From NCBI GenBank assembly GCA_963774955.1, contig CAVZGV010000003.1, forward strand, positions 192,771 to 256,770: 64,000 bases of DNA, read 5' to 3'. A model generated the notes under the pieces. The model was not told the DNA's origin. It saw only the letters and a program-made list of their open reading frames with translations, and did not search any database. This DNA is from Candidatus Falkowbacteria bacterium. Lineage in GTDB: Bacteria; Patescibacteriota; Patescibacteriia; CAIXNZ01. Each line of letters begins with the position of its first letter. Position 1 is the stretch's first letter. The translations under genes were made by a program, and so were the position numbers. Shown here one piece after another: positions 1-64,000 of this stretch.

Positions 1-122
1 AGAGTTACAAAGCCAATAATAAATTAGGCACTGACCCTTGGGCTTTAGGGCAAATTAAGAGGGCAGGGCAAGTGGGTTTGGGTGTTAAGAGTGAAATGGA
101 TTATAAAATTATTGAGATTTAA
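1..122 (+). CDS. 3' end of an upstream ORF (partial, frame 3) ending ...MDYKIIEI*
   Basis: Open frame from the window edge to a TAA stop at about position 120-122. A terminator follows. No homology recognised. Confidence 0.25.
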   Translation, partial: SYKANNKLGTDPWALGQIKRAGQVGLGVKSEMDYKIIEI

Positions 123-146
123 TTTTATAAAATTAAACTTTACTTC

Positions 147-188
147 CCGCTGATTAGTCCGGCACTCTAAGTCAGCGGTTTTTTAATT
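147..188 (+). terminator. Rho-independent terminator (imperfect stem ccgctga...tcagcgg plus T-run)
   Basis: Inverted repeat followed by ttttttaatttt, directly after the partial ORF. Confidence 0.5.
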
Positions 189-198
189 TTGGTGGTTA

Positions 199-227
199 TT
201 GACATTACCCAATAAATATGTTACAAT
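199..227 (+). promoter_or_regulatory. Sigma70-like promoter: TTGACA, 17-nt spacer, TACAAT
   Basis: Both hexamers are perfect consensus with 17-bp spacing, about 65 nt upstream of the 295 CDS. Confidence 0.6.
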
Positions 228-294
228 GTAGTGATTCAGTTTTATGACAAATTTGTTGGAAAAATAAGTCAGAATTTAACGAAAGGAGCATGGT

Positions 295-642
295 ATGAAG
301 ATTTTCAGGATCGAGTGGGTCGGAGGTCATCAGGAGCTCGTCGGAGCAGCGGATGAAAAATCGGTTTTGAAAGAAGCCGGTGTCCGCGGTTCAGCTGTGG
401 CGATCATCGATGTTGTCAGGGAGATTCCATCCATGAGCATGACAGAGATGGCTGAAAAACTGAATTTGAAAGTGACCGAGACAGTGTTTTTCTTTCGCGG
501 CACTTTCGGCAAACCCAAGCTCGGCGAAGGCTTGTTCGAGGCTTGGGACGTGGATGCCAAGAACAACCGTGTACCCACGGATCAGGCCGACATGTTCATG
601 ACGCGAGTCAGGGAGCATTTGGCCCAGACCGCGACGGTTTGA
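295..642 (+). CDS. Hypothetical protein (115 aa) in a higher-GC segment
   Basis: ORF with an upstream RBS aaggagca. No family recognised. GC is clearly higher than in neighbouring AT-rich genes. Confidence 0.5.
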   Translation: MKIFRIEWVGGHQELVGAADEKSVLKEAGVRGSAVAIIDVVREIPSMSMTEMAEKLNLKVTETVFFFRGTFGKPKLGEGLFEAWDVDAKNNRVPTDQADMFMTRVREHLAQTATV

Positions 643-656
643 ACAAGGAGCAAAGC

Positions 657-848
657 ATGAAACGTCAAGTTTCCAACAAAGTAATCAGGGTCCTTTTGCA
701 ACTGGGCTGGACTTGTCAAAAAATCGCCCAAGAGACGGGCGTTTCGGTTCACCGCATCGGTGGTGTTAAAAGCTGGCTCAACTATCGATTTCGGGTCGTT
801 CCCGGAGTCAGGGTGAGCATCACACCGATCAACCCCGTCCGGTTCTAA
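657..848 (+). CDS. Small helix-turn-helix protein (about 63 aa), possibly a transposase/resolvase-type HTH fragment
   Basis: ATG at 657 is preceded by an aaggag RBS at 644-649. Sequence VIRVLLQLGWTCQKIAQETGVSVHRI resembles an HTH motif. Same frame as track ORF 543..848. Confidence 0.45.
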   Translation: MKRQVSNKVIRVLLQLGWTCQKIAQETGVSVHRIGGVKSWLNYRFRVVPGVRVSITPINPVRF

Positions 849-973
849 CGAACAAATGTAACATTCTAATAACCGCCGAGGCGCAAGCCGACGCGGTTTT
901 TCTTTTTGAAAAAATTTGACTCTATGAGGTTGTTTTGTTAAATTAATATAAACTTTGTCTTTAAGGAGGGGAG

Positions 974-1213
974 ATGCAGAAAATTTATAGCCTCATAGGT
1001 AAGATTGTTTTTGGACTGACTGTCATCCTAGTAGTTCTTTCTGAAAATTATTGGCCAGGAAAAGTAAATCCTGATCTGGGTGTCTTGATTTTACTTGGTG
1101 GATTCAGTTTCTTTATTCTGGGTTTTGTTTTTGACGATCATGCTCGGGATAAGAAAATTAAGGCGGAAAAGGACAAGCGTCAGGCATGGATCAATAGTTT
1201 GTATGGCCGATGA
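974..1213 (+). CDS. Small membrane protein (79 aa, 2 TM)
   Basis: RBS aaggagggg upstream. Two hydrophobic helices. Confidence 0.5.
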   Translation: MQKIYSLIGKIVFGLTVILVVLSENYWPGKVNPDLGVLILLGGFSFFILGFVFDDHARDKKIKAEKDKRQAWINSLYGR

Positions 1214-1241
1214 AATCAACCTCAGAAAAGGAGACAAAAAA

Positions 1242-1496
1242 ATGGCAAAGGACAGAGAAATAATCCTTCGTTTTACTGGTAATGCCAGGCAACGCCCGTT
1301 CAGCTTGAATGGCTGTGGCGAACAATTGCAGATTCTAGCCTGGGATCCTGAAACTGGTGAAGAGGTCATTGTCTTTACCGGCGCTGAATTTTTTCCCGAG
1401 GAATATGAAAAGAACGGTGGTCAGGCGCAAGAGGATTCCTTTTTTAAATCAAGGGCAAAAGGACCATCAAAGTGTAACTGTGACCGTTGCAAGTGA
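1242..1496 (+). CDS. Hypothetical protein (84 aa)
   Basis: ATG preceded by RBS aaaaggagac. Ends in TGA and is followed immediately by a terminator. Confidence 0.5.
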   Translation: MAKDREIILRFTGNARQRPFSLNGCGEQLQILAWDPETGEEVIVFTGAEFFPEEYEKNGGQAQEDSFFKSRAKGPSKCNCDRCK

Positions 1497-1504
1497 AGCT
1501 AACA

Positions 1505-1530
1505 GACGTCCGCAAGGGCGTCTTTTTTTT
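1505..1530 (+). terminator. Rho-independent terminator
   Basis: agacgtcc-gcaa-gggcgtct hairpin plus T8. Confidence 0.7.
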
Positions 1531-1584
1531 GTATTAAATTTCAGGAAAAATCCTTAAAATTAGTGATATTTTAGGTTTATCTAT

Positions 1585-1613
1585 TGACATTTTAATTAAA
1601 ATATGTTATTATA
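1585..1613 (+). promoter_or_regulatory. Sigma70-like promoter TTGACA-17-TATTAT
   Basis: Consensus -35 and near-consensus -10, about 90 nt upstream of the 1704 CDS. Confidence 0.5.
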
Positions 1614-1703
1614 ATATATCTAATGAAAGGAGGTTTAAAAAGGTAAGAGTAGCGATGTTCATTAACGTTTAAACCGAAATAATGCGAAAGGAGGTAAGGA
1701 GGA

Positions 1704-2078
1704 ATGTCCGTTAATCTAGAACTCTTCGTCTTGCAGCCTGCAGATTTGCGACGCAGTAAAATTTATACTGTGCCACGAACAAAGCTGTTCGTCCCGCAAG
1801 ACTATGACGTCTTGCATCAGGTTGGTGGCTGTGAAGGCTATTTCCAGAACTATCCAGCTCCTGTTGTAAAAGTTCGGAAACTCCCGGTCACCATGGAAGT
1901 TGAAGTAGAGGGCAAAGATTACCTATTGGATCGGTTTGATTGCCCTTTAAAGGTAAGCTTTGCTGGAGAATTCAAAAAAGTGAAGCTTCCTGAAAGAATA
2001 TGCCAAGAGATAAAGGCAATTTTTGCCTATCTCGCGATTTTGGATCCACAGACCCCGATACTTGTCTGGTGGCGTTAA
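1704..2078 (+). CDS. Hypothetical protein (124 aa)
   Basis: Strong RBS aaggaggtaaggagga upstream. Terminator downstream. Confidence 0.55.
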   Translation: MSVNLELFVLQPADLRRSKIYTVPRTKLFVPQDYDVLHQVGGCEGYFQNYPAPVVKVRKLPVTMEVEVEGKDYLLDRFDCPLKVSFAGEFKKVKLPERICQEIKAIFAYLAILDPQTPILVWWR

Positions 2079-2129
2079 TTTAAAAACTCAAAACAAGGAG
2101 GTTCAAGATGAATAAGATTCCTAAATAAA

Positions 2130-2164
2130 AGCCTAGTACGAATGTGCTAGGCTGTTTTTTTTTT
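2130..2164 (+). terminator. Rho-independent terminator
   Basis: agcctag...ctaggct hairpin followed by T11. Confidence 0.7.
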
Positions 2165-2198
2165 GCTTAAATTGGAAAAAAAAGATAAAATAATATAT

Positions 2199-3269
2199 AT
2201 GTCAAATAAAAAAATAAAAGTTGCCATCGGTATGTCCGGCGGGGTGGATTCTTCGGTTGCCGCTGCCTTATTAAAAGACCAGGGCTATGAAGTCATTGGT
2301 ATTTTTATGCATTTTTGGACTGACCCTCATTATGCTCAGACTCAGACTATTGCCAATAAATGCTGTTCAGTTGACGCTAAAGTCGATGCCCGTCTCGTGG
2401 CGGAAAAATTGGATATTCCTTTGTATACAATTAATATGGATCAAAATTTCAAGGAATACATTGTGAACAATTTTTTGGATCAGTATAAACAGGGGTTGAC
2501 TCCCAATCCTTGCGTGCGTTGCAACCAATTTATAAAATTCGGTTTATTCTGGCAGAAAGCTCAAGCTTTAGGTTGTGATTTTATTGCCACAGGTCATTAT
2601 GTCAGGTTAAAAGACGGTCATTTGCTGGAAGCCAAAGACACAGATAAGGATCAAACTTATTTTTTGCATCGCTTAACCCCGGAAATTTTAAAACATTGTT
2701 TATTTCCCATTGGCGAATATAAAAAGGATGAAGTCAGGAAAATGGCTGAGAAATTGGATTTGCCGGTATTTGCGAAGCGCGATTCTCAGGAGATCTGTTT
2801 TGTCCCTGAAAAAACGCCTGAAGAATTTTTAAAAAGGTATTTAAAACTTAAGCCAGGTCCGATTGTGACGACTGAAGGTGAAATTATTGGTCAGCATGAG
2901 GGTATTGCCCTGTATACGATCGGTCAGCGCAAGGGCTTGGAATTGTCAGGCGGGCCCTGGTACGTGGTTAATCTGGATTATAAGCATAATCTGGTAATTG
3001 TCGCTGATAATAATGAACACCCGGCCTTATTTAATGATATAATGTATGTTAATGATGTTAATTGGCTGAGGAAAGTTAACTTGCCGGCCAAACTGGAGGT
3101 GCGGATACGTTATAAGCATAAAGGTTCTCTGGCAATTATAAAGGAATCGGGGAAAGATATGCTGGAAGTTAAATTTGATAATAAACAAAGAGCAATTAGT
3201 CCCGGTCAAAGCGCAGTCTTCTATGACCAAGGTGAGGTTCTGGGCGGGGGAATTATAACTAAAATTTAA
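2199..3269 (+). CDS. mnmA: tRNA-specific 2-thiouridylase MnmA
   Basis: PP-loop SGGVDSS near the N-terminus. Conserved C-terminal domain and overall MnmA architecture. I prefer the ATG at 2199, because the track start at 2163 is a TTG inside the preceding terminator. Confidence 0.85.
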   Translation: MSNKKIKVAIGMSGGVDSSVAAALLKDQGYEVIGIFMHFWTDPHYAQTQTIANKCCSVDAKVDARLVAEKLDIPLYTINMDQNFKEYIVNNFLDQYKQGLTPNPCVRCNQFIKFGLFWQKAQALGCDFIATGHYVRLKDGHLLEAKDTDKDQTYFLHRLTPEILKHCLFPIGEYKKDEVRKMAEKLDLPVFAKRDSQEICFVPEKTPEEFLKRYLKLKPGPIVTTEGEIIGQHEGIALYTIGQRKGLELSGGPWYVVNLDYKHNLVIVADNNEHPALFNDIMYVNDVNWLRKVNLPAKLEVRIRYKHKGSLAIIKESGKDMLEVKFDNKQRAISPGQSAVFYDQGEVLGGGIITKI

Positions 3270-3274
3270 ATATA

Positions 3275-4453
3275 TTGATTACTATGAAAAGATTTCTTGT
3301 CTTACGTTATAAAATTTGGGGGCTTTTAGTTGCCGGTTTTATCCTGGCAGTCAGCGTGGCTCAGTTTGCCTATGTCCAATCTACTTTTTTAAACGGTTTT
3401 TTTAATATTGAAACAGTCAGTTTGATTTTTTTCTTGGCCTTTTTGATCGATTTTATTGTAATTAATTTCTATCCCAATCTAATCGCTAAATTTAATAATA
3501 CTAACTGCGCTTTGTTTGTTCTGTTTTTGGAAATTATTAGTTTGCTGATTTTTATTTTTTTACCCGTGAAATTCTGGGTGTTTGTGGGCTTTATAGTTTT
3601 TGTTGTCTCACGCAATCTGATTTATATAAATTTCGACATATTTTTAAAGGCGCAGAGTAAGGACGAAGACACCGGGGAAATCAGGGGAATTTATATGACC
3701 ATAATGAATTTGGGCTGGGTTTTATCCCCGTTTCTTTCGGGGTTGATCATTGAAAATTATGGGTTTAACTGGCTTTTTGGGTTTATTATATTTTTAATAC
3801 TGCCGATCATCTACATTATTTTGCTTAAATATAATAAATTTAAAAATCATTATCAGGGGCAGCATTTTCATTTTTTTGCCACAATTAAAGAATTGATGAA
3901 GCATCCGAATATAAAAAAAATATTTTACGTTTCATTTTTATTGCAGTTTTTTTATGCAGTTATGATTATTTATACGCCGATTTACCTCAATCAGACTGTC
4001 GGCCTGCCTTGGGATAAAATCGGTATTATTTTTACCATTATGCTTTTGCCTTTTATTTTCATTGAATACCCGGCCGGTTATTTGGCTGATAAATACTGGG
4101 GAGAAAAAGAAATGTTAACCGGTGGTATCATCATAATTGCTTTGTCATTAATCTTGATTTTTTATGTAAATACTTCAAGTGTCTTGCTGTGGGCTTTGCT
4201 TTTATTTCTAACCAGAGTTGGCGCCAGTTTGGTGGAAATAATGTGTGATACTTATTTTTTCAAAAAGGTGGATAGGGACGACATCACCTTTATCAATGCT
4301 TATCGTTCAACTCAGCCCTTGTCTTATATTTTTGCTCCTGCGATTTTTGCCGGCGTTTTATTGTTTTTTTCAATTCACTATGTTTTTCTTTTTTTGGCTG
4401 CGATTATGCTGACCGGTTTATATTTTACTTTGACACTAAAGGATACGAAATAA
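3275..4453 (+). CDS. MFS-type polytopic membrane transporter (about 12 TM)
   Basis: 392 aa, highly hydrophobic with repeated TM helices. No specific substrate family recognised. Confidence 0.55.
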   Translation: MITMKRFLVLRYKIWGLLVAGFILAVSVAQFAYVQSTFLNGFFNIETVSLIFFLAFLIDFIVINFYPNLIAKFNNTNCALFVLFLEIISLLIFIFLPVKFWVFVGFIVFVVSRNLIYINFDIFLKAQSKDEDTGEIRGIYMTIMNLGWVLSPFLSGLIIENYGFNWLFGFIIFLILPIIYIILLKYNKFKNHYQGQHFHFFATIKELMKHPNIKKIFYVSFLLQFFYAVMIIYTPIYLNQTVGLPWDKIGIIFTIMLLPFIFIEYPAGYLADKYWGEKEMLTGGIIIIALSLILIFYVNTSSVLLWALLLFLTRVGASLVEIMCDTYFFKKVDRDDITFINAYRSTQPLSYIFAPAIFAGVLLFFSIHYVFLFLAAIMLTGLYFTLTLKDTK

Positions 4454-4480
4454 GTAAATGATAATTGGAAAATTTTATAT

Positions 4481-4517
4481 AAAAAGCCCCTCGCGTTACG
4501 AGGGGCTTTGGGTTTTT
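4481..4517. terminator. Bidirectional rho-independent terminator between convergent genes
   Basis: agcccctcg-cgtta-cgaggggct hairpin flanked by an A-run and a T-run. Confidence 0.7.
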
Positions 4518-5778
4518 AGGCTAGCAAGTGAAAATACCTAGCCAGTGCCAGGACGGCCCGGGGGCCGTCATTCGCGGCTACCTGGGTGTGGATTTTATTG
4601 CCGGATGAATACTGGCCCTCGATGTTGATACCGGCTTCGGCTAAAATCTTGGCGATGAGATGAGCAAAACCGGGCTTGGTGCCCATGGATGAATCAATGA
4701 AAGTCAAGTTGTGCAAATCGGGTTGTAGTTTGATCTGAAGCCGCGGATCAAGTTTTCTGATATTGTCCATCAGCAATTCCGATTCGTCCAGAGAGTCTTC
4801 GATAATGAGCGCATTGGCCAAAGCCTGATCACGGTTGGCCCCAAAGATGATTTGTTGGAAATCCACCAGGTTGACCCGGTTAAATTGTCCGAAAAGTTTG
4901 GCTGCCCAGCCGATTTCGTTGGGAATGTTTTCGATGGTGCACAGGGCAATTTTCTTTTTGAGGGCAATGGCCTGGAACAGGTAATCAGTGTCTTCGATTT
5001 TGTCCAGGCAGTGTCCGATAGTGGTGCTGGCATCCCAGGGATCATTGCCGAGTCCGGGCGAGGCTTTGAATTCCAGCGGTACGCCAAAGCGTTGGGCAAT
5101 TTCCAGACAGCGCGGATGCAAAAACATATAGCCGTAAGTGCTGAGGTTAAATGCATCCTGATAAGTCATGAAATCGAGCACCTTGACGTTGTCACTGATC
5201 TCAGGGTCAAAAGCGGTAATGCCCTTGGCTTTTTTGTAAAATTCGCATTTACAGTTAAGGACTGCAGCCAGAGCTACGGCCGTAGTATCACTGCCACCGC
5301 GTCCCAGCGTCACAATGACATCGGCTTCTGATTCATGAACACCCTGAAAGCCGGTGACCACTAGAACATCATTGACGGCAAATTCTTTTTCGACTACCGT
5401 CCGGTCAATTTTGGTAATGCGGGCGTTTTGAAAATCACCGGCCGTGCAGATATTAAGCTGCAGGGCGTTGAGTGATTTGGCTGCTACTCCGATTTCATTA
5501 AGTCGCAGCGCCATTAATCCAGCAGAAATACCTTCGCCGGCCTGAGTTACAAAATCAACTTCCCGGCCCTGTTTTTTTTGAGTGCTGGGCGCCAGTTCTC
5601 TGATTTGTCGCAGCGAGTCATCAGTAAAACTGCCCATGGCTGAAACCACGACAATGATTTTGCAGTCAGGATATTTGGCTAGATACTCTTTGAGGTAATC
5701 AGCGACCGCCTTGATCAGATTTAGATTGGCCAGGCATTTGCCGCCAAACTTCATAACAATCCGTTTGTCCCTGTCCAT
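4516..5778 (-). CDS. Aspartate kinase-like (amino-acid kinase domain plus C-terminal ACT domains)
   Basis: KFGG, VVSAMG and GRGGSDTTA motifs typical of aspartokinase. Start set at the ATG preceded by a ggaggatga RBS (Met13 of the track ORF). Confidence 0.65.
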   Translation of the reverse strand: MDRDKRIVMKFGGKCLANLNLIKAVADYLKEYLAKYPDCKIIVVVSAMGSFTDDSLRQIRELAPSTQKKQGREVDFVTQAGEGISAGLMALRLNEIGVAAKSLNALQLNICTAGDFQNARITKIDRTVVEKEFAVNDVLVVTGFQGVHESEADVIVTLGRGGSDTTAVALAAVLNCKCEFYKKAKGITAFDPEISDNVKVLDFMTYQDAFNLSTYGYMFLHPRCLEIAQRFGVPLEFKASPGLGNDPWDASTTIGHCLDKIEDTDYLFQAIALKKKIALCTIENIPNEIGWAAKLFGQFNRVNLVDFQQIIFGANRDQALANALIIEDSLDESELLMDNIRKLDPRLQIKLQPDLHNLTFIDSSMGTKPGFAHLIAKILAEAGINIEGQYSSGNKIHTQVAANDGPRAVLALARYFHLLA

Positions 5779-5859
5779 GTCATCCTCCTTGAAAGGTAAT
5801 TTGTGTAAGAACATTACTCCGATTTATAAATTTAGTCTATAATTATGGTCTTGTCAAAT

Positions 5860-5896
5860 TAAAAAGCCGTTCCGCGACGCGGAACGGCTTGTTTTA
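5860..5896 (-). terminator. Rho-independent terminator for the 5898-6863 gene
   Basis: gccgttccgcg-acg-cgcggaacggc hairpin with a T-run on the minus strand. Confidence 0.65.
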
Positions 5897-5897
5897 A

Positions 5898-6863
5898 TTA
5901 CAGGCCTTTTAAGCCGAATTCAAAGCCGTCAAAAAGATAGAAGTCTTTGACATCGGCATCGAAACTGGGGATGCTGATCATACTGCCAAATGGGGTGATG
6001 TTTTCTTGTGAAGATTCCAGCTCAAGTATTTGGGGCTTTGTCTCTTGGTGTTTCAGAGCTTTTATCAGTTCGGCAATGACGGAAAAAGGCTTGAGTAGGG
6101 GATTAAGCATCAGATATTCCTGATTAAAGTCATCGCAGCCTTCAATCAGTAGGCCGTTGTCAACCAGAAGTTTTACTGCCTGCATGAAGGGTCGATACTT
6201 AATGCCTTGGCGGTGCAGGATGGTCAGCAAATAACCGCGGCCAAAGCGGGAAGTTACATAGACAACACTGCGGGCACCGGGGAAATTTTTTGTGAAATAG
6301 ACAATCTCTTCATCAGACATCGTCCGGATCAGAGACATGTGCAATAATATTTCCCGTGCCACATCATTGCTGATGTAGTTGAGTAGTTTTTGTTCCAGTG
6401 TTTCCCGCAGGGTCAGACAGCTTTGTTCAATCTGTTGCTGGTTGAAAAATAGCAGATTGATTTCATATTGCGGATTTTTAGGGTCTTGTTTTATTCCTGG
6501 TTTTGGGACCAGGATTTTCAGCTTCAGAAAATCCCTGATGACTGCGGACAAGATGTCCCGCTCCAACGGTAATTCCACGCTTAGCAGATAATTCCTGAAT
6601 TTGGTGTAAATGTCCAGCCAGGAAATAACCGGATAGGGACTGTTGATTTGCAGTTCATCATCAAGTTTCAAGTCGCCAAAGGCCAGTTTGATTTTTCCGA
6701 CAAAACATTGAAGACTTTCAGGCTGGATAATCAGGCTGTTTGGCTCGCCATCTTTTTGCTGTTGCTGTCTGATGGCCTGGAACTGAATGATTGCCTGGGT
6801 TAAAAAACCCATAAAAATTTCGGCGTACTTCTGCGCCAGACTGCCAACCTTTTTTTCGGTCAT
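5898..6863 (-). CDS. Hypothetical protein (321 aa)
   Basis: Long ORF in a higher-GC block. No family recognised. Confidence 0.5.
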   Translation of the reverse strand: MTEKKVGSLAQKYAEIFMGFLTQAIIQFQAIRQQQQKDGEPNSLIIQPESLQCFVGKIKLAFGDLKLDDELQINSPYPVISWLDIYTKFRNYLLSVELPLERDILSAVIRDFLKLKILVPKPGIKQDPKNPQYEINLLFFNQQQIEQSCLTLRETLEQKLLNYISNDVAREILLHMSLIRTMSDEEIVYFTKNFPGARSVVYVTSRFGRGYLLTILHRQGIKYRPFMQAVKLLVDNGLLIEGCDDFNQEYLMLNPLLKPFSVIAELIKALKHQETKPQILELESSQENITPFGSMISIPSFDADVKDFYLFDGFEFGLKGL

Positions 6864-6961
6864 TGCTTACCCCTCCTTGAGCTTCTTAAATTACAGTTAT
6901 TAAGGTACTTTGTTTGAGATTTTAAAGTTTAAGCGGAAAATGGTTATTTGTCAATAGGGTA

Positions 6962-6995
6962 ATAAAAAATAGCCCGAGGAACGGGCTGTTTTTTA
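6962..6995. terminator. Bidirectional terminator
   Basis: agcccg-agga-acgggct hairpin flanked by A and T runs. Confidence 0.6.
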
Positions 6996-7000
6996 AGATT

Positions 7001-7405
7001 TTATTTAATCACCCAATGGGGCAGAATGTTTAATTGAAAATTGAGGTTCAGAATATCAAAATAACTTAGCAATACAATAATGAGAGTATAAAAGATGGAA
7101 ATTATTACTTGTTTGGTTATAGAATCTTTTTTGCCACTGGTGCCGGTTAAACTATAATGAATCATCAAAAAGCCGACTAAATTAGTTATAAAATAACCGA
7201 TGATAAAAAGGCTGACGAAAAGCCATCTCGGTACACCTATAAATAAGTCAATGAATTTTCCGGTCAGCCAGGCAAAACCATAAGCCAGAGGGACATTTAT
7301 AATAATATCATTCCACCAGGACAGAGGAGATAAAATAAAACCAACAAAGGCTAGAGTCCCGCGTTTTATCCACTCAGTTGAAGGTAGTTTTTGCCAAAAA
7401 TTCAT
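7001..7405 (-). CDS. Small integral membrane protein (134 aa)
   Basis: Four predicted TM segments. No family recognised. Confidence 0.45.
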   Translation of the reverse strand: MNFWQKLPSTEWIKRGTLAFVGFILSPLSWWNDIIINVPLAYGFAWLTGKFIDLFIGVPRWLFVSLFIIGYFITNLVGFLMIHYSLTGTSGKKDSITKQVIISIFYTLIIVLLSYFDILNLNFQLNILPHWVIK

Positions 7406-7457
7406 ATAATTTATTATATCATAAAATTAATTTTCCTACGCTAAAGCTATGGAGAAT

Positions 7458-7503
7458 AAAAAAAAAGGCTTAGCACTAGATTTTTCATCTTAGCGCTAAG
7501 CCT
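7458..7503 (-). terminator. Rho-independent terminator downstream of the GGDEF gene
   Basis: ggcttagc...gctaagcc hairpin followed by T8 on the minus strand. Confidence 0.6.
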
Positions 7504-7515
7504 TTGTTTGGTCAA

Positions 7516-8526
7516 TTATTCGTTGGCATTATCCACGTCATCGCTGATGATGGTAAACCTGGTTTTTTTTGCCTGGTGAAGTCGTTTGTCTGCCCGGTTA
7601 ATCGCCTGTTCCAGCGATTCACCATCTCTGACTCTGGTAACTCCGGCAGAAAAGCTGAACCCGGATTCGTGGTGGCCTTCAACATCGACTTTGAGTTCAG
7701 TCATCAGGTCCTGAATCCGCCGCAGCCTTTTGACCATGATGTCCTTGTCTTGTTCCCAGAGGATGATGAATTCATCGCCTTCATGCCAGCGGCCAATGAT
7801 GTCCGAAGGTCTCATGTTCTGCAGAAATGCTTTGGCAATGGCTTTGAGGCAGGCAGTGCCAAAGGAATGACCGTGTTGGGTATTGATGTCTTTGAAATGG
7901 TCAATGTCCAGCACGGCAATGGATAGCGGTCCGGGTGAAACTTTGCGTCTCAGCTCGATTTCTTTGGCTTTCCAGTAAATGCCCCGCGCGTTGAGAATAT
8001 TCAGGGTGGGGTCAACAAAGCGGAACTGCTCCACAAAGTTACGTTGTTTGAAAATCTCTTCCATGATCATTTTGATGTGGAAGAGGATTTGGCGCTGTTC
8101 AGGATCGAATTCTCTGGCAGCTGAGGTGTCGTCAATGGCCAAAATCGCCATCACTTCGTTATTCTGATCACGAATGGCAATGTAGGCATCCCAGCCGACT
8201 GATTCAGTCGGGGTGTAGCAGATAAAGCTATGGCTGAAATCGAAGTTCAGCTCATAGGCTTCGTCAAGGACATCGCCTTCTTTGGCGCCGTAAATACCGC
8301 AGAGAACATACTTGGGATTTTCTCCGCTTTTCAAAACCTGGAAAATGCCGATCCGGTCAGCCTTGAAGTGCATGGAAATCTGCCCCAGAAGCACCTGCAT
8401 CAGGTTATGGAAGCTTTCATTCAGGCTGCTTAAAACGGCATACATGAGTTTGTAGTGCAGCTTGATGGCTTCAGTAGTCATCACATTGTCCATGATTTTC
8501 CTCCCATTTGGAATAATTGTTACCAA
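7516..8526 (-). CDS. GAF-like sensor plus GGDEF-domain protein (diguanylate-cyclase family with a degenerate active-site motif)
   Basis: C-terminal LDIDHFKDINTQHGHSFGTACL and RWHEGDEF resemble the GGDEF fold, but with HEGDEF in place of GG(D/E)EF. The N-terminal about 160 aa looks GAF/PAS-like. Confidence 0.6.
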   Translation of the reverse strand: MVTIIPNGRKIMDNVMTTEAIKLHYKLMYAVLSSLNESFHNLMQVLLGQISMHFKADRIGIFQVLKSGENPKYVLCGIYGAKEGDVLDEAYELNFDFSHSFICYTPTESVGWDAYIAIRDQNNEVMAILAIDDTSAAREFDPEQRQILFHIKMIMEEIFKQRNFVEQFRFVDPTLNILNARGIYWKAKEIELRRKVSPGPLSIAVLDIDHFKDINTQHGHSFGTACLKAIAKAFLQNMRPSDIIGRWHEGDEFIILWEQDKDIMVKRLRRIQDLMTELKVDVEGHHESGFSFSAGVTRVRDGESLEQAINRADKRLHQAKKTRFTIISDDVDNANE

Positions 8527-8639
8527 TTGACAAAGAACAAATAATCACCTTACTTTATCATAAAATTTAAATTTTGTCAAGCTGGTCGTCAAAATAAAAA
8601 AGCCCTGAAATTTATCATTTAAGATTAGATAAATCAGGG

Positions 8640-9248
8640 CTAAAAGAAAATAGTTCTCAGGCACAGCAGGATTATGCCAATTGCCATGGCTGTGAGAATT
8701 AGTTTTTTATAACGGCTGGTGCTGAGTTTTTGCGCCAGATGATCAGCAATAAAAAACATGATTAGACAGCCGGCGAGATTGCCCAGCATCAGGAAGAAGT
8801 AGTAAAAGCGATGTTCAATATTGAGCAAGAAGGTCAGATTGATGGTGACATCATCAGCCATATTGCTCAAATAAATGACGCAGGCCAGCCAAAAGTATTG
8901 GGTGCCGGACATTGAAGTCTCTTTAACTTTTTCCGGTTGGCTAGAAGTGAAATTGCGGTAAATTATGCGCAAGGCATAGCCAATCGGTATGATCAGCAGA
9001 AACTGCAGATAATGACGGAAGTTTTCAATGTTTTGCAGCAGCCAGTTTTTAATCAGGTAATCAGTGACGAAAACCAGGCAAAACATGAGCATAACGCCAA
9101 ATAAAGTCCCCAGATAAACAAGTTGGCGTTGCTTCTTGCTTTGGCCGTGGATCAGGGTGAAGACCACCATCAGATCATCAAGGCCGGTAAAAATAAAAAT
9201 GAAAATGCCACTGACAAAAACAATTGCTGTTTCTAACAATGGTCTCAC
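8640..9248 (-). CDS. Integral membrane protein (202 aa, about 6 TM), possibly a CadD-like transporter
   Basis: Hydrophobicity pattern only. Confidence 0.4.
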   Translation of the reverse strand: MRPLLETAIVFVSGIFIFIFTGLDDLMVVFTLIHGQSKKQRQLVYLGTLFGVMLMFCLVFVTDYLIKNWLLQNIENFRHYLQFLLIIPIGYALRIIYRNFTSSQPEKVKETSMSGTQYFWLACVIYLSNMADDVTINLTFLLNIEHRFYYFFLMLGNLAGCLIMFFIADHLAQKLSTSRYKKLILTAMAIGIILLCLRTIFF

Positions 9249-9345
9249 CTCCTTGTTAAAGTACGATTTTAAAGTATATCATGAATTACATAATTTGTCA
9301 ATAATGTAACTTGCCAAGATTAGTTATTTTTTATATGATATTTAT

Positions 9346-11157
9346 ATGCTAACAGCTAATGAATTACGTCAAAAATATCTAGCCTTTTTTAAATCCAAAG
9401 GGCATGTGATCATACCCAGCGCTTCTTTAATTCCGGAAAATGATCCCAGTTCTCTTTTTACCACGGCCGGTATGCAGCCCTTGGTGCCATTTTTAATGGG
9501 CGAAAAACATCCGGCCGGTAATAGAATTGTTGATGTGCAAAAATGTATTCGCACAGGTGATATCGAAGACGTTGGCGATAACCGTCATAATACTTTTTTT
9601 GAAATGCTGGGCAACTGGTCTCTGGGTGATTATTTTAAAAAAGAAGCTATAGAGTGGTCCTGGGAGTTTTTGACTGATCCGCAATGGTTAGGCTTAGATT
9701 CGCAAAGGATTTTTGTTACGGTTTTTAAAGGTGAAGATGAAATTCCTGCGGATGAACAGTCACTGAAAATCTGGCAGGAAGTTTTAAAGAAAGAGGGGAT
9801 TACCCATGAGATTGCTAAAAATGGACAGGTTGATGATACGACCAGAATAATTCCTTTGGGCAAAGATGATAACTTCTGGATTGCCGGTGCCAGCGGTCCT
9901 TGCGGAGCAGACACAGAAATGTTTTATGACACCAATCCGCAGGCTGGGGCTTTAAATGATAGTTTTGAAAATTTAGTTAATAGCGGCCGTTTGATGGAAA
10001 TCTGGAACGATGTCTTTATGGAGTTTAATAAGTCTGCTGACGGCAAAGTTACCAAATTATCTCAGCAAAATGTCGATACTGGTATGGGGTTGGAGCGCAC
10101 CATCACAGTTTTAAACGGTTTTTCTAATGTATTTCAGACTGAATTATTTACTCCTTTGTTTAAAAAAATTGAACATTTAAGTCAAAAAAAATACGCTGAT
10201 AATGAACTGGCTTTTAGAATCATTGCTGACCATATTAAAGCCGCTACCATGATTTTGGGCGATGAAAAGGGGATTACGCCTTCAAATGTAGGCGCCGGTT
10301 ATGTTTTAAGACGACTGATTCGCCGAGCAGTGCGTTATGGTAAGCAATTAGAAATTAAAGATGTTTTTACTTTTAAAATTGCTGAGTTGGCAATTGATAT
10401 GTACAAGGATGCTTATCCTGAGATTAAAAAAAATAAGGAATTCGTTATTAATCAGTTGACTTTGGAAGAAGAAAAGTTTTTAAAAACAATTGAGCAGGGA
10501 CTAAAAGAAATGGAAAAAATGTCAGCCAAGAAAAAAATTTCAGGGCAGGAAGCTTTTATCCTTTTTTCCACTTATGGTTTTCCTTTGGAAATGACCCAGG
10601 AAATTGCTAAAGAAAAAGGCTATGAAATAGATGAAGAAGAATTTAAAACTGAATTTGTTAAGCATCAGGAGTTATCCCGCACAGCTTCGGCCGGTATGTT
10701 TAAAGGCGGGTTGGCAGACACTTCTGAACAGACCACTAAACTGCACACAGCCGCGCATTTAATGTTGGCTGCTTTGAGGCAGGTTTTGGGTCCGGATGTC
10801 TTTCAAAAGGGCAGTAATATCACGGCTGAAAGATTGCGTTTTGACTTCAGTTATGGCCAGAAAATGACCCCTGAGCAGATTAAACAAGTTGAAGATATAG
10901 TAAATGAACAAATATCTAAAAAAATAGCTGTAACTAGCGAAGAAATGGTGACTGATGAGGCCATAAATCAAGGAGCCATGGGTGTTTTTGGTCATAAATA
11001 TGGAGATAAAGTAAAGGTTTATTCTGTTGGTGATTTTTCTAAAGAAATTTGTGGCGGACCGCATGTTGACAATGTTGGTACTTTGGGACATTTCAAGATC
11101 CAAAAAGAAGAGAGTTCCAGCGCCGGGGTTAGGCGGATCAAGGCAATTTTGGAGTAG
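9346..11157 (+). CDS. alaS: Alanine--tRNA ligase, short form lacking the C-terminal C-Ala domain
   Basis: N-terminal AlaRS catalytic core (FFKSKGHVIIPSASLIP, FTTAGMQ, GNWSLGDYFK). Editing-domain motifs HTAAHL...CGGPHV. Only 603 aa. Confidence 0.85.
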   Translation: MLTANELRQKYLAFFKSKGHVIIPSASLIPENDPSSLFTTAGMQPLVPFLMGEKHPAGNRIVDVQKCIRTGDIEDVGDNRHNTFFEMLGNWSLGDYFKKEAIEWSWEFLTDPQWLGLDSQRIFVTVFKGEDEIPADEQSLKIWQEVLKKEGITHEIAKNGQVDDTTRIIPLGKDDNFWIAGASGPCGADTEMFYDTNPQAGALNDSFENLVNSGRLMEIWNDVFMEFNKSADGKVTKLSQQNVDTGMGLERTITVLNGFSNVFQTELFTPLFKKIEHLSQKKYADNELAFRIIADHIKAATMILGDEKGITPSNVGAGYVLRRLIRRAVRYGKQLEIKDVFTFKIAELAIDMYKDAYPEIKKNKEFVINQLTLEEEKFLKTIEQGLKEMEKMSAKKKISGQEAFILFSTYGFPLEMTQEIAKEKGYEIDEEEFKTEFVKHQELSRTASAGMFKGGLADTSEQTTKLHTAAHLMLAALRQVLGPDVFQKGSNITAERLRFDFSYGQKMTPEQIKQVEDIVNEQISKKIAVTSEEMVTDEAINQGAMGVFGHKYGDKVKVYSVGDFSKEICGGPHVDNVGTLGHFKIQKEESSSAGVRRIKAILE

Positions 11158-11307
11158 TTTCTTGACATTTTCCAGGGATACTATATAATATAATTATCTA
11201 TAAATTAACTTTATAATTTATCAGATTATTAACCAAAACTGGTTTTTTGCATTTAGGTTCTTGCAAAGAATCGATTTTTTAGTTAACATTACAACGACCA
11301 TTAAATT

Positions 11308-11547
11308 ATGGTAGCGAAAACCAACAGTCAGGTTAAATCAAAAGATTTCATTGAGATGAAAGGTGTGGTTGCTGAATTGCTTCCAGCCGGCAGTTTTAAA
11401 ATTAGGCTGGAAAATGGCCAGGAGATCCTGGGTTTTTTGTCAGGCAAAATGAGAATGCATAAAATCAGAATTTTGCCGGGTGATGAAGTTAAGGTGGAAT
11501 TAACACCTTATGATTTGACCAAAGGCCGAGTAACCTATAGATTTTAG
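11308..11547 (+). CDS. infA: Translation initiation factor IF-1
   Basis: [15 protein letters not shown]...[34 protein letters not shown] aligns with bacterial IF-1. Confidence 0.9.
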
Positions 11548-11617
11548 CCCTCTTTGGCTCAATAAGAGTTTTAGAGGTTAAAGTATTAAATAAGTTTATT
11601 TAATTTTTTTGTTTAGT

Positions 11618-11734
11618 ATGAAGGTAAGATCTTCTGTCCGACCAATGTGCCGAGATTGCAAAGTCATTAGGCGCAAAAAAAGAGTCTGGGTGATTTGCAA
11701 GAAAAATGCCAAACATAAACAGCGCCAGGGCTAA
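11618..11734 (+). CDS. rpmJ: 50S ribosomal protein L36 (38 aa), absent from the ORF track because it is under 60 aa
   Basis: Translation [38 protein letters not shown] with the C-x2-C...C-x4-H zinc ribbon. Canonical position between infA and rpsM. Confidence 0.9.
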
Positions 11735-11802
11735 CTGTTGCCTTTTTATTTATGCCGCCAAGCGGCATCACGCCAAAAGCGTAGATAATTTATCATTTTG
11801 AT

Positions 11803-12195
11803 ATGCCGATTAGAATCGGGGGTGTAACTTTACCCCAAGACAAAAGAATAGTAATTTCCTTAACTTATATATATGGAATTGGCAATACTACAGCCAAGAA
11901 GATTTTGTCGTCAGTAAAAATTAATCCCGATACCAGAGTTAAAGATTTGACAGAAGCTGACGAAGCAAAAATCAGAGAATTTATTAAGACAAATTATAAA
12001 ATAGAAGGTGATTTAAAAAGAGATGTTTTGGGTAATATTAAACGTTTAAAAGAAATAAAATGTTACCGCGGCATACGCCATTCCAAGAATTTACCCTGCC
12101 GAGGTCAACGAACCAAGACAAATTCCCGCACAGTCCGCGGTAATGTCAGGAAGACTTTAATGAGCGGCAGGAAAATATCGGCTCAGAAAACTTAA
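11803..12195 (+). CDS. rpsM: 30S ribosomal protein S13
   Basis: [35 protein letters not shown] is the S13 N-terminal signature. Confidence 0.95.
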
Positions 12196-12255
12196 TTTTA
12201 GTAATAAGTGCCGCGTAGCGGCATTATAATAGGAAATAATTTGATTATTTTAAAT

Positions 12256-12711
12256 ATGACAGAAGAAAAAGACCAAAAAATTGAAGAAGTTGCAGCTGAA
12301 ACAGGCCAAGAAGAGACAGCAGAAGGCAAAAAAGTGACTGGCAAAAAGAAAAAGCAGATTCGCCAGATTTCTCATGGACGAGCTTATGTTCAGGCTACTT
12401 ATAATAATACCATCATCACCTTAACCGATTTAAACGGTAATGTTTTGAGCTGGTCCAGTGCCGGACAAAATAATTTTAAAGGCCCTAAGAAAGCGACTCC
12501 TTACGCAGCCAGCGTGATTGTTAAGGATGCGGTTGATAAGTCCAAGCCTTATGGTTTGAAGAATGTCAACGTGTTTGTGAAAGGCGTTGGCTCCGGGCGA
12601 GAAGCGGCTGTCAGAGCTTTGAATACTTATGGTTTGAATGTTGTTTCAGTTAAAGATGTTACGCCTATTCCTCATAATGGCTGCCGACACAGAAGACCAA
12701 GACGCGTTTAA
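12256..12711 (+). CDS. rpsK: 30S ribosomal protein S11
   Basis: GRAYVQATYNNTIITLTDLNGNVLSWSSAG...TPYAA matches S11. Start set at ATG 12256. Confidence 0.95.
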   Translation: MTEEKDQKIEEVAAETGQEETAEGKKVTGKKKKQIRQISHGRAYVQATYNNTIITLTDLNGNVLSWSSAGQNNFKGPKKATPYAASVIVKDAVDKSKPYGLKNVNVFVKGVGSGREAAVRALNTYGLNVVSVKDVTPIPHNGCRHRRPRRV

Positions 12712-12735
12712 TTAAAAATTTACTATAAATAATAT

Positions 12736-13365
12736 ATGGCAAGACTTTTAATGGCAAAATGCAGACAATGCAGACGAGAAGGCGTTAAACTTTTTTTAAA
12801 GGCCGATCGTTGTAATTCACCCAAATGCGCGATGGTCAAGAGAAATTTTCCGCCCGGTGTTCATGGCAGTAAAGGCTATGGCCGACCGACTGGTTATGGT
12901 CAGCAGCTTAGAGAAAAACAAAAGGCAAAAAGAATTTATAGAATCCTGGAAAAACAAATGCATAATTATTTTGTTAAGGCCAGTAAGTCCAAGGGCAATA
13001 CCGAAGAAACATTTTTGCAGCTTTTGGAAATGCGCTTTGATAATGTTATTTATCGTTTGGGTTTTGCCAAATCGAGAAATTTAGCGCGCCAAATGATTTC
13101 TCATAACCATTTTACAATCAATCATAAAAAAGTAAATATCCCGTCATATCAGCTGAAAATCGGCGAAGTGATCGGCATAAATGAAGGCAGTAAAAAAATT
13201 AAATTGCTGGCAACTTTGAAGGAACAGCTTAAAGGCAGGGAATCATTATCATGGTTATTTTTAGATGAGGACAAGTTAGAAATAAAAGTAACAGGGAAGC
13301 CTACTCTGGCTGAAAACAAGGGTGAGTTTGACATGAAGTTGATTATTGAGTTTTACTCGAAATAA
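12736..13365 (+). CDS. rpsD: 30S ribosomal protein S4
   Basis: MARLLMAKCRQCRREGVKLFLKADRC zinc-finger N-terminus plus the S4 domain. Confidence 0.95.
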   Translation: MARLLMAKCRQCRREGVKLFLKADRCNSPKCAMVKRNFPPGVHGSKGYGRPTGYGQQLREKQKAKRIYRILEKQMHNYFVKASKSKGNTEETFLQLLEMRFDNVIYRLGFAKSRNLARQMISHNHFTINHKKVNIPSYQLKIGEVIGINEGSKKIKLLATLKEQLKGRESLSWLFLDEDKLEIKVTGKPTLAENKGEFDMKLIIEFYSK

Positions 13366-13413
13366 AAATTAAATAATATTATTGAGGGGGAACCTTCAAC
13401 TAACAAATCCATT

Positions 13414-14196
13414 ATGGAAAACATTTTTTTACCATCAAAAATTGAATTAAAGGAAGGTGAAACAAAAAATGAAGGGATTTTAGTAATTGAACCTTTATTC
13501 CATGGCTATGGTACTACCATTGGCAATGCTTTGCGACGTGTAATTTTGTCTTCTTTGCCTGGCGCTGCGATCACTTCTTTTAAAATTAAAGGTGCCCAGC
13601 ATGAGTTTTCCACTATTAAAGGGATTTATGAGGATGTTTTAGAAATCGTTTTGAATTTAAAGCAATTACGTTTAAAGGTGTATTCTGAAGAGCCCGTGAC
13701 CTTGAAATTAGTGAAAAAAGGCGAAGGTGAAGTTCTGGCCAAGGATATTACTAAGGATGCTAATGTTGAAATTATAAATTCTAATTTGAAAATTTTGACT
13801 TTAACCGATAAAAATATTGAATTAAATATGGAAATCGTGGTCCAGAAAGGTATGGGTTTTGAACCTACTGAAAACCGTAATAAAGCTGATTTGCCGGTCG
13901 GTTCAATCGCTATAGATTCTATTTTTACTCCGATTGTTGACGTCGGTTTTAATGTGGAAAATACCCGCGTAGGACAGATTACTAACTTTGATAAGCTGAC
14001 CTTAACCGTTAAGACAGACGGTACAACGGCGCCTGAATATGCGATCAATTATGCGGTAAAAATTTTATTAGATCATTTTAATTTATTATATAAAGGCGAA
14101 TTGCAGGCTGAAGTTGTAAAATCAGATGATGAGGAAGAAGCTCCAGCTAAAAAGGAAGCCAAAGTTAAAAAAATAGCCAAGAAAGTTAAAAAATAA
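13414..14196 (+). CDS. rpoA: DNA-directed RNA polymerase alpha subunit, N-terminal domain only (no alpha-CTD)
   Basis: GYGTTIGNALRRVILSSLPGAAITS matches the alpha-NTD. Protein is 260 aa and ends in a Lys/Glu-rich tail (SDDEEEAPAKKEAKVKKIAKKVKK) instead of the HhH-containing CTD. Confidence 0.9.
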   Translation: MENIFLPSKIELKEGETKNEGILVIEPLFHGYGTTIGNALRRVILSSLPGAAITSFKIKGAQHEFSTIKGIYEDVLEIVLNLKQLRLKVYSEEPVTLKLVKKGEGEVLAKDITKDANVEIINSNLKILTLTDKNIELNMEIVVQKGMGFEPTENRNKADLPVGSIAIDSIFTPIVDVGFNVENTRVGQITNFDKLTLTVKTDGTTAPEYAINYAVKILLDHFNLLYKGELQAEVVKSDDEEEAPAKKEAKVKKIAKKVKK

Positions 14197-14203
14197 TTAA
14201 ACT

Positions 14204-14554
14204 ATGAGGCATCGCAATGTTAATAAAATTTTAGATCGGAAAAAAGGCCCACGCAAAGCTTTGTTGCGTGCTTTGGCTACGAGTTTGATATTGTATGAAA
14301 AAATCAAAACAACTGACGGCAAAGCCAGGGCCCTGAAGGGACAAGTTGAAAAACTGATCACCAAAGGCAAGCCGAATAATTTAGTTGCCAGACGTCATCT
14401 GATAAAAACGCTTTACAGTAAAAATGCGGTTAAAAAAGTGCTGGAAGTTCTGAGCCCACGTTACTTGGACCGAAAAGGCGGTTATTTGCGGATTACTAAG
14501 TTAAATCAGAGGCAGGGTGACGGAGCTAATATGGTTTTAATTGAATTTGTTTAA
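14204..14554 (+). CDS. rplQ: 50S ribosomal protein L17
   Basis: MRHRNVNKILDRKKGPRKALLRALATSL matches L17. Confidence 0.95.
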   Translation: MRHRNVNKILDRKKGPRKALLRALATSLILYEKIKTTDGKARALKGQVEKLITKGKPNNLVARRHLIKTLYSKNAVKKVLEVLSPRYLDRKGGYLRITKLNQRQGDGANMVLIEFV

Positions 14555-14558
14555 AGTT

Positions 14559-14954
14559 ATGACAAAAACTATTTTTAATTATAAAATTGACAGGAAAAAG
14601 CACTTGGTGGATGCCACTGATCAGGTTTTGGGTCGCTTGGCTACGAAGATAGCGACTTTGTTAATGGGCAAACATAAAGCAAATTATACCCCAAATGTGG
14701 ATAATGGCGACTTTGTTGAAATTAGTAATGCGGACAAGATCAAAATAACAGGTAAAAAGCTGGAACAGAAAAAATACTATGACCATTCTGAATATCCGGG
14801 AGGCTTAAAAACCCAAAAAATGGGTCAGAGATTCAGTGTTGATCCGGGCTATGTAATCAAGAGAACGGTTTATCGCATGTTGCCGAAAAATAAATTGCGT
14901 GCAAATTTTTATAAAAGATTGACTTTTAATCCTCCTACATCACGTAAAGCGTGA
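14559..14954 (+). CDS. rplM: 50S ribosomal protein L13
   Basis: DATDQVLGRLATKIATLLMGKHKANYTP matches L13. ATG at 14559, because the track TTG at 14541 overlaps rplQ. TGA stop. Confidence 0.9.
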   Translation: MTKTIFNYKIDRKKHLVDATDQVLGRLATKIATLLMGKHKANYTPNVDNGDFVEISNADKIKITGKKLEQKKYYDHSEYPGGLKTQKMGQRFSVDPGYVIKRTVYRMLPKNKLRANFYKRLTFNPPTSRKA

Positions 14955-14956
14955 TT

Positions 14957-15005
14957 CCGGCCTTTGCCGACCGTAGTCGGCTACGGCCGACGCAGGTCGG
15001 AGGAT
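14957..15005 (+). promoter_or_regulatory. Two adjacent GC-rich hairpins in the rplM-rpsI spacer
   Basis: gccgac-cgta-gtcggc and ccgac-gcag-gtcgg. About 70% GC inside an AT-rich genome. Confidence 0.35.
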
Positions 15006-15043
15006 TGGAGGCGAGGTTTAAACTCGATATTAATTAATTACAT

Positions 15044-15502
15044 TTGGAAATCCAAGAAATAACTATGGCTGAAAAAAATACTCCTAAAACTAAAGAAGAG
15101 CCTCAGGCAACGGCAAAATATATACAAGCAGTCGGCAGACGCAAAACAGCCATTGCCACGGTTAGGCTTTATGTTAAAGGTAGCGGTCAGATAACTATTA
15201 ATAACAAGAAGCTAATTGAATATTTTCCTACTATTTTAAATCAGGATATTGTCAATGCGCCCTTAAAAATCACGGATTTGCTGGGTAAATTTGATATTAC
15301 AATAATTGTCAGGGGCGGCGGTAAGACCGGACAAGCTGAGGCCATCAGGCTAGGAATTGCCCGAGTACTTCAGGAAAATGATAAAGAGTTGCGTAAAACT
15401 TTAAAAGTTGCCGGATTTTTAAAGCGTGATGCCAGAATCAAGGAAAGAAAGAAACCAGGCTTGAAAAGAGCCAGAAAAGCTCCACAGTGGTCCAAACGTT
15501 AA
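15044..15502 (+). CDS. rpsI: 30S ribosomal protein S9
   Basis: GRRKTAIATVRL...KKPGLKRARKAPQWSKR is the S9 signature. An alternative start is the ATG at 15065. Confidence 0.9.
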   Translation: MEIQEITMAEKNTPKTKEEPQATAKYIQAVGRRKTAIATVRLYVKGSGQITINNKKLIEYFPTILNQDIVNAPLKITDLLGKFDITIIVRGGGKTGQAEAIRLGIARVLQENDKELRKTLKVAGFLKRDARIKERKKPGLKRARKAPQWSKR

Positions 15503-15526
15503 TTATATTAGCAGTAAGATAAGTCA

Positions 15527-15553
15527 AAAACCCCGCGTTGCGGGGTTTTTTGT
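15527..15553 (+). terminator. Rho-independent terminator after rpsI
   Basis: aaccccgc-gtt-gcggggtt plus T-run. Confidence 0.75.
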
Positions 15554-15640
15554 TTGTTTTAGCCAAAATGCTGCAGGGATTTTTGTTTGACATGATTATT
15601 TATGGTATAATAAAGTTAAGTTAAAAATCTATCCACACCC

Positions 15641-16168
15641 ATGAATTTTTTACCTAATATTAACTGGGCCGTGCCGAGTTGGGATTTGTTTATAATCTTA
15701 TTTTTTGTGGTGGCTGCATTTTTATACGGCTTATCTTTGGGGCGTGATCGGATCATTGTAATTCTGGTAAGTATTTATGTAGCCTTGGCCATTGTCAATA
15801 CCGCGCCTTATTTAAATAATTTTTCCGCGGAAATCAGCTTTAATAATGCTTCAATTTTCAAGGTTACCATCTTTCTGGGCATTTTTATCGTTCTATTTTT
15901 TCTGCTTTCACGCAGCGCTTTATTAAATACTATTGCCGCTTCAGACAGCCCGGGGCGCTGGTGGCAGTCCATTGTTTTTAGTTTTTTCCATGTAGGCTTA
16001 ATGCTCAGTATTTTAATGACCTATTTACCCAAAGAAGTTCTGGGCAATGTTTCGGAAAATATGCGCAATTTGTTTATTTCTGATCCGGCTAAATTCTTTT
16101 GGCTGGTTACGCCCATTGTCATGATGGTCTTAATTAGAAAAAATAAGAAAAAAGGTTTAGAGGAATAA
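15641..16168 (+). CDS. Integral membrane protein (175 aa), possibly CvpA-like
   Basis: Four TM helices. Weak resemblance only. Confidence 0.4.
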   Translation: MNFLPNINWAVPSWDLFIILFFVVAAFLYGLSLGRDRIIVILVSIYVALAIVNTAPYLNNFSAEISFNNASIFKVTIFLGIFIVLFFLLSRSALLNTIAASDSPGRWWQSIVFSFFHVGLMLSILMTYLPKEVLGNVSENMRNLFISDPAKFFWLVTPIVMMVLIRKNKKKGLEE

Positions 16169-16173
16169 GACTT

Positions 16174-16881
16174 ATGAAGTTGAGTAAAATTACAATTTTT
16201 TGTTTGCTAGCGGCTGCGATGATGACAGCCGGAGTTTTGGTTGTGCAAGCAGCCGGATTTGTCAGCTATGAAGATGGCGCGACGAATCCAAAATTGTACT
16301 TTTGGGATAATGTCAGAATGGTTGGGCAGGGTTTAAAAATGTCGCCAGACGGTACGGCTGACGCAGAAATTGTCGGTGGCGGTATTTTGAAAATTATTGG
16401 CAAGGATCTTTTTGTCAGAGGTTTGATCGGCTTTGAATGCGCTGATTATCCCAACAATGTTAATTGTCAGGCGGCTATCGGCAATCTGGGTGTGTCTTTT
16501 TTGACCATGGATCAGATCAGCTCAGTTGCTGATTTAAATATTATTTCTCAAAACAGCAATATTAGTTTGAACGGTCTTTTAGACGGCAAAATCAATATGT
16601 CCGGTAAATTAATGATTAAAAATAATAACAATCTGATAGTGACTAATCAGGATCCCTTACCTATTGATTCTAATAGTGTCTTTGTTAATGATTTAGCAGT
16701 TAGCGAGTTGAGTGACACCGGCGCAATTGATCCTGATTCTGGCCAAAGAAGCGGCTTGACTTTGCCGACAATAAAATTTGATGAAATACCTGAAAATAAT
16801 GAATTAGGCAATGCCCATCCAATTATGTTTTATCCCAAAAGATTAATTAATATTAATCTAATAAATGTAAACGCCCCTTAA
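16174..16881 (+). CDS. Secreted protein with an N-terminal signal peptide (235 aa)
   Basis: MKLSKITIFCLLAAAMMTAGVLVVQAAG signal-like N-terminus. Asn/Ile-rich. Confidence 0.5.
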   Translation: MKLSKITIFCLLAAAMMTAGVLVVQAAGFVSYEDGATNPKLYFWDNVRMVGQGLKMSPDGTADAEIVGGGILKIIGKDLFVRGLIGFECADYPNNVNCQAAIGNLGVSFLTMDQISSVADLNIISQNSNISLNGLLDGKINMSGKLMIKNNNNLIVTNQDPLPIDSNSVFVNDLAVSELSDTGAIDPDSGQRSGLTLPTIKFDEIPENNELGNAHPIMFYPKRLININLINVNAP

Positions 16882-16885
16882 TCTT

Positions 16886-17710
16886 ATGTCTAAGGTCTAT
16901 AAAGCGATTATTTTATTGAGCAGCCTGGCCGTGATATTAATGGTTGGACGTTTTGTTTTTGCCTCAAACAGCGGTTATTTTTTAGAAAAAAATAATAATT
17001 TATATATTCTTGATAATCTGCATATCAACGGCTATCTGGCCGTGGAAAATACCTTGAGTACAGCTACCGGCAAGCTGGGAGATGTGCTAATTGGTGAATA
17101 TTTATTATTGGATGAAAGTAATAATTTATATTTTTGTGAAGACATCAGGGTCCCCAAAGTAAATACGCCTTTGAATAAAGATTGCAATTCTAAAATTCTA
17201 ATCTGGACACCTGACAGTTTGGAAATTAAAAGCGACCGTTATCAGCTAGTGGCCAATAAATTGTCAGCGCCAAACGGGACTATAAATTTTCAGCCTGCTA
17301 GCGCTGCTAGCGCTGCTAGCGGGAAAAATGTGCAGACCAAATACCCGGTCAAGTTAACCGGCTGTTTTTCTAATGACGGCAGTAATACTTGTGAAAATTC
17401 TGAAGTAAAGTCAGGTAATATCTATTTAAAAACTTTATCCGCGCTTTCAGCCAAAACCGGCTTATCTATCAGCGCCCAAACCTTGCACTTCACCGGAATA
17501 GATCTTGGTCCTGAAAAGAATATAAATAATCAGTGGATTTGCTGGAAAGCAGGGTTGACGAATAGTTGTAAAACAGCTTTTGGCGGCGCTTATGCGAGCG
17601 ATAGATGGACGTTTGCAGTTTCATCTCTCGGTACGACTTATACTCACGTAAAAGATAATAACACCCTCCAGGGTTCGAAATTGTGCTGTCATCTAAAAGT
17701 TACCTTTTAA
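16886..17710 (+). CDS. Secreted protein with a signal peptide (274 aa)
   Basis: Hydrophobic N-terminus. Contains a short ASAASAAS repeat. Cys-containing. Confidence 0.5.
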   Translation: MSKVYKAIILLSSLAVILMVGRFVFASNSGYFLEKNNNLYILDNLHINGYLAVENTLSTATGKLGDVLIGEYLLLDESNNLYFCEDIRVPKVNTPLNKDCNSKILIWTPDSLEIKSDRYQLVANKLSAPNGTINFQPASAASAASGKNVQTKYPVKLTGCFSNDGSNTCENSEVKSGNIYLKTLSALSAKTGLSISAQTLHFTGIDLGPEKNINNQWICWKAGLTNSCKTAFGGAYASDRWTFAVSSLGTTYTHVKDNNTLQGSKLCCHLKVTF

Positions 17711-17720
17711 TCAATCAATT

Positions 17721-19892
17721 ATGCATTTAGTATCAAAAATTTGTCTGATTATTGCGGCTTTTTTTGCCTTAAGCAGTATTGCCTGGGCCGGTTTTAATTA
17801 TGAATCTTTAAGTAATTCTTTTGTGATTGATTCGGTTTTTAAAAGCGGTGGTAATTATATCATGGTTGGTAATTCTCTGGATAATAGTTTGTATCCGGCT
17901 GGTGCTACTAAAGTTTCCGCTTTTTTCGGTGTGACTAATAATTTGATTTTTCTCAATCCGGAGGCCAAATTTTGTACTATTTCAAATTCTACCGACAATA
18001 CTTGTACTGGTTCTCGCCAGATTCAGAAAACCGACGGCGAATATATTTTCAAGACCAAATCGGTGTCCGTAAATAGCAGTAATGACTTTGGCCTTTATCC
18101 CAAGCCCGGTTCAGCCACTTTATTTTTGGAAGCTCAGACAATTGAAACACAATCAGATTTATATTTGAATCAGGGACGAAATTATGGCAGTTTGAATTTA
18201 TCAAATAATGCCAAGCCGCTGATTAATTCTATTTATGCACCCAGAGTTTCAGCCAATGAGCTTAGACTTTTCCCCGGTGCCAATCAATATATTAATATCA
18301 GCAGCGGAACTACTTTGAGCTTGATTTCCAGTATCAGGCCGCGCTATAAACGCACTATTACGATTCAAAATAATACCGGTCAGGTATTAACAGATGTTTC
18401 GGTGGCTATTAATTTACCTGCTGATATCCTGGTTGCTGATAAAATGAGGGCTGATGGCTGGGATTTGAGGTTTTTTGCCGATTCTAACCTAACCGTCCCG
18501 CTTGAATTTTTTATAGATATTATGCCTAAAATATGGGTCAAGCTTCCGACTACTATTTCCATACCTGCTGGTCAACCCGGGGATATCTATGTCACTTACG
18601 GCGGGAAGGTAACCACTAATCCAAGCAACCCTCCCGGGGTTTTTGGTACAATTTTAGGGGCGGATAATAACGCCGCTTTAGCCGTCAGTTATAATTTTGA
18701 TGAAGACGCCACTATTGCCGGAAATACTACTTTTGAAAGTTCACTGTTTGGTCCCTCAGCCGCGCTGAAAGATAATACTGCTTCCGCGCCTATGCGTGTC
18801 AGCGGTCGCGTTATCAACGGTATTAAAACTACCGGGACTCAAGTGGTAAGTCTTTCCCCCTGGGCAATACCGTTACAGAGTGAGTGGACTATTGAGACCT
18901 GGTTTATGACCCCGCTAAATACTCCGCTTCACGGTTATCAAATATTAGCCAGGGGATCCACTGATATTGTCATTGCCGCTAAAAGTTATGCTGGCGGATA
19001 TTTCTTGGGTACGATTCAAAATCCGGGTAATAATTTTAATCTTGGCTGGACCCCATGTGATACTAATTTAAGTTTGGCTGGTGATCAGGGCTTGAACCTT
19101 AAGAATACACAATATTTTACTGCTAATACTTGGCATCATTTGCTTGCAGTCGGTAAAGACGGCACCACAACTTTTTATATTGACGGAACACCAGCTATCG
19201 GCGGCAAAACTTGCGTTGCGGCTTTTCAATCAAGAAATAATGTTATCCACATGGGCAATTATGAAACCGGCGGTTTTTCCTGGGGTACTTTTGATGAATT
19301 CAGGGTCTACAATACTGCCTTAAATGAGGCACAGATTGATAAGCTGGCTGCAAATTGTGGTTTTACCACCTTAGCTTTCCCGGGTAAAGTTTTGGTCAGA
19401 AAATGTTTGACACCGGAACCGATTATAACTTGGGGTAGTACTGAAACTTGTTTGCAAGATTGCAACAATGAAGCTCTTCAAAGCAGTTTAGTTACCACTG
19501 CTCAGTCCATAACTTATTCAGTCGGTACACTTTCTAAGAATTTTTGCTATGTTGAAAGTCTAGACACGACAGGAACTGGCTCAAACGCCCTGAATTTTGT
19601 TAATTTTACGGCTACAACTGCTAATAAGACTGATAAAACTCGAGACGATCCTGCTGACACTTGTGGCGTCGGCGTCACTACCATTGGGGACTGTAAAATG
19701 ACCTCAGATAAAACTACTTGTGCCCGCAGAGCATGCTGCGCTTCTGGTTATTATGTTTTTGATTTTAATGCCAGTGCAAATAGTAACCAAACCATGGTTT
19801 GTTGCCGTTATAATAATGCAGCTCCTTGCTCAGTGAATACCGACTGTGCCTCCGGTCTTAAATGCGCCGATGGCTCATGTATTCCGACTTAA
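17721..19892 (+). CDS. Large secreted protein with a LamG/concanavalin-like domain and a Cys-rich C-terminus (723 aa)
   Basis: Signal peptide. WHHLLAVGKDGTTTFYIDG...FDEFRVYNTALNEAQIDKL is characteristic of laminin-G-like lectin folds. The C-terminal 100 aa carry many Cys. Confidence 0.55.
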   Translation: MHLVSKICLIIAAFFALSSIAWAGFNYESLSNSFVIDSVFKSGGNYIMVGNSLDNSLYPAGATKVSAFFGVTNNLIFLNPEAKFCTISNSTDNTCTGSRQIQKTDGEYIFKTKSVSVNSSNDFGLYPKPGSATLFLEAQTIETQSDLYLNQGRNYGSLNLSNNAKPLINSIYAPRVSANELRLFPGANQYINISSGTTLSLISSIRPRYKRTITIQNNTGQVLTDVSVAINLPADILVADKMRADGWDLRFFADSNLTVPLEFFIDIMPKIWVKLPTTISIPAGQPGDIYVTYGGKVTTNPSNPPGVFGTILGADNNAALAVSYNFDEDATIAGNTTFESSLFGPSAALKDNTASAPMRVSGRVINGIKTTGTQVVSLSPWAIPLQSEWTIETWFMTPLNTPLHGYQILARGSTDIVIAAKSYAGGYFLGTIQNPGNNFNLGWTPCDTNLSLAGDQGLNLKNTQYFTANTWHHLLAVGKDGTTTFYIDGTPAIGGKTCVAAFQSRNNVIHMGNYETGGFSWGTFDEFRVYNTALNEAQIDKLAANCGFTTLAFPGKVLVRKCLTPEPIITWGSTETCLQDCNNEALQSSLVTTAQSITYSVGTLSKNFCYVESLDTTGTGSNALNFVNFTATTANKTDKTRDDPADTCGVGVTTIGDCKMTSDKTTCARRACCASGYYVFDFNASANSNQTMVCCRYNNAAPCSVNTDCASGLKCADGSCIPT

Positions 19893-19926
19893 TTTCGTCA
19901 AGTTAAATTAATAATTTTTTAAATGA

Positions 19927-20400
19927 ATGGAAAATCCCCAGGGTTTTAAAAAGGAAATAAACGAGAAAGAAGGTGAGATAAAATTCACCATTAATACCAG
20001 GATTTATTCTTTAGCCGCTATTTATCAGGCAGCTTACTTTTTTTTAGATAAAGTTTATGTCTTTTTGGATGGTGATCCGAAAAAGGAAATTAAGGTTATG
20101 ATGAAAGTGAAAAGTGGGGAAGAAGGGTTGGTCAAAATTGCAGGGGAATTTTATAATGAACTTTTAAATCAGCTCTTGCGGGAAAAAGTCAGCTCAAGCA
20201 ATGCTAAAATCAGGGAGTATATTGTTTCTCAGGCGCTTTATAATGCCGTACCTAACGAGGTGGATGAATTATTAAAAGAGGTAGAAGAGGAAGATTGGCA
20301 GGAAGATCCTTTGGGGATAAGCAAGCCCTGGGAGGAAAAGAATGAGGAGGGAAAAAAGGGGAAGAAGGGTAAGGCGAGAAAGAAGGGAGGATCCAAGTAA
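19927..20400 (+). CDS. HxsD-like protein (His-Xaa-Ser system component)
   Basis: Contains FYNELLNQLLRE, close to the LLNDYxLRE signature that names the HxsD family. Lies adjacent to the HxsA-like peptide and radical SAM genes. Confidence 0.5.
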   Translation: MENPQGFKKEINEKEGEIKFTINTRIYSLAAIYQAAYFFLDKVYVFLDGDPKKEIKVMMKVKSGEEGLVKIAGEFYNELLNQLLREKVSSSNAKIREYIVSQALYNAVPNEVDELLKEVEEEDWQEDPLGISKPWEEKNEEGKKGKKGKARKKGGSK

Positions 20401-20401
20401 T

Positions 20402-20611
20402 ATGGAAATTATTAAGTTTAATAAGGATATTTACAATTTAAAAGCCATTGAAAAAGCCATTGAAGAATATAAAAAAATGGCTAATTTTACCGTAAAAGAG
20501 GTAGATGATTATTTTGAGGTCAGTCTTGATAAAATTGATCAGGAATTTCAGGGGGTAATTAAAAATGAGTTTGCTAATTATGTATCTGGGATTAATGAGC
20601 TAAAAGTATAA
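20402..20611 (+). CDS. Small protein (69 aa) resembling the N-terminal part of the preceding HxsD-like protein
   Basis: Good RBS (agaagggagga). Shares the pattern I-x-F-x-I...IY-x-L-x-AI with the upstream paralog. Confidence 0.4.
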   Translation: MEIIKFNKDIYNLKAIEKAIEEYKKMANFTVKEVDDYFEVSLDKIDQEFQGVIKNEFANYVSGINELKV

Positions 20612-20685
20612 GCACCAAATATCAAAAATCAAGTTCCAAGTAAATAACAATAAACAAATAACAAAGCAGAAACAAAAATAAAAAT

Positions 20686-21033
20686 ATGGAGAAAATTTAT
20701 GATTTAGAAGATCGCACCTTAAAGTTCGGCAAAGATATTATTCATTTATGCAAGGCTTTGCCAGAAAATACAATAAATTTCCGTTTGATTGATCAGCTTA
20801 TTCGTTCAGGCACTTCATCCGGAGTGAATTATCGTGAAGCGAACGAAACCGAGACTAAGAAGGATTTTAGGTTTAAGATCAGGATTTGTCTGCGGGAAGC
20901 TAGGGAAACTAAATATTGGCTGGAACTGCTGCAAGAGGCCAATTCTGAATTACAAGAAAAGATTGAATTTTTAATAATGGAAACCAAGGAATTAATTAAA
21001 ATATTCGCTACTATCCTGAGCAAAGCAAAATAG
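20686..21033 (+). CDS. Four-helix-bundle protein (the family found in 23S rRNA intervening sequences)
   Basis: IHLCKALPENTINFRLIDQLIRSGTSSGVNYREANETETKKDFRFKIRICLREARETKYWLELL matches the conserved core of that family. Confidence 0.75.
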   Translation: MEKIYDLEDRTLKFGKDIIHLCKALPENTINFRLIDQLIRSGTSSGVNYREANETETKKDFRFKIRICLREARETKYWLELLQEANSELQEKIEFLIMETKELIKIFATILSKAK

Positions 21034-21132
21034 TTTAAGTTTTAAATATATTGTAATTTATAATTTTTTTGAAGCTTGTAATTTGAGTCTTGGGATTTTT
21101 ATCAAAACATAATCAATAAAAATTAAGATAGC

Positions 21133-22635
21133 ATGTTGGATCTACAAACAATCAATAAATTTGACGATAAAAGCGTAGGTTATTTTCGCTTTAAGAAATT
21201 TGACGCTGATAATTATTTGCTGACCAATGAAGTGGGCCAGTATATTTTTCTTAAAGAAAAAGACTTTAAAGATTTTATTACCGGCCAGCTGAGTCCCAAG
21301 GCTAATGTTTATAAAGAGTTAAGGGCTAATTTGTTTATTAAGGATGAAGCGTATACCCCGACTCTAATTGAAAAATACCGGGCCAGAAACAGTTTTTTGA
21401 AATTTGGTCCGTCTTTGCATATTATAGTGGTAACTTTGCGCTGTAATCACAGCTGTATTTACTGCCATGCCAGCGCCGGCAACCAAACTGATAAGAGCCT
21501 AGATATGGATTTAGCTATGGCTAAAAAAATAGTTGATGTTATTTTCAAATCAACCAATAATGCGATTGCTATTGAGTTCCAGGGCGGAGAGCCGTTATTA
21601 AATTGGCCGGTGGTTAAATTTATTGTTCAATACGCCAATGAGAAAAATAAGCTGGAACAAAAGGATTTGCTCATCCGTTTAGTCTCAAATTTTAGCCTGT
21701 TGGATGAAGCTAAAATGAAGTTTTTTATTGATAACAAAGTTCATTTCTGCACGTCTTTGGACGGGGACGAGGAAACCCATAATTTTAACCGTAAGTATAG
21801 CTGTGGCAACAGTTTTGCTGAAGCCTCAAAGTGGATAAAAAGGATTAAGGCAGCATATGTAGGCAAATTTAAAGGCAAGAAAAAGGATTATTATAATGTT
21901 GGTGCGCTCATCACCATTACCAGAAAAACCCTAGGTAATTATAAAAAGGTGATTGACGCATATCTGGATTTGGGGATCCGTTCTATTTATTTAAGGTATT
22001 TGAATCCTTATGGTTTTGCCATGTCAGCCCAGGAAAATATCTGGTACACGCCTGAAGAATTTCTGGATTTTTATCAAAAGACATTAGATTACATTTTAGC
22101 CAAAAATAAAGAGGGAAAACTGTTTCTTGAAGCTACCGCTGTTACCTACTTAAGAAAAATTTTACTGCAGGAAGAACCTCATAACTTGGACATGCGTTCG
22201 CCCTGCGGAGCCGGTATTGGCCAAATGGCTTATAATTACAACGGTGATGTTTATACCTGTGATGAGGGCAGAATGATTTCGCGCATGGGCGATGAGATGT
22301 TTAAATTGGGGAATATCAATGAAAATTCTTTTGAGCAGCTGATCAATAATAATCTCTGCAAATCAATCTGTTTGGCTTCCTGCACAACCGGGTTACCCGG
22401 CCACAGTGATCAGGTTTATCAGCCATATTGGGGCACTTGTCCGGTGTATAATTATTCGCTTTACGGCAATATTTTCCCGCAGATGAAAAATAATTTCAAA
22501 TGGCAGATTGACGAGAAAATATTGGATTATATTTTCGTTAAATTACAGGATAAGAAAAACAGGGATATTTTTATGGAATGGGCCAAAAGGGCCAAGCCCC
22601 CGGTTGAGAGTAAATTTACAAAAAATAACGTTTAA
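21133..22635 (+). CDS. Radical SAM/SPASM peptide-maturase, HxsB/HxsC-like (500 aa)
   Basis: CNHSCIYC (CX3CX2C) after an about 100-aa N-terminal extension. GGEPLL. C-terminal Cys-rich SPASM-like region (SPCGAGIGQMAYNYNGDVYTCDEG...CKSICLASC). Confidence 0.7.
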   Translation: MLDLQTINKFDDKSVGYFRFKKFDADNYLLTNEVGQYIFLKEKDFKDFITGQLSPKANVYKELRANLFIKDEAYTPTLIEKYRARNSFLKFGPSLHIIVVTLRCNHSCIYCHASAGNQTDKSLDMDLAMAKKIVDVIFKSTNNAIAIEFQGGEPLLNWPVVKFIVQYANEKNKLEQKDLLIRLVSNFSLLDEAKMKFFIDNKVHFCTSLDGDEETHNFNRKYSCGNSFAEASKWIKRIKAAYVGKFKGKKKDYYNVGALITITRKTLGNYKKVIDAYLDLGIRSIYLRYLNPYGFAMSAQENIWYTPEEFLDFYQKTLDYILAKNKEGKLFLEATAVTYLRKILLQEEPHNLDMRSPCGAGIGQMAYNYNGDVYTCDEGRMISRMGDEMFKLGNINENSFEQLINNNLCKSICLASCTTGLPGHSDQVYQPYWGTCPVYNYSLYGNIFPQMKNNFKWQIDEKILDYIFVKLQDKKNRDIFMEWAKRAKPPVESKFTKNNV

Positions 22636-22649
22636 GGTATAATTAAGGC

Positions 22650-22785
22650 AACCCGCAAATATACAAATACGTTCACAAATAGTACAAATTGGAATAAACC
22701 CGCAAATATACAAATCCATTCACAAATTATACAAATTGGATGAAGATATTTGTGAGATTTGTACTAAGCTTTGTGTGTTTGTGGG
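22650..22785. repeat. About 136-bp palindromic repeat element, copy A (upstream of the GxxExxY gene)
   Basis: Two direct sub-repeats aacccgcaaatatacaaat..ttcacaaat..tacaaattgga, followed by an inverted copy tttgtgagatttgtactaag.tttgtgt.tttgtggg. About 85% identical to the copy at 23184-23320. Confidence 0.8.
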
Positions 22786-22797
22786 CGTATATAAAGT

Positions 22798-23184
22798 ATG
22801 GAAGACAAGGTTATTTATAAAGAGTTAAGCTATAAAATTGTCGGTATTTTATTTGATGTTTATAACGATCTTGGCTATGGGTATAAGGAGAAATATTATG
22901 AGAATGCGATTGAGCGTGAGTTGAGACTGGCAAGGCTCGGATATAAAAAACAAGTTCCCTTTAAATTGGTTTATAAAGAAGAAGTTATAGGCAAATTATT
23001 CGTTGATTTTATAATTGATGATAAGATTGTGCTGGAAATCAAAAAGGGCGATTATTTTAATAAGAGAAATATTGAGCAGGTAAAAGAATATTTAAAAATC
23101 AGCGGTAAAAAATTGGCAATATTGGCTAATTTTACATCTACCGGGGTGAAGTTTTTAAGGGTATTTAATTCCGATTACAAATAA
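22798..23184 (+). CDS. GxxExxY protein (PD-(D/E)XK-like selfish-element family), 128 aa
   Basis: GYGYKEKYYENAIE contains the G-x-x-E-x-x-Y signature. Bracketed by two copies of a palindromic repeat. Confidence 0.65.
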   Translation: MEDKVIYKELSYKIVGILFDVYNDLGYGYKEKYYENAIERELRLARLGYKKQVPFKLVYKEEVIGKLFVDFIIDDKIVLEIKKGDYFNKRNIEQVKEYLKISGKKLAILANFTSTGVKFLRVFNSDYK

Positions 23185-23320
23185 ACCCGTAAATTTACAA
23201 ATCATTTCACAAATAGTACAAATTGAAATATACCCGCAAATTTACAAATTAATTCACAAATCATACAAATTGGATGAAGATATTTGTGAGATTTGTACTA
23301 AGATTTGTGTTTTTTGTGGG
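23184..23320. repeat. About 136-bp palindromic repeat element, copy B (downstream of the GxxExxY gene)
   Basis: Same architecture as copy A. Supplies a spurious ATG that gives track ORF 23274 a 36-aa artefactual N-terminus. Confidence 0.8.
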
Positions 23321-23381
23321 AACCAGCTGCCGGGCAAGCCAAACGTTTTTAAATACACCTTACCAAATAATCAATAAAACA

Positions 23382-23768
23382 ATGAAGAATAGACTGCCAC
23401 AATTAAAGAAAAAATTCCAGGAATTCCTTAATGATGAAGAAGGTAAGATCACCAAAAAGGACATTATTATGCTGGGAATCGGCGTAACTGCTTTGGGTAT
23501 TTTGGCGGAAGAGGCAACTGCTGCTACTCCGGCATGCGGAAGCGGATATACTGCGGCAGGACCGACGGCAGTCGGTCATAATCGTCAGAATCAACTTATT
23601 GCTGGAGGGGCTAGTCATTTTGGGCATAATAATTTTATTCACAATGAAGGAACCCAGGGATCGCATTGTTCACATGGTTCTCATGGTTCACACGGGTCGC
23701 ATGGCAGTCACGGGTCACATGGCAGTCATGGGTCACATGGTCATCATAGTAGTGGCAACTCATGTTAA
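23382..23768 (+). CDS. HxsA-like precursor: N-terminal charged region, one TM helix, C-terminal (His-Gly-Ser)n tail
   Basis: C-terminus is GSHCSHGSHGSHGSHGSHGSHGSHGHHSSGNSC. Start set at ATG 23382, downstream of the repeat element. The DNA encoding the HGS repeats uses varied codons. Confidence 0.7.
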   Translation: MKNRLPQLKKKFQEFLNDEEGKITKKDIIMLGIGVTALGILAEEATAATPACGSGYTAAGPTAVGHNRQNQLIAGGASHFGHNNFIHNEGTQGSHCSHGSHGSHGSHGSHGSHGSHGSHGHHSSGNSC

Positions 23769-23778
23769 TTGATAGAGT

Positions 23779-24642
23779 ATGAATAATAGAATTTTTTTAA
23801 TTTTAATTGCAGTCATTGTCCTCCTATTCATTGGGGTAGGTGTTTTTTGGTTTTTGTATCAAGAACGAACTCCTTTACAGCCTAATTCAAATAAAACTGT
23901 TAATCAAAATATAAATGTAAATACTGACTATTGTTTAGCAAAAATAAAGGCCAATGAAGAGGACGCTTTTTCTATTTCTCGCAGGGAGTTTTATTCGGTT
24001 TTAAATTTTTATACTTTTTGTAAATATAATAATGATAAACAAAATATTATAGATAAATGTAAGAATTATTTCGGGGAGAGAAGAAGTAATTATTGTACGG
24101 ATAAATTCCCTTATTTAGTTATGCTTTATTATCTGAAGCTGGGACAAAAGATTGAATTTGTAAAAACATGCCAAGATTACACTTCGTTATCTCAAAATAA
24201 AAAAAATATAAGTTGTGATGAAATTTGGAATAAGGCCAATGATGCTAATTTAGAATTTTGTGATCAGGTGGATCGTTCCTGCGCCTACTTGGTTACCGAT
24301 TCTGAAAAAACATCATGTGCAAAAATTGTTAATTTGAGCACCCCAGTTGATAATATTCTAGATAATGATTGCCGCAATGAGATACAAATAAGAGCTGCCA
24401 CTTCTGCTCAAGATTGTTTGAGTATAAAGGATGATATTACCAAATTAATATGTTTGAGTGTTTATAGCAAAGACGCCTGTGACAGCGCCTTTGGTTTAAT
24501 AGACGAAAAGTGTCAAATTTTAGAGACAGGTAATTTGAAAAAATTTGAGGATAAATATTCATTAAATAACTGTTGTTATGAAAATGATCCTCAGCAAGGC
24601 GGGGAGGATGTCGGAGCCGTTTTATATGTCCAATTACAATAA
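23779..24642 (+). CDS. Membrane-anchored Cys-rich protein (287 aa, about 22 Cys)
   Basis: N-terminal TM anchor ILILIAVIVLLFIGVGVFWFL, then an extracytoplasmic domain with regularly spaced cysteines. Confidence 0.5.
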   Translation: MNNRIFLILIAVIVLLFIGVGVFWFLYQERTPLQPNSNKTVNQNINVNTDYCLAKIKANEEDAFSISRREFYSVLNFYTFCKYNNDKQNIIDKCKNYFGERRSNYCTDKFPYLVMLYYLKLGQKIEFVKTCQDYTSLSQNKKNISCDEIWNKANDANLEFCDQVDRSCAYLVTDSEKTSCAKIVNLSTPVDNILDNDCRNEIQIRAATSAQDCLSIKDDITKLICLSVYSKDACDSAFGLIDEKCQILETGNLKKFEDKYSLNNCCYENDPQQGGEDVGAVLYVQLQ

Positions 24643-24732
24643 GGGTGTTGATTATGCGGAAATAAAATAAATTTTTATTAGTCTGTTAATTATCAATCAC
24701 TATGGGGGTTCTAATAAATAGAATATGGAAGT

Positions 24733-25814
24733 ATGATGAAAGAAATTACTTTATATATTTCTTTAAATTCTAAATGCAATTTAGCTTGCCGATATTGCTA
24801 TATAAAAAAAAACCTTAAGGAACAATTAAATATTAGAAAGATTAAACAAAGAATAAGTTATTTTTTTAATAAAAATAACTTTTTGTTTATTAATTTTTGC
24901 GGTGGGGAACCATTAATGTCCTTTACGACAGTTAAAGAAACTTGTAACCTATATAGAAAGGGAGCAGAGAGCGTATGGATTTGGATGTGAATTAAGTATT
25001 ATAACCAATGGAACATTATTAGACGAAGAAAAAGTCTCTTATCTATTAAGCCATGACATTAAAATAATACTTAGTCTGGACGGTATTACGGCATCCTCAG
25101 ATATAAATAGGAAGTTTTTACATTCGAATAAGTCGGTTTCAGGTGAAATAATTAGCAGGCTGGAAAAATTAAATAAAAAAATCGGTTTTCTCCAAAATTC
25201 AAGATTTCAAAGGTTGTTTCACCGAATAATTTGAGGTATCTAAAAAGTGATTTGCTGTATTTTCAGGAATTGGGTATTACTGAATTGAGTTTAGGGATTG
25301 AAAGTTATCGACAATGGTCTGACTCAAGTATTAGATTATTTTGTGAAAAGATAGAGGAACTTTTTACGATTTATTTTGATTTATTAGAAAAACAAAAGGG
25401 AAAATATTTTTAAAGATTAATAATCTTGAACGCTTGATACATAATGAATTTCATTACTATTTTGATTGTGACCAAATTCGCTTAGATTGCGATGGTTCGC
25501 TTTTTTTATGTTTAAGTCATGTTTTCGATAAAAAATTTATGCGGCAGCAGCCCTTGAATCAGTCAGCAGATCTTTCTAAGGCCAAAATGTCATTATTAAA
25601 GAATAAATTACGTCAGCTGATTAATTTTGACGTTAATCTTAAAGAAAAATTGTTTTGTCCCGTCGATTTATTAGTATATTGTCAAATAAAGAAAATTGAT
25701 TTCGTAAGATGTATAAGATGTATGCCAGTTTACATCGATGTTTACGTCGATCAATGTCGGGCTGTATTTAAGGTGTTAAGTAAGAAGAAAAGATTTCGGA
25801 GTTGTATAATTTAA
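24733..25814 (+). pseudogene. Decayed radical SAM/SPASM gene (anSME-like), at least 3 frameshifts
   Basis: CNLACRYC plus GGEPL in frame 1. ITNGTLLDEE...LSLDG in a second frame. KISKVVSPNNLRYLKSDLLYFQELGITELSLG in a third. Cys-containing C-terminal fragment in a fourth. Confidence 0.75.
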
Positions 25815-25836
25815 ATTAAAATTTGGTATTAAATAA

Positions 25837-26923
25837 ATGTCTGATAAAGTTAATTTAATTTATAACGGGGGATATGGTTATCTTTTGGAAAAAGACGGCC
25901 AATTTCTGCCAATGGGTATTTTTCAGTTAATGTCCTATTTGAAGACAATGGGAATTGATCCTCTGTCAAGATTTTAAGCAAAGATCTATTGGCAGATGCT
26001 CACAGCAAAGATGTTATTTATAATTTTTTTGTTGAGAATAATGTCCGCAATTTGGAAAATTGGCAGAATAAACATATCGATAAAAACATCTTGAAAATTG
26101 GTAATCGACCAGTTATCACCAGTAAATGACAGTGCAAAATTTTGGGGCTTCAGTATCAGCTGTCTCGATGATGTTTTGCCAACTCTTTATGCTGTTTTGG
26201 CATTAAAAACTTTAGATAAGACAGCGGTAGTTATCATCGGCGGTGCTTACCTGAAATATTTAAATAAAGAGCTAATTATAGACAACCCAAATTTGATTGA
26301 TTTTTTAGTTGTTGGTGATGGTGAATATGCTCTGACTGAAATATTAATTAACAATGGGGATAAGGATAAATTGATCGCTACTGATAATTTGGTTTTTTAT
26401 AAAGATGGAAAATTGATAATTAATCCCGTTAAATATATTAATTTTAATGACATTAAATTGCCGGATTACGAGATCGTAAAGGCAGATGAAGAGATCTATT
26501 ATAATTTTTCCAGGGGTTGCGGCGGCCAGTGCATGTTTTGCACGTCGAAAGATAAGTTGCAGTTTAAAAATTATACTACAATTTGTAGCGAACTGGATCT
26601 CTTTAATTTCTAAATATAATCCGAGCAGGATTTATTTTATTGATTGCAGTGCCAATAACAACGCCCAGTTATTTATTAAAATTTTGGAATATTTACACGG
26701 GCGAACGGGAGATTTTGAGGCAATATTTTGGGTTGATTTTTTCAATTTTCCGGATAGTTTAATCCAGGCAATTAATGATTATACCACGGATAAAAAAATA
26801 AACTTAAAGTTCGGTCTAGAAAGCGGTGATAAAAAAATGCGTGATTTTTTGAATAAACCACGATTTACTAATGATGCAGCAATTGATATTGTGAAGAAAC
26901 TTAAGAACAGGTTAATAATTTAA
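25837..26923 (+). pseudogene. Decayed B12-binding-domain radical SAM gene (multiple frameshifts and stops)
   Basis: Cobalamin-binding-like VVIIGGAYLKYL...DFLVVGDGE. RGCGGQCMFC (CX3CX2C). Continues in another frame (SRIYFIDC...KFGLESG). The N-terminal part is also broken. Confidence 0.7.
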
Positions 26924-27300
26924 AAATAAATCTTAAATATTATTGTCAGTATTCCCTATGAAGATAAATTTAGTTTCTTAAAAACCTTAAAATTAATTTT
27001 ATATTTGAAGGATTATTGTTACCGGGTACCCATTACGATTTTTCATCTGACTCCTGAGAGTGCACTGTTCTGAAGAATCCAGATAAGTATAAGATTAGGT
27101 TACGTGACCGTTCAGTAAATAAATATAATTACTTTTTTTGTTACGATGAAATTGACGGCTTTAAAATGGGAGGATATTGAGCGAAGAAATTATAAGTATT
27201 TTGAGCATATTGTTTCTTATTTGAATAAGGCTAAAATTAGTTGGTGAAAATATATGGATGATATTTTAAATGTTCACTTTAAAGCGTCTATTGGAATTTA

Positions 27301-28030
27301 TTGATATTAAGAAATTTACAGCTTAAGGATTTTTTTATCGGAGCAGAAATGACGTTGGTTAAGCTTTCAGACAATAGTTTGGGGACAGCTGCGAATTTCG
27401 ATGTTCAAATCGATACCGATAAACATTTAAAGTTTTCTGCTATAAGGGAGAGTGATCATATTAGGAAATTAATAAACAAAGATCCTTTATTATTAAAATA
27501 TTTGCAGAATCTTGACTGCAGTTTTAAACGGTCATTAAAATTAGCCATAGTTTCAGCGTTGTCTCAGCCTTTATTGAATAAAAGTGAATTAAGGAGACTT
27601 GGTCTTGAATTTTTTTAGAGTTAAAAAGAGCAGTTCATGGCAACATAGACTTGTCCCGTTACTTAAAGATAAAAACGAAGCTGTTTTAATAGGTTATGGC
27701 GGGGGCTTACATACATTATTAAAGTCAAAGATTTTAAATTTGTATATTTCTGATTTTATGTTTAAAAATAGGGTGTTTTTAATGCAGTCAATTCGAGAAT
27801 TGGCTAGACTCAAGAAATTGTATAATTTTATGGGAAAGATTAAATTATCAAATGGTTTACAGAATGAAGCGATTCTAAAGAAGGCCAATCTTACCTTAAT
27901 TAGCGGTTCTGCCCTAGCTATTAATACGATGGAAGATTTGCTTAAAAATGCTCGAAGATGTGCTAAACGGTCATTGTCCAGGGGCCTAGTGCCAGTATCT
28001 ACCCAGCCGAATTATTTTCCAGAGGAGTAA
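27301..28030 (+). CDS. Hypothetical protein split into two overlapping ORFs at a T7 homopolymer (27301-27618 and 27599-28030)
   Basis: The frame change coincides with gaattttttt at about 27608-27617. No family recognised with confidence. Confidence 0.35.
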
Positions 28031-28137
28031 CTGATTTATTCACTAATATAAAGAAAGAAGCCGATATATTTGATTATAAAATTCCTGGCGGCCATACTAG
28101 GGATGATAGCAATTATATCCATATTTATAAATAATTT

Positions 28138-28997
28138 ATGCATTATTCATTAGATTTAAATTACAATTGCAATAATGATTGCCTTTTCTGTTTTAATAAA
28201 TATGATAAAAACAAGTCGTTTGATATTAAGCAGGTAAAAAAAGAAATTGATTGGGCGTCTAAAAATCAGTTTGATATTCTCGATTTTTATGGCGGGGAAC
28301 CGCTATTATATAAAGATGATTTGTTGGAAATTCTAAAGTATGCACATGCAATAAAGGGTTGAAATCCGGAATCGCTACAAATGCCACTTTTTTAGATGAT
28401 AAAATTGTTAAAATTTTCAATGAATTAGGGGTGGTTAATTGTAGAACAAGTATGCACGGCCATAATAAGGTATTGCATGACATGGTGACTCAAAGGAAAG
28501 GTAGCTTTGAAAAGACCTCTCGAGGAATTAATTCTTTGATTAACTATTTTAACGGGGAGATAATTATAAATATAGTCATTACCAAATTAAATTATAAATA
28601 TCTACCAGACATTGTTCTACATATATGTAAACTTGATCCTGGTAAGAAGGCGGCTATTAAGTTTTCCAATTTGATTTATAATCATAATAATGATGTTTAT
28701 AGAAAGATTGGCCTGTCTTTATCAGCCACCCAGCCGGTTGTGTATAAAGTAATCAAAAATATAGTTAAAGATAGAAAGTTTTATATTGAGAAATATCCTT
28801 ATTGTTTTTTAAAACCATTCTCTAAAAATTTTATAATAGAAAAAGATCTTGGCAGGGAAATTATATTTTGGCATAATGATTGCGCTGTCTGCAAATTCAA
28901 GAATAAGTCTTGTGTCGGATTAAATATCAATTATGTCAATTATATCCAGCCAGATATAGGTGAAATTAAAAAATTGAATAATTTTAAATATGAATAA
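28138..28997 (+). CDS. Short twitch/SPASM-type radical SAM enzyme, paralog 1, interrupted by a -1 frameshift at about 28355-28362
   Basis: CNNDCLFC, GGEPLL, TNATFLDD, NIVITKLNYKYL and a C-terminal CAVCKFKNKSCVG cluster. The break lies in an aaaggg run (ORFs 28138-28362 and 28359-28997). Confidence 0.65.
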
Positions 28998-30378
28998 GCT
29001 GAGAAAGTTATTAGGTCGCGAGCAGATCTCGAATGAAAAAAAACAATATATTAAGATAAACAATTACTGTAATAATAATTGTATTTTTTGCCTTGATTCT
29101 GCCAATCAGGAAAAGGCTCAGCGGATCAAAAAAACTTTCATATTTAAACAAATCAAAGATGGAAGGGCCGGGGGGGCTAATAAATTAATACTAAGCGGCG
29201 GCGAAGCTACAATTGATCCCTACTTCCTTGAATATGTTAAATTTGCCAAAACGAACGGTTATCATAAAATACAGGTTATTTCCAATGGCCGGATGTTTGC
29301 GTACGGTAAATTTGCTAAGCAGGCAATAGCGAATGGTTTGAATGAGATAACGATATCAATTCATGGGCATAATCAGAAGTTGTACGAAAAATTGACTAAT
29401 ATACCCGGATCATTTAAACAATTGTTAGCGGCATTAAATAATTTAAAACAATTTCCCGGGTTGATAATAAATATTGATATAGTGATCAATAAATTAAATT
29501 ATAAATATATTTATGAGATTATTAAATTTTATAGTAAAAATTGTGGTATTTTTGAATATGATTTACTTAATTTAACACCTGCCGGCCGCGCTTTAATTAA
29601 TAAAAAGATATTATTTATTAATTTGAAACTAGCTTTGAAGTATTTAAAGCCTGTTTTTAATCTGACGAAAAGGGATAGTCGGTTTTTTATATGGACTAAT
29701 AGGTTGCCTCCTAAATATTTAGAAGGGTATGAGTATTTAATCCAAGACCCTCATAAATTAATGGATGAGGTTTCGGGCCGTTATCAATCATTAAACAGTT
29801 TTTTGACCTTAGGGACTAAAATGAGTTGTCAGGATGATCTAAACTGCTCTTGGTGTTATTTGGATGATTTCTGTAAAAAGCTCAGGGACACTAAACAACT
29901 AAATAATTTTGAGTTTTTCCCCATAAAATCCATTAATGATGTTAGAAATGTTAGTGAACGCAAGTATTTTGTTGAGGTTGACAGGAAGAATTACAAGGAC
30001 ATCTTAGAAAATATTGAAGAATATAAAAAATATAATGTTTATTTTAAATTAAGAAATTTTAGCACTGTAAAAGAACTTGACCAGAAGGCTTTGCCTCTAA
30101 GTTTATTCAAAGAATATTTTGCGATGGATAAAGATATTAAATTTTTAGACTTTCCATTATGTTTGGTTAATAAACAGGCAAAAGTAGCGCAATTTTTGAA
30201 TTTGTCAAGAAATGCCGCTGATTTAGATTTAAAGCAATTTACCATGAATTATATAAGGGATTTATATTATATAAAAGCTTTAAAATGCGATCATTGTAGA
30301 TTTAATAAAAAATGTTCTGGCTGGCATATTAATTATGTGCGCTATTACGGGTTTAAAATTTTTAACCCAGTCATATGA
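28990..30378 (+). CDS. Radical SAM enzyme, paralog 2, with an about 170-aa C-terminal extension (462 aa)
   Basis: CNNNCIFC, SGGEATIDP, ISNGRMF, IDIVINKLNYKYIYEI. Terminal CDHCRFNKKCSGWH. Start overlaps the upstream stop (ATGAATAA). Confidence 0.75.
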   Translation: MNKLRKLLGREQISNEKKQYIKINNYCNNNCIFCLDSANQEKAQRIKKTFIFKQIKDGRAGGANKLILSGGEATIDPYFLEYVKFAKTNGYHKIQVISNGRMFAYGKFAKQAIANGLNEITISIHGHNQKLYEKLTNIPGSFKQLLAALNNLKQFPGLIINIDIVINKLNYKYIYEIIKFYSKNCGIFEYDLLNLTPAGRALINKKILFINLKLALKYLKPVFNLTKRDSRFFIWTNRLPPKYLEGYEYLIQDPHKLMDEVSGRYQSLNSFLTLGTKMSCQDDLNCSWCYLDDFCKKLRDTKQLNNFEFFPIKSINDVRNVSERKYFVEVDRKNYKDILENIEEYKKYNVYFKLRNFSTVKELDQKALPLSLFKEYFAMDKDIKFLDFPLCLVNKQAKVAQFLNLSRNAADLDLKQFTMNYIRDLYYIKALKCDHCRFNKKCSGWHINYVRYYGFKIFNPVI

Positions 30379-31736
30379 GTAAAATTGATTTTAATCAGCG
30401 GTTAAAATTTTTTAGAGATATTACTTATCGGTATAATTTAATATTCCCGACCGATTATTTATATCTTTCACCTAAAAAGGAATGGGGATTAGAGCAGATG
30501 ATGAATTTATGGCGATTTAATTTGAGAAATGTTAATAACCCATATGTTTCGCTTTATTTACATATCCCTTTTTGTCTCGAAAGAAGGTGCTCTTATTGTA
30601 TAAATTTATCTTCGGTATTGGAGTCCGGCTCCCAGCTCGAGCAATATTTGGATTATCTGAAAAAAACGATGTTAAACTATAGGAAAATATTTCCGACTAC
30701 AAAATTCAATACATTATATATAGGCGGAGGTACCCCCTCGATATTATCGCCAAAACAGTTGGATGATTTTTTAAAAACCATTAAGATTAATTTTAAATTT
30801 GAAAGTTCTGGCATGAAAACTATCGAGATGTCACCTGCTACTGCAAGTTATGAAAAAATAGATATTTGTAAAAGGCAAGGTATTAATCGCATAAGTATGG
30901 GGATTCAATCTTTGAACTGCAAGATTCTAGAATCAGTTAATAGATTCAATACTTTAGCCTATAATGAGTTACAGGATCTTTGTCGGTATGTTAATAGGAA
31001 GAAATTTGAAGATTTTAATTTGGATTTAATAATTGGCTTGCCTGGCGAAAATAATAAAAGTTTTTTAAATAACCTGACGCAATTATTAAAGTTAAATATT
31101 CCATCAATTACTGTTTATAAATATGTACATAAATATTTTGAGTCCGAAAAAAATACGCCAAAGTATTACGAAGAGCAATATTTAATCAAGTATAAAGATA
31201 TTATTAAAAATATAGGAGCTATATTGAAAAAGTATCATTATATTGAAGAAACGTCCGGGGCTGGAATTAATAATCTATTTCGTTTCGTAAAGAAAAACCA
31301 TAGCAAAAAACAGGATTATTTTTTGCAATGGAACTCACAATTAAATAATTCTGTTTTAGGTATCGGGAAAGGCTCTACCAGTCTTATACAAAATAAAGTC
31401 TTTGCCAATGAAGATTTTAACGTATCAGTAAATAACCTAGTATCAAGCAATGTTAAATATTCAGGTCACATATTTAATAAAGATGACCAAATTCGCAATT
31501 ATACAATTATGGAACTCTGGCGTAATCGGGCAATGGATTTTTCAGAATTCAAGAGGTTATTCGGGCTAGATTTTTACAGCTACTTTAAGGGGGAGCTAGA
31601 CTATTTGAGAATTCAAAATAAAGTAATAATTACCGATAAATACGTAGAGATTAAATTTAATGATATTTTGGATTTTGCAATTAATATAAAATTATTTTTT
31701 AATTTTTCTTATCTTAAAACTAACTATCAAACATAA
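30375..31736 (+). CDS. HemN/HemW-like radical SAM enzyme with a non-canonical CX4CX2C motif, paralog A (453 aa)
   Basis: LHIPFCLERRCSYC, LYIGGGTPS, INRISMGIQS, DLIIGLPGE. ATGA overlap with the upstream gene. Confidence 0.75.
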   Translation: MSKIDFNQRLKFFRDITYRYNLIFPTDYLYLSPKKEWGLEQMMNLWRFNLRNVNNPYVSLYLHIPFCLERRCSYCINLSSVLESGSQLEQYLDYLKKTMLNYRKIFPTTKFNTLYIGGGTPSILSPKQLDDFLKTIKINFKFESSGMKTIEMSPATASYEKIDICKRQGINRISMGIQSLNCKILESVNRFNTLAYNELQDLCRYVNRKKFEDFNLDLIIGLPGENNKSFLNNLTQLLKLNIPSITVYKYVHKYFESEKNTPKYYEEQYLIKYKDIIKNIGAILKKYHYIEETSGAGINNLFRFVKKNHSKKQDYFLQWNSQLNNSVLGIGKGSTSLIQNKVFANEDFNVSVNNLVSSNVKYSGHIFNKDDQIRNYTIMELWRNRAMDFSEFKRLFGLDFYSYFKGELDYLRIQNKVIITDKYVEIKFNDILDFAINIKLFFNFSYLKTNYQT

Positions 31737-31738
31737 TT

Positions 31739-32674
31739 ATGGCGAATTTGGGTTACATCCAATTGAATAGAACCTGTAATCAGCAGTGCCTGTTTTGCTC
31801 CAATCCGGAGAATGGGAACGTTTTATCATATTCAAAAGCTAGGTTTTATATTGATGATTTTATGAAAAACCGAGTTGACGGAATTATTTTTACCGGGGGT
31901 GAACCAACCTTAAACAAAAATTTAATAAGGCTTATAAGGTATTGTAAACAAAAAAACTTAGAATCCAGGATAATAACAAATGGACAACTTACTGCTGATT
32001 ACGATTTTATGCGAGAATTGAAGTTGTCTGGATTGAATTTGATTCATGTTTCCATCCATTCAGTAAAACCCCCAATACAAAATTATTTGAGCCAAAATTC
32101 TAATTCTTTTAGGAATATAATAGGAACTTTGCAAAACGCCAGAAAGCTCGGTGTGGAGGTTAATATTAATACTGTTATAAACAGATTTAATGCCAAAAAT
32201 TTGCATGAAAATATGCGTTTTTTTATCGTTAAATTCCCTGAAATTAAGCACTTTGTTTTTAATAATTTAGATCCTAAGATGAATCGGGTTGAGAAAAATA
32301 CCACTTTAATCCCTCGATTAGGGGATTTTAAAGATTCATTGTTGAAAGCTCTGACATTATTAAGCAAGAATGGAAAGACTTTCCGCGTTGAACGCGTCCC
32401 TTTATGTTATATGACGGAATTCGCAGAGTATTCAACTGAAACCAGGAAGATTATTAAGAATGAGGAACGTAGGATCTTATTTTTGGATGATCGACCTGAT
32501 AATTATAGTAAACAAGATTATTTCTTTTATGAAAAAGCAAAACAATGTAAAAAATGCAGCCTGAATGAAATATGTGCCGGATTATACGCTATGGATACAC
32601 ATTTTAGTAGTAAAGAATTGGAGCCCCAAGCAATTAATAAGAATATAATTATTAAAAGGATATTAAATGGCTAA
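31739..32674 (+). CDS. Short twitch/SPASM-type radical SAM enzyme, paralog 3 (311 aa)
   Basis: CNQQCLFC, FTGGEPTL, ITNGQL, NTVINRFNAKNL, C-terminal CKKCSLNEICAG. Confidence 0.8.
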   Translation: MANLGYIQLNRTCNQQCLFCSNPENGNVLSYSKARFYIDDFMKNRVDGIIFTGGEPTLNKNLIRLIRYCKQKNLESRIITNGQLTADYDFMRELKLSGLNLIHVSIHSVKPPIQNYLSQNSNSFRNIIGTLQNARKLGVEVNINTVINRFNAKNLHENMRFFIVKFPEIKHFVFNNLDPKMNRVEKNTTLIPRLGDFKDSLLKALTLLSKNGKTFRVERVPLCYMTEFAEYSTETRKIIKNEERRILFLDDRPDNYSKQDYFFYEKAKQCKKCSLNEICAGLYAMDTHFSSKELEPQAINKNIIIKRILNG

Positions 32675-33548
32675 AAGGATTGAAATATATGTAGGTTTTA
32701 AATGCAATAATAATTGTATTTTTTGCGTTGAATACTTTAGACGACAGAAGTTTAATGACTTGAAAGTATTACAAACTAATACTGAAATCAATGAACAGCT
32801 AAATAAATATCGTGAAGAAGGATATAGCCATTTAAATATATTGGGTGGAGAACCTTTCTTGGAGCCAAGTTTTTATAAAGTATTATCAAAAGCTAAGGGC
32901 TTAGGCTTCATTACCGCAGTTACAACTAATGGAAGTTTATTGTCAGATGAAAATATTGCCGTTAAAAATTTACCCTTAATAGATGATCTAATCTTATCTA
33001 TTCATGGTCATAATGAAGAAATAATCTCGAGACAGAGTCAGAATAAAAATTTATATGTCAATTTACAGGCAGCTTTTTTAAATATTAAAAAATATTTTAG
33101 AGGTCGAATTCTTAAAACCAATACTGTAATTAATAATTTAAATTATAAATATCTCTTAGATATTGTAAAATTTATTCAGAGGGCGGGAATCTCAGAAATT
33201 AGTTTAACCTATATGTCGATTGATGATCATAATAAAGAATTCTTGGTAAGTTTGGGTAGACTGCAGCCATATTTGGAAAAAGTAATGGAATATTGCAGCA
33301 ATAATGACTTGAGAATCAGGTTCGCTGATATTCCTTTATGTTTTTTGGGACAATACCCCCATCTAGATAATAGTTTATATTATGACAAACGACAGAAATA
33401 TGATGTGGATGGTAAGCTGATCGAACATTGTAGGCAAAAAACAAAAACAGAAAAATGTTCCGGCTGTATGTATGAAGGTATTTGCGAAGGGTTGGATCTT
33501 AGTTATTATAAAATATTCGGCGATTCAGAATTAATGCCAATTAGTTAA
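32667..33548 (+). CDS. Short twitch/SPASM-type radical SAM enzyme, paralog 4 (293 aa)
   Basis: CNNNCIFC, LGGEPFL, TTNGSLL, NTVINNLNYKYLLDIV, C-terminal CSGCMYEGICEG. Confidence 0.8.
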   Translation: MAKRIEIYVGFKCNNNCIFCVEYFRRQKFNDLKVLQTNTEINEQLNKYREEGYSHLNILGGEPFLEPSFYKVLSKAKGLGFITAVTTNGSLLSDENIAVKNLPLIDDLILSIHGHNEEIISRQSQNKNLYVNLQAAFLNIKKYFRGRILKTNTVINNLNYKYLLDIVKFIQRAGISEISLTYMSIDDHNKEFLVSLGRLQPYLEKVMEYCSNNDLRIRFADIPLCFLGQYPHLDNSLYYDKRQKYDVDGKLIEHCRQKTKTEKCSGCMYEGICEGLDLSYYKIFGDSELMPIS

Positions 33549-33554
33549 TTATAT

Positions 33555-34490
33555 ATGCATAATATTGAAATTAACATCGGTAATGCCTGTAATAATAAAT
33601 GCAGATTTTGTATGATAGAATATGAAGATAAAAGATGCTTCATTGCTTTTAATTTGATAAAAAAAGAGGTAATTAAGGCCAGGCGTCAGGCGTATGATTC
33701 GATTGGGTTTTTAGGCGGTGAATTTACTTTACATCCGGATTTGCTGAAAATAGTTAAATTATGTAAAATTTTAGGATATAAAACTATACATATAATTAGT
33801 AACGGCAGAAGATTTGCTGACTCTGAATTGTTGAGTGACCTGATAAAAAATGGTGTAAATAGATTTTCTGTTTCAGTTCATAGCCATGATCAGAAAGTTG
33901 ATGATTATTTGACTCAAAGTCGCGGAGGATTCAAACAAAAACTTCAGGGAATTAAGAATCTAATAAAATTTAGAAAAACCGGAAAAATCAGAAATTCTCT
34001 GTCAATAAATATAGTTATTAATAATTTGAATTACAAAGAAATAGTTAAGACTTTAAACTATTTTCACGGTCTGGGCATTGAAGATTTTAGGTTGAATTTT
34101 ATTTGGCTGCACGGACGTGCCCAGAGATACTCGGAACTTTACCTTAAATTTAGTGATTTTGTGCCATATATTAAGGATATTATTTCAGCCGCAAAGGAAC
34201 ATAAATATAATTTTTCTTTTGAGGGTATTCCGGCCTGTATTATAAATAGTGATGAGGCACTTAATTATTTAGGCGAGCTAAAAGATCAAGCTACTCAGGT
34301 AGTTGCCTATAATAATCCGAAACAGCTGAGGGAAAGCTTTAACTGGCAAAGCCGCAAAGCTAATGAGTTTAAAATTAAAAATGATAACTGCCAATTGTGC
34401 CATTGGAATAGTATCTGCGATGGTATCTGGCGAGATTATATAACAATTTATGGTTGGGACGAATTCCAGCCGAAGGAAAAAAACAATTAA
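33555..34490 (+). CDS. Short twitch/SPASM-type radical SAM enzyme, paralog 5 (311 aa)
   Basis: CNNKCRFC, LGGEFTL, ISNGRRF, NIVINNLNYKEIV, C-terminal CQLCHWNSICDG. Ends YGWDEFQP. Confidence 0.8.
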   Translation: MHNIEINIGNACNNKCRFCMIEYEDKRCFIAFNLIKKEVIKARRQAYDSIGFLGGEFTLHPDLLKIVKLCKILGYKTIHIISNGRRFADSELLSDLIKNGVNRFSVSVHSHDQKVDDYLTQSRGGFKQKLQGIKNLIKFRKTGKIRNSLSINIVINNLNYKEIVKTLNYFHGLGIEDFRLNFIWLHGRAQRYSELYLKFSDFVPYIKDIISAAKEHKYNFSFEGIPACIINSDEALNYLGELKDQATQVVAYNNPKQLRESFNWQSRKANEFKIKNDNCQLCHWNSICDGIWRDYITIYGWDEFQPKEKNN

Positions 34491-34509
34491 TTTTTTTATA
34501 TATACGCGG

Positions 34510-35844
34510 ATGTTAACTATTAAGAGAAAAATCGAAGAATTCAATAGGCTCTTTCAGAACAATCAGTGTTGGGATTTGGATCTTCTTAAAAATTATCTGA
34601 TTAGGGCAGAAGTAAGGTTCAGCGCACAGGATGTAAGAAAAATGTGGGGTAGGGGGCTCAAAACATTAAGCAAACAGCCTGATAAGAACTTGAATATGTA
34701 TATCAGTATGCCTTTTTGTTTAGATAATAAGTGCGCCTATTGCCGTCATCAGTCTTTGATTGCCAGCAGTTCTGTTATTGATTTATATATAATTTATTTA
34801 ATCAATTCTTTGAAATATTATAAGGATATTTTTAAAAATTTTGTTTTCAATAATTTGTATATAGGGGGCGGGACACCTAGTATTCTAACAAACAAACAAT
34901 TACAGATAATTTTAAATGAAATTTTCAATGATTATGATTTCGATCCTTCTGGGGAAAAAACTTTTGAATGCAATCCCAATACAATTAATTTGGAAAAATT
35001 AATGATTGTCAAGAACTTCGGCTTTAATAGAATAAGCATCGGCGTGCAATCTTTAGATGAAAAGGTGTTGTCGTCGGCTAAAAGGAACAACCAATCATAT
35101 AACGATGTTCAAAACGCAATTGTTAATGCGCAAACGTGTAATTTCCCAGTAATAAATGTAGATTTGATGCTCGGGCTTGCAAACCAAACATTGGAATCTC
35201 TGGTTAAAACCTGCTTGCAGATTATAAAATTTAGACCCGATAATATGTTTATTTATAAGTATAAGCCGCAAGAAGGTCATTATGGCAATTATATTAAGCA
35301 GTCGCAGGATAAATATTTTAAAAGGTTAAATAATTTTTGCCAAAGATTTTCCGTGGTATTGAAGTCTGATAAAAAAGTCAATTCAGTTTATTTTGTTACG
35401 GAGAATGATAATTTCTTTAGATTACGTTTGAAAACCGGTCCCCGTATAAAAATTAGCACCCCTTATGTTTTATATGGTGATAGGCCTTTTAATTATGTAT
35501 TTGGGGTAGGACAGTTTGCTATTTCAAAAATTTATTCAATATTTCAGGGGGAAGAGTTGTCTAAAAATTTCTTTTTTAAACCTCGGCTAAAAAATATAAG
35601 AGGTTCGTTTGTATCTCAAACTGATGAAATGAAAAGTTATATTTTGAACTCTCTTGACCGTTATGATTCAGTAATAAATAAAACTGAATTTGAAAAAAAT
35701 TTTGGTCAAGACATATCCCTGTCTTTCAAAGGGGAGCTTGAATATTTCCAAAATAATAATTTGTTAGTTCTGGATAATGAAAGGGTAATTTTTAAATTTA
35801 AAACACCCAAAGAGAAGTTTTTAGCTGCCTTTCTTTTTATTTAA
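34510..35844 (+). CDS. HemN/HemW-like radical SAM enzyme with CX4CX2C, paralog B (about 444 aa)
   Basis: SMPFCLDNKCAYC, LYIGGGTPSIL, FNRISIGVQS, DLMLGLANQT. Start set at ATG 34510, after the upstream stop at 34490. Confidence 0.75.
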   Translation: MLTIKRKIEEFNRLFQNNQCWDLDLLKNYLIRAEVRFSAQDVRKMWGRGLKTLSKQPDKNLNMYISMPFCLDNKCAYCRHQSLIASSSVIDLYIIYLINSLKYYKDIFKNFVFNNLYIGGGTPSILTNKQLQIILNEIFNDYDFDPSGEKTFECNPNTINLEKLMIVKNFGFNRISIGVQSLDEKVLSSAKRNNQSYNDVQNAIVNAQTCNFPVINVDLMLGLANQTLESLVKTCLQIIKFRPDNMFIYKYKPQEGHYGNYIKQSQDKYFKRLNNFCQRFSVVLKSDKKVNSVYFVTENDNFFRLRLKTGPRIKISTPYVLYGDRPFNYVFGVGQFAISKIYSIFQGEELSKNFFFKPRLKNIRGSFVSQTDEMKSYILNSLDRYDSVINKTEFEKNFGQDISLSFKGELEYFQNNNLLVLDNERVIFKFKTPKEKFLAAFLFI

Positions 35845-35849
35845 ATTTT

Positions 35850-35990
35850 ATGTCTTTAGCTAGAAATATGCCCAATGATGTTATTAAAATTGATGATCAA
35901 TTCGAAATGGCAAAATCTATGGGGAATACTTTATTGCAGTATGCTAGACGTTTTTTGAATATCGATTTAATTTATTATAAAATTATATAA
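35850..35990 (+). CDS. Small ORF (46 aa, MSLARNMPNDVIKIDDQFEMAKSMGNTLLQYARRFLNIDLIYYKII) immediately upstream of a radical SAM gene; a speculative precursor or accessory peptide
   Basis: Fills the only sizeable gap (about 150 bp) inside the radical SAM array. Its stop lies 2 nt before the next ATG. No homology evidence. Confidence 0.2.
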   Translation: MSLARNMPNDVIKIDDQFEMAKSMGNTLLQYARRFLNIDLIYYKII

Positions 35991-35992
35991 CT

Positions 35993-37807
35993 ATGGATAG
36001 GATTGATTTGAAAATTTGCTTTCAATGCAATAATCTTTGTGAATTTTGTGTGCAGGGAGATAAGAGGGAGCGTCTTGCTAATAAAAGTCTTGAAGAAATT
36101 AAAAAAGCGCTAAGGGAGGCGAGGCAGGAAAATATCGAAGGTGTTGTTTTTACAGGTGGCGAACCTACTGTCCATCCCGATATTTTAAAGGTAGTGGAGT
36201 ATGCCCAGAAAGCTGGATTTAAAAGTATCCAGTTGCAAACTAATGGACGTATGTTCTCGTATTTAGATTTTTGTAAAAAAATAATTTCAGCAGGAGCGAG
36301 TGAATTTTCGCCAGCATTGCATAGTTCTGTGCCAGAAATTCACGATAAATTAACAAATAGTCCGGGGGCCTGGCAGCAGGTAGTAAAGGGGATTAGAAAT
36401 TTGAAAAGTTTAAATCAATATGTCCTTACTAATACCGTTATTACCTCTTTGAATTATAAGGATTTTCCGGAATTGGCTAAATTATTTGTCAGATTGAATG
36501 TTGATCAGTTTCAGTTTGCTTATGTTCATATAATTGGCACCGCCTTTAAAAATAAGGAATGGCTGATTCCCCGAAAAAGCGAAGTGATGCCTTATGTTAG
36601 GAAGGGTTTAGATATCGGTATCTTCGCCGGTAAAAAAGTAATGACCGAGGCGATACCTTATTGTTTTATGTCTGGTTATGAAGATTATATTGCCGAAAAA
36701 AATATTCCGGAAACAAAAGTCGTGGCTGAAAATACAATTGATGATTTTAATTATTTTCGGAAAAACGTTGGGAAATTGAAGTCCGCTACCTGTAAGATTT
36801 GCGGTTATTATAATATTTGCGAGGGGCCCTGGAAAGAGTACCCTGAAATTTTTGGCTGGGATGAATTTAAGCCGGTAATAAAATTACCGCCTCATTTTGA
36901 AAAACTGGAAAATTATGACAAGAAATTAATTCAGGTAGTTGGACAGGCTTATAATCTTGGGGAGATAGTTGCTGTCTATAAATATGTCAAACGCAGCATT
37001 AATAATGCTCATTTGTTTGTGTTTCAAGCTAAAATAGTGATAGCAAAATTATCAAAAACAAAGACGCCAGAAAAGATAAATGCGGAACAAAATGTGCTGA
37101 GTATTTTTCTGAAAAAAGGTTTACTTTTCCCGGCGATGTTAAAAACTGTTAAAGGTGATTTTTATCTAAAATACAAACAAAGTTATATCCGTTTGTACGA
37201 GTATGTTCAGGGTTCAAACAATGTTCATTATTTTAATTATCTGGATAAGATTTTGAATTATTTTATTTTTTGCGTACAAAGCAAAGATAAATTCAATAAG
37301 TTTTATAATCGAGAAGCAGTTTTATTTAAACTAGACAAGAAAATTGCTAATGCTTTAAAATTAACTAAAAAATTTAATCACTCGGATAATAAATACTTAG
37401 TGGGCCTGCTGGGCGATTCTGAGAATATTTTAAATAATATAAGGAGTTCTGATGTAATTATACCATTGCACTTTCTGGAATTAGTTTTGAACGAAAAGGG
37501 GCTATATTTTTTGGAATCAGAACACTTGATCGAAAATTTTTTTCCTTCTTCTTACGTCCTGGCGAGATATATATTAAAAGTATTAACTCAAGAAAATCAA
37601 ATTTTAAATATTGATGAGCTTGTGAGAATAGTTTTCACGAAAACCAATTTAGCCCAAGAGAAAAAAACTGCCGTGAATCTTCTCTTGACAATTGATTTAT
37701 TGCGTAGGATTTATAATTATAAAAAATATAATAAGGATACGAGAAATAAATATAAGAAATATTATCGAGATTTAATCATTGGGTTTAATGTTAAATTTAG
37801 TCAGTAA
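35993..37807 (+). CDS. Radical SAM enzyme, paralog 6, with an about 300-aa C-terminal extension of unknown function (604 aa)
   Basis: CNNLCEFC, FTGGEPTV, QTNGRMF, NTVITSLNYKDF, CKICGYYNICEGPW, FGWDEFKP. The C-terminal half has no recognisable domain. Confidence 0.75.
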   Translation: MDRIDLKICFQCNNLCEFCVQGDKRERLANKSLEEIKKALREARQENIEGVVFTGGEPTVHPDILKVVEYAQKAGFKSIQLQTNGRMFSYLDFCKKIISAGASEFSPALHSSVPEIHDKLTNSPGAWQQVVKGIRNLKSLNQYVLTNTVITSLNYKDFPELAKLFVRLNVDQFQFAYVHIIGTAFKNKEWLIPRKSEVMPYVRKGLDIGIFAGKKVMTEAIPYCFMSGYEDYIAEKNIPETKVVAENTIDDFNYFRKNVGKLKSATCKICGYYNICEGPWKEYPEIFGWDEFKPVIKLPPHFEKLENYDKKLIQVVGQAYNLGEIVAVYKYVKRSINNAHLFVFQAKIVIAKLSKTKTPEKINAEQNVLSIFLKKGLLFPAMLKTVKGDFYLKYKQSYIRLYEYVQGSNNVHYFNYLDKILNYFIFCVQSKDKFNKFYNREAVLFKLDKKIANALKLTKKFNHSDNKYLVGLLGDSENILNNIRSSDVIIPLHFLELVLNEKGLYFLESEHLIENFFPSSYVLARYILKVLTQENQILNIDELVRIVFTKTNLAQEKKTAVNLLLTIDLLRRIYNYKKYNKDTRNKYKKYYRDLIIGFNVKFSQ

Positions 37808-39284
37808 ATTTATTGTCGTTATTGTTTTGGCCATCGGATCCATTGTTTGTTTTGAAGATTTTAAATTTGGCAAAATTCGTAACAAGTGGATTAAGCTTGG
37901 GGCTCTTTTGGGCTTTTTGTTTTATTTTGTCTGCGGGATAATAACTATTTTATATAATTTAAATATTGTTAATTTTAGTTTTTACTTGGCAGATTATTAT
38001 CTGTTAGTTTTTTATAATACTCTAATTGCATTTATTTTGGGATTTATCCTCTGGTACTTTAAACTCTGGGCCGGTGGGGATGCTAAATTATTTACTCTTT
38101 ATGCATTTTTAATCCCATTGGAATTTTACGGTAACTGGTATTTTAAATATTGGCCGGCTTTGACTTTATTAATAAATATTATCCTGCCGATTTTTGTTTA
38201 TCTGTTGATTAAATTTTTACTTTATCCGATTAAACTGGGCATTAATTATTTGAAAAATCCGCGCTTGCTGGCCGAGTATTGCGGCAAATTTAAACAAGGA
38301 ACTGAATTTGATAAAACTAAAATAAAGACTTATATTAATGTTGCCTTAAGCTTTATCGTGATTTTAATATTTTTTCAGATTTTGAGGTCGCGGTTGGGTG
38401 ATTTGCTGACTCCATATCTTGGCCAGCTGCTCGTAGGCTTTTATTTTTTGATCGGTTTTGTGGTTTTTCAGCCCCTGCGAAAATTATTGCAAAAAAAAGA
38501 GTTATTGGTTTCTGTTTTGATCGCAGTATATTTTATTGCCGGCGCAATTTTTTTCAGGGAGACTGTTTTTGTTGATTTCCATAAAATATTTGCGCTGCAG
38601 TTTATTTTAATATTGTCATATTATTATATTTTTAAATACGGCCAGACATTGGGAAGATTTTTGTATAATTCAGCCGAGGTTAAAATGGTTCCTGCGGCAG
38701 AAATCGTAGCCGGAATGTATATCAATAAGGATTATATTCGCCAAATTTTAGGTTCCCGCTATAATTTTGAAGCATCAAAAAAGGAAATTTCTGCAAACTT
38801 AAATCCCGAGGAGGTAGCGCAATTGGAGAATATTTTAAAGTCCCGACAAAATGCAGCCGATAAATATTCTCGGTTACTCTCATCTTTGAGCCGTTTTAGC
38901 TTATCTTCAGTGCCGACTTTAATCCAACAGCTGTGGCAATTAAAACAGGAGAAAAAAATAGTGGCAAGTTTATTGGAAAAGATTAACGCCAAGCTGGATC
39001 AGGAACAAAAGGTTAAACTCCACAATTTATTAAATAAGCTTGATGAGAACCAAGTGTTTTTAAAATCCCTTAAAGGCAAATTAACCGTTGAACAGGCGAA
39101 TGATTTAAAAATCATAATTGCCAAGCGCAATCAGGAGGTTGTAAGTCAGGGCTTGGCACCTGTAGATACCATTATTCTGCATAAAACTTTTTCCTTTGCG
39201 CCCTGGATGCTTTTGGGGGTGATTATTACTTTGGTAACCAGAAGTTCATTGATCCATCTAATTTATCAATTATTTGGCAGGTAG
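37788..39284 (+). CDS. Polytopic membrane protein with an N-terminal A24 prepilin-peptidase-like domain (TadV/CpaA/FlaK family) and a long C-terminal coiled-coil region
   Basis: Two catalytic-Asp motifs characteristic of A24 aspartic peptidases: EDFKFGKIRN (D-x5-I-[P/R]-N) and WAGGDAKLFTLYAF (GGD-[AV]-KL). About 8 TM helices. Overlaps the preceding radical SAM gene by about 20 nt. Confidence 0.55.
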   Translation: MLNLVSKFIVVIVLAIGSIVCFEDFKFGKIRNKWIKLGALLGFLFYFVCGIITILYNLNIVNFSFYLADYYLLVFYNTLIAFILGFILWYFKLWAGGDAKLFTLYAFLIPLEFYGNWYFKYWPALTLLINIILPIFVYLLIKFLLYPIKLGINYLKNPRLLAEYCGKFKQGTEFDKTKIKTYINVALSFIVILIFFQILRSRLGDLLTPYLGQLLVGFYFLIGFVVFQPLRKLLQKKELLVSVLIAVYFIAGAIFFRETVFVDFHKIFALQFILILSYYYIFKYGQTLGRFLYNSAEVKMVPAAEIVAGMYINKDYIRQILGSRYNFEASKKEISANLNPEEVAQLENILKSRQNAADKYSRLLSSLSRFSLSSVPTLIQQLWQLKQEKKIVASLLEKINAKLDQEQKVKLHNLLNKLDENQVFLKSLKGKLTVEQANDLKIIIAKRNQEVVSQGLAPVDTIILHKTFSFAPWMLLGVIITLVTRSSLIHLIYQLFGR

Positions 39285-39400
39285 CATCTGGAGGCGTAAG
39301 TGGTTAAGATGCTTTTATATCCAACGGACTTTACAAGTAAATGTTTCCGATATATAATATATTTACTAATATTATTCTCAGTATATAAAATAAAAATATT

Positions 39401-39640
39401 ATGTTAGAAAATAAGGATTTACAACGAATTGGCCAAATTTTTGATGAGAAACTAGATCCTGTTAAGGCTAGTCTGAATTCTTTGGCAATGGAATTAGCAG
39501 ATATGAAAGCGACTTTAGCAAAAATTGATAAAAGAACTGATGAAGATACAACTGCTGCTTATGGGGAAATTGAGAAATTGAAAAAGAGAATCAGTTCTGT
39601 CGAAGAACAGATGAGAATTTTGCAAGCTCAAAAAGCCTAA
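39401..39640 (+). CDS. Small coiled-coil protein (79 aa)
   Basis: ORF followed by a strong terminator. Heptad-like K/E-rich sequence. Confidence 0.45.
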   Translation: MLENKDLQRIGQIFDEKLDPVKASLNSLAMELADMKATLAKIDKRTDEDTTAAYGEIEKLKKRISSVEEQMRILQAQKA

Positions 39641-39665
39641 TTATATTGGCATTGATTTAAATATT

Positions 39666-39690
39666 TACCCCCGCATGCGGGGTTTTTTGA
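39666..39690 (+). terminator. Rho-independent terminator
   Basis: ccccgcatgcgggg palindrome plus T6. Confidence 0.8.
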
Positions 39691-39721
39691 TTTTTATGGA
39701 AATTTAAGCTAAACTTAGGAT

Positions 39722-41104
39722 ATGAAATTATACAATACTTTAACCCGTAAAATTGAAGAATTTAAGCCAATCAAGGGTAAGAATATCGGGCTCTACACTT
39801 GTGGGCCGACTGTTTATGATTATGATCATATTGGCCATGCCTGGAATTATGCTATGGCTGATTTTTTGCGCCGTACTTTGGAATATAATGGTTATAAGGT
39901 AAAGCATGTAATGAATGTTACTGACGTCGGGCATTTGGTTCATGATGCTGAATCCGGTGAAGATAAGATGGAAAAAAGTGCCCGAGAAAAAGGGAAGACA
40001 GCTTGGGAAATTGCTGAATTCTTTCTGGATATTTTTTTGGCTAATCGTAAAAAACTAAATTTGGAAGAACCTCGGGTGATTTGTAAAGCCACTGATCATA
40101 TCAAGGAAATGATAAAAATGGTTCAAATTTTATTGGACAAAGGCTATGCTTATGAGATTAGTGATGGTATTTATTTTGATACTTCAAAATTTTCGAAATA
40201 CGGGCAATTGTCAGGTAATACTTTAGAAAGTCTAAAGGAAGGCGCCAGAATAGAAATTAATCCTGAAAAGAAAAACCCGACCGATTTTGTCTTATGGAAA
40301 TTTTCAGCAGCAGGTGAAAAACGACAGATGGAATGGCAGGCTTTTGGCCAGATGGGTTTTCCTGGCTGGCACATTGAATGTTCAGCCATGAGCATGAAAT
40401 ATCTGGGTGAATCATTTGAATTACATACCGGAGGAGAAGATAACATCTTTCCTCATCATGAATGCGAAATTGCCCAGTCTGAAGGAGTAACAGGCAAACC
40501 TTTTGTGCGCTATTGGTTGCATACACGTTTTTTAATGGTCGATGGCCAGAAAATGTCCAAGTCGTTAAATAATTTTTATACTTTTGCTGATCTGGAAGCA
40601 AAAGGTTTTTCAGCTCTTGATTTGCGATATTTATTTTTAACCGCCCATTACCGTTCCCAGCTGAATTTTACCTGGCAAAGTCTGGATGCGGCTAAAACCG
40701 CCCGCGAACGTTTGAATAATTTTATTTTGGGTATAAAGAAAAAGGGTAAAATAAACAAACGTTATAAGGAAATGTTCCTGGAAAAGATTAATGAAGATTT
40801 GGACATGCCCGGGGCTATAGCCTTAGTTTGGCAAATGATTAAGGATAAAAATGTTAGTGATGAAGATAAGAAGGCGACTTTGTTTGATTGGGATAAAGTC
40901 TTGGGCTTGGATTTAGCGAAATTAAAAAAAGAAAAAATAAAAATCCCCAAGGAGGTTGAGGCTTTAGTTAAAGCCAGGGAAGAGGCCAGACAGAATAAGG
41001 CTTGGGGTAAATCGGATGAACTGAGAAATAAAATCGAGGGCTTGGGTTTTTCAGTTGAAGATACTGCAAACGGCTCAATTGTTAAAAAAAATAATTTTAA
41101 ATAA
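39722..41104 (+). CDS. cysS: Cysteine--tRNA ligase
   Basis: YTCGPTVYDYDHIGHAWNY (HIGH motif), KMSKSLNN (KMSKS), and a zinc-binding Cys in WHIECS. Confidence 0.9.
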   Translation: MKLYNTLTRKIEEFKPIKGKNIGLYTCGPTVYDYDHIGHAWNYAMADFLRRTLEYNGYKVKHVMNVTDVGHLVHDAESGEDKMEKSAREKGKTAWEIAEFFLDIFLANRKKLNLEEPRVICKATDHIKEMIKMVQILLDKGYAYEISDGIYFDTSKFSKYGQLSGNTLESLKEGARIEINPEKKNPTDFVLWKFSAAGEKRQMEWQAFGQMGFPGWHIECSAMSMKYLGESFELHTGGEDNIFPHHECEIAQSEGVTGKPFVRYWLHTRFLMVDGQKMSKSLNNFYTFADLEAKGFSALDLRYLFLTAHYRSQLNFTWQSLDAAKTARERLNNFILGIKKKGKINKRYKEMFLEKINEDLDMPGAIALVWQMIKDKNVSDEDKKATLFDWDKVLGLDLAKLKKEKIKIPKEVEALVKAREEARQNKAWGKSDELRNKIEGLGFSVEDTANGSIVKKNNFK

Positions 41105-41117
41105 TAACTTTTATCTT

Positions 41118-41885
41118 ATGGGCATTTTTGATAAAATTTTTCCTGATAAAATAAAACCTAAAAGTTCGGATCCGGTGTCATATACTGAGATGTCGGACGC
41201 TGATTTAAAAGCCAAACAGGCTGCAGACAAAGCAGCGGCTTCGGTTAAGGCCGAACTATTATTAAAAAAAAGGAAGAAGGACATTCCTGAATATCAACAG
41301 GAATATTTAGAAGTTTCGAAAGAAATTGAATCAGTTAAAAATGATCGGAGGATTAATTCTTACTGGCTTGAGCGGGGTGGCGGTGATTTTCCAAAAATTG
41401 TGAATATGAATCATCGGCTGCAGGAATTGCAAGTTAAAAAGTCTCAACTGGATCGTATTTTAGGAAAAAATGCGGTTAAATTAGAGAAAGAATCATGCAA
41501 ACCATCATTGCAACGGCTGATTGAACGGACTAAAATGATGCACTCTGATTTAAATAATAACGAAGAGTGGGTTATGAGACGTTACGTAGATATATTGTCA
41601 ACGCTGGAGGCCATATCTAAAGATATTGCCGATGAAGATAATTTGGTAGATTATATTGATAATAAAATTAATTCTTTTGAAGAAAAATTTAGTAAGGCAA
41701 AAGATGATACTCTGCAGCATTATAAATATGCAGAAAATCTGGGGAAATTGAGAATTACCAAAGCTTGGGTTTTTGCGTATGCTGAAGAATGGGCGCAATA
41801 TCATCGACCAAAGGCCTGGGCAATGTATCAGGATGTTGAAAAGATCCCGGGATCAATGGAGGCTCAGCCAGCTGTTGCTAGCTAA
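41118..41885 (+). CDS. Hypothetical protein (about 255 aa)
   Basis: ORF starting MGIFDKIF after the cysS stop. No family recognised. Confidence 0.45.
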   Translation: MGIFDKIFPDKIKPKSSDPVSYTEMSDADLKAKQAADKAAASVKAELLLKKRKKDIPEYQQEYLEVSKEIESVKNDRRINSYWLERGGGDFPKIVNMNHRLQELQVKKSQLDRILGKNAVKLEKESCKPSLQRLIERTKMMHSDLNNNEEWVMRRYVDILSTLEAISKDIADEDNLVDYIDNKINSFEEKFSKAKDDTLQHYKYAENLGKLRITKAWVFAYAEEWAQYHRPKAWAMYQDVEKIPGSMEAQPAVAS

Positions 41886-41893
41886 TTTAAAAT

Positions 41894-42373
41894 ATGAATC
41901 AAGAAAAAATACCCACGATGGAAAGCAGTCGCGATCAGCTTTTAGCCTTGGAAAAAACAGGGCAGTATTTGTTTCACGGGTCAATGGGCTCTTTTGAATC
42001 ATTAGAACCGCGGCAGGCGATTAATGATAATGAGCTAACAAGAAAAAGGGAACAACATGGCGAACCGGCTATCTGTGCTACACCTTTTGCGGACGTGGCC
42101 ATTTTTTCAGCCTTGATTAAAGCTAATGCCCACAATATTAAAGATGAATCAAACTGCAGATATGACCTTGATGGTTCTAATTTTGAAACCACGCCAAATC
42201 TGCTGGCCGCTGCCCAAAAAACAACAGGCAAGGTTTACGTCTTAGATAAAAATGATTTTCAACTTTTTGGAGGCGAAGGCTATGAATGGCGCAGTGATAA
42301 AAATGTTGTTCCTGTTAAGGTGATTGAGGTTACGGCAGAAGATTTGCCGAAGAATATTAAAGTGATTGAATAA
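41894..42373 (+). CDS. Hypothetical protein (159 aa)
   Basis: ORF only. Confidence 0.45.
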   Translation: MNQEKIPTMESSRDQLLALEKTGQYLFHGSMGSFESLEPRQAINDNELTRKREQHGEPAICATPFADVAIFSALIKANAHNIKDESNCRYDLDGSNFETTPNLLAAAQKTTGKVYVLDKNDFQLFGGEGYEWRSDKNVVPVKVIEVTAEDLPKNIKVIE

Positions 42374-42390
42374 TTTTTATTTTTTAAAAA

Positions 42391-43307
42391 ATGCCGCCCT
42401 TCGACTATGCTCAGGGTGACATTTGGTCTATGAAACAAAATTTTTGGATAAAATTGAAGAAACCGATTATTGCCTTGGCGCCGATGGCGGGGATTAATGA
42501 CATGGCTTTTCGGCAGCTTTGTAAAAAATATGGCGCTGATGTGGTTTATTCGGAAATGGTTTCAGTGGATGGGTTGTTTTATAAATCAGACAAGACTTTT
42601 GAATTAATGAAATTTAATAAAAAGGAAAAACCATTGTGATTCAGCTTTTTGGCAATAAGCCGGAACTTTTTGCTAAGGCAGCTAAAGAAGTGGAAAAAAT
42701 CGGAGCTGATGGCGTGGATATTAATTTTGGCTGCCCGGCACCGAAGATTTATAAAATTATGGGCGGGGTTAGATTGATGCGCGATTTTAATTTATGTTAT
42801 GAAATTGTCAAAGCGACTTGTGCAGCTGTAAAAATTCCGGTTTCTATTAAAATCAGAATCGGCATAGGTAAAGTGACCGGTTTGGATTTGGTTAATAAAA
42901 TTAAGGATTTGCCTATTAGCGCAATTATGGTGCATGGCCGCAGTTTTGAGCAGGCATTTAGGGGCGAGGCTGATTTAGAGGCCATTAAACGCATAAAAAA
43001 GGCCTTTGGAGGTGTTGTTTTAGGCAATGGGGGAATTTATACCCCGGAAAAGGCCAAAGATATGCTGGTGCAAACAGGAGTTGACGGGATTGGTTTGGCC
43101 CAGGGAGTTTTGGGTAAACCCTGGCTGTTTAAGCAGGTTAAGGATTATTTAAAATCAGGCAAATATAAGGAATTGAATTTTAAGCAAATAAAAAAAGTCG
43201 CGTTGGCTCATGCGGCTTTAAATTATAAATTAAAAGGCAAGGTTGGCATCCTGGAAATGCGCAAACATCTGGGCTGGTATTTTAAAGGTTTTCGCGGGCG
43301 CGTCTGA
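42391..43307 (+). CDS. dus: tRNA-dihydrouridine synthase (DusB-like) split by a frameshift at about 42630-42640 (ORFs 42391-42639 and 42636-43307)
   Basis: N-terminal piece ALAPMAGINDMAFRQLCKKYGADVVYSEMVS. Remainder IQLFGNKPE...DINFGCPAPKI...MVHGR matches Dus. The break lies in an aaaaaggaaaaacc A-run. Confidence 0.8.
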
Positions 43308-43369
43308 TTTGAGGAAAAAGTTGGTGCAGGTGGAGACTTTAAAAGATATTAAGGGAATTCTGAGTAAAT

Positions 43370-43432
43370 AAAAACACCATTTGTCATACGCGACCGAAGC
43401 GGAGGTACGTGAACAAATGGTGTTTTTTTTTA
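43370..43432. terminator. Bidirectional terminator between dus and corA
   Basis: 12-bp stem aacaccatttgt...acaaatggtgtt with A5 upstream and T9 downstream. Confidence 0.7.
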
Positions 43433-44362
43433 AATCCATTTTTTGTATTTGAAATAACTGGCCATGGCCAAAGTCGCGATAAGCATTATTGATATAATTT
43501 GCCAGAAATCAAAATTTGATCCGACAATCGGCATATGGGCTACATTCATGCCAAAAATCGCCGCCATTAAAGTCAAGGGAAAAACAATAACTGAAAATAT
43601 TGTCAGAGTTCTCATTATATCGTTAAGTTTGAAAGTAACCAGGGCATTGTTGGTGTCTTCAAGCGCATCAATGGTCGCCTGATAGTTGCTCAATGTGTTC
43701 CAGATTTCTTGGGTATAATCAGTTAAATTCCGGTAAAATATTTTTGTTTCTTGCCCGTTAGTCAGATTATTTAATTTTTGTTCTATCACTTTATTTATTA
43801 TCCAAAGATGGCTCTGCATGATTTTCCGGAAATAGACAATGTTTCGCTTTATAACTAATATTTCTTCAACAGTTTCCCTTTCTCTTTTGGCAAAAATATT
43901 TTTTTCAATGGTGTTGATATCAAGGCTGAAATGGTCTAGCATCGGAAAAAGAGATAAATAAAGGCGATCTAACATTTCATGAAGCAGCATTGTTGAACCG
44001 TCGTTTAAATAAGTTTCTCGTTCATTTTTATTTTCAGCGCAGATATTAAAAAAATCAATCAGGGGTTTGAGTTGGTTATAATGAATTGTAATCAGATGGT
44101 CTTTGGTCACCAGAATATCAATTTCAGCCGGTGTGATCTCTCGTGTTTTTCGGTTGTATAACGGGAAAATTATGACCATAAAAATATAATTTGGTCTGAT
44201 GATAACTTTTGGCCGCTGGGCATGTTTATGAGCCAGAGAATCATTCAAATCTGATTCTTCAAATTTAAATTTTTTTCGCAAATAATCAATTTCTTTTTCT
44301 GAGGCATTGGTAATATCCAGCCAGGAAAGTTCGGAGGTTTTTACAATTTGTGATTGGGACAT
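43430..44362 (-). CDS. corA: Magnesium/cobalt transporter CorA
   Basis: C-terminal two TM helices with the FGMNVAHMP (GMN) motif. Soluble N-terminal domain of about 250 aa. Confidence 0.85.
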   Translation of the reverse strand: MSQSQIVKTSELSWLDITNASEKEIDYLRKKFKFEESDLNDSLAHKHAQRPKVIIRPNYIFMVIIFPLYNRKTREITPAEIDILVTKDHLITIHYNQLKPLIDFFNICAENKNERETYLNDGSTMLLHEMLDRLYLSLFPMLDHFSLDINTIEKNIFAKRERETVEEILVIKRNIVYFRKIMQSHLWIINKVIEQKLNNLTNGQETKIFYRNLTDYTQEIWNTLSNYQATIDALEDTNNALVTFKLNDIMRTLTIFSVIVFPLTLMAAIFGMNVAHMPIVGSNFDFWQIISIMLIATLAMASYFKYKKWI

Positions 44363-44596
44363 GTGTATTGGGTTAATTTTTGTTTGAATTTATTATAGCA
44401 TAAAATTGAGGATTCAGGAACCTGGATCTAGGTTTAGAGCATCTCACCTGTAGGATTTTGAATAAATATAGCAACAGTAACTGGCATTAGGATTTTACCG
44501 CCTATATGCTGTGTATAGTAATTTGGCTAGTTTTCGTTTCTATGGTATATTTTAGGTAGTTAGTTTGGAAGCGAATTTAACTAATTTTTATAGTTT

Positions 44597-45142
44597 ATGC
44601 CTAAAAAAATTCAGGATATTACAGCCAAACCAGAAACACCCCAGGATTTACCTAATCAGGAAATACCGGTTCAGCCAGAGATGCCGGAAGAGGTTGAAGT
44701 TGAAAAAAAGATTGAAGTGGAAAAAGCCCCGACTTTTCCTACTGAAGGCGCAATTGGTGCTGAGCAACAAGAAGCGGTTATGCCGGCGCAAGTTATTGCA
44801 CCCGCAGCTCCTCAGCCTCCGGTTAAAAGTCCGACCCTGGAAAAAATTGAAAATATATTGCAGGAAGATTTGCAGGATATTTATTTTCAGCTGCCGCCCA
44901 AAAAGCAGGCTGAATTTCGTGAGGTCGGCGAAGAAACAGCGACCAGGATTGCAAAAATGATGAGTGGCGTCAAGATTCATGTCAAGAAAATATTAGAGCT
45001 GATCATTAATTGGCTCAAAATAATTCCCGGATTGAATAGATATTTCTTGGAACAGGAAGCGAAAATTAAAACCGATGAGATATTAAAACTTAAGCAGGAT
45101 CAAAAACAATCAAATTCAGGCGGGGATCAGAATAAAATCTAG
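44597..45142 (+). CDS. Pro/Glu-rich hypothetical protein (181 aa)
   Basis: ORF. Overlapping track ORFs 44565+ and 44648- are treated as shadows. Confidence 0.4.
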   Translation: MPKKIQDITAKPETPQDLPNQEIPVQPEMPEEVEVEKKIEVEKAPTFPTEGAIGAEQQEAVMPAQVIAPAAPQPPVKSPTLEKIENILQEDLQDIYFQLPPKKQAEFREVGEETATRIAKMMSGVKIHVKKILELIINWLKIIPGLNRYFLEQEAKIKTDEILKLKQDQKQSNSGGDQNKI

Positions 45143-45204
45143 AGGATTAATAAAAATAAAATCACTGACTGAGGCGGCTCCGCTCAACAGTCAGAAAAAA
45201 CAAA

Positions 45205-45570
45205 ATGCCAGAATACCCACAACAATTGGATTTATTTAGTTTAACAGGCCCGGAACTTTGGGTGGTTTGGGGTATTATTTTAGTACTCATTGTTTTCGCC
45301 GTGATGTTTTTATTTTTTATTATCACCAGGATTACCCGGCTGTTTTTCAAAAAAGCCGCGACTTTTAAACAAATGGTTTTGCTGGTTACTGTGCCAAGAT
45401 ATAAGCAGGTGGAACAAGGACAGACCGGACAGCAGCCCAAGTCACAGCAGGAATTGGCGGAAAAAATATCTAAGATGGAAGCTTTTTTTGCCAATATAGC
45501 CGGTTTGACCTCCAAAAAGGCTTTAAATATCAATTCATGCCGCGCAATGACCATTTTTCCTTTGAAATAG
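45205..45570 (+). CDS. Single-TM membrane protein, probably the N-terminal membrane anchor of the downstream VirD4/TraD-like ATPase, separated by a T7 frameshift
   Basis: TM helix LWVVWGIILVLIVFAVMFLFFII. The frame with the ATPase ORF is open across gctttttttgcc (about 45481-45492). Confidence 0.45.
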   Translation: MPEYPQQLDLFSLTGPELWVVWGIILVLIVFAVMFLFFIITRITRLFFKKAATFKQMVLLVTVPRYKQVEQGQTGQQPKSQQELAEKISKMEAFFANIAGLTSKKALNINSCRAMTIFPLK

Positions 45571-47774
45571 TGATGAAGGAAAAATTGATATATTTTTATG
45601 TGGTCGCGCCCAGAATCTGGCGGGATTATATTGAACAGCAGGTGACGGCCCAATTTTCTGAAGCCATGGTTGAAGAGGTCGAGGATTATAATATTTTTCG
45701 GCCAACCGGTGTTGTTGTCGGTTCAATGCTGAAATTTAAAAAAGAATATATATTTCCCATCAAGACTTATAAAAAACTGGAAACAGATTCGCTCAATGCC
45801 TTAACAAATGCCTTGAGCAAATTGGATGTCGATGCTGGCGCTGCCATCCAGTATATTGTCCGTTCAGCTAATCCTGAATGGCATAAATGGGGGCAAAAAA
45901 CAGCCTTCGAAGCCTATCAGGGCAAGAAATTAGGCGATGCCATTAATAAGGCACGTAAAGGGTTTTCTTTGGAAAAGTTTAATGATGTTTTAAAGGACGC
46001 AGGCTTGATCAGCAGCAAAAAACCTGAAGGTCAGGAGCCACCAAAGAATTATCAACTTTCTGATTTTGAGAAAGAAACAATTAAGGGTATTGAAGAAAAG
46101 GCAGCCAAAGGCGGTGTCGAAGTAAATATCCGCGTGATTGTTTCAGCCCCGAATAAGGAAAAGGCTAATGAATATTTGGACAATATTTTGAACAGTTTTG
46201 GTCAATTTAATATTTATGAATACGGTAATGCTTTTAAACGGTATAAACGCAACAAAGATAAATTAATTTCTGATTTTATTTTTCGTGAATTTGATGAGTA
46301 TGCCAAGATGATTATGAATACGGAAGAAATAACTTCTTTATTTCACTTTCCATCGGGCCATGTTGAAACTCCCAATATTGTTTGGTTGGCAGCCAAAAAG
46401 ATTTCTCCGCCAGCTGAATTGCCGACTGAAGGTTGTTTGGTCGGTTACAATGATTTTCGTAATATGTACCGTGATATTTATTTAACGGACGAGGATAGAC
46501 GTCGTCATGTTTACATCATTGGGCAAACCGGTACCGGTAAATCTCAATTGCAGATTAATATGGTTATACAGGATATGGTTAATGGTAAGGGGTTATGTTT
46601 TATTGATCCTCATGGTGATACGATTGACAGCATTTTGGAATTTGTGCCCAAGGAAAGGGCAGAAGATGTGATTATTTTTGATCCCTCAGATATAGAGCGT
46701 CCGGTTGCCTTGAATATGATGGAATTTGAGCGGCCGGAACAGAAAGGCTTGGTTATCAATGAAATGATGAATATTTTTGATAAATTGTATGATTTGAAAT
46801 CAACCGGCGGTCCTATTTTTGAACAGTACATGAGAAATACCATGCTTTTGATGATGGAAGATCCAGAATCAGGTTCTACCTTGCTGGAAGTATCCAAAGT
46901 TTTGTCGGATTCTGATTTTAGGAAATACAAATTAACTAAAGCTAAAACTCAGGTGGTTAAAGATTTCTGGGAAAAAGAAGCTGAAAAAGCAGGCGGTGAG
47001 GCATCTTTGGCTAATATGGTTCCTTATATTACTTCCAAGCTGACTTCTTTTATTGCCAATGATATAATGCGTCCGATTGTTTCTCAGCAAAAAAGCGCCT
47101 TTAGTTTCAGGGAAGCCATGGATCAGCGAAAAATTATTATGGTTAAACTGTCTAAAGGTTTAATCGGCGAAATCAATGCCAATTTGCTCGGTATGGTTAT
47201 TGTCGGTAAAATTTTGCTGGCCGCCTTATGCCGGGTTGATCAGCCGGAAAAAGATAGACAGGATTTTTATTTGTATATTGATGAATTTCAGAACTTCTTA
47301 ACTGAAGGTATTCAGGTAATTTTATCTGAAGCCAGGAAATACCGTTTGTGCTTGACCATTGCCCATCAGTTCATCGGTCAATTGGTGAAAAATAATGATA
47401 CCAAATTTAAGGATGCGATTTTCGGCAACGTCGGTACCATGATTGCTTTTCGTATTGGTGTCGAAGATGCCGAACTTTTTGCCAAGCAATTTACACCTGT
47501 AATTAATCAGTTTGACGTCATGAATGTGCCTAATTTCTTGGGCTATATGAAACCATTGATTAACGGTAAAACAGTTGATCCCTTTAGTTTTCACATAACC
47601 GCATTTGAAAAACGTCCTCAGGCCAATAAACAACTGGCCGCTGCCATTAAAGAATTATCACGTTTGAAATACGGACGAGACAGGAATATTGTTGAGGCGG
47701 AAATTATTGAAAGAACTCGAACAGCTGGTGCCCAGACACCGGCTGAAGATGCAGAAGAGGACTTCTTCGCATAA
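45537..47774 (+). CDS. VirD4/TraD/TrwB-like coupling-protein-type P-loop ATPase (T4SS DNA-binding/HerA-FtsK superfamily)
   Basis: Walker A IIGQTGTGKSQL. FIDPHGD motif typical of TraG/VirD4-type proteins. Walker B DFYLYIDEFQNF. Confidence 0.6.
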   Translation: MPRNDHFSFEIVMKEKLIYFYVVAPRIWRDYIEQQVTAQFSEAMVEEVEDYNIFRPTGVVVGSMLKFKKEYIFPIKTYKKLETDSLNALTNALSKLDVDAGAAIQYIVRSANPEWHKWGQKTAFEAYQGKKLGDAINKARKGFSLEKFNDVLKDAGLISSKKPEGQEPPKNYQLSDFEKETIKGIEEKAAKGGVEVNIRVIVSAPNKEKANEYLDNILNSFGQFNIYEYGNAFKRYKRNKDKLISDFIFREFDEYAKMIMNTEEITSLFHFPSGHVETPNIVWLAAKKISPPAELPTEGCLVGYNDFRNMYRDIYLTDEDRRRHVYIIGQTGTGKSQLQINMVIQDMVNGKGLCFIDPHGDTIDSILEFVPKERAEDVIIFDPSDIERPVALNMMEFERPEQKGLVINEMMNIFDKLYDLKSTGGPIFEQYMRNTMLLMMEDPESGSTLLEVSKVLSDSDFRKYKLTKAKTQVVKDFWEKEAEKAGGEASLANMVPYITSKLTSFIANDIMRPIVSQQKSAFSFREAMDQRKIIMVKLSKGLIGEINANLLGMVIVGKILLAALCRVDQPEKDRQDFYLYIDEFQNFLTEGIQVILSEARKYRLCLTIAHQFIGQLVKNNDTKFKDAIFGNVGTMIAFRIGVEDAELFAKQFTPVINQFDVMNVPNFLGYMKPLINGKTVDPFSFHITAFEKRPQANKQLAAAIKELSRLKYGRDRNIVEAEIIERTRTAGAQTPAEDAEEDFFA

Positions 47775-47860
47775 CTACAGATTACAGATTTTTACAGATA
47801 TACGAAGTACTTAAAGGTACCCTCGCCATCTGTATATCTGTATGTATCTGTAATCTGTAG
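47775..47860. repeat. Long inverted repeat: perfect 15-bp arms ctacagattacagat / atctgtaatctgtag plus inner tacagatata / tatatctgta arms around an about 27-nt loop
   Basis: Read directly from the sequence. Begins 1 nt after the ATPase stop. No T-run follows. Confidence 0.7.
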
Positions 47861-47905
47861 AAGTTAGAGTTATAATCCAACTAACATTTAATCCATAATA
47901 TGTCC

Positions 47906-47968
47906 GGCCTCCTACGCTTCCGCCTTAGCTCCTTAAGAGCTAAGGCGGATAAAAAAGCTTCGGAGGCC
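47906..47968. ncRNA. GC-rich nested hairpin (ggcctcc..[cgccttagctc-cttaa-gagctaaggcg]..ggaggcc); candidate small structured RNA or terminator-like element
   Basis: Nested perfect stems in an otherwise AT-rich intergenic region. Confidence 0.25.
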
Positions 47969-48018
47969 AGAGGGTCAAGTTATTAAGTAAATTTCAAATA
48001 GTAAATAAATTACAACCT

Positions 48019-48603
48019 ATGAAAAACAAAAACCAAGATACGGAATCAATTTTTATTACCAAAAGCAAATTTTTATTATTACGCAAAATATTGCAGAACG
48101 TTCATGAGAATTTGGGCAAGGTTATTCAGATTTTAGAATCAGAACCGGAAAATTTTGATGGTTTTGAGGATTCTTTGAGTGGAATTTCCCAGTCATTAGG
48201 AGAAATCAGCAGAGATTTAGACGTGGCGGGGGATGGACGAGTTATTGAAGGGGTCTTTGATGGAGAAAAAATGATTGCCAGTGACGGACAGGAATATAGT
48301 ATTCCGGCTAATTATGCTTCGAAGTCAAAATTAGTTGAAGGCGATATTTTGAAACTATCCATAAATAAACGCGGTGACTTTTTATACAAACAAATCGGGC
48401 CGGTTGAACGCAAAAAGATTATCGGCACTTTGGGTCTGGACAAAAACGGTGATTTTTTTGTGGCCGCTGATAAGAAAAAATGGAAAGTTATTTCCGCCAG
48501 CGTAACCTATTTCAAGGGACAGCCTGGTGATGAAGTTGTGATCTTGGTACCCCAAGACGCTACCAGTAAATGGGCAGCTGTTGAAAATGTAGTTAAAAAG
48601 TAA
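48019..48603 (+). CDS. Hypothetical protein (194 aa)
   Basis: ORF only. Confidence 0.45.
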   Translation: MKNKNQDTESIFITKSKFLLLRKILQNVHENLGKVIQILESEPENFDGFEDSLSGISQSLGEISRDLDVAGDGRVIEGVFDGEKMIASDGQEYSIPANYASKSKLVEGDILKLSINKRGDFLYKQIGPVERKKIIGTLGLDKNGDFFVAADKKKWKVISASVTYFKGQPGDEVVILVPQDATSKWAAVENVVKK

Positions 48604-48660
48604 AAAACACGGATTTTATTCACGGATTACACAGATAATTAATAATTAATATAATTATTT

Positions 48661-49305
48661 ATGAAAAAATTATTTTTTATTGTCATCTGTATCGCCATTG
48701 TTTTGTGCGTTAATGTTGTGAGCGCCGGAGCCCAAAATGGTGATGCCAATAGCGCTGTTACAAATATAAATTCAGTCAATGGTAATGGCGTTGAGGCCGG
48801 TCTTTTGCCTGATTCACCCTTTTATTTTCTCAAGGCATTATGGGAAAAAGTCAGGGAAACATTTACCTTAAGAAGCGAAGCTAAATTGCAGTACATGGAA
48901 AAACTTGGAGAGAAGAGAACTGCCGAGGCTGAAAAATTAATTGCCAAAGGCAAAACTGATGTCGCTGAAAAAGTAATGACTAAGTATAGTGAACGACTGC
49001 AAAAAATTGAGGCTTTGATTCAGAAGAAGGGAGAAAAATTGGATGAGAAATTAAATGCCACTCAGGAGCGGATTCAAAACAGATTTGAACATCGCAACGA
49101 GGTTTTACAGCGAGTTATGGATAAAGCGCCAGAGTCTGCACAGAAAGGGTTACAAAGAGCCTTGGATAATTCAAAAACCCAATTGCAAAGTCTGGAAGCC
49201 AGAATTCAGGATCGGATCCAAAAGCGAGATCAGCGAAATCAGCAGCTGAGGGGAAGATTAAACAATCAGAACGAGAATGATAATGTGAATGAAGTAGAAG
49301 ATTAA
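48661..49305 (+). CDS. Secreted coiled-coil protein (214 aa)
   Basis: Signal peptide MKKLFFIVICIAIVLCVNVVSAGA. Gln/Lys/Glu-rich helical remainder. Confidence 0.5.
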   Translation: MKKLFFIVICIAIVLCVNVVSAGAQNGDANSAVTNINSVNGNGVEAGLLPDSPFYFLKALWEKVRETFTLRSEAKLQYMEKLGEKRTAEAEKLIAKGKTDVAEKVMTKYSERLQKIEALIQKKGEKLDEKLNATQERIQNRFEHRNEVLQRVMDKAPESAQKGLQRALDNSKTQLQSLEARIQDRIQKRDQRNQQLRGRLNNQNENDNVNEVED

Positions 49306-49390
49306 TATAAAAGGAAAGCCGTTAGTTACTAAAATTAGCGGCTTTTTTGATACTTGATTTTCTGGACAGATTAGCTTAAAATGTACCTAT

Positions 49391-51106
49391 ATGAGTTTAG
49401 CATTATATCGAAAATATAGGCCGCAGAGGTGGGAGGAGCTGACCGGTCAGAATCATATTAAAATAACTTTGCAGCATGAAATTGAAGCAGGGAAGGTTAG
49501 TCATGCTTATCTTTTTACTGGTCCTCGGGGTATCGGTAAGACTACAACGGCACGTTTATTAGCCAAGTCTGTAAATTGTGAAAATCGTCAAGAGGGAATA
49601 AGCGAACCCTGCAATAAATGTGATGCTTGTTTAGAGTTAACCGCCGGTAATGACTTGGATATATTGGAGATTGATGCAGCCACTCATACTCAGGTAGATA
49701 ATGTACGTGAAAATATTATCGCCAATGCGCGCTTTACGCCGGTCAAAAGAAAATTTAAGGTTTTTATCATTGATGAAGTCCACATGCTGTCAATTTCGGC
49801 CTTTAACGCTTTGCTGAAGATTTTGGAAGAACCGCCGGCTCATGCTATTTTTATTTTGGCTACGACTGAAATTCATAAAGTCCCGGCTACGATAATTTCC
49901 CGCTGCCAGCGTTTTGATTTTAAAAAAGTTAATGCTGATGATCTTTTAAAACGCTTGTCTTGGATGTGCCAGCAGGAAGGGATAAAAGTAAGCAAAGATG
50001 TATTAATTGAAGTTAGTCGCCATAGCGAGGGTTCTTTGCGTGACGCTGAAAGTTTATTGGGTCAGCTTTTAGCTTTGGGTGAAAAGGAAATTACCGCAGA
50101 AGAAGCCAGTTTGGTTTTGCCTCATTCCAATTATAATTTGGTTTTAGAGCTGGTTAATGAATTAGTGGCTAAAAATATTGAAACCAGCCTTACCTTGGTT
50201 AATAAATTGGCGGATGAAGGCATTGATTTGGTTAAATTTTCTGAAGATTTGGTGGAATTTTTGCGGAAAATAATGTTAAGCAAAATATCAGGGGGCTTAA
50301 AGTCTTTCTCTTTTGATTTGGACGATGTCATGGAAAAGGCCATTTTAGAATTAAGTAAGAAATTTGAGATTAATGACCTTTTGCGCTTGATAAATCTGTT
50401 TATAAATAAAAAATCAGAGATAAAATCAGCGGTTATTCCGCAATTGCCGCTGGAAATTGCCATAATTGAATATTGCCAGAAAGAGGAACAAGCAGGGCCA
50501 GGCGGGAAAGACGGAAAGGACGGTGGGGCAGGTTCCTCCGGAGGAGATGGCGGGGGCGGTAAATCATTTGAGACAAAGAAGGTGCCCTCCTTCGCTCCCG
50601 GCGAAGCGGCGGAGGATAAAGTGAATAAAAGTCAAGAAAGTGGCATAAGTAATGCCACTTTAAAAAATGAAAATTCTATAGCCAGCCTTAAAAATATTAA
50701 GAAAATTGAAACAACTCTTGACGAAATTAAATCCAAATGGCATAATTTTTTAGTAAAGCTTCAGGATTCCAATGCATCCTTGGTTTTTATATTAAAAGTG
50801 GCAGAGCCTTTGGAGTTGAATGATAATGTATTAAAAATCGGGTTTAAGTATGCTTTTCATCAGCAAAGAGTTAAGCAGAAAAAGATTTCAGACGCGATTG
50901 AAAGTTTTTTGCTGAATTTTTTTGGAGAAGAAATTTATATTGAAACATGTTTGTTGTCTAAAGATCATGAAAGTGAAATAATCAAACAGGAAACTAAAAA
51001 TGACGAAGTGGAAATGCTAGAGGAATTACCGCCAAACCAAGCTCTTGACCAGCAGACACTTATTGATACCTTGGTTAAAACTTTTAACGGTAAGGTTGTT
51101 GAATAA
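49391..51106 (+). CDS. dnaX: DNA polymerase III subunit gamma/tau
   Basis: HAYLFTGPRGIGKTTTARLLAKSVNCEN (Walker A plus zinc module CNKCDAC), FIIDEVHML, SRCQRF. Confidence 0.9.
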   Translation: MSLALYRKYRPQRWEELTGQNHIKITLQHEIEAGKVSHAYLFTGPRGIGKTTTARLLAKSVNCENRQEGISEPCNKCDACLELTAGNDLDILEIDAATHTQVDNVRENIIANARFTPVKRKFKVFIIDEVHMLSISAFNALLKILEEPPAHAIFILATTEIHKVPATIISRCQRFDFKKVNADDLLKRLSWMCQQEGIKVSKDVLIEVSRHSEGSLRDAESLLGQLLALGEKEITAEEASLVLPHSNYNLVLELVNELVAKNIETSLTLVNKLADEGIDLVKFSEDLVEFLRKIMLSKISGGLKSFSFDLDDVMEKAILELSKKFEINDLLRLINLFINKKSEIKSAVIPQLPLEIAIIEYCQKEEQAGPGGKDGKDGGAGSSGGDGGGGKSFETKKVPSFAPGEAAEDKVNKSQESGISNATLKNENSIASLKNIKKIETTLDEIKSKWHNFLVKLQDSNASLVFILKVAEPLELNDNVLKIGFKYAFHQQRVKQKKISDAIESFLLNFFGEEIYIETCLLSKDHESEIIKQETKNDEVEMLEELPPNQALDQQTLIDTLVKTFNGKVVE

Positions 51107-51120
51107 TTTGTAGGCAAAAC

Positions 51121-51175
51121 TCGGGGATCGTCTAATGGTAGGACAACAGGTTCTGGACCTGTTTATCGGGGTTCG
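51121..51175 (+). pseudogene. Truncated tRNA-Gln 5' fragment (positions 1-57, broken in the T-loop after TTCG), copy 1
   Basis: Identical to the 5' part of the intact tRNA at 52303. Followed by ccacgtcatccgacgtgg and ccctgtcgaatgacaggg hairpins instead of the T-arm 3' strand. Confidence 0.75.
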
Positions 51176-51234
51176 CCACGTCATCCGACGTGGCGCCCTG
51201 TCGAATGACAGGGCGAATCCTCTCACTTTAAATT

Positions 51235-51507
51235 ATGTATTATTTATATATCCTTTTATTAAATAACAAGCAGTTATATACTGGCTATACCAATGATTTA
51301 AAACGGAGAATAAAGGAGCATCAATTGGGCAAGGTTGATTTTACCAGCCAAAGATTACCAGTTAAGTTAATACATTATGAGGCTTATTTATTGAAGGAAG
51401 ATGCAGTAAGGCGAGAGAAGTATTTGAAAACTACGGAAGGAAAAAGGTTTTTAAAGCAACAAATAAGGGATCTTTTAATTAAAGAGGGAGTTATTGAAGA
51501 TTTGTAG
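51235..51507 (+). CDS. GIY-YIG nuclease-family small protein (90 aa), copy 1
   Basis: MYYLYILLLNNKQLYTGYTNDLKRRIKEH matches the GIY-YIG motif (Y-x-Y-I-L...Y-x-G...DL-x-RR-x-x-EH). Confidence 0.75.
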   Translation: MYYLYILLLNNKQLYTGYTNDLKRRIKEHQLGKVDFTSQRLPVKLIHYEAYLLKEDAVRREKYLKTTEGKRFLKQQIRDLLIKEGVIEDL

Positions 51508-51514
51508 GCAATGT

Positions 51515-51569
51515 TCGGGGATCGTCTAATGGTAGGACAACAGGTTCTGGACCTGTTTATCGGGGTTCG
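51515..51569 (+). pseudogene. Truncated tRNA-Gln 5' fragment, copy 2
   Basis: As copy 1, offset by 394 bp. Confidence 0.75.
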
Positions 51570-51628
51570 CCACGTCATCCGACGTGGCGCCCTGTCGAAT
51601 GACAGGGCGAATCCTCTCACTTTAAATT

Positions 51629-51901
51629 ATGTATTATTTATATATCCTTTTATTAAATAACAAGCAGTTATATACTGGCTATACCAATGATTTAAAACGG
51701 AGAATAAAGGAGCATCAATTGGGCAAGGTTGATTTTACCAGCCAAAGATTACCAGTTAAGTTAATACATTATGAGGCTTATTTATTGAAGGAAGATGCAG
51801 TAAGGCGAGAGAAGTATTTGAAAACTACGGAAGGGAAAAGGTTTTTAAAGCAACAAATAAGGGATCTTTTAATTAAAGAGGGAGTTATTAAAAATTTGTA
51901 G
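51629..51901 (+). CDS. GIY-YIG nuclease-family small protein, copy 2
   Basis: Identical to copy 3. Differs from copy 1 only at the C-terminus. Confidence 0.75.
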   Translation: MYYLYILLLNNKQLYTGYTNDLKRRIKEHQLGKVDFTSQRLPVKLIHYEAYLLKEDAVRREKYLKTTEGKRFLKQQIRDLLIKEGVIKNL

Positions 51902-51908
51902 GCAATGT

Positions 51909-51963
51909 TCGGGGATCGTCTAATGGTAGGACAACAGGTTCTGGACCTGTTTATCGGGGTTCG
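51909..51963 (+). pseudogene. Truncated tRNA-Gln 5' fragment, copy 3
   Basis: As copy 1, offset by 788 bp. Confidence 0.75.
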
Positions 51964-52022
51964 CCACGTCATCCGACGTGGCGCCCTGTCGAATGACAGG
52001 GCGAATCCTCTCACTTTAAATT

Positions 52023-52295
52023 ATGTATTATTTATATATCCTTTTATTAAATAACAAGCAGTTATATACTGGCTATACCAATGATTTAAAACGGAGAATA
52101 AAGGAGCATCAATTGGGCAAGGTTGATTTTACCAGCCAAAGATTACCAGTTAAGTTAATACATTATGAGGCTTATTTATTGAAGGAAGATGCAGTAAGGC
52201 GAGAGAAGTATTTGAAAACTACGGAAGGGAAAAGGTTTTTAAAGCAACAAATAAGGGATCTTTTAATTAAAGAGGGAGTTATTAAAAATTTGTAG
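52023..52295 (+). CDS. GIY-YIG nuclease-family small protein, copy 3
   Basis: As above. Confidence 0.75.
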   Translation: MYYLYILLLNNKQLYTGYTNDLKRRIKEHQLGKVDFTSQRLPVKLIHYEAYLLKEDAVRREKYLKTTEGKRFLKQQIRDLLIKEGVIKNL

Positions 52296-52302
52296 GCAAT
52301 GT

Positions 52303-52373
52303 TCGGGGATCGTCTAATGGTAGGACAACAGGTTCTGGACCTGTTTATCGGGGTTCGAATCCCTGTCCCCGAG
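52303..52373 (+). tRNA. tRNA-Gln (anticodon CTG), intact, no encoded CCA
   Basis: Manually folded cloverleaf. Acceptor TCGGGGA/TCCCCGA. D-arm GTCT-AATGGTA-GGAC. Anticodon arm ACAGG-TTCTGGA-CCTGT. Variable loop TTAT. T-arm CGGGG-TTCGAAT-CCCTG. Discriminator G. Confidence 0.8.
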
Positions 52374-52384
52374 CTTTGTCTATA

Positions 52385-52425
52385 AAAGAAAAAGAGTCCC
52401 GCTACGCGGGACTCTTTGGTTTTTA
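52385..52425. terminator. Bidirectional terminator between tRNA-Gln and the convergent minus-strand operon
   Basis: agagtcccgc-tac-gcgggactct hairpin with a T-run. Confidence 0.7.
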
Positions 52426-54108
52426 CTTGAGGGCTTTCAGCAATTTCTTCTTGAGATTGAGAAAACCTGATTTGGTGTAAGCATTTTGTACAGCTTCTTT
52501 GAAAAGATCGCTGTAAAAAGGCTTGGCACATTTTTCAAAGTCTGTGACTTCTTTATCTCGGTAATACTCGGCTGTCTTGAGAATGCGTTCCCAAAGCAGC
52601 TGTTCGGTTTCTTTGGCGCTGAAGCCGATTTCCCGATAAAACTTTCTCATCCGTTCAAAGATGACGGGGCCGTGAATCGTTTCCATCAGATTCCACATCT
52701 TTGGCCAGCTTGATAAAGGTACGAATAGGATGTGTGCGTCAACGCTTACATCTCTTTGGTTCAGGACACTCTCTGGAGTGAAAATATTTTCCAGGAGATA
52801 GTCGCGAAGTATTTTGTTTTTGCTCATGATTTCCAAGAGCAGATTGCCCGGTAATTTCTCAAAGGCATAGAGTAGCAGGGACTCATGGTGCTGGGCAAGA
52901 ATATCAGCGATTATTTCGCTTTGAAATTCGCTTTCTAAAACATCCTGCAATGTATCCCGCTTCAGCTCATACCAACGCAGTTTTTGCTGCCAGGGAACAT
53001 CTTCAGCCTTGATCACGTCCAGGATATTCTCAGCGCTGAGTTTTTTCGGTTTTTCAAAAATGAGATGCAGGCAGGCCAGTCTGTCTGAAGCGTCAGTTGC
53101 CTCATACAATGAAGTGACCAGGGCATTAATGTTTCCGTCGCTATTTCCCCTAAGTAGTTCCTTGGCGGAAGTATAGCGTAACTCTGAAGTTTTGTTTAGG
53201 TCAGCCAGGATATAAAGCTGGGTATAGTATTGTTCGTAAAGTCTGCCTTCACCCTTGGCTGCCAAAATGCTTTGCAAGTAATTGATTGTTTTCAGCGTTG
53301 TCCTGATTTGCGCTTGGTGCCAAGGCTTAAGTTCATCAGGAATTCCCTGGAAGTTGCTCCATTTGGCCAGTAGTTTTTTCTTGAGTTGTTTGTCGCCAAG
53401 CTGTTCTGTGATTTTAACCAGATCTTCAGCTTCCAACGGAGCTTTGGGGGTGTCAGATACCAGCAGCGACAGATAATAAGTATCCAGCAGGATTACCGGC
53501 TTATCAGTGTCCATTTTATAGATTCCCCGTTTTCTGGCTTGGGGATTACTGGGATCAAATTTCTGCCGGAAAAACTTGAACAGCTGATGCTGGCCTTCAA
53601 ACCAAGCAATTTCTTTGTGTAGCTTCCGGAATTCCTCAAGACCGTCCCAGTTACTCGCAGGGTTGGCCAGCAGACGTTCGGAAATTTCCCGATGCCAGAT
53701 GATTTCCTTACTTTCTCCTGGCAAGCGGACTTTATTGGCATTTTTCCCGGATTTGGTCGACCATTCATTATCCTTTCGGATATTGCTGGCGGCCACATCT
53801 GAAATTTTTGTCCAGCCGGCCTGGAAAATTTCCATCAGGCTTCTGGTCTGAAGAATCATGACTGCTTTGTCCAGGTCATTATCAGAGAGCAGGTGTAAAC
53901 CAAAATTGATAATGCCCAGCACACAGTATGACGCCTGAATCAGGTAAACTTCAAAGGTTACTTTGTAGTACTTCTTGGCAAATTCATAGGTCATACCCGC
54001 CCCGTCCTTTTTCATCTTTTGTAAAAAAGAGCCCTCAAACGATCCACGTTCAAGGGCTTGAAAAAGGAGTAAGCGGGTATCTTTGCGGACAATTGCGGTA
54101 CCCGCCAT
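52423..54108 (-). CDS. Large hypothetical protein (about 561 aa), last gene of a minus-strand operon
   Basis: Start set at the ATG preceded by RBS aaaggagaaaacc (Met37 of the track ORF). Higher GC than surrounding genes. Confidence 0.55.
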   Translation of the reverse strand: MAGTAIVRKDTRLLLFQALERGSFEGSFLQKMKKDGAGMTYEFAKKYYKVTFEVYLIQASYCVLGIINFGLHLLSDNDLDKAVMILQTRSLMEIFQAGWTKISDVAASNIRKDNEWSTKSGKNANKVRLPGESKEIIWHREISERLLANPASNWDGLEEFRKLHKEIAWFEGQHQLFKFFRQKFDPSNPQARKRGIYKMDTDKPVILLDTYYLSLLVSDTPKAPLEAEDLVKITEQLGDKQLKKKLLAKWSNFQGIPDELKPWHQAQIRTTLKTINYLQSILAAKGEGRLYEQYYTQLYILADLNKTSELRYTSAKELLRGNSDGNINALVTSLYEATDASDRLACLHLIFEKPKKLSAENILDVIKAEDVPWQQKLRWYELKRDTLQDVLESEFQSEIIADILAQHHESLLLYAFEKLPGNLLLEIMSKNKILRDYLLENIFTPESVLNQRDVSVDAHILFVPLSSWPKMWNLMETIHGPVIFERMRKFYREIGFSAKETEQLLWERILKTAEYYRDKEVTDFEKCAKPFYSDLFKEAVQNAYTKSGFLNLKKKLLKALK

Positions 54109-54124
54109 GGTTTTCTCCTTTCGG

Positions 54125-54952
54125 TTATTTTTTCTTGACCTCGAACATACTGACGTATTCTTCGCTGTCATCCTTGGTCTCGCCCATTGCCTCCTGGGCA
54201 GCGGCACGCAGATCAAGAATGTGATCCATCAGCGTATCCCAGGTTTCATTGCGTTGTTCCTGCAGGCTGATGAAATTAGTAATGCGTTGAGCCAGCTCCG
54301 GAGTGACTTCTTCAATCACGTGCATGAGGGACTCAAGCATTTCATGATAGCTGAGATCTTTGCTGATGACTCGTTTGGCCATCCTTGCGAAATACTCTTC
54401 GGGCATTTCTGCCTGAGTATCTTCGTCGTCGCCCAAATCGTCATCGTCGTCGTCCGCAAGCATTTCCGGACCCTGGTCATCATCGTCATCAATGACTTCC
54501 AGGCCGATGAAGGGGAAACAGAGGTAGAAAAACGTGTTGTCGTTTTCCGCCAGAGTTTCCAAGATTTCTTTCTGCCGTTCCTGATTATCCGTGGTCAGGA
54601 TCATCAAGGCCAGGAGATTGAGGGCATTGGACTGAATCTGCACGATGTTATCGTTCAGCAAGTTTTCCCAGTCCATCGGATCCATGACCAACATGGCTGC
54701 CAGTCTTTTGGGATCGGCCAGCCAGGCGGAAATCGCAGGCACCGTGACGTCATGACCTCTGAGGATCTGACCGAGTTCAATCGGATTCAGACCTTCAAGG
54801 ACTTGAATCGCCGACTGATCGCCTTCGACATGGGCAATGGCTGCCAGCGCTGAGTCAGCCTTTTGACCGGAAGTACCGGCCAGCTCTTTGACAGCCAGCG
54901 TTCTTTCCGGCAGCGGCATTTTTACCAGTTCGTCATTCTTCAGCATATTCAT
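54125..54952 (-). CDS. Highly acidic hypothetical protein (275 aa; poly-Asp stretch DDDDDQGPEMLADDDDDDLGDDED)
   Basis: ORF in the operon. Acidic low-complexity centre. Confidence 0.5.
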   Translation of the reverse strand: MNMLKNDELVKMPLPERTLAVKELAGTSGQKADSALAAIAHVEGDQSAIQVLEGLNPIELGQILRGHDVTVPAISAWLADPKRLAAMLVMDPMDWENLLNDNIVQIQSNALNLLALMILTTDNQERQKEILETLAENDNTFFYLCFPFIGLEVIDDDDDQGPEMLADDDDDDLGDDEDTQAEMPEEYFARMAKRVISKDLSYHEMLESLMHVIEEVTPELAQRITNFISLQEQRNETWDTLMDHILDLRAAAQEAMGETKDDSEEYVSMFEVKKK

Positions 54953-55433
54953 CTTCGTTTTCTTCTCCCTTCATTAATTCGTCAACCGAGGTGACGGTTT
55001 CGTCTGTGTTTTTGGAAACTGCCAGGCGTTCAAAAGCGGAGCCATCAGCTCTGACTACTTTGTCAGCCTGACCGAGTAAGAAGGCGACGACCACAGCTTT
55101 TTGGGCCAGGTCATCGTTAAAGTCTCTGATTTCCTGAACAAAGCCGAGTGCCGGCTTTTTGATTTTAATATCGTCCCAGCCCGGCAGTTCGCCGTCGCAG
55201 AGACAAAGTAGGCAGCTTTTTTCATCTGCAAATTTGACCATGCCAAAGAGGGCCAGGGCCAAATAGTAATTCGTTTCCTCCATAATTTCACCGACTTTTC
55301 CGGTTAAATTTTGGAGAAAACTTTGGCACGTTTTCCGAAGACTACTTGGGTCGTCGGGATCGTTATAGCTGTCGAATACTTCGACTGCTTCCTGAAATAT
55401 GTCCTCCAAATCGACCGGAATACGAATTTCCAT
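54933..55433 (-). CDS. Hypothetical protein (166 aa)
   Basis: ORF in the operon, overlapping the downstream gene start by about 20 nt. Confidence 0.5.
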   Translation of the reverse strand: MEIRIPVDLEDIFQEAVEVFDSYNDPDDPSSLRKTCQSFLQNLTGKVGEIMEETNYYLALALFGMVKFADEKSCLLCLCDGELPGWDDIKIKKPALGFVQEIRDFNDDLAQKAVVVAFLLGQADKVVRADGSAFERLAVSKNTDETVTSVDELMKGEENEDEYAEE

Positions 55434-55439
55434 TTTTTT

Positions 55440-55739
55440 TCAGCCCCTCCTTGTTTTCAACCCTTGTTTAACCAATGTTTCCCAGAGATCTTGCAAAAAC
55501 GCCAGTGGCTTGTCAGTCACGGCGCTTTTTTTGCCCTGATCATATTCATAGCGAGTCTTGGGGTCAGAAAGCGTGTCATATGCCTTTTGAATGGCCTCGA
55601 ATTTATTTCTGGCCTGCGGATCAGGGTTTTTATCAGGATGGAATTGCGAAACCAACTGCCGATAAGCTTTTTTGATCTCAGGCAGGGAAGCAGTCTTGCG
55701 TACACCCAAAACTTCATATAAATCAAGATTTTTGTCCAT
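55440..55739 (-). CDS. J-domain (DnaJ-like) protein, about 99 aa
   Basis: [35 protein letters not shown] contains the HPD tripeptide. Start set at the ATG preceded by RBS aaaggag (Met23 of the track ORF). Confidence 0.7.
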
Positions 55740-55919
55740 ATTTATGCTCCTTTCAAGGTACATTCTGGATTTTCGAAGCTTAGCAGTATTTTCCCATTTT
55801 GTCAAGCGTTTTTCGGTCCAATAAAGAGAGTTTGAAAAACTGTTTTTTGCTATTAGTTACTTTAGTAGGCTATAATTGATTCTGAAATAAAACAGGCGAG
55901 CTAACTGTATATATTTGAT

Positions 55920-56489
55920 ATGTTACATCCTGAATTAAAGGATGAGCAATTGGTAATAATAATCAGGGAAAAAGATCAGGAGGTTTACAGCGAGTTAATG
56001 CAACGTTATCAGACCAAACTCATCCATTATTTGCGTAAATTCATTAAAAGCCACGATGAACTTGAAGATGTCCTTCAGGAGGTTTTTATTAAGGTTTACC
56101 GTAATATCTTCGACTTTGATGCTACTAAGAAATTTTCTCCCTGGATTTATCGTATTGCTCATAACGAAGCTGTAAATTATTTAAAAAAACATAGCAAGGA
56201 TGGCATCTCACTTGATGATAAAGAATGGGAAATCGTAGATAAAAAAATAGACATCAAAGAGGAGGTGGAAAATAAATTACTTAGACCCAAGATTGAACAG
56301 GGCTTGGTAGCGCTTAAAGATAAATATCGGGAGCCTTTAATATTATATTTTTTTGAACAAAAGACTTATGAAGAGATCAGCGATATTATGCGTTTGCCGG
56401 TCAATACGGTGGGAACTCTGATCTCGCGCGGTAAAATAAAGCTTAAACAATATTTGCAAAAAGAATTGTATGACAAATTCCCAAAATAA
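55920..56489 (+). CDS. ECF-type RNA polymerase sigma factor (sigma-70 regions 2 and 4)
   Basis: Region 2 (LQEVFIKVYRNI...FSPWIYRIAHNEAVNYLKK) and region 4 HTH (TYEEISDIMRLPVNTVGTLISRGKIKLKQYL). Confidence 0.75.
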   Translation: MLHPELKDEQLVIIIREKDQEVYSELMQRYQTKLIHYLRKFIKSHDELEDVLQEVFIKVYRNIFDFDATKKFSPWIYRIAHNEAVNYLKKHSKDGISLDDKEWEIVDKKIDIKEEVENKLLRPKIEQGLVALKDKYREPLILYFFEQKTYEEISDIMRLPVNTVGTLISRGKIKLKQYLQKELYDKFPK

Positions 56490-57249
56490 AATTGAAGCTG
56501 AAATCATGTCCCAGATTGCCAAGGGGCAGCTCAAGCCGCGCTCCAAGTACATTTTTCTGGCTGAAAAATTGGGTTTAGGCAGCGCTTTTATATTAAGTGC
56601 TCTTTTGGCAGTACTATTTTTTAATTTGGTTTTATTTTATTTGAAATCTTCAGACGATCTTGGCTATTTGAGTTTCGGCAGTAAAGGGATTTTTGCCTTT
56701 TTGGAATCTTTCCCTTATTTTTTGATAATCACTTTGATTGTGTTGATTTTTGCCGCCGGATTTATTATTAAAAAAAGTGAAGTTTTTTATCATCATTCTT
56801 TCGGCTTATTAGCCTTGGCCATGGTCGGGTTTGTTTTGATCTTCGGTTTTTTTCTAACCTATACAGATATTGCCGAACAAATCGAGCAAAAAACATATGA
56901 ACAGCATCCTGTGGGTTTTGTTTTCCGTCCTTTTTTAAAACGGGTGCGGATTGAAAGAAACCAGGGGCTTGCCGGGCGTATTATTGAAATAGAAAATCAG
57001 CTGATTGATCTGCAAACCCCGGTAAAAATAGTAATTGTTGATGTAAGCAATTTAGAAGTTGTACCGCTACAGCCGTTAAGGCAAGGTATGTTTATTCTGG
57101 CCATTGGCCATAAAAGGGGAGATAATTTTATGGCTACTGATATTCATATAACAAATGATGACGAAATCCCCCTGATTAGACGTGGGGTACATAGGCTCTT
57201 TGGTCCTTTGCCGCCCCAGCCAGTACCTCTGGAAGAATTCGGAAATTAA
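56470..57249 (+). CDS. Membrane protein downstream of the sigma factor (putative anti-sigma/regulatory partner)
   Basis: Overlaps the sigma gene by 20 nt. Four TM helices plus a C-terminal soluble domain. Confidence 0.4.
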   Translation: MTNSQNKIEAEIMSQIAKGQLKPRSKYIFLAEKLGLGSAFILSALLAVLFFNLVLFYLKSSDDLGYLSFGSKGIFAFLESFPYFLIITLIVLIFAAGFIIKKSEVFYHHSFGLLALAMVGFVLIFGFFLTYTDIAEQIEQKTYEQHPVGFVFRPFLKRVRIERNQGLAGRIIEIENQLIDLQTPVKIVIVDVSNLEVVPLQPLRQGMFILAIGHKRGDNFMATDIHITNDDEIPLIRRGVHRLFGPLPPQPVPLEEFGN

Positions 57250-57419
57250 ATAAGTTTAAATAAAAAAGCCGTTCACGGTTTAGTGGGCGGCTTTTGTAAT
57301 GAAATAATTTTCAGAGTCGGGATGTATAAATAGCAACTAAACCATTTAGCGATTGCCATCAAATGTATCCTTAATCGGTTTAGGCCTTTTAAAAACTTAA
57401 TTCATTAATTAATCCATTT

Positions 57420-57890
57420 ATGAACAAAAAAATTCTTTTAATTGTCCCGGCCATAGCCATTGCGGCTGTTTTGACGGCCGGTATAGTCCAAGCCTATAGC
57501 GGTTTTGGTTTCGGCCATAAAAATATTGATTCCGCCACCGCTGCTCAGAATTTTGAAAATAAATTAAGCCAAGAGGCTGATTTGCTAGGGATTACTGTGG
57601 AAGAGATGAAAACTTTTTGGTCTCAGGGCAAAAGTATAAAAGATATTGCCAATGAAAAAGGGATTACTCAGGATCAGCTAAAAGCCAAAATGCAGGCCCA
57701 GCGAGCGACCGAGCAAAAACAGTGGCTTCAGAATCTGGTTGATCAGGGTAAACTAACCCAGGCTCAGGCTGACTCCAGATTGCAAACGATGCAAACTAAA
57801 GCCGCCTCGATGAAAGATAAGAAAGCTAACCGAAGAGGTTTTAGGTCTATGTTTGATAAAAACAGTAATTTGAATCCGGTTGCCAATTAA
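57420..57890 (+). CDS. Secreted protein with a signal peptide (156 aa)
   Basis: MNKKILLIVPAIAIAAVLTAGIVQA signal. Gln-rich. Confidence 0.45.
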   Translation: MNKKILLIVPAIAIAAVLTAGIVQAYSGFGFGHKNIDSATAAQNFENKLSQEADLLGITVEEMKTFWSQGKSIKDIANEKGITQDQLKAKMQAQRATEQKQWLQNLVDQGKLTQAQADSRLQTMQTKAASMKDKKANRRGFRSMFDKNSNLNPVAN

Positions 57891-58122
57891 TAATTAATAT
57901 ATTGAGTATGTGGTAATTTTAGGCACCCGTTCCTTTTACTTCGTGGGACGGGGTTCTAAAATATGCGCTAGCCGTCAATCCCACCTAATACTTAAAAACC
58001 CCATTTAAGCAGCGGCAAATAGAAAGTGCATGGAAGACTTAAGGGCGGGGTCGAGTAGCCTCGCCCTTTTAGTCTATATTATGGGATTGATGCTTTGGGA
58101 AAAATCCTATATAATTAAAGAA

Positions 58123-58689
58123 ATGATTAAAAATAATGACCTTAATTTAATCAGGCGATATTTAGAGGGCGACCAAAAATCGTTGGAGATTTTAATTAGT
58201 AATAATCTTAAGCTGGTTTACAGTTTTATTTATCATTATGTGGGTAATAGCGCTGACGCGGAAGACATTACTCAGATTGTGTGGGTAAGGGTTTGGAAGA
58301 ATTTAAAAAAGTTTAATCAAGAAAAAAGTTTTAAAACTTGGATATTGAGTATAGCCAAAAACGCCTGCCTGGATTTTTTGAAAAAGAAAAAAGAGCTGCC
58401 TTTTTCGACTTTTGAGAAAGAAGATGGTGCTAATACAATTTTAGACACAATAAAAGATCCTGCCTTACTGCCATCTGAACAATCTGAGCAAACAGCCTTC
58501 TCTTACAGACTCAAAACGGTTATCGATAAACTTTCAGACAAATATGGCCAGGTCTTGCAGCAGCATGTTTATAATCAATTTACCTTTAAGGAAATTGCAG
58601 TCTCATCTGGGGAGTCGCTGAATACAATAAAAAGCCGTTATCGCCGCGCCTTATTGGTTTTACGTAAAATATTAGCTGCCAGGCTCTAA
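58123..58689 (+). CDS. ECF-type RNA polymerase sigma factor, second copy
   Basis: Region 2 (AEDITQIVWVRVWKNLKKF...TWILSIAKNACLDFLKK) and region 4 (FTFKEIAVSSGESLNTIKSRYRRALLVLRKIL). Start set at ATG 58123, downstream of a GC hairpin inside the track ORF. Confidence 0.7.
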   Translation: MIKNNDLNLIRRYLEGDQKSLEILISNNLKLVYSFIYHYVGNSADAEDITQIVWVRVWKNLKKFNQEKSFKTWILSIAKNACLDFLKKKKELPFSTFEKEDGANTILDTIKDPALLPSEQSEQTAFSYRLKTVIDKLSDKYGQVLQQHVYNQFTFKEIAVSSGESLNTIKSRYRRALLVLRKILAARL

Positions 58690-58762
58690 TTTGCCATTAC
58701 TTACAAGAGCTTACTCAGACGGATGCACCAAAAGGCATCTTTTTTTCGTATATATAGTTAGA

Positions 58763-59194
58763 ATGAATAATATGTTAAAAAAATCCCGACAATTTGATTT
58801 AATTGAACCGCCAGCTGAGCTCTTGGGTAAAGTTATGAAAAGCATCTCCGAAGAACGCCGTTTGATTCCGGTTAAACTGCGCATTTTTTTATTATCCGCT
58901 GGATTAATTGGTACAATAATTTCTATTTTCCCAGCCGTTAAAATGCTTAAAACTGGGTTTATAGAATCGGGATTTTTACAGTTTTCCTCGTTGATTTTTT
59001 CTGACGCCGGGATTGTATTGGCTAATTGGCAGAACTATTTTTCTACATTATTGGAGTCTCTGCCGGTAATGAGTCTGATTGTATTTTTGGCTGTCATACT
59101 TTTTGCCCTGGAGTTTTTAAAGCTTTTATCGGGAGATATCAAGGCTATGTATAAAAATTTAAATATTAATCTGAAATTAAATCTATGGACTTAA
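58763..59194 (+). CDS. Membrane protein (putative anti-sigma factor), about 143 aa
   Basis: N-terminal cytoplasmic segment, then 3 TM helices. Immediately downstream of the sigma factor. Confidence 0.4.
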   Translation: MNNMLKKSRQFDLIEPPAELLGKVMKSISEERRLIPVKLRIFLLSAGLIGTIISIFPAVKMLKTGFIESGFLQFSSLIFSDAGIVLANWQNYFSTLLESLPVMSLIVFLAVILFALEFLKLLSGDIKAMYKNLNINLKLNLWT

Positions 59195-59733
59195 ATAAAT
59201 TTTTTCAATCAAATACAGTTAAAGGTGCGATTTTGGGTATTGGCGCGGTTATTATTTTATTATTGGTTTTTAAAACTGGTATGATTGTCGGTACTAAAAA
59301 GGCGGATTTTTCCTGCCGTTGGAGTGATAATTATCATCGAAATTTTGGCGGACCCAGAGGAGGTTTTATGCCTGGCTTGGGTGATCGTGATTTTCTCGAA
59401 GCCAATGGAACTTTCGGGCAGGTGATAAAAATCGAGGGGTCAAATTTAGTTATCAAGGGTAGCAAAGATATTGAAAAAGTAGTTATTGTTGATAACAATA
59501 CTGTGATTAAACTTTTTTCTGACACTATAAAACTAACTGATTTAAAGATTGATGATAATATCGTGGTAATTGGTGAGCCAAATCAGCAAGGCCAGATAGT
59601 GGCAAAATTGATTAGAGTTATGCCTAAACCACAAGCCGGGGCGGCTGGTGCCCAGGGATTACCGCCGTTACCGCCAGGGCAACCTGATAATCAAATTAAA
59701 CCCCAAGATATTACTCCGCAAATACAAAAATAA
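59185..59733 (+). CDS. Secreted/anchored protein (182 aa) with a beta-rich domain shared with the window-edge ORF at 63663
   Basis: N-terminal TM/signal. The central domain resembles the partial ORF at 63663. Pro-rich C-terminus. Confidence 0.45.
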   Translation: MDLNKFFQSNTVKGAILGIGAVIILLLVFKTGMIVGTKKADFSCRWSDNYHRNFGGPRGGFMPGLGDRDFLEANGTFGQVIKIEGSNLVIKGSKDIEKVVIVDNNTVIKLFSDTIKLTDLKIDDNIVVIGEPNQQGQIVAKLIRVMPKPQAGAAGAQGLPPLPPGQPDNQIKPQDITPQIQK

Positions 59734-59756
59734 TTAGTTAATAATATTATATTATT

Positions 59757-61685
59757 ATGATCAGTAAGTTTTTTAAATTTATAGCCAAACATAAAATTAT
59801 TTTTGGTGTAAGCGTGGTTATAATTATAGCCGCAGGATATTTTGGCATAAAGGCAATGTCTGGCAATAAAGCCGAGACAAAATATGTTTTAACTTCCGTT
59901 GAAAAGGGGACTATTATCAGTTCTATTTCCGGTAGCGGTCAGGTTTCGGCTTCCAGCCAAATTGATATAAAACCAAAAGTTTCAGGCGACGTTATTTCTG
60001 TTGATGTTAAAAAGGGGCAAAAAGTAAACGCTGGTGATATAATCGTGAAACTGGATTCAACCGATGCTTACAGAACCTTGCGTGATTCCAGATTAAGTTT
60101 GGAAACTGCCCAGCTGAGTATGGATAAATTAAAGCTGGGAGCTACGGAATCTGCTATTCAGCAGGCTAAAAATTCCTTAACCAATGCTCAGACTTCTTTG
60201 GATAAATTAAAATTATCTCAGGAAACAAATTACCAAAACGCCTTGAATACCCAGCAGAAATCTGAGGATAACATAGAAAAAGCCTATGAAGATGCTTATA
60301 ATTCGATTTCAAGTGCATTTTTGGATTTACCGTCTGTAATAACAGAACTGTATACGGTTTTTTTTAGTACTGATTTAATAGAGAATGAACGGGGACTCGG
60401 TAGCAATATGTCTAATGATATAGTTTTAATAAATACGATTTTAGCCGATGACTGGAAAGAGCGAGGCTTAATCTCTAATTATATTGATGATATTAACAGT
60501 AAATATCAAGCTGCAAAATTAGCTTATGACAACAATTTTGTCTCTTATAAAGCTTCCAGTCGTAATTCATCAAATGCTGATATCGACAAATTATTAACCT
60601 TAACAATTGATACTTCTAAAAAGATATCAGATACAGTCCAAAGTGAAATTAATGTCCTTAAATATTGGGTTGATTATCGTACAACTCATAAATTACCGAT
60701 TTATAATACGATTACACAGTATCAGAATTCCTTGGGCGCAGATACTACGCAAGTGAATAGCATTATTAGCTCATTATTATCAGCACAACGGTCCATTAAA
60801 GATTATATCGAAGCCAGGGATAATGCCGTAACCGATCTTAAATCCATGGAAATTAATAATCCACTTGATTTAGCAGCTGCTCAGGCTACGGTTGCAGAGC
60901 GACAGACTTCTTTAGACGATCTTTTGGCCGGGGCTGATCCTCTGGAAATTAAAACCCAGGAATTATCTTTACAACAGCGGATAAATTCATTGGCGGATGC
61001 TCAAGAAAATCTGGCCAATTATACTGTCAGGGCGCCATTTGATGGTGTGATTGCAGCTATTGATATAAAACCTTGGGATACATTGTCATCCGGATCTGCT
61101 GCGGCAACATTAATAACAGAACAAAAAATGGCGGAGATTTCCTTAAATGAAGTTGATGTGGCTAAGGTCAAGGTCGGGCAAAAGGTAACCTTAACTTTTG
61201 ATGCGGTCAGTGATTTGACAATATCAGGTGAAGTCGCTGATGTTGATATTATCGGCACAGTCAGTCAGGGTGTAGTAACTTATAACGTAAAAATACTTTT
61301 TGATACCCAGGATGAAAGAGTTAGGCCAGGTATGAGTGTTTCTGCAGCTATAATAACCGATATAAAACAAGATGTTTTGACTGTGCCAAATGCCGCTGTT
61401 AAAACAAGCGGCAATATCAGCTATGTTGAAATGCCGGCTGAAAATGTAGCGGCTAATTTGCTCAATAATAATTCAGGTATTACCTTGACTTCTGCCCTGA
61501 AACAGCAATCTATTACTACTGGTATAGCCAATGATTCTTTGACCGAGGTGGTTGACGGTTTGCAGGCAGGCGATCAAGTTGTGAGCAGAACAATTAGTTC
61601 TACAACTTCATCAACAACGACTTCCCAGGGACAGAGCTTGTTTAATATGGGTGGCGGAGGGACTCGTGCTTTCCGTGCGCCATAA
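59757..61685 (+). CDS. HlyD/MacA-family periplasmic adaptor (membrane fusion protein)
   Basis: N-terminal TM anchor, long coiled-coil, lipoyl-like half-motifs (VRAPFDGVIAAIDIKP), beta-barrel region. Confidence 0.7.
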   Translation: MISKFFKFIAKHKIIFGVSVVIIIAAGYFGIKAMSGNKAETKYVLTSVEKGTIISSISGSGQVSASSQIDIKPKVSGDVISVDVKKGQKVNAGDIIVKLDSTDAYRTLRDSRLSLETAQLSMDKLKLGATESAIQQAKNSLTNAQTSLDKLKLSQETNYQNALNTQQKSEDNIEKAYEDAYNSISSAFLDLPSVITELYTVFFSTDLIENERGLGSNMSNDIVLINTILADDWKERGLISNYIDDINSKYQAAKLAYDNNFVSYKASSRNSSNADIDKLLTLTIDTSKKISDTVQSEINVLKYWVDYRTTHKLPIYNTITQYQNSLGADTTQVNSIISSLLSAQRSIKDYIEARDNAVTDLKSMEINNPLDLAAAQATVAERQTSLDDLLAGADPLEIKTQELSLQQRINSLADAQENLANYTVRAPFDGVIAAIDIKPWDTLSSGSAAATLITEQKMAEISLNEVDVAKVKVGQKVTLTFDAVSDLTISGEVADVDIIGTVSQGVVTYNVKILFDTQDERVRPGMSVSAAIITDIKQDVLTVPNAAVKTSGNISYVEMPAENVAANLLNNNSGITLTSALKQQSITTGIANDSLTEVVDGLQAGDQVVSRTISSTTSSTTTSQGQSLFNMGGGGTRAFRAP

Positions 61686-61705
61686 TTAACAGGGAAGATA
61701 TTATT

Positions 61706-62407
61706 ATGATCGAATGTAAAAATATAACTAAAACTTATATCAACGGCGATGTTGAGACTGATGTGCTTAAGGGCATTTCTTTTAGTATTGAGGACGGTGA
61801 ATTTGTGGCTATTATTGGGCCTTCAGGTTCGGGAAAGTCGACTTTAATGCATATTTTGGGAGCTTTAGATACGCCTACCAGCGGGGAGTATTATTTAGAC
61901 GGAAAAAATGTGGCCAAGCTTACAGAAGATGAATTGGCTGAAATTAGGAAAGGTAAAATCGGTTTTGTTTTTCAGTCATTTAATCTATTGCCCCGGGCTA
62001 CTGTTATGCGCAATGTGATCTTGCCGCTAATGTATACTGAAGTAGCCAAAAATGAACGGGAGCAACGGGCCAAAACAGCCTTAACCCATGTCGGGCTTGA
62101 CGAGGAACGTTATTATCATCTTTCCAACCAGCTTTCCGGGGGACAAATGCAACGCGTGGCCATTGCCCGAGCCTTGGTTAATAATCCCTCATTAATTTTG
62201 GCCGATGAACCTACGGGAAATCTGGATACTAAAACCGGTGAAATTGTTTTAAATACTTTTCAGGAACTTAATCAAAAGCAGAATCATACTATAGTTTTAA
62301 TTACTCATGAACAGAATGTGGCTAATCATGCAGATCGAATTATTCTTATTCGGGACGGGTTGCTGATTGATGATAGAAAAAATACAAAACATAAAGTAAA
62401 ACAATAA
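61706..62407 (+). CDS. ABC transporter ATP-binding protein (MacB/LolD-type)
   Basis: Walker [10 protein letters not shown], signature [15 protein letters not shown], Walker [12 protein letters not shown]. Confidence 0.9.
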
Positions 62408-62410
62408 TTT

Positions 62411-63634
62411 ATGAAAACTAGTGATTTATTTGCGGAAACTTATTCGGCTTTAATATCAAATAAAGCCCGCTCAATTCTTACCATTTTGGGCATTGTTATT
62501 GGCATTGGTTCGGTCATTGCCATGATTGCCATTGGCCAGGGTTCCCAATTGACTATTCAGTCTAATATTCAAAATTTAGGTTCTAATTTAGTTATGGTTC
62601 AGCCTGGTTCTCAGAGGGGAGTCGGCTCTCAAGTCAGCCAAGGCCGCGGTTCAGCGCAGACTTTGACCAGAGAAGATGCAACTGCCATTGCCAATGAAGT
62701 TAGCACTGCCAAAGCTGTTGCTCCGGAACTTTCAGGGCGGTATCAGGTTACAGCCAAAGGGACAAATACTAATACTTCTGTAACCGGAGTTACTGACGCC
62801 TATCCTGCAGTCAGAAATATCGAAATTGATTTGGGAACTTTTATTACTCCCCAAAATTTAACCAGTATGTCTAGGGTTGCGGTTATTGGCCCGACTGTTA
62901 GAGATGATCTTTTCGGCGAAAATTCAGATCCGGTCGGACAATCGATTCGCATCAAGCAGATTGAATTTAAAATAGTCGGGGTGACCAAAACTAAGGGCGG
63001 AACCGGGTTCAGTAATCAGGATGATATCATTTTTGTACCCTTAACTACTGCGCAGCAATTTTTAGCCGGCAGTCAGAGAGTCAGCTCAATTAATGTGCAG
63101 GCTTTTGATTCCAAATCCATGGCTGATTTGCAGCAGGAGATTACTGATTTATTATTAACTCGCCATAATGTTACTGATCCGGCTGCCGCTGATTTTAGCA
63201 TTATGAATCAAGCAGATATTGTGGCAACGGCTTCTTCGGTCGCTAATACTTTTACTATGCTCTTAGCTTCAGTGGCCGCTATTTCTTTGATTGTCGGCGG
63301 CATCGGTATTATGAATATGATGCTGACTAATGTGACTGAACGAACCAGGGAAATAGGTTTACGCAAGGCAATTGGCGCCAAAAAAGAAGAAATCAGCCGT
63401 CAGTTTTTAATTGAAGCGGTAACTTTGACTTTTTTCGGCGGGATCATCGGGATTATTTTGGGTTGGCTGATATCTATGGGCATGCATATTTTTGGCGGTA
63501 TTGCTACGAGTGTATCCTTGTCTTCAATTTTATTGGCTTTTGGTGTCTCCGCGGCCATCGGTATCATTTTTGGGTATTATCCGGCACGTCGGGCTGCCAA
63601 TTTAAATCCAATTGAAGCTTTAAGGTACGAATAA
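62411..63634 (+). CDS. ABC transporter permease, FtsX/MacB-type
   Basis: N-terminal TM, large periplasmic domain, C-terminal 3-TM FtsX-like bundle (GLRKAIGAKKEEI...). Confidence 0.8.
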   Translation: MKTSDLFAETYSALISNKARSILTILGIVIGIGSVIAMIAIGQGSQLTIQSNIQNLGSNLVMVQPGSQRGVGSQVSQGRGSAQTLTREDATAIANEVSTAKAVAPELSGRYQVTAKGTNTNTSVTGVTDAYPAVRNIEIDLGTFITPQNLTSMSRVAVIGPTVRDDLFGENSDPVGQSIRIKQIEFKIVGVTKTKGGTGFSNQDDIIFVPLTTAQQFLAGSQRVSSINVQAFDSKSMADLQQEITDLLLTRHNVTDPAAADFSIMNQADIVATASSVANTFTMLLASVAAISLIVGGIGIMNMMLTNVTERTREIGLRKAIGAKKEEISRQFLIEAVTLTFFGGIIGIILGWLISMGMHIFGGIATSVSLSSILLAFGVSAAIGIIFGYYPARRAANLNPIEALRYE

Positions 63635-63662
63635 ACAATATTAATAAATAATCAATAATATT

Positions 63663-64000
63663 ATGAAAAAATTTTTACCTTTAGTCATTGTGATCGTAAT
63701 TGTTGTGGTAGCCGGTGCATTTTACGGTGGCATGCTTTATAGCCAAAGCCAAAGACCGAGTTTTGCTAATGGGCGTTTCGGTCAAGGTGTAGCTAATTTT
63801 AACGGTCAGCGTCCAAATGGCCAAAATGGTGCCTCAGTTGTCAGCGGACAAATTTTATCCAAAGATGAACAGAGCATAACCGTGCAAATAAGGAATGCCG
63901 GTTCAAAAATTATTTTTTTGTCTGACAGTACCAGTGTGGGAAAATTTGTTGATGGCACTGCTGCTGATTTGACTGTTGGAGAAAATGTGATGGTTAACGG
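63663..64000 (+). CDS. Secreted protein (5' part only; continues past the window end), paralogous to the 59185 protein domain
   Basis: Signal/TM MKKFLPLVIVIVIVVVAGAF. Domain similarity VSGQILSKDEQSITVQIRNAGSKIIFLSD against GQVIKIEGSNLVIKGSKDIEKVVIVDN. Confidence 0.45.
   Translation, partial: MKKFLPLVIVIVIVVVAGAFYGGMLYSQSQRPSFANGRFGQGVANFNGQRPNGQNGASVVSGQILSKDEQSITVQIRNAGSKIIFLSDSTSVGKFVDGTAADLTVGENVMVN

What the first reader, a model, noticed from the sequence alone, without database searches (positions are those of the whole stretch)
37788..39284. Prepilin-peptidase (A24)-like domain fused to a large membrane/coiled-coil protein at the end of the rSAM array
The N-terminal about 150 aa contain both catalytic aspartate motifs of type IV prepilin/preflagellin peptidases (TadV/CpaA/FlaK): D-x5-I-R-N and GGDAKL. 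They lie within TM helices. The protein then continues for about 350 aa with more TM segments and an amphipathic coiled-coil region.

The gene overlaps the last rSAM gene. An intramembrane aspartic peptidase co-operonic with peptide-modifying rSAM enzymes could be the leader or signal-processing protease for their substrate. For example, it could cleave the charged N-terminus plus TM of the HxsA-like peptide. Canonical RiPP clusters do not have this arrangement.
Basis: partly seen in the sequence, partly recalled or inferred. Interest (0 to 1): 0.6.

Follow-up and report, generated by a model that had tools for sequence, protein, structure and literature searches.

The report
Pilin-type peptidase dedicated to His-Xaa-Ser systems
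The gene encodes a divergent membrane-embedded aspartic peptidase of the prepilin/preflagellin peptidase kind that, in hundreds of tiny-celled bacteria and archaea, sits not with pilus genes but inside radical-SAM "His-Xaa-Ser" gene clusters, so it is probably the missing enzyme that trims the leader off that system's modified protein.

Summary
ORF 37788-39284 (+) encodes a 498-aa, roughly 10-TM protein. It carries D24 (EDFKFGKIRN) and D98 (WAGGDAKL) at the predicted cytoplasmic ends of TM1 and TM4, and it overlaps the last rSAM gene by 20 nt.

Alone it scores below Pfam's A24 threshold (19.7 vs 26.5 bits). Its family settles the assignment:
- 111 of 129 diverse relatives hit PF01478.
- 26 of 129 also hit Arc_PepC, the FlaK C-terminal domain.
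- D24, D98, K100 and P110 are invariant in 183 of 183 members.

So this is not an A24 domain fused to an unrelated protein. It is a FlaK-like architecture expanded by four extra TM helices and a roughly 105-aa helical insert.

The clade is small (about 1,600 clusters at 50% identity). It is tied to His-Xaa-Ser (Hxs) rSAM systems: 67 of 79 species-level loci from Patescibacteria, DPANN archaea and Omnitrophota carry HxsB, HxsD or HxsC-like genes next to it, with a median gap of 327 bp. The window itself holds HxsD, HxsB and an HxsA-like precursor.

These precursors share a leader, PKIKKKxxxFLxxEEG|KISK, followed by one hydrophobic helix. That the peptidase cleaves it, probably after the invariant Gly, is inference and is untested. 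I rate it a new variant of a known kind, with interest 0.68.

The parts
37788..39284 (+). Gene for the Hxs-associated A24-like intramembrane aspartic peptidase (498 aa from the ATG; 501 aa from the TTG at 37779).
   Evidence: ORF. About 30 full-length homologues at 42-81% identity. Family-level PF01478 hits. The gene overlaps the upstream rSAM gene.
37788..38255 (+). A24 catalytic core, residues 1-156 (TM1-TM5).
   Evidence: The Pfam PF01478 match covers aa 13-136 and profile positions 3-101 of 104. The AF2 model of residues 1-160 has pLDDT 88.4 and pTM 0.74, with helices 2-27, 32-57, 68-90, 96-108 and 123-156.
37854..37889 (+). First aspartate motif, E23-D24-FKFGKIRNKW. The D24 codon is at 37857-37859.
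   Evidence: D24 is invariant in 183 of 183 members, and K29, I30 and N32 are nearly invariant. hhalign places D24 opposite Asp1 of the canonical PilD motif (YDLKHYIIPD), but only weakly, at E=0.11.
38067..38093 (+). Second aspartate motif, W94-AGG-D98-AKLF. This is a GxGD-like motif; the family consensus is W[AST][AG]GD[AG]KLF. The D98 codon is at 38079-38081.
   Evidence: D98 and K100 are invariant in 183 of 183 members, and G97 is present in 173 of 183.
38313..38672 (+). Four additional TM helices (residues about 176-295), inserted relative to six-TM A24 enzymes.
   Evidence: Hydropathy and AF2 helices 176-211, 214-235, 238-255 and 257-295. The segment is present but poorly conserved in the short relatives.
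38673..39182 (+). Cytoplasmic soluble domain (residues about 296-465). It is Arc_PepC-like and is interrupted by a roughly 105-aa helical or coiled-coil insert (residues about 320-425, nt about 38745-39062).
   Evidence: PF06819 Arc_PepC is hit by 26 of 129 family members (best E=3.1e-7), and the hits map just before the last TM helix. The insert is seen only in the roughly 500-aa subfamily. The region has 27 K/R, so it is predicted to be cytoplasmic.
39183..39284 (+). Last TM helix, carrying H465-K-T-F-S-F-A-P-W-M-L-L-G. It is the counterpart of the EIPFGPFL helix of canonical prepilin peptidases.
   Evidence: F470 is invariant in A2, and F470 and A471 are nearly invariant (90% or more) in A7. 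The helix is conserved even in 313-383-aa relatives that lack the soluble domain. The canonical PilD in L032 ends ...SEIPFGPFLVTG.
19927..20611 (+). HxsD (19927-20400) and an HxsD-like protein (20402-20611). This is the start of the Hxs cluster.
   Evidence: TIGR03976 scores 63.1 bits against a cut-off of 50. NF038315 scores 65.1 against a cut-off of 41.
21133..22635 (+). HxsB, the rSAM/SPASM maturase.
   Evidence: TIGR03978 scores 521.6 bits against a cut-off of 370. Pfam finds Radical_SAM plus SPASM.
23382..23768 (+). HxsA3/A4-like precursor (128 aa from M37 of the ORF that starts at 23274). It comprises the leader MKNRLPQLKKKFQEFLNDEEG|KITKK, one hydrophobic helix, and GSH/HxS repeats. This is the proposed substrate; the invariant Gly codon is at 23442-23444.
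   Evidence: Sub-threshold NF038309 match on the N-terminus and NF038313 match on the C-terminus. The same leader occurs in 27 other loci that hold the A24-like gene.
23779..24642 (+). Conserved 287-aa membrane-anchored, Cys-rich protein directly after the precursor.
   Evidence: It has no family hit. Orthologues sit at the same position in L001 (tblastn 3e-21) and L005.
28990..37807 (+). Array of seven intact rSAM genes leading into the target gene: HxsC/HxsC4-like genes at 28990, 31739, 32667, 33555 and 35993, and HemN-like genes at 30375 and 34450.
   Evidence: NCBIfam and Pfam hits, all below the HxsC and HxsC4 cut-offs. The genes are tightly packed or overlapping.

Best explanation
The gene encodes an active, divergent member of the A24 (GxGD-type) intramembrane aspartic peptidases. 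It belongs to a small clade that has been recruited from pilin or archaellin processing to serve variant His-Xaa-Ser (Hxs) radical-SAM systems.

**Proposed mechanism**
1. The HxsA3/A4-type precursor inserts into the membrane with its roughly 20-residue basic leader (…PKIKKKxxxFLxxEEG) in the cytoplasm and its single hydrophobic helix in the membrane.
2. The leader and the HxS-repeat region are handled by the cytoplasmic HxsB, HxsD and HxsC-like enzymes.
3. The peptidase has both Asp at the cytoplasmic membrane face. It removes the leader, most probably after the invariant Gly (EEG|KISK), as prepilin peptidases do after the conserved Gly of class III signal peptides.
4. The His-rich product is left outside the cell, either membrane-anchored or further released at an AxA-like site.

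**Shown here**
- Homology to A24.
- Conservation of the catalytic residues.
- Predicted topology.
- Operon position.
- Gene-neighbourhood linkage across phyla and domains.
- Co-occurrence of the conserved leader.

**Inferred**
- Proteolytic activity.
- The identity of the substrate.
- The cleavage site.

**My confidence for each step**

| Step | Confidence |
|---|---|
| A24 homologue with intact active site | about 0.9 |
| Functional component of the Hxs system | about 0.85 |
| Substrate is the HxsA-like precursor | about 0.6 |
| Cleavage is after the invariant Gly | about 0.4 |
For: **A24 identity**
- PF01478 is hit by 27 of 34 relatives and by 111 of 129 relatives. Three short members exceed the GA.
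- Arc_PepC is hit by 26 of 129 relatives.
- D24, D98, K100 and P110 are invariant in 183 of 183 members.
- Both Asp lie at the cytoplasmic ends of TM helices. This is the arrangement published for FlaK and the type IV prepilin peptidases (PMC4985597; PMC4471445).

**Linkage to Hxs systems**
- 67 of 79 loci from GTDB species representatives have HxsB, HxsD or HxsC-like genes. The nearest such gene is a median of 327 bp away and lies on the same strand in 63 loci.
- The linkage holds where the other flank differs: NrdR/NrdD in L005 and RadA in the archaeal L006.
- Two recurrent gene orders are seen: A24like-HxsD-HxsB-HxsA, or the A24-like gene as the last gene after the rSAM array.
- The window itself has bona fide HxsD and HxsB.

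**A separate paralogue, not the housekeeping enzyme**
- L032 holds a canonical PilD as well as the Hxs-linked gene.
- The clade has only about 1,615 clusters at 50% identity.

**Substrate logic**
- The conserved leader has invariant P, E and G ahead of a single hydrophobic helix, and occurs in 28 sources (27 loci plus the window) that all hold the A24-like gene.
- In E. coli HXS, HxsA undergoes a non-canonical N-terminal cleavage whose protease is unknown (PMC13128918).
Against: **No direct evidence.** There is no biochemical evidence for any step.

**Weak or absent similarity signals**
- The window protein alone is below Pfam's threshold.
- Profile-profile comparison with bacterial PilD is weak, at E=0.11.

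**The precursor is not a textbook class III signal peptide**
- Six to ten polar residues separate the invariant Gly from the hydrophobic stretch.
- Positions -2 and -3 are acidic rather than basic.
- Glu5 is not conserved.
- Pfam finds no Flp or class III signal in the precursors.

**Other readings of the leader**
- Many precursors also have an AxA-like site after the hydrophobic stretch. Signal peptidase I could therefore release them without an A24 enzyme.
- The conserved leader could be only the recognition element for the maturases.

**The reverse association is incomplete.** Starting from the leader, only 6 of 16 metagenome loci of at least 10 kb show the A24-like gene within reach. L133 has none within 10 kb on either side.
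Confidence: 0.55

Rival explanations
1. It is the organism's ordinary prepilin, Flp or pseudopilin peptidase serving type IV pili, and it lies next to the rSAM array by chance or by inherited synteny.
For: Some database entries name relatives 'prepilin peptidase'. In the closest relatives the downstream genes (CysRS, Dus, CorA) are also syntenic.
Against: - The linkage to Hxs genes persists where the synteny is broken, and it extends into archaea.
- L032 carries a canonical PilD with the PF06750 N-terminal domain in addition to this gene.
- The clade is tiny compared with the PilD family: 1,615 clusters, against more than 5,800 hits for a single PilD query.
- The window has no pilin or Flp motif.
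Confidence: 0.05
2. It is an active protease of the Hxs system but acts on something other than the precursor's N-terminal leader. One option is that it clears the membrane-embedded signal-peptide remnant after signal peptidase I cuts at the AxA-like site, a role like that of signal peptide peptidase. Another is that it processes the conserved 287-aa membrane-anchored Cys-rich protein (23779-24642).
For: - AxA-like sites follow the hydrophobic stretch in many precursors.
- The Cys-rich membrane protein is conserved next to the precursor.
- The polar spacer between the Gly and the helix is atypical for A24 substrates (PMC4471445).
Against: - The Cys-rich protein has no Gly before its helix, and it is absent from the minimal archaeal modules that consist of the A24-like gene, HxsD, HxsB and the precursor.
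- Known A24 enzymes cut at the cytoplasmic face, not within helices.
- The element that travels with the peptidase across lineages is the leader.
Confidence: 0.2
3. It is not primarily a protease. The roughly 10-TM protein would instead be a membrane dock or export conduit. It would hold the precursor and the rSAM enzymes at the membrane through its cytoplasmic domain and help move the modified C-terminal part across.
For: - The protein has four extra TM helices and a large cytoplasmic domain that are absent from minimal A24 enzymes.
- The E. coli study proposes that Hxs proteins act as dedicated chaperones or accessory translocators (PMC13128918).
Against: - The complete invariance of both Asp, of the Lys after the second Asp and of P110 in 183 of 183 members argues for retained catalysis.
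- The extra helices and the soluble domain are the least conserved parts. The soluble domain is missing altogether in some members (P0032, P0033).
Confidence: 0.1

Closest known systems
FlaK/PibD-type archaeal preflagellin and prepilin peptidases (MEROPS A24B; Pfam PF01478 + PF06819 Arc_PepC; FlaK structure reported by Hu et al. 2011, as cited in PMC4985597)
   Same: - Two catalytic Asp sit at the cytoplasmic membrane face, the second in a GxGD-like motif followed by Lys.
- There is no N-terminal Cys-rich or methyltransferase domain.
- A cytoplasmic soluble domain lies between the catalytic helices and the last TM helix; 26 of 129 family members match Arc_PepC.
- The likely substrate has a hydrophilic leader ending in Gly, followed by one hydrophobic helix.
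   Different: - It has about 10 TM helices instead of 6.
- The D-3 position of GxGD is Ala, Ser or Thr.
- The roughly 500-aa subfamily has a 105-aa helical insert.
- No sequence or Foldseek match to solved structures was obtained.
- The genomic partners are Hxs radical-SAM genes, not archaellin or pilin genes.
TadV/CpaA-type Flp prepilin peptidases (A24 enzymes without a methyltransferase domain)
   Same: - It is a stand-alone A24 core.
- From my own recollection, not tested here, Flp leaders end in a motif like F-x-x-D-E-x-G. That resembles the F-L-x-x-E-E-G of the Hxs leaders.
   Different: - No Flp/Fap Pfam signal is found in the precursors.
- After the Gly the Hxs precursors have a polar KISKxS stretch instead of the xTAIEY hydrophobic start.
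- No tad genes are nearby.
PilD/PulO bifunctional prepilin peptidases (PF06750 + PF01478)
   Same: It has the same superfamily core and a C-terminal PF(G/A)P helix.
   Different: - It lacks the Cys-rich N-terminal domain.
- The profile-profile match is only E=0.11.
- It co-exists as a separate paralogue with a canonical PilD in L032.
Four-gene HXS antiphage system of Pseudomonadota (HxsD-HxsB-HxsC-HxsA; PMC13128918)
   Same: - HxsD and HxsB are present above the curated cut-offs.
- There is a His-Xaa-Ser repeat protein with an N-terminal export or anchor signal.
- In E. coli the effector is N-terminally processed by an unidentified protease.
   Different: - The precursor has a different, longer leader of HxsA3/A4 type and no peptidoglycan-binding domain.
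- The rSAM array is much expanded, with 7 intact genes plus fragments.
- An A24-like peptidase gene is part of the cluster. The paper describes more than 99.8% of systems as four genes, with 99.7% in Pseudomonadota.

Membership tests
Peptidase A24 (type IV prepilin/preflagellin peptidases, Pfam PF01478) | The window protein itself reaches the curated Pfam gathering score. | tested here: not met
   It scores 19.7 bits (E=1.2e-3) against a cut-off of 26.5, although the match spans profile positions 3-101 of 104.
Peptidase A24 (type IV prepilin/preflagellin peptidases, Pfam PF01478) | The homologous family consistently matches the A24 profile. | tested here: met
   27 of 34 relatives (best E=8.7e-7) and 111 of 129 relatives (best E=9.7e-10) match. 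P0031, P0165 and P0172 exceed the cut-off with 29.4-30.7 bits.
Peptidase A24 (type IV prepilin/preflagellin peptidases, Pfam PF01478) | Two conserved catalytic aspartates, the second in a GxGD motif. | tested here: met
   D24 and D98 are invariant in 183 of 183 members. The motif is W[AST][AG]GD[AG]K, so the first Gly of GxGD is replaced by Ala, Ser or Thr.
Peptidase A24 (type IV prepilin/preflagellin peptidases, Pfam PF01478) | A polytopic membrane protein with both Asp at the cytoplasmic face. | tested here: met
   This is prediction only. It rests on hydropathy with the positive-inside rule and on AF2 helices. D24 is followed by a loop with 5 K/R, and D98 lies at the start of TM4 after a short loop that contains K92.
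Peptidase A24 (type IV prepilin/preflagellin peptidases, Pfam PF01478) | Fold similarity to a solved A24 structure (FlaK). | tested here: inconclusive
Peptidase A24 (type IV prepilin/preflagellin peptidases, Pfam PF01478) | Cleaves a class III signal peptide after the conserved Gly. | not testable with these tools
   This needs an in vivo or cell-free cleavage assay.
Peptidase A24 (type IV prepilin/preflagellin peptidases, Pfam PF01478) | Genomic or functional association with type IV pilins, pseudopilins or archaellins. | tested here: not met
   The window has no pilin or Flp motif. The neighbours in 67 of 79 loci are Hxs-type genes.
FlaK-type architecture (PF01478 + PF06819 Arc_PepC) | An Arc_PepC domain lies between the catalytic core and the last TM helix. 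| tested here: inconclusive
   26 of 129 family members hit PF06819 (best E=3.1e-7), and the hits map before the last TM helix. The window protein gives no hit, because its domain is split by a roughly 105-aa insert.
His-Xaa-Ser (Hxs) radical-SAM system | HxsB maturase and HxsD are present. | tested here: met
   TIGR03978 scores 521.6 against a cut-off of 370. TIGR03976 scores 63.1 against a cut-off of 50. NF038315 scores 65.1 against a cut-off of 41.
His-Xaa-Ser (Hxs) radical-SAM system | An HxsA repeat protein is present. | tested here: inconclusive
   Nine H-x-S units are visible in ORF 23274-23768. However, the NCBIfam scores are below the cut-offs: HxsA3 at 38.9 against 65, and HxsA4 at 42.9 against 55. 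A relative in L024 passes HxsA4 with 61.2 against 55.
His-Xaa-Ser (Hxs) radical-SAM system | An HxsC maturase is present, in the four-gene D-B-C-A organisation. | tested here: not met
   All HxsC and HxsC4 matches are far below the cut-offs; the best are 137 against 500 and 103 against 268. The cluster has 7 intact rSAM genes plus fragments plus the peptidase, whereas the published systems have four genes.
Class III (type IV pilin-like) signal peptide, asked of the HxsA3/A4 precursors | A hydrophilic leader of 6-26 aa ending in a conserved Gly. | tested here: met
   The leader is about 20 aa, and its Gly is invariant in 27 of 27 sequences. The definition comes from PMC4471445.
Class III (type IV pilin-like) signal peptide, asked of the HxsA3/A4 precursors | About 21 hydrophobic residues directly after the Gly, with Glu at +5. 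| tested here: not met
   Six to ten polar residues (KISKxSxxK) intervene. The hydrophobic stretch is about 15-18 residues, and position +5 is variable. No Pfam pilin or Flp hit was found.

The most novel reading that the evidence does not exclude
A prepilin-peptidase-type (GxGD) intramembrane protease has been recruited as the dedicated leader peptidase of a radical-SAM-modified protein system. This clade would be the 'missing' processing enzyme of variant His-Xaa-Ser systems in Patescibacteria (CPR bacteria) and DPANN archaea. It would define a new substrate class for A24 enzymes, with the motif EEG|KISK followed by a single helix. It would also give a handle on how HxsA-type antiphage effectors are matured and placed on the cell surface of monoderm, ultra-small cells.
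Probability: 0.5. Interest if true: 0.78.

Novelty: new variant of a known kind. Interest (0 to 1): 0.68.

Why it matters
**A new substrate class for A24 peptidases.** These enzymes are known almost only as processors of type IV pilins, pseudopilins and archaellins. A conserved clade wired into a peptide- or protein-modifying radical-SAM system would broaden what they do. It would also add a new kind of leader peptidase to RiPP-like pathways, which normally use soluble or ABC-transporter-linked proteases.

**A link to an open question about HXS.** The His-Xaa-Ser system was shown in 2026 to be an antiphage system in E. coli. Its effector needs an unexplained, non-canonical N-terminal cleavage (PMC13128918). 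That study found the system almost only in Pseudomonadota. The loci described here show elaborate relatives in CPR bacteria and DPANN archaea that carry their own candidate protease.

**Directly testable.** The prediction can be checked by co-expressing the peptidase and the precursor, mutating D24, D98 and the invariant Gly, and reading the N-terminus by mass spectrometry.

**Annotation.** The family has no NCBIfam model, and most members are labelled hypothetical.

Tried and rejected
**Searches that gave nothing**
- Sequence searches of the PDB with the protein, the family profile and the N-terminal profile found only coiled-coil noise. A canonical PilD profile also misses FlaK, so this test has no power.
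- Foldseek of the full AF2 model (pLDDT 79.4) and of the N-terminal model (pLDDT 88.4) against the PDB found no significant hits.
- hhalign against a Patescibacteria PilD profile gave only a 36-38-column match at E=0.11-0.18, although it is in register at Asp1.
- The exact-sequence contig look-up for the window protein failed.
- Pfam on the precursors found no Flp or class III hit.
- PADLOC had no hit for the peptidase.
- Literature searches for an A24-rSAM or A24-Hxs connection found none. Subscription-only papers are not covered.

**A test with limited power**
- I ran the reverse test from the leader peptide to the peptidase in metagenome contigs. Only 9 of 50 loci, and 6 of 16 loci of at least 10 kb, hold the gene.
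- This is weakened by short contigs and by the 10-kb flank. In the window itself the two genes are 14 kb apart, and several arrays run off the locus end.

**Ideas rejected**
- The housekeeping PilD idea, for the reasons given under the rival explanations.
- The 'fusion to an unrelated coiled-coil protein' idea, because the C-terminal helix and the soluble domain belong to the A24/FlaK architecture.
- A recoded genetic code as the cause of the broken rSAM genes at 24.7-29.0 kb. The breaks are frameshifts, with TGA, TAA and TAG stops mixed.

Full report
**1. What is in the sequence**

The ORF at 37788-39284 (+) has an ATG start, with an alternative TTG at 37779. It encodes 498-501 aa. It overlaps the stop of the preceding rSAM gene (35993-37807) by 20-29 nt.

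The scan found no terminator-like site in the junction between the two genes. The best promoter-like site in the region (39330-39358, 11 of 12 matches) and a strong terminator (39669-39682) lie after the target's stop, around a small downstream ORF. These are consensus matches only. They fit the gene being the last cistron of the rSAM operon.

Hydropathy, the positive-inside rule and two AF2 models agree on the layout. The full-length model has pLDDT 79.4, and the model of residues 1-160 has pLDDT 88.4 and pTM 0.74.
- TM1 spans residues 2-27, with D24 at its cytoplasmic end. A loop with five K/R follows.
- TM2 and TM3 follow.
- TM4 starts at D98, after a short cytoplasmic loop.
- TM5 spans 123-156.
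- Four more helices lie between about 176 and 295.
- A soluble, mostly helical region spans about 296-465. It has 27 K/R and is predicted to be cytoplasmic.
- A final TM helix spans 470-492.

**2. Is it an A24 peptidase?**

On its own the protein is below Pfam's threshold for PF01478. It scores 19.7 bits at E=1.2e-3 against a cut-off of 26.5, although the match covers almost the whole profile. NCBIfam has no model for it.

The family decides the matter.
- About 30 full-length homologues at 42-81% identity exist in Patescibacteria, plus shorter relatives of 313-409 aa.
- A profile of the N-terminal 160 residues finds 1,615 clusters (at 50% identity) among 1.84 billion proteins, and 1,013 of them at E≤1e-10. 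Typical lengths are 300-430 aa.
- Scanned one by one, 27 of 34 close relatives and 111 of 129 distant relatives hit PF01478, with a best E-value of 9.7e-10. Several exceed the gathering score.
- 26 of 129 also hit PF06819 Arc_PepC, the C-terminal domain of archaeal FlaK-type A24 enzymes. The hits map to the soluble region just before the last TM helix.
- D24, D98, K100 and P110 are invariant in 183 of 183 members.

The last helix (HKTFSFAPWMLLG) is conserved even in relatives that have no soluble domain at all. It mirrors the ...EIPFGPFLVTG helix of a canonical PilD that happens to lie in locus L032.

Published work describes FlaK as six TM helices plus a solvent-exposed β domain, with both Asp on the cytoplasmic side (PMC4985597).

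So the protein is best read as a FlaK-like A24 enzyme carrying two additions: four inserted TM helices, and a roughly 105-aa helical insert in the cytoplasmic domain that is found only in the roughly 500-aa Parcubacteria subfamily. It is not an A24 domain fused to an unrelated protein.

Other comparisons were weak or unavailable.
- hhalign against a PilD profile gave E=0.11, although it was in register at Asp1.
- PDB sequence searches and Foldseek gave nothing.
- A PilD profile also misses FlaK by sequence, so these negatives carry little weight.

**3. The neighbourhood is a His-Xaa-Ser system**

Upstream in the window lie the following:
- HxsD at 19927-20400 (63.1 bits against a cut-off of 50).
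- An HxsD-like protein at 20402-20611 (65.1 against 41).
- HxsB at 21133-22635 (521.6 against 370).
- A His-Xaa-Ser repeat precursor at 23382-23768, with sub-threshold matches to HxsA3 and HxsA4.
- A conserved Cys-rich membrane protein at 23779-24642.
- Frameshifted rSAM fragments at about 24718-28997.
- Seven intact HxsC/HxsC4-like and HemN-like rSAM genes, running up to 37807.

**4. The linkage is conserved far beyond local synteny**

In the closest relatives both flanks are syntenic: the rSAM array upstream, and CysRS, Dus and CorA downstream. That alone proves little.

Distant relatives tell more.
- In L005 a 323-aa relative ends an rSAM array but is followed by NrdR and NrdD.
- In a Nanoarchaeota contig (L006) a 383-aa relative directly precedes HxsD, an HxsD-like gene, HxsB and a 75-aa precursor.

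A scan of one genome per GTDB species found 170 relatives. The 79 loci fetched come from records labelled Patescibacteria lineages, Woesearchaeota, Nanoarchaeota, Aenigmatarchaeota, Omnitrophota and Schekmanbacteria, plus a few labelled Myxococcota or Planctomycetes.
- 67 of the 79 contain HxsB, HxsD or HxsC-like genes.
- The nearest such gene is a median of 327 bp away and lies on the same strand in 63 loci.
- Several of the loci without such genes are cut off close to the gene.
- CysRS is found only in the nearest subfamily.

Two gene orders recur. Either the order is A24like-HxsD-HxsB-HxsA, or the A24-like gene is last after an HxsC-like array.

L032 also carries a canonical PilD with the PF06750 domain, so the Hxs-linked gene is a separate paralogue. 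The window has no pilin or Flp motifs.

**5. The likely substrate**

In 28 sources (27 loci plus the window) that hold the A24-like gene, a small ORF carries the same N-terminal leader. The consensus is xxK(I/L)PK(I/L)KKK(I/V)xxFLxxEEGKI(S/T)Kx. P, E and G are invariant, and K-K, F, I and K are nearly invariant.

After the leader come 6-10 polar residues, then a Gly/Ala-rich hydrophobic stretch of about 15-18 residues, and then the core. The core is usually HxS repeats ending in SW or SY. Sometimes it is a different sequence, such as Cys-Gly repeats in L062.

One relative passes NCBIfam's HxsA4 cut-off, with 61.2 bits against 55.

By the positive-inside rule the basic leader stays in the cytoplasm and the repeats face outward. 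Prepilins have the same topology. Prepilin peptidases cut after a conserved Gly at the cytoplasmic face, and that Gly is the one critical residue (PMC4471445).

I therefore propose cleavage after the invariant Gly (EEG|KISK). The fit to a class III signal peptide is only partial, because of the polar spacer, the acidic residues at -2 and -3, and the lack of a conserved Glu5.

Many precursors also carry an AxA-like site after the hydrophobic stretch. That could be a second cleavage site, or an alternative one used by signal peptidase I.

The reverse test, from leader to peptidase in metagenome contigs, recovered the gene in 9 of 50 loci, and in 6 of 16 loci of at least 10 kb. At least one locus (L133) has none within reach.

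**6. Comparison with what is known**

The four-gene HXS system of E. coli was reported in 2026 as an antiphage system. [quoted passage not shown] No protease was identified.
- 99.7% of the systems found were in Pseudomonadota.
- More than 99.8% consisted of four genes (PMC13128918).

No paper in the searchable library links an A24 peptidase with Hxs or with rSAM/RiPP maturation. PADLOC 2.0 has no model for the protein.

The protein works like, and by family-level evidence belongs to, the A24 peptidases. It does not meet the usual biological context of that family, since there are no pilins. It also belongs to an expanded variant of the Hxs system rather than the canonical one.

**7. Verdict**

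| Question | Verdict |
|---|---|
| Observation | Confirmed |
| Interpretation | Largely right on identity and operon logic, wrong on 'fusion', unproven on substrate |
| Novelty | New variant of a known kind: a distinct A24 clade with a new genomic partner and probably a new substrate class |
| Interest | 0.68 |

The finding gives a concrete candidate for an open step in Hxs effector maturation, and it extends that system to CPR bacteria and DPANN archaea. Every mechanistic step beyond homology and linkage is inference.

Noticed in passing
window 24718-28997: Three or four rSAM genes directly after the precursor are broken into overlapping fragments in different frames, with TGA, TAA and TAG stops mixed. 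The seven rSAM genes that follow are intact. The fragments are probably pseudogenes, or possibly local assembly errors. The orthologous position in L001 has an intact 378-aa rSAM gene.
   Followed up: partly
window 20686-21033 and 22798-23184: Two small genes unrelated to Hxs chemistry sit inside the cluster. One is a 23S rRNA-intervening-sequence protein (PF05635, 62 bits). The other is a PD-(D/E)XK nuclease-superfamily PDDEXK_3 protein (PF13366, 101 bits). They lie between HxsD and HxsB, and between HxsB and HxsA.
   Followed up: partly
window 36893-37807: The last rSAM protein (604 aa) carries a 304-aa C-terminal extension with no Pfam hit. The extension is conserved in some relatives (tblastn 2e-21 in L001, 2e-26 in L008, 7e-17 in L013). 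In L003 it is replaced by separate genes: an rSAM-HD fusion and a weak PEP-utilizers protein.
   Followed up: partly
window 39401-39640: A 79-aa coiled-coil ORF lies just downstream. The best promoter-like site of the region (39330-39358) precedes it, and a strong terminator-like hairpin (39669-39682) follows it. It is conserved at the same place in L003/L016, L008, L009 and L017. Its function is unknown.
   Followed up: partly
window 23779-24642; L001 1477-2337; L005 259-1149: A membrane-anchored, Cys-rich protein of about 290 aa with no family assignment always follows the HxsA-like precursor in the Parcubacteria-type clusters.
   Followed up: partly
L004 1300-5166 and 6831-9100: In this relative, the rSAM array upstream of the peptidase contains other genes. 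There is a NifH-like ATPase with two nitrogenase-component-like (Oxidored_nitro) genes, and there are two glycosyltransferases.
   Followed up: no
L062 5470-5709; L064, L034, L046 and L086 precursors: Some peptides carry the same EEGK-type leader but have cores without His-Xaa-Ser repeats, for example CGCGCGCGCGC in L062. The leader-plus-peptidase module may therefore serve several core types.
   Followed up: no
L024 3809-4258 and 12153-12413; L073 5575-6081 and 7070-7552; L122 2755 and 7604: Several loci encode two precursor paralogues with the same leader.
   Followed up: no
L006 640-4707: The archaeal locus has a 1,355-aa RadA/Rad51 gene interrupted by two inteins with LAGLIDADG domains, upstream of the peptidase homologue.
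   Followed up: no
window 17721-19892: A 723-aa secreted-looking protein with a Laminin_G_3 (concanavalin-like) domain and a Cys-rich C-terminus lies immediately upstream of HxsD.
   Followed up: no
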